DNA from: Microcystis aeruginosa NIES-843
GTDB lineage: Bacteria > Cyanobacteriota > Cyanobacteriia > Cyanobacteriales > Microcystaceae
Length of the DNA stretch: 32,000 nucleotides
Assembly (NCBI RefSeq): GCF_000010625.1
Contig: NC_010296.1
Span: 3,720,001-3,752,000 of the forward strand
Direction: 5' to 3'
The translations under genes were made by a program, and so were the position numbers. The notes below the pieces were generated by a model, which was given only the letters and a program-made list of their open reading frames with translations, made no database searches and was not told the origin of the DNA. Positions 1-32,000 of this stretch are shown here, piece after piece; positions within the stretch are counted from its first letter, which is position 1, and the number at the start of each line of letters is the position of its first letter.

Positions 1-39
1 GGCAATGCTGATCAGGTAGAGATAGTGGACTACCACTAA
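1..39 (+). CDS. higB: 3' end of a HigB/RelE-family toxin gene, 5'-truncated by the window edge
   Basis: Frame 1 reads GNADQVEIVDYH* and ends at TAA 37-39. A C-terminal ...DYH is the usual end of HigB-type killer toxins. A HigA-type antitoxin gene starts 15 nt downstream. Confidence 0.45.
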   Translation, partial: GNADQVEIVDYH

Positions 40-54
40 AATTAGCTAAATGCA

Positions 55-408
55 ATGAACAGCAACACTTCGACACATTTCGACAGGCTCAATGTAAAAG
101 CTCAGTTCCACCGTTTGCCAAATATCCATCCCGGTGAAATCCTCAAGTTAGATTTTCTGGAACCGCTCAATATTACCCCCTACAGACTGAGCAAAGATTT
201 AAGCGTAGCTCAAACTCGTATCGGTGAGATTTTAGCTGGTAAGCGTAGTATCACTGCGGACACAGCTTTGCGTCTGTCACGATATTTTGGTAACAGTCCT
301 CAGTTTTGGCTGAATCTTCAAACAGACTACGATCTCCGTCAAGCTCAGACAAAGAATGCCGAAGTTTATAACCAAATTCCTATTACTCCATTTACAGATT
401 TAGCTTAG
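55..408 (+). CDS. higA: HigA-family antitoxin with an XRE-type helix-turn-helix
   Basis: The 117-aa ORF contains IHPGEILKLDFLEPLNITPYRLSKDLSVAQTRIGEILAGKRSITADTALRLSRYFGNSPQFWLNLQTDYDL. This is the canonical HigA/VapI HTH core, including the FWLNLQ..YDL ending. Confidence 0.85.
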   Translation: MNSNTSTHFDRLNVKAQFHRLPNIHPGEILKLDFLEPLNITPYRLSKDLSVAQTRIGEILAGKRSITADTALRLSRYFGNSPQFWLNLQTDYDLRQAQTKNAEVYNQIPITPFTDLA

Positions 409-418
409 GGGACTAATT

Positions 419-1072
419 TTATCTAGGAGGGGGGACGGGATTAGTGGGGACGGTGGGACTGGGAGAAGCGGCGGGAATGGGTGGATTTTCGGGTTTACGG
501 ACTTGGGGGACGGGTAACAGATAGAAAAGTAGGGCGCAAGCGACAAGACTGCCTAATCCTGCCAAAAAAGGTACTGTTCGACCGGCCACCGATTCATTGA
601 CCTTATGGTAGCGACGGGAAACTGGCTGTAATTTCAGGGTTAGGTCAGGTAAAGTGCGAGTATCAGCAAAAAATTGGTCAATCGCTTCTATCAAATCGAA
701 TAACTGCACGGTACTGATTTCTATCTTGACCGGACTTTCCGGGATATTCAAGTCCGTTGATGGATACCAGACCAGACGATGGAGATTATGGTCAATCTTT
801 TCTAGGTACACATGATCTGGTTCATGGACGGGGTCTTGGGGATGACGAACACCACTCAAAAATTCTTGGGCATACTGACTGACCGCTTGTACCAAATTTT
901 CCAAGAAAACCCGACCACCTTGCAGGACTTTATTGGCCCCGATTAACCGACATTCTACGTTAGTCAAAATTGAGAGTAAAGGTCGGCTATCACCGGGGTT
1001 AGCTGGGGCGAAATCATCGCCGAAACCATCGAGAATCAGGGTACAATTGGGCAGGCTATACTGTCTTCTCAT
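419..1072 (-). CDS. Conserved cyanobacterial protein, DUF4335-like, with a C-terminal TM helix and a Pro-rich tail
   Basis: The 217-aa ORF has the N-terminus MRRQYSLPNCTLILDGFGD...SILTNVECRL...VSQYAQEFLSG, which matches my recollection of the DUF4335 family. The motif FLAGLGSLVACALLFYLL looks like a TM helix. The gene sits 2 nt downstream of a DUF3038-like gene, a pairing seen in cyanobacteria. Confidence 0.6.
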   Translation of the reverse strand: MRRQYSLPNCTLILDGFGDDFAPANPGDSRPLLSILTNVECRLIGANKVLQGGRVFLENLVQAVSQYAQEFLSGVRHPQDPVHEPDHVYLEKIDHNLHRLVWYPSTDLNIPESPVKIEISTVQLFDLIEAIDQFFADTRTLPDLTLKLQPVSRRYHKVNESVAGRTVPFLAGLGSLVACALLFYLLPVPQVRKPENPPIPAASPSPTVPTNPVPPPR

Positions 1073-1074
1073 TT

Positions 1075-1701
1075 TTACACTATCTCCCCATCAAATAAAC
1101 TAATCCAAAACCGCTGCATTCCCGTCGTACCAGTACAAAATAATAACTGATCGAGGAGGGATAAAGCCAGTTCATTTAAAGCATTTTCATCGGCTAGATA
1201 AACCGATACTTTGGCCCGGCGGGGGTTCATGCGACTGCGAAAATTGGAGCGAAATCTTTCTAGGTATTCTGATAAAAGAAAATTATTATCCACGGGTAAA
1301 CCCTTTGATTCCATCTGTTGCCGCGCTAACAGTAATTGTCGGATGGATATAGCTAGGGGTTTGGCCCGGTAACTGGCAATGATAACTAAAGCTTTTGCTT
1401 GGTCAAGGGTGAGACGGTCGAGGGTGTAGGAAATTCGCCACGGATTAGTACAGCGTAAGCGCCAGAAAATAATCCGGTTTTTGACAATTTTATCGAGTCC
1501 TAGTTCTTTACAGAGGGCTAACAGGGCCTCCCCGGCACCGACTTCTAAGGATTCCAACGCTAACAGCATTAAATCGATATGCTGTTGGAGATGTAGGGCG
1601 CATTGCTGACTGGCAATCGGAAAATCGGGTAAAACGCTTAAAATAACTGGTTTTTCTGGGGCTGATGCTGTAGATTCGGGCGTTAGGCTAGTAGAGGTCA
1701 T
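1075..1701 (-). CDS. Conserved cyanobacterial protein, DUF3038-like
   Basis: The 208-aa ORF contains IDLMLLALESLEV...IFWRLRCTNPWR...LTLDQAKALVIIASY...IRQLLL, which fits remembered DUF3038 conservation. It is tightly coupled to the downstream DUF4335-like gene. Confidence 0.6.
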   Translation of the reverse strand: MTSTSLTPESTASAPEKPVILSVLPDFPIASQQCALHLQQHIDLMLLALESLEVGAGEALLALCKELGLDKIVKNRIIFWRLRCTNPWRISYTLDRLTLDQAKALVIIASYRAKPLAISIRQLLLARQQMESKGLPVDNNFLLSEYLERFRSNFRSRMNPRRAKVSVYLADENALNELALSLLDQLLFCTGTTGMQRFWISLFDGEIV

Positions 1702-1791
1702 GATATAGGAGAACTAAAACACAAGGGCGATCGAGTCAGGGTGTTGTAAATTGTATTGTATATATAAGTAGGTAGGTGTTAAAAGTTCTCA

Positions 1792-1841
1792 GATCCCCCC
1801 GCCTATCGGCACCCCCCTTATCAAGGGGGGCAGGGGGGATC
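1792..1841. repeat. Nested G/C-rich palindrome (hairpin within a hairpin) in a divergent intergenic region
   Basis: The outer arms are gatccccccgcc (1792-1803) and ggcaggggggatc (1829-1841). The inner arms are cccccctt (1812-1819) and aagggggg (1823-1830), with a 3-nt loop. It lies between the divergent DUF3038-like and apt genes. Confidence 0.6.
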
Positions 1842-1917
1842 AGAGGCAAAATCTATCTTCAATTTAATTATAACTACTTACTTAGCTGTCCCCCATTTTA
1901 CGAGACACGGAAACCGA

Positions 1918-2436
1918 ATGGATCTGAAATCACTGATTCGCGATATTCCTGACTTTCCCAAACCGGGTATTGTCTTCCGCGATATTACTACCCTACTCAA
2001 TCATCCCCAAGGATTACGTTACACGATCGATACCCTAACGGCAAAGTGTCGCGATTACGGTTTATCCCCCGATTACATTGTCGGTATGGAATCCAGGGGT
2101 TTTCTCTTTGGTGTTCCTTTAGCATACCAATTAGAAGCGGGATTTATTCCTGTCCGGAAACCGGGCAAATTACCCGCCGCCGTTCATAGTATCGAGTATG
2201 ATTTGGAATACGGAAGCGATAGCCTGGAAATTCATCAGGACGCGGTGGCATCCCATCATAAAGTCTTAATTGTCGATGATTTAATCGCGACGGGAGGGAC
2301 GGCGAAAGCGACGGCCGGTTTATTAGAAAAAATTGGTTGCGAGGTGTTAGGATTTGCCTTTATCATCGAGTTAATCGACCTTGGTGGTCGGGAAAAATTA
2401 CCCGATTTACCGATTATTACCCTCATCGATTATTAG
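1918..2436 (+). CDS. apt: Adenine phosphoribosyltransferase
   Basis: The 172-aa ORF has the typical Apt N-terminus ([25 protein letters not shown]), the ESRGF motif, and the PRPP-binding loop [16 protein letters not shown]. Confidence 0.95.
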
Positions 2437-2456
2437 GTTTTTTTTTAAGTACCTAA

Positions 2457-2527
2457 GCAGAATTAATTACACATTTCGCTAACACTCTGGCAAGAGTGCC
2501 TATCTCAAAAATGGCAATTAATTCTGC
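2457..2527. repeat. Perfect 12-bp inverted repeat enclosing a second small hairpin, located between apt and the permease gene
   Basis: gcagaattaatt (2457-2468) is the exact reverse complement of aattaattctgc (2516-2527). Inside the repeat, cactct (2483-2488) pairs with agagtg (2493-2498) around a ggca loop. Confidence 0.5.
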
Positions 2528-2579
2528 GCGACTATTTATCTCCTGACTCCTGAATTGGAGTCCCCACTAGGAAATTAAC

Positions 2580-3656
2580 TTGGCACGATTACTTATGACG
2601 GCGACCGATGATAATTATAAGGCTGCAACCGCTCGATCGAGTGCTAATGGGTTACAATCTCTCCTAACTAGCGAAACTTTTTTATATATTGTCAAGCGTG
2701 TTCTCCAGGGTTTATTAACTCTGTTGTTGGCCTCGGCTTTGAGTTTCGCTATTATCCAATTAACCCCCGGCGGTTTTCTGGCTTTGCTTGACCTTAATCC
2801 CAAGATTAGTCAGGAAACTAAAGAACAATATATTGCCCTTTTTGGTTTAAAAGACCCGCCGATTGTCCAGTATTTTAAATGGTTGTGGCAAGTGGTAACT
2901 CAGTTTAATTTTGGTCTGAGTTTTACCTATTTTCGTCCCGTGTCTTCCCTATTATTAGAGAGAATTCCAGCGACGTTATTAATGTCTTTGACTTCCATCA
3001 TTTTAACCTGGGCGATCGCGATTCCCTTGGGCATTCTCAGCGCCGTCAAACAAAACCAATTTATCGATAAATTTTTCCGAGTTATCAGTTATCTTGGTCA
3101 AGGTTTCCCCAGTTTTATCACTGCCCTTTTACTGCTAATTCTCGCCCAAAATGTCTCGCCGCTTTTACCGGTGGGTGATATGACCAGTATTAACTATTCG
3201 GAATATTCCCCTATCGGTAAAGTTTTAGATATCGCTTGGCACATGATTTTACCAACTATTGCCCTGACAGTTACCAGTTTTGCAGGATTACAAAGATTGA
3301 TGCGGGGACAATTGTTAGATGTTCTGCGACAGGATTATATTCAAACCGCGAGGGCGAAAGGTTTACCGGAAAATAAAGTTATCTATGTCCACGCTTTACG
3401 CAATGCTATTAATCCCCTGATAACTCTTTTGGGCTTTGAATTTTCTAGTTTGTTAAGTGGGGCATTTATCGCCGAATTTTTCTTTAACTGGCCCGGATTA
3501 GGTCGTTTAATTCTGCAAGCTGTGACTGCTAAAGATTTATATTTAGTTATGGGCAGTTTAATGATGGGTGCTACTATGTTGATTATCGGTAATCTTCTGG
3601 CTGATTTACTTCTCAAAGCTGTAGATCCTAGAATTAAATTGGAGGATTTAAAGTAG
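2580..3656 (+). CDS. ABC transporter permease, oligopeptide/dipeptide (OppB/DppB) type
   Basis: The 358-aa ORF is polytopic. Its N-terminal LYIVKRVLQGLLTLL is typical of OppB/DppB. It carries the EAA-loop signature DYIQTARAKGLPENKVIYVHALRNAINPLIT. The start is either TTG 2580 or ATG 2595. Confidence 0.85.
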   Translation: MARLLMTATDDNYKAATARSSANGLQSLLTSETFLYIVKRVLQGLLTLLLASALSFAIIQLTPGGFLALLDLNPKISQETKEQYIALFGLKDPPIVQYFKWLWQVVTQFNFGLSFTYFRPVSSLLLERIPATLLMSLTSIILTWAIAIPLGILSAVKQNQFIDKFFRVISYLGQGFPSFITALLLLILAQNVSPLLPVGDMTSINYSEYSPIGKVLDIAWHMILPTIALTVTSFAGLQRLMRGQLLDVLRQDYIQTARAKGLPENKVIYVHALRNAINPLITLLGFEFSSLLSGAFIAEFFFNWPGLGRLILQAVTAKDLYLVMGSLMMGATMLIIGNLLADLLLKAVDPRIKLEDLK

Positions 3657-3782
3657 GGGAAATGGGGAAATTTTATCAGTTATCAGTAAACAGTAATCAG
3701 TTATCAGTGGGGAGATGGGGAGATGGGGGAAATTCCACTAAAACCCTAAAACCCCAAAACCCAACCCCTAACCCCCAACCCC
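3657..3782. repeat. Low-complexity intergenic repeat block with ttatcag repeats, a G-rich ggggagat run and a C-rich cccnaa run
   Basis: The block contains cagttatcagt twice, then ggggagatggggagatggggg (about 3709-3729), then aaaaccctaaaaccccaaaacccaacccctaacccccaacccc (about 3740-3782). The G-rich and C-rich halves could pair imperfectly. Confidence 0.6.
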
Positions 3783-3828
3783 TTTTTTCCTTTTCACTTT
3801 TTACTTAAGTAGGGAGGCACAATTATTT

Positions 3829-3893
3829 GTAGGATGGGTTAGCGGTAGCGTAACCCATGCAGGCGTTGGGTTTCATGCTTCAACCCAACCTAC
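3829..3893. repeat. Structured dispersed-repeat-like element with two tandem hairpins flanked by gtagg...cctac
   Basis: In the first hairpin, atgggtta pairs with taacccat. In the second, gttgggtt pairs with aacccaac. The outer gtagg/cctac ends are also complementary. It resembles the gttgggtt/aacccaac repeat family I recall from cyanobacterial intergenic regions. Confidence 0.55.
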
Positions 3894-3934
3894 GTTCATC
3901 TTATATTTAATTCCACCCACCCACTTAACAAACT

Positions 3935-4243
3935 ATGTTAGCAACTACACATTATTTACTCAGGTCAAAACAAGACGGACAATACCTAGTAGCGCGTCTG
4001 AGAAAAGGTGAAAGCGAAACTCCAGCTAGTTATCTGCTTCTGTTTAAAGAATCCTACGATGCTTTAAGTTATATCAACACCCATGCTCAGGATTTAGCCA
4101 ATAATTTTTCTGTGGAAACTCTCTCAGGAACACAATTAAAGGGACTGATGCAGCGATGGGGATTTGCAGGAATTGGTTTAGTTAGTGAACCTTTGGAACC
4201 ACAGGTGCAGTTTTTAGCCTACGAAAAAGGATTTAATCTCTAA
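3935..4243 (+). CDS. Small conserved hypothetical protein, possibly DUF3110-like
   Basis: The 102-aa ORF is followed 3 nt later by the next gene. The pattern YLLLFKESYDALSYI...VETLSGTQLKGLMQRWGF loosely recalls DUF3110. I cannot verify that assignment. Confidence 0.5.
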   Translation: MLATTHYLLRSKQDGQYLVARLRKGESETPASYLLLFKESYDALSYINTHAQDLANNFSVETLSGTQLKGLMQRWGFAGIGLVSEPLEPQVQFLAYEKGFNL

Positions 4244-4246
4244 ACT

Positions 4247-5125
4247 ATGAAAACGCTGTTAATCACTGGAGTTAGTGGGTTTTTAGGTTGGCATATTTAC
4301 CAAAAAACGCGCTCATCTTGGGCAAGTTTTGGTACATATTTTAATCACAATGTCAATAGTAATGACCCGAATTTAATTAAAATTAACTTAACAGACTTAG
4401 CCGCAGTTAGAGAACTTTTTCAACAGATTAAACCCGACGCGGTAATTCATGGGGCTGCCCAATCAAAACCGAATCTCTGTCAAGAATTTCCCCAAGCATC
4501 CGAGGCAATTAATCTGACAGCTTCTCTAGAAATTGCCCGTTTATGTAGTCAATATCAAATACCGCTAGTTTTTACCTCTACCGATTTAGTTTTTGATGGT
4601 AAAAATGCCCCCTATTCCGAAAATGATACCGTTTCTCCCGTCAGTGTCTATGGTGAGCAAAAAGTAGCGGCAGAAAAGGGTATTTTAGCAATATATCCTC
4701 GGGCGGCTATTTGTCGAATGCCTTTGATGTTTGGTTCCCCTTCTCCCACCGCTAATAGTTTTCTGCAACCCTTTTTAAAAACCCTCCAAGAGGGAAAAGA
4801 ATTATCTCTATTTACCGATGAATATCGGACGGCTGTTGGGGTTAATAGTGCGGTGAATGGTTTACTTTTGGCATTAGAAAAAGTGCAAGGGATTATTCAT
4901 CTGGGGGGTAAAGAAAGAGTTTCTCGTTATCAATTTGGTTTACTAATGGCGGCAGTTTTTAACATTTCCATAGAACAAATAAAACCCTGTTTACAGTGCG
5001 ATGTTCCCATGATTGCGCCGCGTCCGCAGGATGTTTCTCTTGATAGTTCTCTTGCTTTTTCTTTAGGTTATCAACCATTAAGTATTAAAACCGAATTAGA
5101 GGCAATTAGAGATGAAATTATCTGA
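4247..5125 (+). CDS. SDR-family NAD(P)-dependent reductase, RmlD-like (dTDP-4-dehydrorhamnose reductase type)
   Basis: The 292-aa ORF has the Rossmann motif MKTLLITGVSGFLGWH, the STDLVFDG motif typical of RmlD, and the catalytic YGEQK (YxxxK). Confidence 0.8.
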   Translation: MKTLLITGVSGFLGWHIYQKTRSSWASFGTYFNHNVNSNDPNLIKINLTDLAAVRELFQQIKPDAVIHGAAQSKPNLCQEFPQASEAINLTASLEIARLCSQYQIPLVFTSTDLVFDGKNAPYSENDTVSPVSVYGEQKVAAEKGILAIYPRAAICRMPLMFGSPSPTANSFLQPFLKTLQEGKELSLFTDEYRTAVGVNSAVNGLLLALEKVQGIIHLGGKERVSRYQFGLLMAAVFNISIEQIKPCLQCDVPMIAPRPQDVSLDSSLAFSLGYQPLSIKTELEAIRDEII

Positions 5126-5264
5126 ACAAAAGCGGACTATATTAATTATCTTGCTCCTTTTTTTTACCGCTATTCTCATGGCCAATTATTTTGAGGTAGG
5201 GATGACAGGAGTGTTAGCTTTTTTCGTTGCCTATCTTTCTAAAGGAATGCGAAAAGTTAAGTAG
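5112..5264 (+). CDS. Possible 50-aa two-TM small membrane protein (not in the supplied ORF track)
   Basis: ATG 5112 overlaps the last codons of the reductase gene by 14 nt. The ORF reads MKLSEQKRTILIILLLFFTAILMANYFEVGMTGVLAFFVAYLSKGMRKVK* and stops at TAG 5262-5264. It has two hydrophobic segments. There is no homology evidence. Confidence 0.3.
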   Translation: MKLSEQKRTILIILLLFFTAILMANYFEVGMTGVLAFFVAYLSKGMRKVK

Positions 5265-5468
5265 GGTATGCTGAAAAAGCCTGAAATGCCGATAGGAAAA
5301 AGGTAAAATATCCTAAAAGTCCTGCACTTTTTTATTCAGTACATATGTATAGAATCTCGGCGGCAACTCCATCAGAACCAGAATCATTTGAATTACCCTT
5401 TGCAATTTAATTGGCGTATTTACCTGCTTATTTTCCCGACTTCTCTCCTATTTTAGTCTTTTATTAAG

Positions 5469-6938
5469 TCATTTTTTAAGCATTTGGTTATAAACTTGTC
5501 GTGAAAGAATTGGGAAAAACTCTTTATCTTGATAAAACTTTTTTTCCTCTCCAAAGACAACTAAAATATAATGAGCTTTGTTATCAGGACTGACGATAAT
5601 AGCCGCATCATTTCGATTATTAAATGTCCAGCCCATCTTAGCATAAAATTGAGTGTTAACCGGGAGAGATTGACCTAAAAAGTTTTGGATAGGATTAAAA
5701 GGTTTTTCTTTCCACGCTTGAGGATGTAAATCTCGTTTAATTAATTGTTTAATCGCTTGGCTATAAGCTGGCGAAATGGCTTGTTCTTGCTCAATTTCGA
5801 GAAGCAATCTAGCAACGCTATAGGTATTTAAATAATTTCGTCTCGGTGGTGAGCTTTTGCCGTTAAGCTGACGAATTTGTTGGTCTGGTCCGGCTGGATC
5901 CTCGAGTAGATTGGGGATAGGAAAAGTTTTCTGACTAATATTAAGGGGGTAATTAACAGAATCAACAAAATAGGATGCAAAAAAATCATTAAGAGCATAA
6001 CGTTTTCTCCTCCATTCGTTGAGTTTTTCTGGTGTGAGGTCTTTTTGACTCGATTTGGTTTGAGTAATGTTATCAACAATAATACTAGCCGATTCATTAT
6101 CGGAATCTTTAATCATTTTAGAAATAACTTTGAGTTTTTCTGGAGGAATTTGATTCGGCTCAATTCCTTGATAATAATATTGACTATAGAGAACTACTAG
6201 CCAGAAAAGCTTGACAATACTAGCCGGATATCTCAATTCACTATCTTGATAAGCAGCATAAGCGCAACATTCGGATTGATTTAAGTCAACTAAACTGATA
6301 GATAATTTATCTATTGGTAACTTTCTAGATCGAGCTAAACTTACAATATTGTCAACGATTTTTTGCAATTCTTTATCTTGATAAAAAGTAGGCGACTGTT
6401 TAACGTTATAAGTTAGCTGATTAGACTGACTAGGAAGTTGAGGTGTTAAAGGTGTTAGGGACAAATCATTAACGGGCGTTTTTCTGGGCAGATTAGTTGT
6501 ATTTTGCGAGCTTACTATCAGGTTAATTTGATAATCTAAGTTATCTTCTTGCGTCTCTATGACTAGCGAATAGTCGCCTGTTTCCGACAGAATCGTTTTA
6601 TAATCTCCTTGAAGATTTTGGTATTTATTACTTGGAAAAACTAGGCTTATTTTTTGATTAGTTGTTAATTGCAATTGCTGTCCTTGAATGCCCTGAAATT
6701 CATAACATAGGGTTTTATTGTGATCAACTTTACCTCCAATGGACTTAGGAACACCGTTAATTAACAATAATTTAGTTATCCTACAGGATTCGTTTTTGGA
6801 GGAGTTTAAGATGAGATACAGAGCGATTGCAGATGTTACAAAAAAAGAAATTAAGATGGGCAAAAACCTAGACCATTGGATATGGTAAGTCTTCGATTGT
6901 GTTCTGACTTTTATTGACTTTCTTCTTTTTCTTTCCAT
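5469..6938 (-). CDS. Membrane-anchored serine hydrolase, class-A beta-lactamase-like, with an N-terminal PPC-like beta-sandwich domain
   Basis: The 489-aa ORF has an N-terminal TM segment (FLPILISFFVTSAIALYLIL). It carries an SxxK motif (ASIVKLF), an SDN motif (KDSDNES) and a KTG-like motif (AKMGWT) in the class-A order and spacing. An upstream about 70-aa domain is shared with the neighbouring lipoprotein. Confidence 0.75.
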   Translation of the reverse strand: MERKRRKSIKVRTQSKTYHIQWSRFLPILISFFVTSAIALYLILNSSKNESCRITKLLLINGVPKSIGGKVDHNKTLCYEFQGIQGQQLQLTTNQKISLVFPSNKYQNLQGDYKTILSETGDYSLVIETQEDNLDYQINLIVSSQNTTNLPRKTPVNDLSLTPLTPQLPSQSNQLTYNVKQSPTFYQDKELQKIVDNIVSLARSRKLPIDKLSISLVDLNQSECCAYAAYQDSELRYPASIVKLFWLVVLYSQYYYQGIEPNQIPPEKLKVISKMIKDSDNESASIIVDNITQTKSSQKDLTPEKLNEWRRKRYALNDFFASYFVDSVNYPLNISQKTFPIPNLLEDPAGPDQQIRQLNGKSSPPRRNYLNTYSVARLLLEIEQEQAISPAYSQAIKQLIKRDLHPQAWKEKPFNPIQNFLGQSLPVNTQFYAKMGWTFNNRNDAAIIVSPDNKAHYILVVFGEEKKFYQDKEFFPILSRQVYNQMLKK

Positions 6939-6940
6939 GA

Positions 6941-7795
6941 TTAAGTTCCTACCTTATAGTTAATAATTTTCCAATTTTCACTCTCTTTTTTAAACCAATA
7001 GGTAACATTTTTTTGATAAGTCTGGGTTGGGGTTCCACATCCAGCACTTCTGGGACCATGGAGTGTAAGTTGTTCCGTTACATTGACTGTTATTGAAGGT
7101 GACGAACCTGAAGGATCAAAAGAGACTATCCGATTAATATTGGAAAAATCATAAGTATAATAACAGCCTTTAGAGCGCAGCCAACCCACTGTCCCCCCAC
7201 AGATTCCATCATTACATTTTTCTAAGGTATTAGAATAAAGTTCTCCGGTGGCGTATTGCTTCACTAAGCTGTCGTCAAAAGAAGAACCGAAAGCCTGTCT
7301 TTTAACTTCATACCAACGTTTAACAAGTTTTGCTGCTTCATCTTGTGTGAGATCATGGGAAGATGAGGGAGATGGAGAGAGTCTTGGTGTCGGTGTCGGG
7401 GAAGAAGCGAGCGTTCCTAAACTTATATCTATCTTAAAAGTTTTAGAACCTTTGGGGGCAGCAATTTGCAGCAAATACTTTCCGTCTTCTGGCAATTTTG
7501 TTCCTTGTAAAATTTGATTGTCTGGACTATAAAGCCACACACAGATATCATCATCTGTGTTATAGCTAAGGTTTTGTCCTGACTTTCCTGTAAAAGTGTA
7601 TCCGACAGCTTTAGTGGCACTAACCTGATTAGATTTTGTGATAGTTTCAGTTGTTAGGTTAACATTTTCTAGATTTTCTGCAATGAGAATAGCTGTGGGT
7701 TTTTGAGGACATTCTGAAGTTGTTTGAGGTTGATTAAACTGAAAATTACAACTACTGAGAAAAAAGAGAGATGAATAAATAAGGATCTGTTTCAT
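6941..7795 (-). CDS. Lipoprotein with a PPC-like domain, a Pro/Ser linker and an ARC6-IMS/DUF4101-like C-terminal domain
   Basis: I moved the start to ATG 7795. That gives MKQILIYSSLFFLSSC, a lipobox-like LSSC, and removes the overlap with the upstream gene. The C-terminus (AAKLVKRWYEVKRQAFG...ELYSNTL...WLRSKGCYYTYDF...ENWKIINYKV) matches the DUF4101 pattern found in ARC6/Ftn2. Confidence 0.7.
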   Translation of the reverse strand: MKQILIYSSLFFLSSCNFQFNQPQTTSECPQKPTAILIAENLENVNLTTETITKSNQVSATKAVGYTFTGKSGQNLSYNTDDDICVWLYSPDNQILQGTKLPEDGKYLLQIAAPKGSKTFKIDISLGTLASSPTPTPRLSPSPSSSHDLTQDEAAKLVKRWYEVKRQAFGSSFDDSLVKQYATGELYSNTLEKCNDGICGGTVGWLRSKGCYYTYDFSNINRIVSFDPSGSSPSITVNVTEQLTLHGPRSAGCGTPTQTYQKNVTYWFKKESENWKIINYKVGT

Positions 7796-7824
7796 GACTT
7801 TACAAGTGCCGAAAATATTTAGGA

Positions 7825-9195
7825 TTAGTTTTGTTTTTCCTTTAACCATTTTCCCCAATAATAAAAAGGAATAACTCCTCCCAAACCAAGAGCAAGAAAA
7901 ATACAAATAAGCATTAATATTCTGGTTTCTAAGGGAAGTGTACGCCCAAAAAAATCAAGGGTATAAGGTTTAGATTTTGATGCTACTTTCTGAGTAAAAA
8001 CTGTGGCTACATATTCGCCTCCTCGTCGAACGTTGGGTTGGATATAACTGATTTCGTATCGTCCTTGAATCGCATCAAGGAAAATTTCTAATTTCTCGGC
8101 AATTTCATCAGCATCACCAGCAAATTCAGTAACTCCTCCTGTTAACTTCGCAATTTCCGCTAACTGTTTTTGATCTACAAATTCTTTTTCTAGTTGCTCT
8201 CTAGTTGCTTGGGATAATTTTGGGTTATTAATATCTCCACGAACAGCAGGTTTACCTAAGGAATATTTTTTGCCTAATTGTTGTGGGGTTAAGCCATATC
8301 CTAGGGTATGAACAACAATATCTTTATTGTTCTGAAGATTGGCTAAAGTTTTCTGAACTTCTTGATAATTACTATTATTATCAAAGCCATCAGAAAGGAG
8401 AATAATTGAGAGTCGTGGTTGAGGTTTTAAAGGTTTTCCTTCTTTATCTTTAGGATAGAAACGACCTTCTTTATCGTTTTTAAAAAATTTGACGGTTTCT
8501 TTGAGAGCTTGATAGAAGTTGGTCGTTGCACAAGGAGTTTTATCCGCAAGACTACCTAGAAAATTAGTTAGTTTAACATCTTGCACTAAATTAAAATTAT
8601 CGAGAGTTTCTGAAGTAACTTTTGGGTAATAATCACAGGCTCCAGGCTTGTCATTTTTACCTTCTACCCCAAAGGGAACAATAGATAAATAGGTGTTGCC
8701 TTTACGCTCTGAGGCTAATTTAATAAATGTTCCCAGCGCGTTAATTGCTGCATCTAATTTTCGCTTTCCTTTAGCAACCGCTTTGGCATCACATTTTGTG
8801 TTGAGATCCTGAGAACAATTCATACTACCACTAAAGTCGATGAGAACGACAATCCAAGCATCAGGAGGAGTCGTTTCTCGGGGAGACTTCCAGTCAAAAG
8901 GTAGTTGTTTTCCTTGATAAGTTTTGTTGTTTTTTTTATCAAGAACTTTCAGCTGAAAATCGCTTTCAGCTAAACCCATAATCGGTTTACTTTCTTCTCC
9001 TGTCACTTGAATTTGAAGAGTCACTTTATCGTCGATGTCCTCAATATCTGTGATTTCAGGTTTAATTCCCCAAGCTGGGGTAATAAGAGCGGTTAACATA
9101 ATCATTGATAAACTAAGCTTGTGGGTCAAGGAAGCGATTGTAGAAGACGAAACGATAGATTTTGGGTTCATCGGGGTTGTGGTTATCTTTAACAT
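7825..9195 (-). CDS. Exported von Willebrand factor A (vWA) domain protein with a C-terminal membrane anchor
   Basis: It has the MIDAS motif VVLIDFSGSM and later ILLSDGFDNNS. The N-terminal region is signal-like (MIMLTALITPAWG). The C-terminal TM segment is ILMLICIFLALGLGGVIPFYYW. The start is uncertain (9195, 9171 or 9105); the first two overlap the 3' end of the upstream gene. Confidence 0.8.
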   Translation of the reverse strand: MLKITTTPMNPKSIVSSSTIASLTHKLSLSMIMLTALITPAWGIKPEITDIEDIDDKVTLQIQVTGEESKPIMGLAESDFQLKVLDKKNNKTYQGKQLPFDWKSPRETTPPDAWIVVLIDFSGSMNCSQDLNTKCDAKAVAKGKRKLDAAINALGTFIKLASERKGNTYLSIVPFGVEGKNDKPGACDYYPKVTSETLDNFNLVQDVKLTNFLGSLADKTPCATTNFYQALKETVKFFKNDKEGRFYPKDKEGKPLKPQPRLSIILLSDGFDNNSNYQEVQKTLANLQNNKDIVVHTLGYGLTPQQLGKKYSLGKPAVRGDINNPKLSQATREQLEKEFVDQKQLAEIAKLTGGVTEFAGDADEIAEKLEIFLDAIQGRYEISYIQPNVRRGGEYVATVFTQKVASKSKPYTLDFFGRTLPLETRILMLICIFLALGLGGVIPFYYWGKWLKEKQN

Positions 9196-10219
9196 GGAAG
9201 GTGAGTAGGTTGTTGTGTTTAAGGGGAATTTCTTTGGTGCTAGTTAAAGGTATGCCGTTGAGTTCGATAAGGTTGTAAAATGTTGGGTTAGGATCTAAAA
9301 TGGCATCACGGCGGGTAATTTTGATGTCAGCAATATGGGGGGGGAGTCCGGGGAGATAAATATCCGATCCTCTTTCTACACCATCAGAACCTTTAGTTTT
9401 GGGGACAGAACCAATTTTGATGATTCCTTTGGCGGGAAGTTGAATCGACAGTCCCTCTTCGATTTTTTCCGCATCCGATTCACTGACAAATTTGAGCGTT
9501 TTATGGATGTTAGGAAAGACTGAATTAATGGATGTAAATTGAGGATCGATGCTTTCGAGTTCGGGAATGATTTTTCTGTACTCGAATCCTTTACCGGCTC
9601 TCAGTGCCGCCATGTAGCTAGGAGAATTAGTAATTGTAAAGGTTAGGCCGAGCAATAAGCCTAAAATGGCAAATCCGAGGGGATCTTCTGCTTTTCTAAA
9701 CGCTTCTGAAGTGCCTAACCATTGACGAATAAATTCAAAGATTCCCACCGCTACTAAACTGGCAACACCCGCACCGATGATGCTAGTATATAACCGTTGT
9801 CGAAAGCGATCGCGATCCCCCGCTTCCATGCTGTAAAATTGCCAAGTAAGTCCTTCGGCTAATCCAACGGCTGCACCGACAAAAAGCCAACCTAAAAGTC
9901 TGCCTGGAAATTCAGCAACTCCAGATTGAATTAATAGCTGAAAGATTCCACCCGCAGCTAATCCAGCAATCAATCCGATTAAGGTGGCAATTAATAGGGG
10001 AACTAAAGCAATCCGAAAGTTGAGTTTAGGACGGGTGGGATTACTAATAAATATTTCATTCATTACCATCCCAATCCCTAAGGATATAGCGACGCAGGGG
10101 AAAAGAACCACCTCTGGAAACCGAGACAGGATTTTTAAATCAGTCAAGAAAATCTGACCGATATTCCAGCCAATTAAAGCCGAGGTTATTCCTGCTAGTA
10201 TGTAAAGCCAAATTCTCAT
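9113..10219 (-). CDS. Polytopic membrane protein with a C-terminal degenerate FHA-like domain
   Basis: The 368-aa ORF has about 6 hydrophobic, Gly-rich helices in residues 1-200. The C-terminus (KIGSV...GSDIYLPGLPPHIADIKITRRDAIL...ELNGIPLTSTKEIPLKHNNLLTF) follows the FHA layout but lacks the canonical GR and SxxH residues. Confidence 0.65.
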   Translation of the reverse strand: MRIWLYILAGITSALIGWNIGQIFLTDLKILSRFPEVVLFPCVAISLGIGMVMNEIFISNPTRPKLNFRIALVPLLIATLIGLIAGLAAGGIFQLLIQSGVAEFPGRLLGWLFVGAAVGLAEGLTWQFYSMEAGDRDRFRQRLYTSIIGAGVASLVAVGIFEFIRQWLGTSEAFRKAEDPLGFAILGLLLGLTFTITNSPSYMAALRAGKGFEYRKIIPELESIDPQFTSINSVFPNIHKTLKFVSESDAEKIEEGLSIQLPAKGIIKIGSVPKTKGSDGVERGSDIYLPGLPPHIADIKITRRDAILDPNPTFYNLIELNGIPLTSTKEIPLKHNNLLTFHVKDNHNPDEPKIYRFVFYNRFLDPQA

Positions 10220-10230
10220 AGGTTTAAAAA

Positions 10231-12540
10231 TTATCCTCTTGGGGGAGTTGACGAATCGATAATTGGTTTTACTTTACCGCAAATTGGTGTATTACTTAAT
10301 GTTTGACCTAGTTGAGCAGCTACATCACACTTCAAAAGGTTATAGGTATTCTTTCCATAGTTAATCACTCCATCAACATCAATCTTAATAGATGGCTCCT
10401 TTTTAAGTCTAGATTTAAGACTTTCTTGGTATTGTAAAATAGCTTTAACCCAAGCTTCTTTATCTTCTACTTCAGTCATAGGACTAAGGTAAATTTCAAA
10501 TTCATTATTGGGATCAAGAACCTTAATTACACTAGATGAAGATGAAGATGAAGTATCAAGACCAAAAGCTTGGTCCAATTCTTTTACTAAAGTTTCTAAA
10601 CTCAATTTGGTCTTTTGTGATTTATCAAATTCCGAGACTGCCTTTTCAATTTTTTGGTCTCTTGTCGGAGATGGGGTAGCCACTTTAACTTGAGAAAACC
10701 CTAGCTTTTTACAATTGTCAGCAGTTGCTTGAGTTGCTTGCAGTTGCATATTTTGAAGCAGATTACATTTTAGAGCTTGATAAGTTTTTCCATCTTTATC
10801 AATAATGCCATCGAAATCATCAGAATTAGATGGTGTAACTTTATATAATTGATAATACAATATAGACAAAATCCACTTTTCTTTATCTTTATTATCTTCT
10901 GTTTTATTTAGAGTCTTAAGCTCAAAAGAGTTATTGGGATCGAGAATTTTTGAAATAGCTTCATCAATCTCATTCTTGTTATGTTTAGAAGCATCTGCTC
11001 TAGTAGTTTGCTTCAAATCTTGTTGAATTTGTAGTAATGACCCTTTAGTCTTTGGAAAGCTTTTGATCGCTTTTTTAATAATCGGCGATTCTGAATTGTT
11101 TGATCCTCCGGGTAAACCGGGTACAGATAAATTAGCTAAATTCAATAATCTTTGAAGGAAAAATCCTCCTAAAGTGAATATAAGCAAAAAATAAATAATA
11201 GCAATAAAACAGCCAGATGCTCCACCTCTAAACACGGAAGATAGGAGAAATATTGCTGTTTCTTTTATTTCTCTACCTGTCCATTGTTGCTTAGGTATTT
11301 CTCTTTTAACTGGAAGTCCAAAAATAGAAGTTTCATTTTTTAATCCCAGACTTATATAAGTTTTATATATTTTTCCCCAAAGACCGGTTTCATCTGATAA
11401 AAATTTGGCGGCTACCTCTGTTAGTTTTGGTCGATCAATCACATTAAGAATGAGGATATTAATGCCTTTGGTAATTTTATCAGATATAACTGAATCTTGA
11501 TTGAGAATAACCCTTAAAATTTCCTGTTGAAAACTCTGAGATATTGGATAATAATCCTTCTCTTTTTTCATTATCCAAGCGACAAAATCTGGCAGCTTTT
11601 CAGGGCAAATGATGGCTTGTAGCGTCAAGAGGCGTACTTTATATTTATCATAAATTCCCTGTTGATAAGCATATTCAGAGCCTTCATTTTCAAAAATATC
11701 CCCCCAAAAGGTTGTATAATCCTGTTGAATTTTAGGATTGTTCAAAGCCTTTTCTATAGTTACTAAATTGTTTTGAAAGTTTCCTGTACGGCAGGAATTT
11801 CTGACGGCAATTTTAACAGAAGTTTCTTTTAATGGTGTAGTAAGCTGAGGAATACTCGCTATTTGTGATTTTATTCTGCCCTCTGCTTTTTGATTCGCAG
11901 GATGAATGACTAAAAAGCGATTTGGTTTCTCTAAATCTTCTACATTCCAGGCCCAAGAAATCAATTCATTATATCTTGCTGGGTCAGTTTTAGAGGCAAT
12001 TTTATGAATGATTAAAGCAGGATATGGTGTCTGCTTCTGAGGAATAATTATCGGTGTTTTTCCTTCCCAAATCCCATCCAACTCATGCGGAATATAGTCA
12101 TTAATTTGAGTTTCAGTATCGTCATATTCTGTAGGATAACCGACTTGTTTATGATCGGAGGGGTTAAAAGTTGGCATTCCATTTTTCATGTACCAAGATA
12201 CAAGATCAGGCAGCTTACCCCTTTCCTGACACAAGAAATAGCGATAGAGAGATACACACCGTCCCCGTTCATCTATCCCCCGTGTGACGACGGCAATGAC
12301 TGACCAAGCCTCTCCATGATATTCCACTTCCCGTCCAATAATGGCGGGATTTTGGCTAGATGCGCCTTCAGAAACGGCAAATTCCCGATTTTTGATCGCT
12401 AACTGTACAGGTCTAGGAATTTTAGCAAGGGTTGAGTTCATGTACTCTCCCGAAAAACCCCGCGACCTCCACTCACCATTATCGTCAGTGCCATCGACTA
12501 AAATACCCGTGCTAAATTCATGAATGTGAATAATAGTCAT
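10231..12540 (-). CDS. Large single-pass membrane protein, paralog B (769 aa), unknown family
   Basis: It has a soluble N-domain of about 440 aa (MTIIHIHEFSTGILVDG...). Its TM segment is CFIAIIYFLLIFTLGGFFLQ. The C-terminal region consists of two internally repeated domains of about 120-130 aa. It is a tandem paralog of 12621-15221. Confidence 0.8.
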   Translation of the reverse strand: MTIIHIHEFSTGILVDGTDDNGEWRSRGFSGEYMNSTLAKIPRPVQLAIKNREFAVSEGASSQNPAIIGREVEYHGEAWSVIAVVTRGIDERGRCVSLYRYFLCQERGKLPDLVSWYMKNGMPTFNPSDHKQVGYPTEYDDTETQINDYIPHELDGIWEGKTPIIIPQKQTPYPALIIHKIASKTDPARYNELISWAWNVEDLEKPNRFLVIHPANQKAEGRIKSQIASIPQLTTPLKETSVKIAVRNSCRTGNFQNNLVTIEKALNNPKIQQDYTTFWGDIFENEGSEYAYQQGIYDKYKVRLLTLQAIICPEKLPDFVAWIMKKEKDYYPISQSFQQEILRVILNQDSVISDKITKGINILILNVIDRPKLTEVAAKFLSDETGLWGKIYKTYISLGLKNETSIFGLPVKREIPKQQWTGREIKETAIFLLSSVFRGGASGCFIAIIYFLLIFTLGGFFLQRLLNLANLSVPGLPGGSNNSESPIIKKAIKSFPKTKGSLLQIQQDLKQTTRADASKHNKNEIDEAISKILDPNNSFELKTLNKTEDNKDKEKWILSILYYQLYKVTPSNSDDFDGIIDKDGKTYQALKCNLLQNMQLQATQATADNCKKLGFSQVKVATPSPTRDQKIEKAVSEFDKSQKTKLSLETLVKELDQAFGLDTSSSSSSSVIKVLDPNNEFEIYLSPMTEVEDKEAWVKAILQYQESLKSRLKKEPSIKIDVDGVINYGKNTYNLLKCDVAAQLGQTLSNTPICGKVKPIIDSSTPPRG

Positions 12541-12594
12541 TATTTTAATCCTTATCTAATTCTTTGTGATGTTGAGCATAGGTTTAAAAATTAT
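12541..12594. repeat. Tandem-duplication junction relic
   Basis: 12541-12575 copies 15222-15256 with one mismatch; that source segment is the 4-nt spacer plus the last 31 nt of the third GTPase gene. 12577-12594 (cataggtttaaaaattat) is identical to 10217-10234, which is the start codon of the FHA-membrane gene plus its spacer. Confidence 0.75.
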
Positions 12595-12620
12595 TATTCT
12601 CCTGATGGATTAGTTGATGA

Positions 12621-15221
12621 CTAGGATGGATCAATTGGTTTTACTTTATCGCAAATTTCTGATGTCTCCTTACTTAATGTTTTACCCAGTTGAGCAGCTA
12701 CATCACACTTCAAAAGGTTATAGGTATTCTTTCCATAGTTAATCACTCCATCAACATCAATCTTAATAGATTGCTCCTTTTTAAGTCTAGATTTAAGACT
12801 TTCTTGGTATTGTAAAATAGCTTTAACCCAAGCTTCTTTATCTGCTGGTTCAGTCATACGACTAAGGGAAATCCCAAATTCATTATTGGGATCAAGAACA
12901 TTAATTACATTATATGAAGATGAAACAGAAAAAGCCTCATCTAATTCTTTTACTAAAGTTTGTAAACTATATTTTGTCTTTTCTGGTTTATCAAATTCTG
13001 GGACTGCCTTTCTGATTGCTTCCTCTTCTGTTGTAGTTGGAGTTGGAGTTGGAGTTGGAGCGGGAGTTGAAGATGAAGCGGGAGTTTTAGCCACTTTAAC
13101 TTGAGAAAACCCTAGCTTTTTACAATTGTCAGCAGTTGCTTGAGTTGCTTGCAGTTGCATATTTTGAAGCAGATTACATTTGAGAGCTTGATAAGTTTTT
13201 CCATCTTTATCAATAATGCCATCGAAATCATCAGAATTAGATGGTGTAACTTTATATAATTGATAAGACAATATAGATAAAATCCACTTTTCTTTATCTT
13301 TATTATCTTCTGGTTTATTTAGAGTCTTAAGCTCAAAAGAGTTATTGGAATCGAGAATTTTTGAAATAGCTTCATCAATCTCATTCTTGTTAGGTTTAGA
13401 AGCATCTGCTCTAGTAGTTTGCTTCAAATCTTGTTGAATTTGTAGTAATGACCCTTTAGTCTTTGGAAAGCTTTTGATCGCTTTTTTAATAATCGGCGAT
13501 TCTGAATTGTTTGATCCTCCGGGTAAACCGGGTACAGATAAATTAGCTAAATTCAATAATCTTTGAAGGAAAAATCCTCCTAAAGTGAATATAAGCAAAA
13601 AATAAATAATAGCAATAAAACAGCCAGATGCTCCACCTCCTCTAAACACGGAAGATAGGAGAAATATTGCTGTTTCTTTTATTTCTCTAAATACTGGTTC
13701 ATACCAAGGTATATCTCTTTTAACTTTAATATCAAAATTATAAACTTCATCCCCCTTCAATTTATGGCGTTTATATACGTCACTAGGAATCTTTTCCTGG
13801 GCGAGATGATAAAAGAAAACGGTTAAACTATATCCTTGATCTGATGGAACTTTTTCTTCTAGTTTATCAAATAGGTGAGCAAGATGGATGTATTTTTGAG
13901 TTTTTTCACTGGGATAAAAAAGAGAATCCCAAACTTTACTTAAGTCATCTTTAATTTCTTGCCAAGGTGCATCATCTAGTTTTCTTTCTTTTAAACTTTT
14001 TTTCAGTTTTTTACTGGTATCATCTTTGTATATTCTGCCCCAGAGTCCTTTTTTATCTGATAAGAGTTTAGCTGTAGCATCTATCAATTCTGGCTGCTCA
14101 ATGACATTAAGAATAAGTCTATCAATACCTTGGGTGATTTTACTAAATATAGTAGGTGCAAGGGGGTAATCACCTTGTGGGTTGATTGCGTTTACAATCT
14201 CCCCTTGAAAACTCTGAGATATTGGATAAGAATCCTTATCTTTGTTCATTATCCAAGCGACAAAATCTGGCAGCTTTTCAGGGCAAATGATGGCTTGTAG
14301 CGTCAAAAGACGTACATTAGATTCATTATAAATTCCCTGTTGATAAGCATCTTTGGAGCCTTGTCCTTCAAATATGGAATTCCAAAAGGTTTTATAATCC
14401 TGTTGAATTTTAGGATTGTTCAAAGCATCTTCGATAGGGGCTAAATTTTCTTGAAAGTTTCCTGTCCGGCAGGAATTCTTAATAGCAGTTCTGATTAGGG
14501 GTTCTTCGGGTATAGCCGGGGGAAGTTGAGGAATACTGTTTATTGTGGCTCTTATGGTCTCCTCTGCTTTTTTGCTGGCGGGATGAATGACTAAAAAGCG
14601 ATTTGGTTTCTCTAGAGCCTCCACATTACAGGCCCAAGAAATCAATTCATTATATGTTGCTGGGTCAGTTTTAAAGGCAATTTTATGAATGATTAAAGCA
14701 GGATATGGTGTCTGCTTCTGAGTAATAATTATCGGTGTTTTTCCTTCCCAAATCTCATCCAACTCAGGCGGAATATAGTCATTAATTTGAGTCCCAGTAT
14801 CGTCATATTCTGTAAACTGACCGACTTGTTTATAATCAGAGGGGTTAAAAGTTGGCTTTCCATTTCTCGTATACCAACATAAAAGATCAGGCAGCTTACC
14901 CCTTCCCTGACACAAGAAATAGCGATAGAGAGATGCACCCCGTCCCCGTTCATCTATCCCCCGTGTGACGACGGCAATGACTGACCAAGCCTCTCCATCA
15001 TATTCCACTTCCCGTCCAATAATGGCGGGATTTTGGCTAGATGCGCCTTCAGAAACGGCAAATTCCCGATTTGTGATCGCTAACTGTACAGGTGTAGGAA
15101 TTTTAGCAAGGGTTTTGTTCATGTACTCTCCCGAAAAACCCCGCGACTTCCACTCACCAGCACCGCCAGTGGCATCGACTAAAATACCCGTGCTAAATTC
15201 ATGAATGTGAATAATAGTCAT
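12621..15221 (-). CDS. Large single-pass membrane protein, paralog A (866 aa), unknown family
   Basis: It has the same architecture as paralog B. It carries an insertion of about 100 aa before the TM helix and a longer Thr/Pro linker between the two C-terminal repeats. The start ATG 15221 is 4 nt downstream of the preceding GTPase gene. Confidence 0.8.
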   Translation of the reverse strand: MTIIHIHEFSTGILVDATGGAGEWKSRGFSGEYMNKTLAKIPTPVQLAITNREFAVSEGASSQNPAIIGREVEYDGEAWSVIAVVTRGIDERGRGASLYRYFLCQGRGKLPDLLCWYTRNGKPTFNPSDYKQVGQFTEYDDTGTQINDYIPPELDEIWEGKTPIIITQKQTPYPALIIHKIAFKTDPATYNELISWACNVEALEKPNRFLVIHPASKKAEETIRATINSIPQLPPAIPEEPLIRTAIKNSCRTGNFQENLAPIEDALNNPKIQQDYKTFWNSIFEGQGSKDAYQQGIYNESNVRLLTLQAIICPEKLPDFVAWIMNKDKDSYPISQSFQGEIVNAINPQGDYPLAPTIFSKITQGIDRLILNVIEQPELIDATAKLLSDKKGLWGRIYKDDTSKKLKKSLKERKLDDAPWQEIKDDLSKVWDSLFYPSEKTQKYIHLAHLFDKLEEKVPSDQGYSLTVFFYHLAQEKIPSDVYKRHKLKGDEVYNFDIKVKRDIPWYEPVFREIKETAIFLLSSVFRGGGASGCFIAIIYFLLIFTLGGFFLQRLLNLANLSVPGLPGGSNNSESPIIKKAIKSFPKTKGSLLQIQQDLKQTTRADASKPNKNEIDEAISKILDSNNSFELKTLNKPEDNKDKEKWILSILSYQLYKVTPSNSDDFDGIIDKDGKTYQALKCNLLQNMQLQATQATADNCKKLGFSQVKVAKTPASSSTPAPTPTPTPTTTEEEAIRKAVPEFDKPEKTKYSLQTLVKELDEAFSVSSSYNVINVLDPNNEFGISLSRMTEPADKEAWVKAILQYQESLKSRLKKEQSIKIDVDGVINYGKNTYNLLKCDVAAQLGKTLSKETSEICDKVKPIDPS

Positions 15222-15225
15222 TGTT

Positions 15226-16140
15226 TTAATCCTTATCTAATTCTTTGTGATGTTGACCGGTACAAAGCCAGTAAATCGGGGAAACTAAACCAAAGGGTCG
15301 CCACCGCTTCGGATCGCGGATAATAGAAGTTGTTCCTTGGCGATCGCGTTGTTTTTCGATCGAGTTGGGTTCGGGATAATTGGTTCCCAACGTACCAAAG
15401 GCAGAAGTGGCAAAATAGTCCACTTCACCTCCTCCCCTATCTACCCAGTTTTCTAATTTATTTTGCATCAGAGGAAAGCGTCTTTGTGTCAATTTTCTCG
15501 GTTCATGACGACTCACCCACAGTTGACTCAGTTCGCACTTACTAACCGCAAAAGCAACGCGGCGCTGTTTGGGATTAATATCCACCCTGTCTAAAGCCGC
15601 TAAAAATTTTTCTAGTCCAATAGCATAGTCTTTATCTTTGCGGTGAGAGGTTCCATCCACTAACAATAAAAGACCTGTAGCCACCACACAGTCTTCGAGA
15701 TAGTCAACTAAGCGCGGATCGCCGGTTTTGTTAATGAGATCCCGAAGAAACTCGCCGGAATAATCTTTACAGTTAACATTGAGACGTATTGCGCTAGAAG
15801 ATAGGCCTCTTTGCAGATTTTTCAAAGAAAATTGTTCTTTGAGAACAATACTTAATCCATAATCTTTGACTTCATCAACGGTGGCTTCTAGGGGAGTTGG
15901 TTCTAATTCTAGTCCCTGTTCCAAGATGTTCTGTGCCATGTTCATCAGTTGTGCGCTGGCTTCTTGGTTCCCCACTGGAGTCACCGATTGAACTGGACTA
16001 TCGGCCTTAGCATTTGGCCAATAGGCGAGGGAAGCCATATAGGCGGTTTTACCAGCATTGCGATCGCCAATAACCCGTATTTCGGCATTGGCATCTTTTA
16101 ATTCAGGAGCTTTTGGTTTTAACCAGTCAAACGCTTTCAT
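15226..16140 (-). CDS. Small P-loop GTPase-like protein, paralog 3
   Basis: I moved the start to ATG 16140, which is preceded by AAGGAG and a 6-nt spacer. It overlaps the upstream stop by 14 nt. Motifs are G1 GDRNAGKT, G3 DYSGE, G4-like VSKCE and G5-like ATSAFG. The C-terminal motif IRDPKRWRPFGLVSPIYWL is shared with paralog 2. Confidence 0.75.
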   Translation of the reverse strand: MKAFDWLKPKAPELKDANAEIRVIGDRNAGKTAYMASLAYWPNAKADSPVQSVTPVGNQEASAQLMNMAQNILEQGLELEPTPLEATVDEVKDYGLSIVLKEQFSLKNLQRGLSSSAIRLNVNCKDYSGEFLRDLINKTGDPRLVDYLEDCVVATGLLLLVDGTSHRKDKDYAIGLEKFLAALDRVDINPKQRRVAFAVSKCELSQLWVSRHEPRKLTQRRFPLMQNKLENWVDRGGGEVDYFATSAFGTLGTNYPEPNSIEKQRDRQGTTSIIRDPKRWRPFGLVSPIYWLCTGQHHKELDKD

Positions 16141-16972
16141 TTTTGGCTCCTTGATTTGGTTTTTTACTGAGCCAATAGAGAGGTTCAATTAGATTATAAG
16201 GTTGCCATGAGTTTGGTTGTCTAATCACCGAAGCCGGTTCTTCTCCTTTCATCCGATCTTCTCGGTTAGGACGGGGATTATCTCTGCCTAAAACGCCAAA
16301 GGTAGAAAGGGCAAAAAAACGCAGATTTTGGGGAATAACTTTTTCTCGCAAGGTTTTAGTAGTTTCTCGTAAATGGACAGCGAACAAATCAATTTCTGGG
16401 TCAAGCCTACCGGGCCAAATTTCTCCTCTTTCACATTTACTCATAACTATTGCTAACTTCAAATTCTGAGAACGACCCCGCTCATCCATTAATTTAAGGA
16501 ATTGTTTCATGATTCTGTTATAAAAGTTATCAGTTCCTGGTTCCCATCCTGTTAGCATAATTAGACAGCCGATGACATCGGTAAAACATTCATTAATAAA
16601 ATCTTCATGGATAGGCTTTCTTGCACTGGGACTGGCAATTGCCTCAAAGACTTCTCCGGGATAATCTCTAGCGGTTAATTGAAAAGTCTCCGTGGAACTA
16701 TACCAATAGGGTTTGGCTGTGATACCAAAGGAATAAAAGGGTAAGTCATCTACTGACTCAATCTCTTGTCCGATGACGGTTCTATCTAGATCGGCCGCTT
16801 GTTTGAGAATATTTTCAGCTTTTTCAGCAAGTATTCTTGTGGCAGGATTTTGGGGGTTGACAGTAAATAGTTTTTTGCCTTGTTTGTGTTCTTTAAAGTA
16901 GGATAAAGCCGCTAAATAGGTGGTTTTTCCTGCTGCTGTCGGTCCAATTACAACAATATTTCCACTGGTCAT
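16127..16972 (-). CDS. Small P-loop GTPase-like protein, paralog 2
   Basis: Motifs are G1 GPTAAGKT, G3 DYPGE, G4-like MSKCE and G5-like ALSTFG. The C-terminal motif is IRQPNSWQPYNLIEPLYWL. An AGGAG lies 5 nt upstream of ATG 16972. Confidence 0.8.
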   Translation of the reverse strand: MTSGNIVVIGPTAAGKTTYLAALSYFKEHKQGKKLFTVNPQNPATRILAEKAENILKQAADLDRTVIGQEIESVDDLPFYSFGITAKPYWYSSTETFQLTARDYPGEVFEAIASPSARKPIHEDFINECFTDVIGCLIMLTGWEPGTDNFYNRIMKQFLKLMDERGRSQNLKLAIVMSKCERGEIWPGRLDPEIDLFAVHLRETTKTLREKVIPQNLRFFALSTFGVLGRDNPRPNREDRMKGEEPASVIRQPNSWQPYNLIEPLYWLSKKPNQGAKNESV

Positions 16973-16991
16973 TTTTACTCCTATTTTAACT

Positions 16992-17765
16992 TTATTTTGC
17001 GAGATGACTGCCCAAATAAATCCAAGGGAGTTCTAATAATTTTCGATTATATATGCTCGTAATGAAACATCTAATTGTTAACCCTTGAATACTACGGTTA
17101 AGTTGATTGATTTGAGGGTGAATCGGTCGAAAATAACGCTGAAAAACATAGTTATCTCTCTCTTGCCATGTCATAGGTTGGAAATCAGGATTAAAAGCGA
17201 GTTTTCTGGCTTCTTCTTCGAGATCGACTCGGAGTAAATCGGCTTTATTTAAACAGAGGAGAAGATGTCGAATTTTCGGACAATCTTGCTGGAAAAATTC
17301 AAGCCAACGGTCAAAACGATTACACCATTGTTGTCTGGTGATAAAGTCATCTTTGTTGACTTGACCGGTCGGTTTAATGATGTCCCGATAGGGCGGTAAA
17401 ATCAACATAATTCCTTCAGCTTTTCTGATCGTTTCGAGAAATCTTTGCCACTCATCAGGTTGATTTTTTTGCCAGTATTGTCGCCAGATTTCACCGGGGG
17501 TGTCCAACCAATCCAAGGCAATCATTTTCTCCCCTGTGGGAAGGGTGACATTAACTTCTATGTACTGCTCATTAATTCCTTCGGGGGCGATACTACCAGT
17601 TGCTTTTGGAGAGCCAAGTTCTAGATCTAAAAAGAGTCCTCTAAGAAACTGATAATCGGGATAAGTAACTTTGACATAATTTCCCTTGGGGTTAGCTAAT
17701 TCCAAGACTAGGTGAGTTTTACCTGTTTCGCGATCGCCAATATAAATAACTCCCAAGCACTCCAC
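16992..17765 (-). CDS. Small P-loop GTPase, paralog 1, with a canonical NKxD motif
   Basis: Motifs are G1 GDRETGKT, G3 DTPGE and G4 LNKAD. The track start GTG 17765 overlaps an AGGAGG (17770-17765). TTG 17756 lies 8 nt after that Shine-Dalgarno sequence and is the more likely start. Confidence 0.8.
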   Translation of the reverse strand: MECLGVIYIGDRETGKTHLVLELANPKGNYVKVTYPDYQFLRGLFLDLELGSPKATGSIAPEGINEQYIEVNVTLPTGEKMIALDWLDTPGEIWRQYWQKNQPDEWQRFLETIRKAEGIMLILPPYRDIIKPTGQVNKDDFITRQQWCNRFDRWLEFFQQDCPKIRHLLLCLNKADLLRVDLEEEARKLAFNPDFQPMTWQERDNYVFQRYFRPIHPQINQLNRSIQGLTIRCFITSIYNRKLLELPWIYLGSHLAK

Positions 17766-18092
17766 CTCCTGATCAATGAGTCCTTATTGATAATTGATAG
17801 CAACCAAACAGCGATCGTGTTTAGTTTTGGTTTTACATTACTTTCTCGTAGCGATGGCTGCTTTTTATGCAAAATTTGGGTTTATCTTAACATAAATTTA
17901 CATTCTCGATAGTACCCCGCGCCACATCCACTCTGGCTGCGATACCGAAGGCAGTCCGGGAGCGAGATCGCAATTCCCTCGACAATTCCTCACAAAAAAG
18001 AATTTTAATTATCGGTTTTTGCATAAAATGCCAGTAACCTGACGAGTAGATAAAAGGGGTAGTGATCTAGAAAATGCAAGGAGAGTTCTCCG
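17766..18092. promoter_or_regulatory. Divergent intergenic region presumed to hold promoters for the GTPase operon and the sigma/DUF1822 pair
   Basis: This 327-bp non-coding gap separates divergently oriented first genes. It contains repeated ttgata words (17786-17800) and a GC-rich patch (about 17915-17990). I could not call specific -35/-10 boxes. Confidence 0.35.
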
Positions 18093-18800
18093 ATGAGTAA
18101 CCCAGACAGCAAACTTAAGCTTCTTGAAGAAATGGCACTTTTGGCTAAAAGCTCCCCTGCAAACAGCAAGGAGAGACAAAAATGGCTAACAAAACTAACC
18201 AATGAGATTCAAAACTCTAATAAAGTGTACTGTAAAAATATCTATAATTTTCCTAAGTCTGTCTATCAGGATATTTTTCACGAAGCTCTACAGCAGACTT
18301 TTTTAGAGATTTTTGAAAAAATTGACCTGTACGACCCAAGTAAAGGTAATGTCTTGGCATGGGTAAGTTTTTTGCTCGATAAGCGATTTATCGATGCTGT
18401 CAGGGAACATTTAAAACTGCGACATAGACAAGATAATGGCAAGCGAATCAGAATTTATGAGCAATCTTTGGATGTTCCTCTCCAGTCGGAGCAATCAAGC
18501 TGGAACCATGCCCCAGATACTTCCTTGCTTGATATAATCGAGCAAACTGAATCTCTCTCCCCCCAAAAAGATTGGGAGAGATTATGGGATTTTATCCAAA
18601 AAGATCCTAGAGATTGTTTTCGGCAGACTCACATCGAAAAGCATCCGGAGGCTAATTTTCAAGCAATCTGTATAAGGCGATTTAATGGACAATCTTGGAA
18701 GGAAATGTCAACAGAATGGGGAATCTCCCTAGCAACTTTAAGCAGCTTTTATCAACGCAGCGTTGATAAATTGCAACCAATTTTTCAAGAATATCTTTAG
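18093..18800 (+). CDS. Sigma-70 family RNA polymerase sigma factor, ECF-like, with regions 2 and 4 only
   Basis: The region-2-like segment is FEKIDLYDPSKGNVLAWVSFLLDKRFIDAVREH. The region-4 HTH is CIRRFNGQSWKEMSTEWGISLATLSSFYQRSVDKLQ. AAGGAG lies 9 nt upstream of the ATG. Confidence 0.7.
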   Translation: MSNPDSKLKLLEEMALLAKSSPANSKERQKWLTKLTNEIQNSNKVYCKNIYNFPKSVYQDIFHEALQQTFLEIFEKIDLYDPSKGNVLAWVSFLLDKRFIDAVREHLKLRHRQDNGKRIRIYEQSLDVPLQSEQSSWNHAPDTSLLDIIEQTESLSPQKDWERLWDFIQKDPRDCFRQTHIEKHPEANFQAICIRRFNGQSWKEMSTEWGISLATLSSFYQRSVDKLQPIFQEYL

Positions 18801-18818
18801 AAATAGGAGACAAAAACC

Positions 18819-19733
18819 ATGATGCCACTAGCTGAACGTTTAACTTTTACAGTCCCCCTGAGCGGTGCTGATTTTAAATTAGCTCAAAAGTTTAGTTGCG
18901 AGCAGAAAGATGCCGATAAAAGTAAACAGGTTTTTCTAAATACTTTAGCTGTGCTTGCTGTTAACTTTTACTGCCAGTGTTTGAAAGTAGAAACAAATTT
19001 AGAGGAAAGCACTATCGGACATTATAATCGGCGAATTTTAATGGATAGTGCTGATTTAAAGATCGATGTTCTCGGTAAATTAGAATGTCGTCCGGTTTTG
19101 CCAAATGAAAATATCTGTTATGTCCCGTCCGAGGTATGGTCAGATCGAGTGGGTTATGTTGTGGTAGAAATTGATGAAGAAGCGAAGAAAGCTATTTTAT
19201 TTGGATTTGTCGAGCAGATAGAAACTAACGAATTACCATTAGCTCAATTACCAGATATTGACAATTTAGTTGATTTACTTCTTCTGGCTAAAAACAAACA
19301 ACTTCTCGAAAGAACTTTTGCCAAGAATTGGGATAATAATATTTCAAAGAGAATCCTTGATGCTAAACAGCAAAATTTTGTTTGCCTGAATGATCCCGCT
19401 TTACCTACAATTGATAAATCTATCACCTCTCCTCTCTATAAAGCTAAATACATTACTCTGAAAAGACGGACATTTATCCTATTTGTTAGGATAACCCCTA
19501 CAAAAGAGGGAAAGTTTCAACTTCTTGTGGAAGTTGAATCCGATAGAGGAGAAAAAATTCCATCTGATTTGAATTTGAAGCTATTATCTTTATCCGACCA
19601 AACTTTGAATGCAAGTCAAACAAAAAGAGGTAATTATATCTCTTTGAACTATAAGCTTCAATTGGGAGAGAGTTTTCAAATACAAGTGAAGCGAGCAGAT
19701 GAAAGTCACACAGAACAATTTTCTTTTGACTAA
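18819..19733 (+). CDS. DUF1822-like protein
   Basis: The sequence FTVPL...LAQKFSCEQKDADKSKQVFLNTLAVLAVNFYCQCL...LGKLECRPVLPNE..YVPSEVWSDRVGYVVVEIDE matches my memory of the DUF1822 N-terminal signature. It is preceded by an AGGAGA RBS and follows a sigma factor gene, as is typical in cyanobacteria. Confidence 0.7.
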   Translation: MMPLAERLTFTVPLSGADFKLAQKFSCEQKDADKSKQVFLNTLAVLAVNFYCQCLKVETNLEESTIGHYNRRILMDSADLKIDVLGKLECRPVLPNENICYVPSEVWSDRVGYVVVEIDEEAKKAILFGFVEQIETNELPLAQLPDIDNLVDLLLLAKNKQLLERTFAKNWDNNISKRILDAKQQNFVCLNDPALPTIDKSITSPLYKAKYITLKRRTFILFVRITPTKEGKFQLLVEVESDRGEKIPSDLNLKLLSLSDQTLNASQTKRGNYISLNYKLQLGESFQIQVKRADESHTEQFSFD

Positions 19734-19826
19734 ACTCTATTTGAACGGGATAATTTATCTAAATTTCTGATTAAAGTTTAGATAAATTGTTCAAAATTTG
19801 ATATTATATCGATGCTAAAGTAAGCT

Positions 19827-20693
19827 ATGCCAAACCAAAAAGATTTATCGGATATTCGCAATTATCTCTACGATCAAGCTGAAGTGAGATGGTGGTACAG
19901 CTTGTGGTTATCTTTATGCGCTCAAGTTTTAGCATTAATTGCGACAGTCAACAATAAATTGTGGCTTTTAGCTATTGCCGGTTTTCTTGCCTTAATCACT
20001 CCAATAGCAGTAGCATGGTTGCGAGAATGGGCTAATAACTTGACACAAAAAGCTGATAAATGTAGAAGAATGATTTTATATGCTGATAGCTTAGGAGAAG
20101 ATATTCCCAGCCATGAGTTAGCTATGGTTAGAGCTTGGACAACGGGAATTAAATTGCAACAAGCTCCTTTTACTTCTCCTTATTATTCATCTTCTCTATC
20201 TAATAGTCCACAAAGATTAATGGATATTACAACAGAATCTGCTTACTTTACTGAGTTTTTAGCGGCAAAAACGGTCAATTATTTACTGGTATTTTTAGTT
20301 ATTTCAATTTTAATTTTATCAGGAATTATTTATTTTGCAGACTTCGCAACCTCTACGGCTACAATTAGCCAAGAAAATCAAGATATGAGTGGGGTAAAGT
20401 GGGCAGTTAAGGCAGCATTAACAGCTATTTCTTTTATTCTATCTGGGGATATATTACTGCTTTGGAAAAAGTATTCAGATCTGAAATTATCTGCTCAAAG
20501 TACTTTTCAAAAATGCGCCGAACTTCGTTACGATAAATCCTTATCTATTTCTGAAGCTATGCAGGTTGTTGAGGACTATCATCTAGCGTTGATTCAGAGT
20601 CCACCGATTCCTCTAAAACTTTACCTAACCTACAGAGATCCCTTGAATCAATCTTATCAAGATAGTCATTCAATTAGTTCTAATCAACCCTAG
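19827..20693 (+). CDS. Four-TM membrane protein, possibly an S-4TM-type effector
   Basis: The 288-aa ORF has two N-terminal TM helices (WYSLWLSLCAQVLALIATV and LWLLAIAGFLALITPIAVAWL). These are followed by a helical soluble segment of about 90 aa and then two more TM helices (VNYLLVFLVISILILSGIIYF and AVKAALTAISFILSGDILLLW). The family name rests on topology and gene context only. Confidence 0.55.
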   Translation: MPNQKDLSDIRNYLYDQAEVRWWYSLWLSLCAQVLALIATVNNKLWLLAIAGFLALITPIAVAWLREWANNLTQKADKCRRMILYADSLGEDIPSHELAMVRAWTTGIKLQQAPFTSPYYSSSLSNSPQRLMDITTESAYFTEFLAAKTVNYLLVFLVISILILSGIIYFADFATSTATISQENQDMSGVKWAVKAALTAISFILSGDILLLWKKYSDLKLSAQSTFQKCAELRYDKSLSISEAMQVVEDYHLALIQSPPIPLKLYLTYRDPLNQSYQDSHSISSNQP

Positions 20694-20744
20694 TTTTTCT
20701 TGGGCAATGCCCAGCTTGCTCACAAATTATCTAATATTAAAAAC

Positions 20745-21206
20745 ATGGGAATTCCTCCTTTTAATCAGCACGGCTTTTTGCCGCCGGGAGAACATAAATT
20801 AGATAGCTGGGAAGAGCTTGTAGAAAGATTTGGAACCACTCGAAGAAGACAACGTCTTCTAGTCGGACTAAAAAGAGTATTGCTAAATCTTCAACAAGCA
20901 GGTTGCCAAAAAGTCTATCTTGATGGTAGTTTTGTGACTAAAAAGGGAAAACCCAATGATTATGATGGTTTTTGGGAAAGTGAGAAAGTAAATCCAGAAA
21001 AGCTTGATAGTATCCTGCTGGATACTTCCTTAGAAGGATGTCGAGAGCAAAAGAAAAAGTATGGAGGAGAATTATTAACCGCAGATACGAGAGCCGTAAA
21101 TGGTCAAACGATTTATGGTTATTATACAATAGATGTAGAAAGAGGAATTACTAAAGGTATTGTTTGCGTTGAGTTACAGTTAGTGGATTTACAGCTATGG
21201 TTTTGA
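20745..21206 (+). CDS. Minimal polymerase-beta-fold nucleotidyltransferase
   Basis: YLDGSFVTKKGKPNDYDGFW fits the hG[GS]-x(9-13)-DxD nucleotidyltransferase signature. ATG 20745 gives the N-terminus MGIPPFNQHGFLPPGEH. The track start TTG 20700 is less convincing. Confidence 0.55.
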   Translation: MGIPPFNQHGFLPPGEHKLDSWEELVERFGTTRRRQRLLVGLKRVLLNLQQAGCQKVYLDGSFVTKKGKPNDYDGFWESEKVNPEKLDSILLDTSLEGCREQKKKYGGELLTADTRAVNGQTIYGYYTIDVERGITKGIVCVELQLVDLQLWF

Positions 21207-21673
21207 ACGAAAAGGGATATGAACTTAGAAAAGCTCAAGCTCAAGAGTTTGAGAAAGCAATAGTAGAATTTTCTGACTATGCAATTCAACATCCTGAAAT
21301 CGATTCAAGAATCTTGAAAGCAAGGGAAAATTCTTTACGGACTTTGTTAGCGAGAATCAACACAGAACTGGCAGAATATGAAGACAAACAGCTAGAAAGT
21401 TTAGCTTTGGCTGCTAAAAATTATCCAAAAATTAGTCAGCAAAGATATAAAAGCTTAACTAAATTAACTAATAAAATTCAAGAATCTAATCAAGTACAAA
21501 ATCAAAATATATATAGTTCTTCCCTGGATATTTCTGGAATAGCATGGCAGCAAACCTTGAAGCAAGTATTTGACAAAATCGACCAATATAATCCTAATAA
21601 AGAAACGGTATCGCAGTGGTTTTTATCGCTGTTCAAGCTTCAATATCGTAAGCTGGAAAAAGAGTCTTTATAG
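21197..21673 (+). CDS. Chimeric ORF with a unique helical N-terminus fused to a partial duplicate of the sigma-factor N-terminal half
   Basis: It overlaps the nucleotidyltransferase stop (ATGGTTTTGA). Residues from about 65 to 158 (LESLALAAKNYPKISQQRYKSLTKLTNKIQESN...VFDKIDQYNPNKETVSQWFLSLF) parallel residues from about 10 to 105 of the sigma factor at 18093. The ORF stops before region 4. Confidence 0.45.
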   Translation: MVLNEKGYELRKAQAQEFEKAIVEFSDYAIQHPEIDSRILKARENSLRTLLARINTELAEYEDKQLESLALAAKNYPKISQQRYKSLTKLTNKIQESNQVQNQNIYSSSLDISGIAWQQTLKQVFDKIDQYNPNKETVSQWFLSLFKLQYRKLEKESL

Positions 21674-21678
21674 GTTTA

Positions 21679-23721
21679 TTATTCATACTGACAAGACTCA
21701 GTATATAAATCTGCAAACTTTGATTCTTTTATGTTATTTATCGATGTGTCCTGGGGATTTTTAAGCTTTTTTACCTCTAAAAGAGTATTTTCAGGAATAC
21801 CAATTCCCAAATTCTGATTAGGCAAATTAGGACTACCTAAATCAATTCCAATTAAGCAGCCATATTGATTGATAATAGAATTTCCATCCGCTTTTGGTTT
21901 AATTGTACCATCGAAGCTGTCGTAGAAAAATTTATAAGTTTGATTTTGTTGCATTGGATTTAGATCGGTAATTTTACCATCAATTAAATTGAGATTTGAA
22001 TGAGAGTCTTCTGGAGACTGTCGAGCGGCCATATAAACTTTTTCTTCTAATGCAGCCTTAGCTTTGCTCAGTTGAGCGATTTTGTATGTTTTATTGCTGT
22101 TAAAAGTCATTATAGCTAAGTGCTGACTCACCTCTGTAATAGGTCTGTAGTTTATGAAATCTTTTGATCCTTGATTAGTTAATATAACAATTTGACGATT
22201 TTCTCTGTTTTCTAATGATTTTGCGGTGGTTAGAATATAATAAGTTGTATCTTGTTGAGAATGAGATTTGTCTGCTTTCTTGTCATAAGCAAAAATAATA
22301 CCCGCAAAAAAACTAGAGCTATTTGTTTTGGGGTCATAAACCTTAATAGTTACTGTACTTTCTTGTAATACATTTTCTACTTCAGCTTTTGACGGAGGAA
22401 ATATTTTATTAATCTGTCCAGGAAGATTAAGTAATCTATTCTTGCTCAAAGTAGGAATTATTGCTAATATGAATAAACAAGACAAAAAACCTGAGCAATA
22501 TAGAAATATATTCTTTTTGAAGCGAGATTCTTTATTATTAGGCCATGTCCAAGGAGTTTTGTTGAGATTTTGTAAAAGAGCAACGACTGAAGCAGAACTT
22601 TGCCATTTTTTATCATCCTCATTATCTTCTATCTTTTCTTGAGCTTCTTTAATAGCAAAAGGTAAAAATTTATATCGAAGTAAATCGATCAACAAAACCA
22701 CTAAAAATTCTCGAGAAAAATCCAGAAAGATAGACTCTCTCATCGCAATAACTTGAGGAATTTCTGCCTCGTTAATGAGAGCTTTTGCTAACTTTAGGGA
22801 ATAGCAAGAGTCTAAAATAACTAGCTTTAAAGTTTTTATTCTTTGAATCTTAATACATTCGCAAAATTTACTATTTGTCCAATATTCATATTCACTAATT
22901 TGTATATTGTTGTCTTCTTGCCCATTGCCTTCTTCGTCGTCTGGATTATGTCCCAAGAAGTAAATAACTTCAAATTGATGCCCATTATCGACAAGTGATC
23001 TTATCTTTTGAGAACTAATTTTTTCCAAATAATGCAACTCTAACTTAATACCCAAATTATGACATATCGAAATTGATTTTTCCCAGATATTTTTTTGCTT
23101 TTGAATATTTCCTTCTGGGATATTTCCGAAAATAATCAAAACTTTCAACGCCTCATTAAACGGCCGAACATATAATTCTTGTTTAACTTTATTTTTTGGT
23201 CGTGTTATCCCAAATACAAGGCTAATTTGAGGATGCTTTTTGAGTAATTTCCAATGATGCCAAAACAGCTTTTTAATTTCCAGAATTTCAGTTTCAATGA
23301 CAAAGATTACTTTGATATCAGAGTCCAAAAATTTTTCAAGACTACTTAAGAAATTTTTCTCTATTTTTTATTCAACTTTATTAGGAACAGATTCTAACCA
23401 GTTATTTAATTCTTGGTTAAATTGTTCTAGGTTACGATCTAATTGTTTTGCACATCTATCTAAATCCTCATTTGCCGAGCCAGGATTCAGTCCTAATTGT
23501 TGAAATTGCTTATATTTACTGTTCCAATTATTATATTTATTAATCAGTTCATTAGGATAATCGAGTTTAAATTTTTCGCCGTATAAAAAATTATAAAATC
23601 GTTGAATACTCCAATCAAAGATTAACGCTCGCAATCGATTAGTTGATAAATATTTTATTTGTAGAGAACATTGAATTTTATCATTGCTCGGTTCTAAATT
23701 GAGAATAACGTATTTAATCAT
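21679..23721 (-). pseudogene. Gene for a CHAT-type (caspase-like) protease, TM helix and degenerate trypsin-like domain, interrupted by one in-frame TAA
   Basis: ORFs 23368-23721 and 21679-23328 are in the same frame. They are separated only by TAA 23368-23370 and 13 open codons (KIEKNFLSSLEKF). The CHAT His/Cys dyad context is VIYFLGHNPD ... LKLVILDSCYS. The TM segment is IFLYCSGFLSCLFILAIIPTL. The C-terminal trypsin-like fold contains YILTTAKSL and GNSIINQYGCLIGI. Confidence 0.55.
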
Positions 23722-24055
23722 GGTTCAAATTAACTAGCTAAACTCGAAAACTACTAACATAAAAAAACAACAACCTAGAAATCCCTACGTCAATGCTTTT
23801 GGCAAAATCCTGTCAGGAAAAACTAAAAATCCCAAATAAACAGGATAATAGATAATCTCCTTCAGCTTACTAAGCTGAAAATCAGGCACAGAAGTAGGCC
23901 AATTTCCTGAAAATGAGCTACGAATAACAATCAACGAAGTCGTGGCGGTTAGGGAAGTAGAAAAATAGCTCTTGGGAGGAAACTGTAAAACAGTTTTTTT
24001 GCGACTATAGCAGGTTAACTTTGCAAAAGCAAGTAAATTTTACATTTCTTAGCCT

Positions 24056-26173
24056 TTAAACGTCAGCCTCTGTTAAAGCTTGAGCGAGCATTCTGGCTAG
24101 ATGGGATTTATCTTGTTGATTGTAGAGAGTAATGGCTTGACGATAGTAGGATAAGAGTTCGCGGGCATATTGGATTTGTCCATCGGCAGTTTTTAGATTA
24201 AGTAATACCCAGCCTAAATTGTGGTAGGCTTCAGGGTAGTCAGGTTTGAGTTGAATCGCCTGCTCCAGATGAGTTTTCGCTTGCTTCCATTGTCCCAATT
24301 GAGCGAGTAATGTTCCTAGTCGATAGGCAATAAAATGCTCCTCACCATTTTTCTGTAGGTAAGCTTGATAAATTTGAAGGGCCTCCGAGGGATTGTTGAG
24401 ATGCTCATGGCAAATAGCCGTATTGATAAGCACCCAGGGGGCTGCGTTGGGGTGACGACTAGCTTGTTGAAAGCAAGGAAGAGCCTGACTCCATAACCCT
24501 TGTTGAGCTTGTTTCCAACCTTTGAAACCCCAAGCAAAGGGATGGTCTTGAATTTGAGTCAGACAGTCTTGAATGCGCCGGTCTAAATCTTGGCTTTGTT
24601 GGCTAGTGGTGGCTTTGTCAAGAGCGGCAAGCAGGTAGGGATAAACCCAATATTGAATTTGTTGATTCTTTTGGGAGGGGTTTTGTTTGGATTTAGTAAT
24701 TGCTTTACTAGCAGCACCAATAGTGGCTTTAAATTGATTTTGATTGAAGGTAATCCAAGCTTGAATTCCGAGAGCAAAGAGATTGTTACTATCAAGTTTT
24801 AGGGCTGTGTTGATAGCGGATTCTGCTTCTTGCCAATGACCAATTTTACCGAATGACCAGGCTAAATTCACTTGTATCCAAAGAGCTTGAGGTGAAAGTT
24901 TAGCCCCTTTTTGTAGTTGTTGTACGGCGGATTCCCAGTTATTTTGATGGCAATATACCAAGCCTAAAACTCCGTACCCTCTACCATCATTAGGGTTTAG
25001 TTGAATTGCTTTTTGGGCAGCAATTTCAGCTTGAGTATCATTAAGATGGATTTGCAATAACGCTTGTTCAACAGCAGCTGCACCATTATTGGGTTCGTTG
25101 CTTAAACATTTCTCGTAACTTTGAACTGCTTCGACAAGTTTTCCTTGTTTAACTAACTCTCTTGCTTTTTTTTGTAAAGGAGAAACAAATTGACCTTTGA
25201 GCGCATCAATCAGTTCGTCAGCAGTTTGGAAACGATCCTCAACATTAATTCTCATTCCAGTTAGGATAACAGTTTCCATTAAATTAGAAATATCTGGATT
25301 GAGTTGTCGGGGTGGAATGAGAGGATCTGATGAACGTTGCTGCAATAATGCACTAGCTCTATCCGGTGCTTCAATTGGTAATTGTCCGGTTAAAAGTTCA
25401 TAGATTGAAGCACAAAAAGCATAAAAATCCGTGGCAGGAAAACGTTTACTCCTTTGACTATATTGTTCATAAGGAGCATAACCCGGGGTTAAGGTTCTGG
25501 TCATGTCTCCTGTTTGACCGGCGATAAATTCTCTCGCTGCACCAAAGTCAATTAAAATCGCTTTATCTTGAGGATCAATTAAAATATTGTCAGGTTTAAT
25601 ATCCCGGTGTAAAAAATTATTATTGTGGACGGTTTTTAAGGCATCAGCAATTTGCATAAAATAGCGTTTAACTCGCTCTTCAGTTAGCTTTTTTTCTTGG
25701 GTCAGGATTTTAAAAAGAGATTTTCCCGCAATAAATTCCATGACAATATAAACTGTATCGTTTTCGTCAAACCAATCATAAATTTTAGGGATATTGGCAT
25801 GATGACATTTTTGTTGATGGCTGGCTTCTAGCTTAAATTTACTGGTTTGTTGTCGTTTTATTTGAGGAGAAATAGAGGCAGGCCAAATAACTTTATTTCC
25901 TTGTCTAGCGGATTTTTCTGGCCAAAGTTCTTTGATAGCCACAGGAGCATTATTCGCTCGATAAATTCCTTTATAGGTAATGCCAAATCCCCCTTCACCT
26001 AAAACTTGTTCGATCTGATATTGTCCCTGTTTGAGTAAAGTTCCGATGCTGAGATGATGGAGTGATATGGTAGTTTTGTTAGGGGATACAGGGGTGAGAT
26101 TAAAACCACAACTAATACATTGTTGTGTTCCATCAGGGTTATCAGTTAGACAGCTTGGACAGAGGATAGACAT
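24056..26173 (-). CDS. Ser/Thr protein kinase with an N-terminal zinc ribbon and C-terminal TPR repeats
   Basis: CPSC...CISCG forms a zinc ribbon. Kinase motifs are GEGGFGITYKG, VAIKEL, HRDIKPDNILI, DFGAAR and GYAPYEQ. The C-terminal half has repeated TPR-like A..Y...L...P motifs. Confidence 0.9.
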   Translation of the reverse strand: MSILCPSCLTDNPDGTQQCISCGFNLTPVSPNKTTISLHHLSIGTLLKQGQYQIEQVLGEGGFGITYKGIYRANNAPVAIKELWPEKSARQGNKVIWPASISPQIKRQQTSKFKLEASHQQKCHHANIPKIYDWFDENDTVYIVMEFIAGKSLFKILTQEKKLTEERVKRYFMQIADALKTVHNNNFLHRDIKPDNILIDPQDKAILIDFGAAREFIAGQTGDMTRTLTPGYAPYEQYSQRSKRFPATDFYAFCASIYELLTGQLPIEAPDRASALLQQRSSDPLIPPRQLNPDISNLMETVILTGMRINVEDRFQTADELIDALKGQFVSPLQKKARELVKQGKLVEAVQSYEKCLSNEPNNGAAAVEQALLQIHLNDTQAEIAAQKAIQLNPNDGRGYGVLGLVYCHQNNWESAVQQLQKGAKLSPQALWIQVNLAWSFGKIGHWQEAESAINTALKLDSNNLFALGIQAWITFNQNQFKATIGAASKAITKSKQNPSQKNQQIQYWVYPYLLAALDKATTSQQSQDLDRRIQDCLTQIQDHPFAWGFKGWKQAQQGLWSQALPCFQQASRHPNAAPWVLINTAICHEHLNNPSEALQIYQAYLQKNGEEHFIAYRLGTLLAQLGQWKQAKTHLEQAIQLKPDYPEAYHNLGWVLLNLKTADGQIQYARELLSYYRQAITLYNQQDKSHLARMLAQALTEADV

Positions 26174-26284
26174 ATTTTTATTGTCTTTGAGACTTATAAT
26201 TATTGTTGGTTAGGGAAGTTACTCTCATCATTTTCTCTTGCTTCTCTATTTTGAGATTTTTGTTCATCTTCTGAATGATTTACT

Positions 26285-28108
26285 TTAAGTGCCAGAAGTC
26301 ATAAAACATTGCATAGCTAAAAGCGTTGCATTATCGGTTGCTCCTTGATTAATAACTCTTTGAATGGTTTGATCAACTGCCATTTGTAAAGATTCAAATT
26401 GACTAAAAATTTCTGCCAGTTCCTGAGTCGGTACTAAATCCCAAACTCCGTCAGAACAGAGAAGTAAAATATCTTCATTTTCTAAAGTCATTGATAAATT
26501 GCCAGTGGTGCGAGTTAAATTCTGCACATAGCCTTCACTTAAATGTTTTTTTGAACCGATAGATTTGAGTAAGACATTTCGATCTGGATGGGTTAAACTT
26601 TCCTCTTCTGTTATTTCACCGTTAGCCACTAACATAGCTACCAGTGAATGATCTTCACTTAGTTGTTTAATTTTTCCTTGTCGTATTAAATAAATTCGAC
26701 TATCTCCCACATGGGCTATCATTAAGCTATCATTGATCGCTAATACAACACTTAAAGTTGTTCCGCCATTACGAACAGTATCAGCAATAGATATGTTGGC
26801 TTTTTGAAATAAATTAAGTAGCCATTCATTACGCTGTTCTCCTGTTTTAAATTCTGGAGGAAGGGAGTCTTGTAATATAGTTTTAACAGCAATTTGACTA
26901 GCTACTTCTCCTTGGGACATTCCTCCCATACCGTCAGCTACAACGCCTAAAATAAGGGTTTCTGAATTACTGAGGTGTTGTTGTCTTACACCGTAGTTAT
27001 CTTCATTTTGTAGGCGTTCTGTTGAAAGTCCAACGGTTGAATAACTGGCAATATTCCACTGCACTTTCAGACTTCGTAGTGAATGGCGAGTTTCGATTAA
27101 TAAGCTGAGAAATTGAGCCAGGGGAAAGCGTTCTTCTGGAAGAGAGGACAAGGCAATTTTCAGCAGTTGATAAAGACGCGGAATCGGAGCAATTTCTAAA
27201 CTAATAATCTGGTCAGATTGAGGTAATTTTTTATGGGTAGTTTGATACAATAAAGCGGCGATAGTATAACTGCTCATTGATTCATTGATAGAGCGACTTG
27301 CCGCAAGTTCAGGAGCGCAATAATCTCCGATAACACCAGAAGTCAGGCTTTCTTCAATTGAGTAAGCGCAGGTTAAGTCAAAGATTTTGAGGGGTTTGTC
27401 TATTTCTATAAACTGGGGAAGCAGGTTGATTAAATACCAGTTTTGTTTAGCTATATAAGAAAATAACTGACAAACTTGAATCACTAACGTTAGTGCTTCT
27501 TCTTGAGAATGTTCTGCTTTTAGCCAAGCTTCTAAAGTCAAGTTTTCTTGAGGAAATCGCGTTAACAGAAGAAGTTTTTCTGGTTTCGTCTCGTTTTCGA
27601 CTGCTGTTTCTGGGTAGTATTCTTCTTCTAAATAGTCTGTTTCTGCGGACTGATTTTCTCCAGAATCATCATCTTTTGTTGAAGTAATATTGACAAATTC
27701 AGAATCTTCCGAGACTATTTGTTCAGTGGCAATATCTTCATTTTGTTTTTCATCTACCTCCTGGGATTTTTCCTTGATTGATAGGGGATTAATAATAGCT
27801 GAATCTACTTGAATATCAGCGATAAGTGGAGCGATTAAGCTGTAGTTTTGAAGAATTTTTCTCAGTTGCAGTTCCCGATCGAGACTACTATTAAGAGAGC
27901 CGACACGCAAAAGTCCCAATTGAGAAGATGTTTCGCCCTTTTCCCCATCGAGATCGGCAATGGGTTGAAACTTGACTTTGAAGTAATAAACATCTGCGGT
28001 TAATAACCCTAGATAGGCGATAATTTCTATCTGATAATCTGCCATAGAAAAAGATTCTTTTTCTTGAATAAGCAGGGGGGAGAAGTTTTCTGTCGATGGT
28101 GAAGTCAT
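26285..28108 (-). CDS. Fusion of a pseudokinase-like N-domain to a PP2C-family Ser/Thr phosphatase
   Basis: PP2C motifs are GVVADGMGGMSQGEVAS, AHVGDSRIY, LLLCSDGVWD and GATDNATLLAM. The N-terminal half follows the kinase layout: NWYLINLLPQFIEI replaces HRDxKxxN, KIFDLTCAY replaces DFG, and YCAPELA is retained. The catalytic residues are missing. Confidence 0.85.
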   Translation of the reverse strand: MTSPSTENFSPLLIQEKESFSMADYQIEIIAYLGLLTADVYYFKVKFQPIADLDGEKGETSSQLGLLRVGSLNSSLDRELQLRKILQNYSLIAPLIADIQVDSAIINPLSIKEKSQEVDEKQNEDIATEQIVSEDSEFVNITSTKDDDSGENQSAETDYLEEEYYPETAVENETKPEKLLLLTRFPQENLTLEAWLKAEHSQEEALTLVIQVCQLFSYIAKQNWYLINLLPQFIEIDKPLKIFDLTCAYSIEESLTSGVIGDYCAPELAASRSINESMSSYTIAALLYQTTHKKLPQSDQIISLEIAPIPRLYQLLKIALSSLPEERFPLAQFLSLLIETRHSLRSLKVQWNIASYSTVGLSTERLQNEDNYGVRQQHLSNSETLILGVVADGMGGMSQGEVASQIAVKTILQDSLPPEFKTGEQRNEWLLNLFQKANISIADTVRNGGTTLSVVLAINDSLMIAHVGDSRIYLIRQGKIKQLSEDHSLVAMLVANGEITEEESLTHPDRNVLLKSIGSKKHLSEGYVQNLTRTTGNLSMTLENEDILLLCSDGVWDLVPTQELAEIFSQFESLQMAVDQTIQRVINQGATDNATLLAMQCFMTSGT

Positions 28109-28172
28109 GAGAGGCAGCCATTAAAACTTTAGTCGAACACAATCGGGGTGGGGCTAACCACCCCAAGAAATG

Positions 28173-28736
28173 TTAAGGAGTTTGGAAAAGAAAGCGAATT
28201 TTAGCGATCGCAATCTCATCACCAGAACTGAGAGGGGTCGGAGCAGTTATTCTGGCGTTAAAGCGAGTTTGACCGATGGGTTTAATAAAAACCCCATTCA
28301 GAGAACCGAGGTCTTTAATTTTCCAAGTTCCTCCATCGGGATAAATTTCCGCATGGTTGCGGGAAACGGTTTCGTTATCGGGGAATTTTTCTAAGTCCAC
28401 ATCCACAGGTCCGGTGTCCGAGTCAAAGATGCCAATCAAGGTAAAACCATCAATGAAAAATTCAGCAACCGGGGCGTTAGGGTGCTTGGCAATCAGTCGG
28501 GCCGTTGTTGTTATTGCCGGAGTAATCGGTTGGGGCAGCGGTTCCGGCGTGAGTGTTATCGTCTCGGCAATCGGTTGGGGAATTGGCATGGGTGTGGGTT
28601 CTGGGATGGGATCGGGGATGACAGGTGTGGGAGGTGTAGGTGGTGTCGATGGGGTCAATTCTGCACCACAAGCATCACAGTATTCTGCTCCCTGGGGGTT
28701 TTGATCGTAGCCACAAACTTTGCAAACAATAGCCAT
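28173..28736 (-). CDS. FHA-domain protein with an N-terminal zinc ribbon and a Pro-rich linker
   Basis: CKVCG...CDACG forms a zinc ribbon. The linker is TPPTPPTPVIPDPIPEPTPMPIPQP. The FHA core is TLIGIFD...VDLEKFPDNETVSRNHAEIYPDGGTWKIKDLGSLNGVFI. Confidence 0.85.
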   Translation of the reverse strand: MAIVCKVCGYDQNPQGAEYCDACGAELTPSTPPTPPTPVIPDPIPEPTPMPIPQPIAETITLTPEPLPQPITPAITTTARLIAKHPNAPVAEFFIDGFTLIGIFDSDTGPVDVDLEKFPDNETVSRNHAEIYPDGGTWKIKDLGSLNGVFIKPIGQTRFNARITAPTPLSSGDEIAIAKIRFLFQTP

Positions 28737-28824
28737 TGGTTTTTCTCCTTTTTGAGGGATATAAGAGGAATTAATTAGATTGAAATTAATCTTACTGTTG
28801 CCTGACTCGGTGCCAGAAGTCTGC

Positions 28825-30207
28825 TCAAGTACCGGTTAGTTTCCGAATAGTTTCTTCCGAGAGATCGTCGTTGAGGTCATCGCCCATCTTGACAGTTTTT
28901 CCTCTCGATCCCATTTTCACGGTTTTGCGAGTTCCAGAGGAAATCTGACGAGTTTTTCGCAATTCTTCAATCCCTTCATTGAGAGATTCGAGCATAGCAT
29001 CATTGCCAATTTGAACTGTGATACGACGGGCAGTTTCCAGGAGTTTTTCAGCTTGTTGGGGGTTACTCTCTGCCATGCGGGTTGCGTCGTCAACTAATTG
29101 GGAAATATTGCGTTGTTGAACGTATCCCATAACTTCTTGATCGACCTGCGCTGTCCCCCCCTGTCCAGGCACAAACTGGACAACAACGTTCTGCGGTAGT
29201 AATTCCCCCCGTCGGTTTAAGCCAGGAATGTCATAAGTCAAGCCCAGTTGAGCCAGACGAATTTTTGAACTAGGACGACTATCGATAGCAAATTCTAAGA
29301 TGAAGATGGTTTCATCCTTTGCTTTGGCGGCACCAATGGGATAGGGAGCTTGATTTAAGGAAAATTCTGCCAAATCGGGATAAACACGGGTAAGGCGCAG
29401 CAGTTTGACTCCCTGAACAGTTTTTAAGCTGAGGACAAGATTGTTAATTACTTCTTGCTGGGCTTGCTGATAGTCTGCCAGTAGAAGGTTAGGAAGATCG
29501 GTAATAGAAACATCGTTACCACTAGCCGTTCCTGGAACAATGTGACGGCAATGCCCTCCCGTCTTGCCGCTTATGTCTGTGAGCAAGTTTTCGTTAAACT
29601 CGCCCACACCCAGGGCCGTAATCGAAATCCCTTGACTGGCAAATTGTTGGGCTAAGTTTTGGCAATCATCTTCATCAAAGGTGTCGCCATCGGTAAAAAT
29701 CATGGTATGGCGGCTAGTCATGCTTTGATTAGCTAGGAGAGCAAGGGCTTGATTAATGCCTCTCCCCATACAAGTTCCACCGCTAAAATTTCGCAGTTTT
29801 GCGATCGCATCTTCCAGTTGACGGGTTTGGGTAACTGGTGTTAAGCCAATCAGAGTAGAGGCTTGATCGTCAAATTGGATCAGAGCAATCCGATCTTCCG
29901 GGGTGAAGCGTCCTGAATTAATCAGGGTGCGAAGCGACTCAATAACCATGTCGATTTTGGCAATGCCGCCCACCACTCTCGTGTATTCCTTCCCATCTTG
30001 CATATAAGTTTCACCGGTGGGTTGAAAATCGCCGGCCACAATTTCGTACATCGAGCCACTGGTGTCAATTAGAAAGACAAAGGTAGTAGAAGGACGGGTT
30101 TGAGCGACTTCTTGGGTTGGTCGCAACTTCAGCATAATAAACAGTCGCTGATCTGGAGTATCGGCCGGTAAAAATTCTCGATGGGGGGTAATAGATACGT
30201 TAAGCAT
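28825..30207 (-). CDS. Cytoplasmic vWA-domain protein (TerY-like) with a C-terminal tandem KTVKMG motif
   Basis: It has the MIDAS motif FVFLIDTSGSM and later MIFTDGDTFDEDD. No signal peptide or TM helix is evident. The tail reads RKTVKMGSRGKTVKMG. Confidence 0.85.
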   Translation of the reverse strand: MLNVSITPHREFLPADTPDQRLFIMLKLRPTQEVAQTRPSTTFVFLIDTSGSMYEIVAGDFQPTGETYMQDGKEYTRVVGGIAKIDMVIESLRTLINSGRFTPEDRIALIQFDDQASTLIGLTPVTQTRQLEDAIAKLRNFSGGTCMGRGINQALALLANQSMTSRHTMIFTDGDTFDEDDCQNLAQQFASQGISITALGVGEFNENLLTDISGKTGGHCRHIVPGTASGNDVSITDLPNLLLADYQQAQQEVINNLVLSLKTVQGVKLLRLTRVYPDLAEFSLNQAPYPIGAAKAKDETIFILEFAIDSRPSSKIRLAQLGLTYDIPGLNRRGELLPQNVVVQFVPGQGGTAQVDQEVMGYVQQRNISQLVDDATRMAESNPQQAEKLLETARRITVQIGNDAMLESLNEGIEELRKTRQISSGTRKTVKMGSRGKTVKMGDDLNDDLSEETIRKLTGT

Positions 30208-30230
30208 TAAAATTTCCTTCAGAGAATAGG

Positions 30231-30635
30231 TTAAGTGTTGAAAATGTCTTCTAAAGGGGGAAACATTCCCTCCATGGGTTCTATAGCCCCTAAATCGGGG
30301 GTAAAAACAGGGGGTAACTCTTGATTTCCTTCGTCTTGGATGTTTTCAAGGTTCGACTCGCTCAGTAGGGGTAAATCTAGGGTCAGGACAGTTTCTCGAT
30401 AGCCTTCTCGGATATCTTCGACCCAAGCGGCGATAATTTGATTGAGACGGTGATCGTTGATAGAGCATGAGCTTCTTGCTTGAAAATGTTTTCGGATTGC
30501 TTGGCGAATTTCCTTGGTGAAGATAGTTTCAGGATTATTTTCCTGATCGGCGGTTAGATCTAGAGGATAATCATATCTTTCTGGCGAATTTTTCAGGTTA
30601 AGAAAGAATTTATAGACTACCATTTGGGCAACCAA
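30231..30635 (-). CDS. Small acidic hypothetical protein
   Basis: The 134-aa ORF is wedged between two vWA genes. The start is TTG 30635 or, more likely, ATG 30623. I recognised no motif. Confidence 0.5.
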   Translation of the reverse strand: MVAQMVVYKFFLNLKNSPERYDYPLDLTADQENNPETIFTKEIRQAIRKHFQARSSCSINDHRLNQIIAAWVEDIREGYRETVLTLDLPLLSESNLENIQDEGNQELPPVFTPDLGAIEPMEGMFPPLEDIFNT

Positions 30636-30642
30636 AATAAGA

Positions 30643-32000
30643 TTAATGAGTTGATATTATTCGATTGGACGGTTCGGGCGATGTTTTTACCTCCAGCGTA
30701 ATCTGTCCAAATTTCCGGCGATCACCATCCTTTAATTGATGCTCTAGTTTTTTCATCCCCTTGGCTTGTCCATAGGACGAGTTATACTGCATGATAATGT
30801 TTTCCCCTTTTTGAAAAACCTGAGCCGTGATCGGGGCATAACCCTGTTTTTTGGGTAAGTAAATATTGGCTTCCGAGGAACTGCCCAAAATGATCGGGCG
30901 AGAGCCTAATAAAAATTCTCGTTGTTCCGTAGGACTCCAATGCACGATCAGTTTAGCTTGTCGAGTCAGCAGTTCCAAAAGAGCGATCATCATGCCAATA
31001 CAAAAACCCAAAATCGCTGAACCCGCTAAACGTCCGGCCATCTCATTACTCGCTCCAGCTTGCAAAACAAAACCCATTCCTCCCATCGCGCCACCGAGAA
31101 ACCCGCCCAATACCGCCCTGCCGATTTTCAGATTGGGGACAAAACGAGCCATGCCGCCGCCAAGCATTGTCCCTAAAATCGTCCAACCCAGAAGTGGCCC
31201 CCCTGGGGCAAGGGTGGGAATGCTTTGAATGAGAAAACGAGAGACAAGGAGTCCTGAGCTACCGGCAACCAATCCAGCAACGATTCCCCCCACTGTACCG
31301 ATGCTTGTCTCGCCCAGGGAAAGAAGGCGGCGGCGACGTTGATAGAGGTTCTGCCCGACAATTAACGCTAAAGAAGCACCCACAGACAGGATAGCCGTCC
31401 AGCCACCCGTCCGCAAGGCATCATAGATAAATCTAAATTGAGGGGTTTGCAGTTGATTTTTAGGAAGAGATTGGCTCAGTAAAGTGTATAAAATTCCTTG
31501 ATTTTGCTTTTGTTCTCCGATCAGCTGCGAATCATAGATGAGTTTTGCCGCAGATTGAAAGGCTTGGTCAAATTCTCCGGAATTAGCATAGAAGACTTTT
31601 TTATCTTCTCCCGTCAGTTGAGTCAGAAAGTTTTGATCGGCATCTCCTGTTCCGACGGCAATAATATTGATTTTTTGGCTCAGAGCAGTTTGACCGATGT
31701 TTAGGGTCGCCTCTACAATCGGTTGGCGATCTTCTTCTTTCAGGGTTGTTTCAGCGATGGCTTTACCGATGGTGGGGAGTACACTTTCAAATCCTTGTCG
31801 TCCTGCGGCGGTTTCACCGAGTAAGAAGGTTTCTCCAGGTGCGGAGAGTTGCAGTTGTTCAAAAGTAGCGCGATCATCAGGTTGAATGACTAAGTGCAGT
31901 TGAGCAATTTGATTTTCCTTTAAAACATTAGTGGTTGCTTCTAAAGAAGGAATTTCTCGATCGGGTATTAAAGGAGGAGCATCAGTAATCAGCAGTATGA
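30643..32000 (-). CDS. Fusion protein of a vWA domain, a polytopic membrane region and an FHA-like domain, 5'-truncated by the window edge
   Basis: My own translation of the minus strand from 32000 stays open and in frame into track ORF 30643-31416. It reads ILLITDAPPLIPD...INIIAVGTGDADQNFLTQLTGEDKKVFYANSGEFDQAF...FIYDALRTGGWTAILSV.... The track's M is an internal TTG. The TM and FHA-like part resembles the protein at 9113-10219. Confidence 0.7.
   Translation of the reverse strand, partial: ILLITDAPPLIPDREIPSLEATTNVLKENQIAQLHLVIQPDDRATFEQLQLSAPGETFLLGETAAGRQGFESVLPTIGKAIAETTLKEEDRQPIVEATLNIGQTALSQKINIIAVGTGDADQNFLTQLTGEDKKVFYANSGEFDQAFQSAAKLIYDSQLIGEQKQNQGILYTLLSQSLPKNQLQTPQFRFIYDALRTGGWTAILSVGASLALIVGQNLYQRRRRLLSLGETSIGTVGGIVAGLVAGSSGLLVSRFLIQSIPTLAPGGPLLGWTILGTMLGGGMARFVPNLKIGRAVLGGFLGGAMGGMGFVLQAGASNEMAGRLAGSAILGFCIGMMIALLELLTRQAKLIVHWSPTEQREFLLGSRPIILGSSSEANIYLPKKQGYAPITAQVFQKGENIIMQYNSSYGQAKGMKKLEHQLKDGDRRKFGQITLEVKTSPEPSNRIISTH

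What the first reader, a model, noticed from the sequence alone, without database searches (positions are those of the whole stretch)
5469..17765. Nine-gene operon coupling three small GTPases to duplicated giant membrane proteins, FHA/vWA and exported envelope proteins: a candidate undescribed envelope-spanning GTPase system
Nine minus-strand ORFs run head to tail with spacings of about -83 to +80 nt, so one transcription unit is likely. The order is 17765>16992, 16972>16127, 16140>15226, 15221>12621, 12540>10231, 10219>9113, 9195>7825, 7795>6941 and 6938>5469.

Predicted locations span the whole envelope. The three GTPases are cytosolic. Two 866/769-aa proteins have a large cytosolic N-domain, one strong TM helix and a duplicated Cys-containing outer domain. 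One polytopic protein ends in a degenerate FHA domain. One vWA protein has a signal sequence and a C-terminal anchor. One lipoprotein carries an ARC6-IMS/DUF4101-like domain. One class-A-beta-lactamase-like hydrolase is TM-anchored.

I know of no characterised system with this composition. The nearest published concept I can recall is the GTPase-centric conflict systems (double-GTPase plus GAP1 proteins) of Kaur, Burroughs, Iyer and Aravind 2020. The N-terminus MTIIHIHEFSTG...GEWxSRGFSGEY only loosely recalls GAP1 N-termini, and I cannot verify that by eye.
Basis: partly seen in the sequence, partly recalled or inferred. Interest (0 to 1): 0.85.

Follow-up and report, generated by a model that had tools for sequence, protein, structure and literature searches.

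The report
Cyanobacterial triple-GTPase envelope-spanning system
These nine Microcystis genes are real and form half of a conserved, plasmid-mobile set of about 15-16 genes found almost only in cyanobacteria; three GTPases of the uncharacterised 'double-GTPase' family are linked through a new membrane protein to cell-wall-facing proteins and a phosphorylation module, and no experiment has yet shown what the set does.

Summary

The gene order G1-G2-G3-L-TMFHA-vWA is conserved across cyanobacterial orders. All three GTPases lie upstream of L in 58 of 62 species loci, and TMFHA plus vWA lie downstream in 47 of 53.

The nine genes are only half of the unit. In other cyanobacteria they are followed directly by vWA2, a small protein, vWA3, a zinc-ribbon-FHA protein, PP2C and a Ser/Thr kinase. 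In this window that module sits upstream on the same strand (24056-32000). Anabaena variabilis plasmid B carries the whole set as its main cargo.

The GTPases belong to the DO-GTPase family of Kaur et al. 2020 (Walker-B DxxGE; Pfam hits). The large protein L is not detectably GAP1 and has no significant structural relative. The slot held by the beta-lactamase-like hydrolase is filled by VanY or NlpC/P60 elsewhere, which points to peptidoglycan stem peptides.

Best reading: a new cyanobacterial variant of the predicted, never-tested GTPase-centric conflict or signalling systems. Its biological role is inferred, not shown.

The parts
16992..17765 (-). G1 (MAE_40730, 257 aa): small GTPase, divergent DO-GTPase1-like. 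Motifs GDRETGKT, DTPGE, NKAD.
   Evidence: for the motifs. Pfam DO-GTPase1 at 7.8e-6. 22 of 28 orthologs hit DO-GTPase1. Invariant G-motifs.
16127..16972 (-). G2 (MAE_40720, 281 aa): DO-GTPase-like, paralog of G3. Motifs GPTAAGKT, DYPGE, SKCE.
   Evidence: 28% identity to G3; invariant motifs.
15226..16140 (-). G3 (MAE_40710, 304 aa): DO-GTPase2-type GTPase. Motifs GDRNAGKT, DYSGE, SKCE.
   Evidence: 29 of 29 orthologs hit DO-GTPase2, best 2.7e-11. Most orthologs carry precomputed PF19993.
12621..15221 (-). L1 (MAE_40700, 866 aa). Cytosolic alpha/beta N-domain (1-230, many invariant polar residues). Helical middle domain (240-475). Single TM helix (about 534-552). Two Cys-containing helical periplasmic domains (576-702 and 732-857). 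It occupies the gene position that GAP1 holds in DO-GTPase systems.
   Evidence: AF2 pLDDT 81. Invariant columns. No Pfam family. No significant PDB or BFVD fold match. 543 representatives in the 50%-identity cluster library.
10231..12540 (-). L2 (MAE_40690, 769 aa): tandem paralog of L1. It lacks about 75 residues of the helical domain. DNA identity to L1 is mosaic (55-100%), which suggests gene conversion.
9113..10219 (-). TMFHA (MAE_40680, 368 aa): six TM helices plus a C-terminal degenerate FHA domain.
   Evidence: AF2 pLDDT 83. Foldseek FHA hits at probability 1.0. 50-63% identity across orders. Homologous to the C-terminal half of vWA2 (hhalign 97.6%).
7825..9195 (-). Exported vWA protein (MAE_40670, 426-456 aa depending on start codon). 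Signal sequence, MIDAS D120xS122xS124, two invariant Cys, C-terminal TM anchor.
   Evidence: Alternative starts in other annotations.
6941..7795 (-). IMS lipoprotein (MAE_40660, 284 aa). Lipobox LSSC, a small N-terminal domain shared with the 'X255' gene of other loci, and a C-terminal ARC6-like IMS domain.
5469..6938 (-). TM-anchored Beta-lactamase2-type serine hydrolase (MAE_40650, 489 aa). SxxK, SxN and KxG are invariant among orthologs. The slot is filled by VanY or NlpC/P60 in other genomes.
30643..32000 (-). vWA2: vWA, TM region and an FHA-like C-terminal half. The gene runs off the window end. It is the first gene of the second module.
   Evidence: Continuous reading frame to the window end. 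Orthologs in 35 loci. The C-terminal half is homologous to TMFHA.
30231..30635 (-). Conserved small protein (134 aa), the partner of vWA3 in 43 loci.
28825..30207 (-). vWA3 (460 aa, no TM helix, MIDAS DTSGS). 65-69% identical to its best-matching orthologs in other cyanobacterial orders, among the best-conserved proteins of the system.
28173..28736 (-). Zinc-ribbon, Pro-rich, FHA protein (187 aa).
   Evidence: Pfam FHA at 8.8e-12, plus weak sub-threshold DZR and Zn_Ribbon_1 hits (E 0.002-0.004). Orthologs in 28 loci.
26285..28108 (-). PP2C phosphatase (607 aa) with a kinase-like N-terminal region.
24056..26173 (-). Ser/Thr kinase (705 aa): a Cys-rich, zinc-ribbon-like N-terminus (read by eye), kinase domain and TPR repeats.
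   Evidence: Pkinase at 2.2e-44. N-terminal sequence. The ortholog follows PP2C in other loci.

Best explanation
The nine genes are the GTPase and envelope half of a set of about 15-16 genes. The set is restricted to cyanobacteria, is horizontally mobile, and is a DO-GTPase-centred transmembrane signalling system of the 'conflict system' type.

**Shown**
- Three paralogous DO-GTPases keep intact nucleotide-binding motifs.
- They are always encoded directly upstream of L. L is a single-pass membrane protein with a strongly conserved cytosolic alpha/beta domain and an expandable helical domain.
- L is followed by a 6-TM protein with a degenerate FHA domain and by an exported vWA protein with an intact MIDAS motif.
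- Accessory periplasmic partners are an ARC6-IMS lipoprotein and a peptidoglycan stem-peptide peptidase. That peptidase is a beta-lactamase-like serine hydrolase here and VanY or NlpC/P60 elsewhere.
- A second module (vWA2, small protein, vWA3, ZnR-FHA, PP2C, STK) is part of the same unit.

**Inferred mechanism**
1. The GTPases assemble as a hetero-oligomeric switch on the cytosolic part of L. L takes the place of GAP1.
2. L, the vWA protein, the lipoprotein and the peptidase read or remodel the state of the peptidoglycan or an envelope ligand.
3. The signal crosses the membrane through L and TMFHA.
4. The kinase, PP2C and FHA proteins set a phosphorylation threshold.
5. The output is local cell-wall remodelling, lysis or membrane permeabilisation in response to envelope breach, for example by phage. 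This is the least supported step.
For: **Gene order.** The order is conserved in Planktothrix, Microcoleus and Xenococcaceae. It also holds across species-representative loci: 58 of 62 have G1-G3, and 47 of 53 have TMFHA plus vWA.

**GTPases.** DO-GTPase membership rests on Pfam hits and the DxxGE motif. That family is defined in PMC7159879.

**Topology.** TM segments, signal and lipobox sequences and invariant periplasmic Cys support the predicted locations.

**Cell-wall link.** Three unrelated peptidoglycan peptidase families alternate in the same slot.

**One unit.** The second module is contiguous with the first in other genomes, and the whole set sits on A. variabilis plasmid B.

**Accessory, mobile character.** The system is on 8 plasmids, occurs in several copies per genome, and has a patchy distribution.

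**Constant switch, expandable third component.** L has tandem paralogs and internal domain repeats. Within Microcystis, L is 70-86% identical while the GTPases are 87-99%.

**Match to the published class.** Kaur et al. describe GAP1-N2-type systems with TM components, vWA proteins, a ZnR-kinase and PP2C.
Against: - There is no experimental datum on any component, and the library holds no paper on these genes.
- L shows no detectable GAP1 homology and no significant fold relative, so its role as a GTPase platform rests on gene position only.
- PADLOC finds no defence family; its only hits are weak P-loop matches for G2. No phage carries a G3 homolog (tblastn with G3).
- No obvious toxic effector is present.
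- Sequence variation in L among Microcystis strains is spread evenly, not concentrated in a sensor region.
- The FHA domain of TMFHA lacks the pThr-binding residues.
Confidence: 0.55

Rival explanations
1. This is a non-defensive cell-envelope or morphogenesis regulator. The system would tune peptidoglycan remodelling, division or colony and filament architecture through GTPase and Ser/Thr-phosphorylation signalling. The model is PknB/PstP/FhaA control of wall synthesis in actinobacteria, or ARC6/Ftn2 in division.
For: - An ARC6-like IMS domain is present.
- Peptidoglycan peptidases alternate in one slot.
- A kinase/PP2C/FHA module is present.
- The ZnR-FHA protein has the architecture I recall for FraH of Anabaena (own knowledge, not tested).
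- No recognised toxin or nuclease effector is present, and PADLOC finds no defence family.
Against: - The distribution is patchy. No locus from the usual model strains appears among the 80 best loci.
- The system is plasmid-borne, and it forms the main cargo of a 35.8-kb plasmid.
- Some genomes hold several copies.
- These are features of accessory functions, not core morphogenetic ones.
Confidence: 0.25
2. This is a specialised secretion or translocation apparatus, or its gating device. The model is the threonine-phosphorylation control of type VI secretion (PpkA with a vWA domain, PppA, Fha, TagF), or type IV coupling proteins.
For: - A VirD4/TraG-like coupling ATPase lies directly upstream of G1 in 8 of 62 loci, with about 70% identity among copies.
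- The best fold matches of the L N-domain are TagF proteins, though they are non-significant (E 0.09).
- The vWA, kinase, PP2C and FHA set parallels the T6SS pathway described in PMC5995506.
Against: - Most loci, including this window and plasmid B, lack the coupling ATPase.
- No channel, secretin, sheath or pilus genes are present.
- The TagF match is far from significant.
Confidence: 0.1
3. These are adjacent but functionally unrelated genes, and the arrangement is a chance juxtaposition.
For: Only the lack of any direct transcript or interaction data.
Against: - The same order is kept at 27-65% protein identity across Chroococcales, Pleurocapsales, Oscillatoriales and Nostocales.
- Gene starts and stops overlap or lie close together.
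- The whole set moves together on plasmids.
Confidence: 0.02

Closest known systems
GTPase-centric (DO-GTPase/GAP1) conflict systems, especially the GAP1-N2 type with the kinase/PP2C/vWA theme (Kaur, Burroughs, Iyer, Aravind 2020, PMC7159879). These are computational predictions only.
   Same: - GTPases of the DO-GTPase family with a Walker-B Glu.
- A large conserved protein encoded directly downstream of the GTPases, with a C-terminal TM helix and an extracytoplasmic domain.
- Several TM components and vWA proteins.
- A ZnR-kinase plus PP2C.
- Wall-facing domains, including an NTF2-like one.
- A constant switch combined with an expandable third component.
   Different: - Three GTPases, not one or two.
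- No zinc ribbons on the GTPases.
- The downstream protein is not recognised by any GAP1 model.
- No FNIII-repeat or GASH protein.
- It has a 6-TM protein with a degenerate FHA domain, and its paralog fused to vWA.
- It has a peptidoglycan peptidase slot.
- It is restricted to cyanobacteria, a phylum the paper does not list for these systems.
vWA / Ser-Thr kinase / FHA / PP2C modules: the T6SS threonine-phosphorylation pathway (PpkA, PppA, Fha1, TagF; PMC5995506) and the Deinococcus DRA0331-0334 operon (bioRxiv 10.64898/2026.01.23.701218).
   Same: The same four domain types are encoded together. FHA proteins serve as the phospho-dependent adaptors.
   Different: - No T6SS genes are present.
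- The module is coupled to a GTPase triad and to membrane proteins.
- Two of the three FHA-like domains are degenerate.
Class A beta-lactamase / penicillin-binding-protein fold serine hydrolases, and VanY DD-carboxypeptidases.
   Same: The catalytic motifs SxxK, SxN and KxG are conserved. A VanY enzyme replaces the hydrolase in the same operon position.
   Different: - It scores far below the NCBIfam class A cut-off (17.6 against 200 bits).
- It is membrane-anchored and has an extra N-terminal domain.
- Its substrate has not been tested.
ARC6 / Ftn2 (ZipN) division proteins.
   Same: The C-terminal IMS (DUF4101) domain is shared.
   Different: This protein is a 284-aa lipoprotein with no DnaJ-like or FtsZ-binding region.

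Membership tests
DO-GTPase/GAP1 GTPase-centric systems (Kaur et al. 2020) | GTPases of the DO-GTPase family (Pfam PF19975 / PF19993) | tested here: met
   The window proteins score 22-26 bits against a 27-bit cut-off. 29 of 29 G3 orthologs hit DO-GTPase2, best 2.7e-11. A divergent plasmid variant scores 40.8 and 36.5 bits. Most G3 orthologs carry precomputed PF19993 or PF19975. G1 is the weakest member, best 1.9e-6.
DO-GTPase/GAP1 GTPase-centric systems (Kaur et al. 2020) | Conserved glutamate in the Walker B motif | tested here: met
   DTPGE, DYPGE and DYSGE. E92, E107 and E130 are invariant in the ortholog alignments.
DO-GTPase/GAP1 GTPase-centric systems (Kaur et al. 2020) | One or two paralogous GTPase genes (the 'double' GTPase) | tested here: not met
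   Three GTPase genes are present in 58 of 62 loci.
DO-GTPase/GAP1 GTPase-centric systems (Kaur et al. 2020) | GAP1 protein (GAP1-N1 or GAP1-N2, plus GAP1-M and GAP1-C) encoded downstream of the GTPase | tested here: not met
   L holds the gene position. No GAP1 model matches at E<=1 in 30 family members, nor at E<=0.5 in the divergent variant. NCBIfam also gives nothing. Remote homology below HMMER sensitivity is not excluded. No GAP1 sequences or models were available for a profile-profile test.
DO-GTPase/GAP1 GTPase-centric systems (Kaur et al. 2020) | GASH protein (N1 type) or FNIII-repeat protein (N2 type) | tested here: not met
   No such Pfam hits appear in any protein of the two modules.
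DO-GTPase/GAP1 GTPase-centric systems (Kaur et al. 2020) | N-terminal zinc ribbons on the GTPases (about 60% of members) | tested here: not met
   The P-loop starts at residue 10-25 and there are no Cys pairs.
DO-GTPase/GAP1 GTPase-centric systems (Kaur et al. 2020) | Membrane-proximal components with vWA, kinase and PP2C partners (third GAP1-N2 theme) | tested here: met
   The description is in PMC7159879.
T6SS threonine-phosphorylation pathway (PpkA/PppA/Fha/TagF) | Kinase, PP2C, FHA and vWA encoded together | tested here: met
T6SS threonine-phosphorylation pathway (PpkA/PppA/Fha/TagF) | Adjacent T6SS core genes; a TagF (DUF2094) domain | tested here: not met
   No T6SS family appears in the window ORFs. 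The TagF fold match of the L N-domain is not significant (E 0.09).
FHA domain (for the 368-aa protein) | FHA beta-sandwich fold | tested here: met
   Foldseek gives probability 1.0 and target TM-score up to 0.58 against Rad53 FHA1 and other FHA domains. The profile hit to Ki-67 FHA is weak, E 0.12.
FHA domain (for the 368-aa protein) | Phosphothreonine-binding residues (GR and SxxH) | tested here: not met
   The family has G270-S271 and P-P-H at these positions. Only the NG motif is kept (N321 invariant).
Class A beta-lactamase | SxxK, SxN and KxG catalytic motifs | tested here: met
   S240/K243, S279/N281 and K434/G436 are conserved in at least 95% of 18 orthologs.
Class A beta-lactamase | Reaches the curated family score | tested here: not met
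   NCBIfam bla_class_A scores 17.6 bits against a 200-bit cut-off. Only the broad Pfam Beta-lactamase2 family is passed, at 37.5 bits.
ARC6/Ftn2 division proteins | IMS domain | tested here: met
   77 bits, E 1.7e-21.
ARC6/Ftn2 division proteins | Cytosolic DnaJ-like / FtsZ-binding region plus a TM helix | tested here: not met
   It is a 284-aa lipoprotein with no other Pfam domain.

The most novel reading that the evidence does not exclude
This is a cyanobacteria-specific immune or programmed-lysis system. A three-GTPase switch, docked on a previously unrecognised sensor protein family (L), would monitor peptidoglycan integrity through periplasmic vWA, NTF2-like and peptidase partners. Once a kinase/phosphatase threshold is passed, it would trigger wall autolysis or membrane permeabilisation. 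If so, it would bear on phage resistance, bloom collapse and colony behaviour in Microcystis, Planktothrix, Trichodesmium and Arthrospira. It would also give the first tractable entry point to the DO-GTPase systems, through A. variabilis plasmid B.
Probability: 0.3. Interest if true: 0.8.

Novelty: new variant of a known kind. Interest (0 to 1): 0.62.

Why it matters
**An untested class.** I found no experimental work on DO-GTPase systems in the searchable literature. Only one computational paper covers them.

**What this variant adds.**
- It is widespread in ecologically important cyanobacteria: bloom formers such as Microcystis, Planktothrix and Dolichospermum, and also Trichodesmium and Arthrospira.
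- It has a clear, conserved parts list.
- It carries a large protein family, L, with 543 cluster representatives, no Pfam model and no detectable structural relative.

**A route to experiments.** The whole system is the main cargo of a 35.8-kb plasmid in Anabaena variabilis ATCC 29413. As far as I know that strain is genetically tractable. Loss-of-function and transfer experiments should therefore be feasible.

**A testable hypothesis.** Three unrelated peptidoglycan peptidases alternate in one operon slot. This gives a concrete biochemical hypothesis, namely stem-peptide cleavage coupled to a GTPase switch.

Tried and rejected
1. **GAP1 homology of L.** Pfam scans of L1 and L2, of 30 diverse family members and of a divergent plasmid variant gave no GAP1 hit. 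NCBIfam gave none either. I tried to collect genuine GAP1 sequences by searching from a GTPase that passes the Pfam cut-off. The 120 listed hits were all cyanobacterial orthologs. No profile-profile test against GAP1 was therefore possible.
2. **Fold of L.** Foldseek against PDB and BFVD gave nothing at E<=0.001. The TagF match (E 0.09) and the armadillo-like matches are kept only as leads.
3. **PG_binding_1 in the outer domain.** Only 2 of 30 members hit weakly, and one Planktothrix C-terminus scores 21.6 bits against a 23-bit cut-off. The Microcystis domains do not hit. This is rejected as a firm assignment.
4. **PADLOC defence models.** No defence-system family was assigned; the only hits were weak P-loop matches for G2 (best E 3.4e-4).
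5. **Promoter and terminator scan.** Counts did not differ from shuffled sequence.
6. **Hypervariable sensor region in L among Microcystis strains.** None was found.
7. **PDB sequence relatives of the GTPases and of L.** None was significant.
8. **Literature on MAE_406xx-407xx and on Ava_B genes.** Nothing functional was found.
9. **Structure prediction with an alignment of locus-derived TMFHA sequences.** It was redone with database homologs.

Full report
**1. Observation**

The window is from Microcystis aeruginosa NIES-843. All nine proteins match its records BAG03887-BAG03895 exactly (MAE_40650 to MAE_40730), on a 5,842,795-bp contig.

The nine minus-strand ORFs are at the stated coordinates. 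Gaps between them are +19, -14, +4, +80, +11, -83, +29 and +2 nt. A consensus scan for promoters and terminators gave counts no different from shuffled sequence. A single transcript is therefore likely from spacing and conserved order, but it is not shown.

**2. The nine proteins**

*GTPases.* G1, G2 and G3 each carry these motifs:
- a P-loop (GDRETGKT, GPTAAGKT, GDRNAGKT);
- a Walker B with a following glutamate (DTPGE, DYPGE, DYSGE);
- a G4-like motif (NKAD, SKCE, SKCE).

These residues are invariant in alignments of 28-29 orthologs. Kaur et al. 2020 give the Walker-B glutamate as the signature of their DO-GTPase family (PMC7159879).

The Pfam evidence for DO-GTPase membership is as follows:
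- The window proteins fall just below the DO-GTPase1/2 cut-offs, at 22-26 bits against 27.
- 29 of 29 G3 orthologs hit DO-GTPase2, best 2.7e-11.
- 22 of 28 G1 orthologs hit DO-GTPase1.
- A divergent plasmid variant passes both cut-offs, at 40.8 and 36.5 bits.
- Most G3 orthologs carry these families in precomputed annotation.

G2 and G3 are paralogs at 28% identity. No solved structure is a detectable sequence relative.

*L1 (866 aa) and L2 (769 aa).* Neither has a Pfam or NCBIfam family. An AlphaFold2 model of L1, built from a 30-sequence alignment, has mean pLDDT 81. It shows:
- an alpha/beta N-domain (1-230);
- a helical domain (240-475);
- a TM helix;
- two helical periplasmic domains (576-702 and 732-857).

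The first 102 residues hold a dense set of invariant polar residues: E8, S10, T11, E58, S61, R70, R94 and R100.

Foldseek finds nothing at E<=0.001 in PDB or BFVD. The best PDB match is TagF of type VI secretion at E 0.09. GAP1-N1, N2, M and C models match none of 30 family members at E<=1, and they do not match the divergent variant. PG_binding_1 similarity of the outer domain is marginal and is absent in the Microcystis protein.

*TMFHA.* The 368-aa protein models with pLDDT 83 as six TM helices plus a C-terminal beta-sandwich. The top Foldseek matches for that sandwich are FHA domains, at probability 1.0.

*Periplasmic proteins.*
- The vWA protein has an intact MIDAS motif (D120xS122xS124), two invariant Cys and a C-terminal TM anchor.
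- The 284-aa protein has a lipobox and an ARC6-like IMS domain at 1.7e-21.
- The 489-aa protein is TM-anchored. It keeps SxxK, SxN and KxG in at least 95% of 18 orthologs. It is far below the class A beta-lactamase cut-off, at 17.6 against 200 bits.

**3. Conservation elsewhere**

Homologs of L occur in Planktothrix, Microcoleus and Xenococcaceae at 31-42% identity. Their contigs show the same order: three GTPases, L, a polytopic protein of about 360 aa, vWA, an extra gene of about 255 aa, ARC6-IMS, and then Beta-lactamase2 or VanY.

A scan of one genome per GTDB species found 120 relatives. Almost all are cyanobacterial. They include Trichodesmium erythraeum IMS101, Arthrospira, Calothrix, Tolypothrix, Dolichospermum, Spirulina and Crocosphaera. 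Some genomes hold several copies.

| Feature | Loci with feature / loci with enough flank |
|---|---|
| All three GTPases upstream of L, same strand | 58 / 62 |
| TMFHA and vWA downstream | 47 / 53 |
| IMS lipoprotein | 30 / 45 |
| Beta-lactamase-like hydrolase | 13 / 45 |
| vWA3 | 29 / 45 |

The association is real.

**4. The unit is larger than nine genes**

In the other genomes the operon continues with vWA2, a protein of about 130 aa, vWA3 (460 aa), a zinc-ribbon-FHA protein, PP2C and usually a Ser/Thr kinase.

In this window the orthologs of exactly these genes lie upstream on the same strand:

| Gene | Window coordinates |
|---|---|
| vWA2 | 30643 to beyond 32000 |
| 134-aa protein | 30231-30635 |
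| vWA3 | 28825-30207 |
| ZnR-FHA | 28173-28736 |
| PP2C | 26285-28108 |
| kinase-TPR | 24056-26173 |

These assignments rest. The two modules are separated by 18093-23721, which holds unrelated genes.

The C-terminal half of vWA2 is homologous to TMFHA (hhalign 97.6%, E 4e-12). The system therefore contains three GTPases, three vWA proteins and three FHA-type domains.

Plasmid B of Anabaena (Trichormus) variabilis ATCC 29413 is circular and 35,762 bp long. It carries the whole set as one block running across the record start, next to ParA/ParB, DnaB and integrase genes. G3 homologs lie on 8 cyanobacterial plasmids and on no phage record. A divergent minimal version is on Nostoc ATCC 53789 plasmid pNsp_h. 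It has three GTPases, L, TMFHA, vWA, the small protein and a second vWA, and it lacks the lipoprotein and the hydrolase.

**5. Clues to function**

- *The peptidase slot.* Among loci that lack the beta-lactamase-like gene, the slot between vWA and vWA3 holds VanY in six loci and NlpC/P60 in one. Three unrelated families that cut peptidoglycan stem peptides alternate at one position. This is the strongest hint at the biochemical target.
- *L is the expandable component.* Tandem L paralogs arose in at least eight lineages, with three copies in Anabaenopsis. The helical domain is repeated two or three times inside one protein in at least ten others.
- *L1 and L2 in Microcystis.* Their DNA identity is mosaic, from 55% to 100%. 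The 30 nt before L2 copy the 3' end of G3. This shows a tandem duplication followed by gene conversion.
- *Rates of change.* Within Microcystis, L is 70-86% identical between strains while the GTPases are 87-99%. The variation is spread evenly along L.
- *A coupling ATPase.* A VirD4/TraG-like ATPase precedes G1 in 8 of 62 loci.
- *Defence models.* PADLOC assigns no defence family to any of the nine proteins; only G2 shows weak P-loop matches.

**6. Interpretation**

The composition fits the logic Kaur et al. proposed for GTPase-centric systems. That logic combines a constant NTPase switch, a conserved third protein encoded just downstream, membrane and wall-facing domains, and in one theme a ZnR-kinase, PP2C and vWA.

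It departs from their definition in five ways:
- it has three GTPases and they lack zinc ribbons;
- the downstream protein is not detectably GAP1;
- there is no FNIII or GASH partner;
- it has added TM-FHA proteins and a peptidase slot;
- it is found in cyanobacteria, which they do not list for these systems.

I therefore file it as a new variant of that predicted class, not as a member of the GAP1 families.

The most likely mechanism is a GTPase switch docked on L that is coupled to a periplasmic module reading or cutting peptidoglycan. A kinase/phosphatase threshold would gate it. The accessory, mobile distribution favours a conflict or stress role.

Three rivals remain. A morphogenetic regulator is plausible on domain content but fits poorly with plasmid carriage. 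A secretion-gating device rests on a minority gene and a non-significant fold hit. Chance adjacency is excluded.

**7. Novelty and limits**

The searchable literature holds one paper on DO-GTPases and none on these loci. All functional statements here are inference.

The key untested points are:
- remote homology of L to GAP1 or to longin/TagF-like domains;
- physical GTPase-L interaction;
- the hydrolase substrate;
- any phenotype.

Noticed in passing
window 18093-21673 (+ strand): Five plus-strand genes sit between the two halves of the system in Microcystis. They are a sigma-70 region-2-like protein (235 aa), DUF1822 (304 aa), a 288-aa protein with no family, DUF6932 (168 aa) and a 158-aa protein. 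They look like an insertion that split an ancestrally contiguous locus.
   Followed up: partly
window 21679-23721 (- strand): A 117-aa protein and a 549-aa protein follow the kinase on the same strand. The 549-aa protein has TM segments and a weak Trypsin_2 match (E 2.5e-4, below cut-off). They are conserved in another Microcystis genome (L005) and have only 21-25% matches in two other loci. They could be lineage-specific additions to the system.
   Followed up: partly
window 12541-12580 and 15222-15261: The 30 nt upstream of L2 are identical to the 3' end of G3 (…QHHKELDKD stop). The tandem duplication that made L2 therefore included the end of G3. L1/L2 DNA identity is mosaic, from 55% to 100% in 150-nt windows, which suggests gene conversion.
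   Followed up: yes
window 9113-9195: The vWA ORF overlaps the end of the TMFHA gene by 83 nt. Similar overlaps of 56-59 nt are called in Planktothrix, Microcoleus and Xenococcaceae. Other Microcystis annotations start the protein 8 or 30 codons later. The true start is unresolved.
   Followed up: partly
L084 (NC_007411.1, A. variabilis ATCC 29413 plasmid B, 1-35762): This 35.8-kb plasmid consists essentially of the complete system of about 16 genes plus ParA/ParB, DnaB, an integrase and XisF. It offers a natural knock-out or transfer vehicle in a widely used laboratory strain.
   Followed up: yes
L085 (NZ_CP046711.1, Nostoc sp. ATCC 53789 plasmid pNsp_h) 9274-22033: This is a divergent minimal variant of the system, about 38% identical in G3, without the IMS lipoprotein or the hydrolase. 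It lies next to a divergently oriented dynamin-family gene.
   Followed up: partly
L086 (Logan SRR34066046 contig, 5261-6871); protein P0078: A 536-aa ORF joins the N-terminal kinase domain of the system's Ser/Thr kinase to residues from about 85 onward of L. It sits at the end of a 6.9-kb contig. It is either a real deletion or fusion in some Microcystis strain or an assembly chimera. That contig also has a 326-aa gene between PP2C and the kinase that NIES-843 lacks.
   Followed up: partly
L001 5755-7323, L002 5285-6817 and 6 further loci: A VirD4/TraG-like coupling ATPase (T4SS-DNA_transf, TraG-D_C) lies directly upstream of G1 in 8 of 62 loci, with about 70% identity between orders. It is absent from Microcystis.
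   Followed up: partly
L001 1-1258, L002 2757-4478: STAND NTPases (NB-ARC/TPR; HTH_VMAP-M9 plus NB-ARC/NACHT) flank the system in Planktothrix and Microcoleus. This hints at a conflict-island context. It was not surveyed systematically.
   Followed up: no
window 419-1701 (- strand): An adjacent DUF4335 and DUF3038 gene pair (both cyanobacterial families of unknown function) lies at the left end of the window. It is unrelated to the finding.
   Followed up: no

Follow-up and report, generated by a model that had tools for sequence, protein, structure and literature searches.

How did two adjacent genes for the same large membrane protein arise in Microcystis aeruginosa NIES-843, and why are they nearly identical in some parts and strongly diverged in others? 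We analysed a 32,000-nt stretch of the chromosome (the window; NC_010296.1, positions 3,720,001 to 3,752,000), in which the upstream copy (UP, the long form) and the downstream copy (DN, the short form) lie within an operon conserved across cyanobacteria, comprising three GTPases, the large membrane gene, a multi-TM protein, a vWA-domain protein and an ARC6-IMS protein. All operon genes of the window, including both paralogs, are on the minus strand (Table 1).

Table 1. Positions in the window of the operon genes, the two paralogs and the marks of the duplication
Feature	Coordinates	Strand	Remark
GTPase 1	16992..17765	minus	operon GTPase
GTPase 2	16127..16972	minus	paralog of GTPase 3, ~30% identity
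GTPase 3	15226..16188	minus	divergent DO-GTPase relative
Original 5' boundary of duplication unit	15222..15256	minus	GTPase 3 tail and spacer
Upstream paralog (UP, long form)	12621..15221	minus	866 aa; BAG03892.1
UP segment coding aa 408-490	13752..14000	minus	helical, family-conserved; absent from DN
Near-identical tract in UP	13089..13689	minus	TM helix and first periplasmic repeat; 99.0% vs 10678-11275
Junction scar, part 1	12577..12594	minus	copy of 10217-10234, exact 18/18
Filler base at illegitimate joint, between scar pieces	12576..12576	minus	found in 8/8 two-copy loci
Junction scar, part 2	12541..12575	minus	copy of the 31-nt GTPase 3 tail and 4-nt spacer; 1 mismatch vs 15222-15256
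Downstream paralog (DN, short form)	10231..12540	minus	769 aa; BAG03891.1
Partner of near-identical tract, in DN	10678..11275	minus	99.0% vs 13089-13689
Original 3' boundary of duplication unit	10217..10234	minus	DN gene end through ATG of 368-aa gene
Multi-TM 368-aa protein	9113..10219	minus	its ATG copied into scar
vWA-domain protein	7825..9195	minus	N-terminal signal/TM segment, C-terminal TM segment; conserved operon member
ARC6-like IMS domain protein	6941..7906	minus	conserved operon member
Membrane protein resembling class A beta-lactamase	5469..6938	minus	last, least constant operon member

In UP, an N-domain of alpha/beta type (aa 1-230) and a helical domain (aa 240-520) lie on the cytosolic side; a single TM helix (~aa 531-559) and two mutually homologous periplasmic repeats follow. 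The protein matches no Pfam family. DN is an intact ORF that keeps 53 of 53 family-invariant residues and has no counterpart of UP residues 408-490. The initial annotation had taken this difference for an insertion of ~100 aa in UP; at least 90% of family members, however, have the segment, and some of its residues are near-invariant, so that it is the short form that is without ~83 aa of a family-conserved segment, owing to a deletion. The borders of the deletion are the same in all short forms. Across 1290 nt of the cytosolic region, the short forms of three strains differ from one another at 0-1 sites, compared with 35-62 sites in the periplasmic third of these copies.

The intergenic region between the paralogs carries the scar of the duplication. 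Part 1 of the scar spans the last base of the final sense codon and the stop codon of the large gene, followed by the spacer and the start codon (ATG) of the 368-aa gene. Part 2, as read from the sequence, gives DN what lies ahead of its start codon: a TAA stop, a Shine-Dalgarno-like AAGGA and the right spacing. The window contains each junction pattern exactly two times, compared with 0 occurrences expected from shuffled sequences. The 35-nt and 18-nt matches, and with them the head-to-tail duplication of a unit of ~2.4-2.7 kb, thus stand as initially annotated. The two-copy layout is no product of faulty assembly: the junction is found in the finished NIES-843 genome, the complete genome CP134413.1, the NIES-87 draft and five metagenome/MAG contigs.

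The duplication had been called recent. On that reading, it is specific to the strain, the near-identical blocks are leftover identity, and the centre diverged later through diversifying selection or the arrival of foreign alleles, in agreement with the nearly perfect NIES-843 scar, a perfect run of 246 nt between UP and DN, the longest of its kind (13394-13639, inside the near-identical tract), and a dS of 0 over ~200 codons. However, the scar carries the stop codon, the AAGGA motif and the 4-nt spacer needed for translation of DN, so it is under functional constraint, and its preservation, which the initial annotation had paired with recency, does not imply youth. Moreover, the joint, including the filler base, is identical in eight two-copy Microcystis loci of different strains, the scar exists as two diverged haplotypes, one of which differs from the source at 7 of 35 positions, and short-form lineages that have the deletion in common are separated by a dS of 0.16. 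Quartet counts across strains point in the same direction: over the cytosolic portion, two thirds of the gene, UP pairs with UP and DN with DN at 155-212 informative sites, and the copies of one genome pair at only 2-20. In addition, the identical tracts of other strains are located elsewhere in the genes. We therefore regard a recent duplication as very improbable and as already largely refuted, and the sequences indicate a duplication that is real but old relative to strain divergence and common to several strains.

The copy number of the gene is polymorphic in Microcystis. The majority of strains have one long copy, while long plus short (as in NIES-843), short plus long-like, or a single short copy are minority states; NIES-87, for example, carries a short copy and a copy of 788 aa, and locus L093 a single short copy. 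The flanks of single-copy loci are the same as those of two-copy loci.

The identity between UP and DN is strongly mosaic. The near-identical tract differs at 6 positions plus a 3-nt indel, with dS ~0 across its ~200 codons, and the first 240 nt of the genes are 95.4% identical, both as estimated by eye beforehand (about 6 differences, and 94-95%). The centre is 82.8% identical with 267 gap columns. The sliding-window profile is patchier than the summary "ends conserved, centre divergent" suggests, with several blocks of high and low identity.

One explanation of the mosaic involves no exchange between the copies at all, only uneven constraint, with a conserved TM helix and first periplasmic repeat next to a drifting cytosolic centre. 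Every allele does conserve the TM helix and its flanking motifs (piN of 0.026-0.054 near aa 537-566), as such constraint would predict. Nevertheless, the synonymous sites of the NIES-843 tract are identical too, the tract covers 115 consecutive population-polymorphic sites that are concordant between the copies, and over some of its length other alleles fall to a nucleotide identity of 0.78-0.88 with the copies of NIES-843; the tract is not invariant throughout the species. In a permutation test on four two-copy loci, the longest concordant run of population-polymorphic sites gave p=0.0002 for every one of them; two of the four are metagenome assemblies, where mis-threading of repeats could yield false identical tracts (L081 also contains a 100-N gap, and L008 frameshifts). 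The position of the concordant tract differs among these four loci. Furthermore, past the TM helix the quartet sites are a mixture of concerted and crossed patterns. Uneven constraint without exchange is thus highly improbable.

The mosaic stems from recombination, with the cytosolic two thirds remaining orthologous and the TM/periplasmic third shuffled between copies and between strains. In accordance with this, the nearest-neighbour allele switches every few hundred bases. Gene conversion that homogenises the ends, as proposed in the initial annotation, is correct in that recombination is one cause of the mosaic, but the exchange acts mainly on the TM/periplasmic third and not on both ends. 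The NIES-843 tract is also identical to alleles of two single-copy strains (L084 and L086), so that direct conversion between the copies cannot be told apart there from the arrival of one and the same outside allele in both. Patchy similarity produced by recombination is the pattern expected of a recognition or defence gene.

Within Microcystis, the large membrane gene is hypervariable and by far the most variable of the operon. Its piN is 0.119 and its piN/piS 0.67, compared with 0.007-0.046 and 0.11-0.50 in nine neighbouring genes, a 3-17-fold difference in piN, which bears out the recognition- or conflict-type signature suggested from the sequence at the outset. Relaxed constraint could account for part of the elevated piN/piS. 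However, piS is raised as well (0.178 vs 0.047-0.121), a sign that alleles are long-lived and not simply relaxed, and local windows of the gene reach a piN/piS of 1.4-2.2. Across cyanobacteria, the gene is likewise the least conserved operon member (27-41% vs 40-65%). In 72 further cyanobacterial loci, which were fetched via the large membrane gene and many of which lie on short contigs, the GTPase 2 and 3 genes are present in 61, the TM gene in 41 and the vWA gene in 38.

All three GTPases of the operon are divergent DO-GTPase relatives, and the operon is reminiscent of the DO-GTPase/GAP1 "GTPase-centric" conflict systems of the GAP1-N2 type (Kaur, Burroughs, Iyer and Aravind 2020, eLife; PMC7159879), in which the partner is encoded just downstream of the GTPase and can bear a C-terminal TM segment and extracellular domains. 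As in those systems, the GTPases are TRAFAC paralogs, with DO-GTPase1/2 as their best Pfam families, and the gene directly downstream codes for a large partner that ends in a TM helix and extracellular domains of variable sequence. The neighbourhood also includes vWA proteins anchored by TM segments, a Ser/Thr kinase and a PP2C phosphatase, and a constant core is combined with a single highly variable component. In contrast to those systems, the Microcystis operon has three GTPases rather than one or two, and the P-loop of GTPases 1 and 2 starts at about residue 10, leaving no room for zinc ribbons at the N-terminus. Two of nine GTPase orthologs score above the curated Pfam cut-off, and those of the window score 22-26 bits, below the cut-off of 27 bits. 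GAP1 domain models match the large membrane protein in none of 51 family members, the operon is without a recognisable enzymatic effector, and cyanobacteria are listed for neither GAP1 type in PMC7159879.

The way in which the gene varies has its own parallels. Plant NLR clusters such as RPP8 and bacterial surface-antigen families are examples of tandem paralogs that evolve in concert and fluctuate in copy number while diversifying or balancing selection acts on them. The Microcystis locus resembles these in its tandem copies, gene-conversion patchwork, presence/absence and copy-number polymorphism, high non-synonymous diversity and long-lived alleles. Unlike them, it has only two copies, is without a silent cassette or invertase-type switching machinery, and exchanges sequence mainly by ordinary homologous recombination, including between strains.

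Taken together, the locus represents an old, polymorphic duplication of a recombining, hypervariable gene that may serve as an envelope sensor or specificity subunit, a reading that we consider probable as a whole. A single illegitimate-recombination event duplicated the unit, which begins with the final 31 nt of GTPase 3 and extends to the start codon (ATG) of the following gene, and so placed two tandem copies of the single-pass membrane protein gene in the conserved operon. The two-copy haplotype, polymorphic in Microcystis, has since been inherited or exchanged, with contraction presumably through unequal crossing-over, and one copy lineage lost the conserved segment to become the short form. 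Ongoing gene conversion between the copies and homologous recombination with alleles of other strains, mostly in the TM/periplasmic third, yield strain-specific near-identical tracts such as that of NIES-843. In terms of function, the protein may be the variable sensor or specificity subunit of a switch that spans the envelope and relies on DO-GTPase-like GTPases. The ligand of its periplasmic repeats would be variable and either external or part of the cell wall (for example a phage, kin or a state of the envelope), the conserved N-domain would communicate with the GTPases in the cytosol, and a second copy would confer two specificities on one genome.

The protein might instead be a poorly constrained structural or morphogenetic part of the envelope, acting for example in peptidoglycan or cell division, and varying through relaxed selection and very high recombination in Microcystis, with the extra copy neutral or being lost. 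The partners do look envelope-related (ARC6-IMS, beta-lactamase-like, periplasmic vWA), the wide conservation of the operon is housekeeping-like, PADLOC defence models match neither the large membrane protein nor most of its partners, overall piN/piS is below 1, some strains show decay of the gene at the end of the operon, and some MAG copies are frameshifted. Against this, every isolate genome has intact ORFs, both copies keep all family-invariant residues, independent tandem paralogs of the gene arose in other lineages, and the GTPases fall within the clade described for conflict systems; together with the raised piS and the local windows above, these observations make a passive envelope part unlikely, though clearly less so than either a recent duplication or uneven constraint.

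A further likeness concerns the N-terminal domain, which is well modelled (pLDDT 86). Its top PDB fold matches are consistently TagF chains, albeit weak ones (E 4e-3 to 3e-2, TM 0.2-0.27, rmsd 6-9 Å). In the account of Lin et al. 2018 given in PMC6612558, TagF represses type VI secretion at the post-translational level and binds Fha, an FHA protein. The next gene in the operon had been labelled as FHA-containing, and a kinase and PP2C phosphatase are nearby, as in the TagF system; however, this label has as its basis only a UniRef name ("FHA domain-containing"), the domain was not recovered by Pfam or PDB sequence search, and a Pfam scan of 19 proteins of the window recognised none that belongs to type VI secretion. 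Upstream of the pair, the true start of GTPase 3 is likely the ATG at 16140, which would give a protein of 304 aa, as called in other strains.

The two large membrane-protein genes, the upstream long form (UP) and the downstream short form (DN), are exactly identical to BAG03892.1 and BAG03891.1. The sequence matches that the initial annotation had reported at their junction are confirmed in every detail: 12541-12575 repeats 15222-15256 over 35 nt with one mismatch, and 12577-12594 is a perfect 18-nt copy of 10217-10234. Each pattern is found exactly twice in the 32 kb, with 0 occurrences expected in shuffled sequence. On the coding strand the joint reads ...TTTTTAAACCTATG / C / TCAACATCACAAAGAATTAGATAAGGATTAAAATA-ATG. 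Specifically, the end of the duplication unit (stop codon, spacer and ATG of the 368-aa protein gene) is followed by one filler base and then by the start of the unit, which corresponds to the last 31 nt of GTPase 3 with its stop codon plus a 4-nt spacer. The novel joint thereby fuses the end of the unit to its beginning, verifying a head-to-tail tandem duplication, and the unduplicated state with the same flanks (GTPase 3 upstream, the 368-aa gene downstream) exists in 12 single-copy loci.

The scar supplies DN with the same elements that precede UP, namely a TAA stop, an AAGGA motif and a 4-nt spacer, which would explain why it has been preserved; read in this way, it appears to have become the translation-initiation region of the second copy. 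Since the junction contains no terminator-like site on the coding (minus) strand, UP and DN are probably co-transcribed. Promoter-like sites there are no commoner than chance.

Coordinates of the operon genes, compared copies, concordant tracts and adjacent features (window positions unless a related locus or alignment columns are named)
Feature	Position	Strand	Size or content
GTPase 1	17765-16992	minus	257 aa
GTPase 2	16972-16127	minus	281 aa
GTPase 3	16188-15226	minus	320 aa as listed
Upstream large gene (UP)	15221-12621	minus	866 aa
Downstream large gene (DN)	12540-10231	minus	769 aa
Multi-TM protein	10219-9113	minus	368 aa
vWA protein	9195-7825	minus	456 aa as listed
ARC6-IMS protein	7906-6941	minus	321 aa as listed
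Beta-lactamase-like protein	6938-5469	minus	489 aa
Beta-lactamase-like gene, locus L002	15596-15949		shrunk
Beta-lactamase-like gene, locus L086	11833-12213		shrunk
Short-form copy compared, window	10231-12540		
Short-form copy compared, L002	10001-12346		
Short-form copy compared, L090	7001-9301		
Two-copy region, NIES-87 (L089)	7001-11742		short form first, 788-aa copy second
Concordant tract, window	alignment columns 1821-2120		TM helix and first periplasmic repeat
Concordant tract, L002	alignment columns 2449-2536		second periplasmic repeat
Concordant tract, L081	alignment columns 62-766		N-domain
Concordant tract, L008	alignment columns 484-881		helical domain
(Pro-Thr)n linker repeat	13030-13071		6/12-nt tandem repeat, GTTGGA-type as read on the plus strand
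ECF-like sigma factor and DUF1822 genes	18093-19733		
Block adjoining the operon	19827-23721		288-aa TM protein, DUF6932, overlapping 158-aa ORF, 549-aa trypsin-like protein, 117-aa ORF
Three signalling/conflict-type genes	28825-30207 (vWA protein), 24056-26173 (kinase-TPR), 26285-28108 (pseudokinase-PP2C)		

Related loci were gathered by protein look-ups rather than by a junction scan. An exact-pattern junction scan of metagenome contigs gave no match, the two-copy loci having come from the look-ups, and a scan of genome contigs with a single protein returned one locus only. Copy number is polymorphic across related strains. A single long copy lies between GTPase 3 and the 368-aa gene in 12 Microcystis loci of the comparison set (L001, L003-L007 and L083-L088), two copies are present in eight loci (the window, L002 from complete genome CP134413.1, L008, L081, L082, L089 from NIES-87, L090 and L092), and a single short copy is present in one (L093). 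The last locus shows that copy number also falls again.

All eight two-copy loci share the same joint, including the filler base, indicating that the duplication happened once. The scars form two haplotypes, those of L008 and L082 having 7 of 35 positions changed relative to the GTPase 3 tail, and in L008 the GTPase 3 tail itself is unchanged. The short forms of both scar lineages have identical deletion borders, yet their cytosolic parts differ with a dS of 0.16, for which the piS of the flanking genes (0.05-0.12) serves as a yardstick. The common joint, the two scar haplotypes and this dS argue that the duplication is old relative to strain divergence. Quartet counts on pairs of two-copy genomes likewise speak against the recent origin proposed initially, with orthology (UP with UP, DN with DN) favoured at 155-212 sites, almost all of them upstream of the TM helix, versus 2-20 'concerted' sites; the latter, together with 1-9 'crossed' sites, are concentrated in the TM/periplasmic third. 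A duplication whose scar is 'intact' is not necessarily young. In NIES-87 the order of the two forms is reversed, and the spacer upstream of its first copy carries a T otherwise typical of the scar (AAAATAATG), which suggests that a conversion or crossover spanned the 5′ boundary.

Several other cyanobacterial lineages contain tandem paralogs of their own, with 49-60% identity between the copies and ~30% identity to Microcystis. Over the wider set of arrays, in which copies are 39-60% identical within an array, L032 and L074 have three copies, L056 and L069 two, and L021 and L041 a full plus a partial copy. These independent arrays indicate that duplication of the large gene recurs.

The length difference between the window copies (~100 aa) is mainly an 83-aa gap at UP aa 408-490. 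Across 51 aligned family members from many cyanobacteria this segment is present, and residues W420, W431, Y444, A448, F451 and F470 within it are conserved in at least 90% of the 51 sequences. Its conservation across the family indicates that the short form is a deletion derivative and not the ancestral state; the ~100-aa insertion first assigned to the upstream paralog is in fact a deletion from the other copy. Among NIES-843, CP134413 and L090, the short form has 0-1 differing sites in its cytosolic 1290 nt but 35-62 in the periplasmic thirds of the same three copies; the cytosolic parts of long forms differ by 10% on average and by up to 21%. The short form has the look of a cytosolic cassette that spread recently and was combined with shuffled outer modules. 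The flanking genes of these three strains differ by 1-4%.

Identity between the two NIES-843 copies is mosaic, as first described, and the regional values given then are borne out: 10678-11275 differs from 13089-13689 by one 3-nt indel and 6 mismatches, identity is 95.4% over the first 240 nt, and the centre is more divergent (82.8% identity, 267 gap columns). The longest perfectly identical run is 246 nt. The simple scheme of conserved ends around a divergent centre is not retained, the sliding profile having several peaks and troughs.

For four two-copy loci in a multi-strain nucleotide alignment, we scored over how many consecutive population-polymorphic sites both copies agree, and compared the longest such run with 5000 permutations. 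The longest runs span 115 sites in the window, 54 in L002, 209 in L081 and 55 in L008, versus permutation maxima of 27-47 (p = 0.0002 in 4 of 4 loci, of which two are metagenome assemblies, L081 with a 100-N gap and L008 with frameshifts). The identical tract of NIES-843 contains 0 synonymous differences over ~200 codons, yet in part of it the identity of other alleles to the NIES-843 copies is just 78-88%, so constraint alone cannot account for the tract. Furthermore, a nearest-neighbour scan reveals a patchwork structure in each copy, the closest allele switching every few hundred bases and often belonging to another strain. The permutation, synonymous-site, quartet and neighbour evidence together indicates that copy-to-copy conversion and inter-strain homologous recombination both operate. 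The gene conversion envisaged in the initial annotation is thus supported at the level of pattern, by lineage-specific concordant tracts and a dS of 0. The tract allele of NIES-843 also circulates in single-copy strains (loci L084 and L086), so direct conversion is not strictly separable from a double import.

Mutagenesis by a diversity-generating retroelement was rejected, as the 263 mismatches show no adenine bias (27% and 32% at A versus a composition of 35%); their ratio of transitions to transversions is 133:130. In the UP copy only, the two periplasmic repeats are joined by a (Pro-Thr)n linker, encoded by a tandem repeat; the linker's length and sequence differ among alleles, and it may be slippage-prone.

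By pairwise counts, the 15 intact large-gene alleles have a piS of 0.178 and a piN of 0.119 (ratio 0.67), with local windows reaching piN/piS values of 1.4-2.2, and nine neighbouring genes of the same strains have a piN of 0.007-0.046 and ratios of 0.11-0.50. Compared with other strains, the large gene has 77-93% nucleotide identity and its neighbours 88-99.7%. This hypervariability supports, again as a pattern, the suggestion of conflict-type evolution. Between the NIES-843 copies, the first 80 codons hold 0 synonymous and 11 non-synonymous differences; positive selection between these copies is suggestive, not significant (~0.07, our own binomial estimate).

The large protein has no family match in Pfam, NCBIfam or PADLOC, and a PDB sequence profile search returned only spurious TM or coiled-coil matches. 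AlphaFold models computed from the 51-sequence alignment (mean pLDDT 80; N-domain alone, pLDDT 86 and pTM 0.86) predict an alpha/beta N-domain (aa 1-230), a helical domain (aa 240-520), a single long TM helix (~aa 531-559) and a C-terminal region composed of two homologous helical repeats with conserved cysteines. Because the protein has no signal peptide, we infer that its C-terminal third is periplasmic. A fold search with the full-length model gave only generic alpha-solenoid and weak TagF matches. With the N-domain, TagF chains occupy six of the top seven ranks, including all of the top five, and are the only recurrent fold match, albeit a weak one (E 4e-3 to 3e-2, TM 0.20-0.27). A search of 1.84 billion proteins with the N-domain profile retrieved 406 representative clusters (E<=0.001), and the two-repeat profile found nothing relevant in the PDB, only chance EF-hand matches. 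Peptidoglycan binding by the periplasmic repeats, considered because of a motif resemblance, is not supported for Microcystis; PF01471 (PG_binding_1) has no match in the window's large protein and is carried by 3 distant members of the 51.

In 72 further cyanobacterial metagenome loci, fetched via the large gene and often on short contigs, the genes for GTPases 2 and 3 are present in 61, GTPase 1 in 42, the TM gene in 41 and the vWA gene in 38. The large gene is the least conserved member of the operon across these loci, with 27-41% identity versus 40-65% for the other members. The FHA label of the 368-aa neighbour could not be upheld, with no Pfam FHA match at E<=0.5 and no PDB match; the name 'FHA domain-containing' derives from UniRef only. 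For GTPase 3 (TTG, 320 aa) and the vWA protein (456 aa), the true start probably lies downstream of the mechanical ORF start. Other strains have GTPase 3 called at 304 aa, from the ATG at 16140 and overlapping GTPase 2 by 14 nt, and the vWA protein at 424-426 aa. The beta-lactamase-like last gene is shortened to 117-126 aa in two strains (loci L002 and L086) and missing from most distant loci, pointing to a dispensable or decaying operon member.

The best Pfam families for GTPases 1-3 are DO-GTPase1/2 (PF19975 / PF19993), with window scores of 22.4-25.8 bits versus a cut-off of 27. DO-GTPase families are among the best matches of 9 of 9 GTPase orthologs tested, and two GTPase 3 orthologs exceed the cut-off (30.6 and 35.0 bits). 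DO-GTPase systems have their partner protein GAP1 encoded directly downstream, its GAP1-N2 type often has a C-terminal TM and extracellular domains as well as TM-anchored vWA proteins, kinases and PP2C phosphatases nearby, and 60% of DO-GTPase members bear N-terminal zinc ribbons (PMC7159879). The present operon is reminiscent of these systems in having a downstream large partner with TM and outer domains, with vWA, kinase-TPR and PP2C genes nearby. Unlike in those systems, the large protein is equivalent to GAP1 in gene position alone: no GAP1 family is among the matches listed for 51 large-protein members (Pfam, E<=1; the first member's matches and the 25 most widely matched families), and Pfam presumably holds GAP1 models. 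Zinc ribbons are absent as well, GTPases 1 and 2 starting 8-10 residues before the P-loop and the translated N-extension of GTPase 3 containing no cysteine pairs. No effector module (nuclease, TIR, SLATT, tubulin, HSP70 etc.) was recognised in the operon proteins, and a literature search found no paper on the operon or the large gene.

At this locus the hypervariable subunit of an uncharacterised, DO-GTPase-like cyanobacterial system has been duplicated; the duplication is old, shared among strains and polymorphic in copy number. It arose in a single old illegitimate event and forms a polymorphic haplotype, one copy later suffered the deletion, recombination continues with its focus on the TM/periplasmic module, and diversity is exceptional. 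The large protein may link a periplasmic ligand to the cytosolic GTPase switch as a variable sensor or specificity subunit, in which case two copies would let a genome hold two specificities. A bolder reading, which we think is probably wrong, makes the operon a third type of DO-GTPase switch that extends across the cyanobacteria. Its partner would be a new single-pass membrane sensor, sequence-unrelated to GAP1, with alleles under balancing or diversifying selection, and the Microcystis tandem copies would represent 'fixed heterozygosity'. If so, one genome would carry two specificity alleles, one with a short, invariant cytosolic module and the other with a long, hypervariable one, their periplasmic recognition modules would be reshuffled by gene conversion, and the locus would correspond in bacteria to clustered immune-receptor loci. 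As a toxic bloom former, Microcystis faces heavy pressure from phages and competing strains. A conserved, unstudied cyanobacterial operon of three GTPases and several envelope proteins holds one gene several-fold more variable than its neighbours; modular recombination and copy-number polymorphism make this gene a candidate specificity determinant (a phage or kin sensor or receptor), and its alleles a natural allelic series for testing specificity.

Three signalling/conflict-type genes lie 9-15 kb from the operon. They are a kinase-TPR gene (Ser/Thr kinase with TPR repeats) and a pseudokinase-PP2C gene, both 9-13 kb away, and the gene for a vWA protein whose C-terminus weakly matches Effector-associated domain 10 (E 0.02). 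Transcribed divergently from GTPase 1 are genes for an ECF-like sigma factor and a DUF1822 protein, which may be regulators of the operon; every Microcystis locus that reaches that far has this arrangement. The ~4-kb block between the DUF1822 gene and the kinase-TPR gene is a presence/absence island adjoining the operon, missing at the equivalent place in CP134413.1 and NIES-87 and kept at least in part by other strains.
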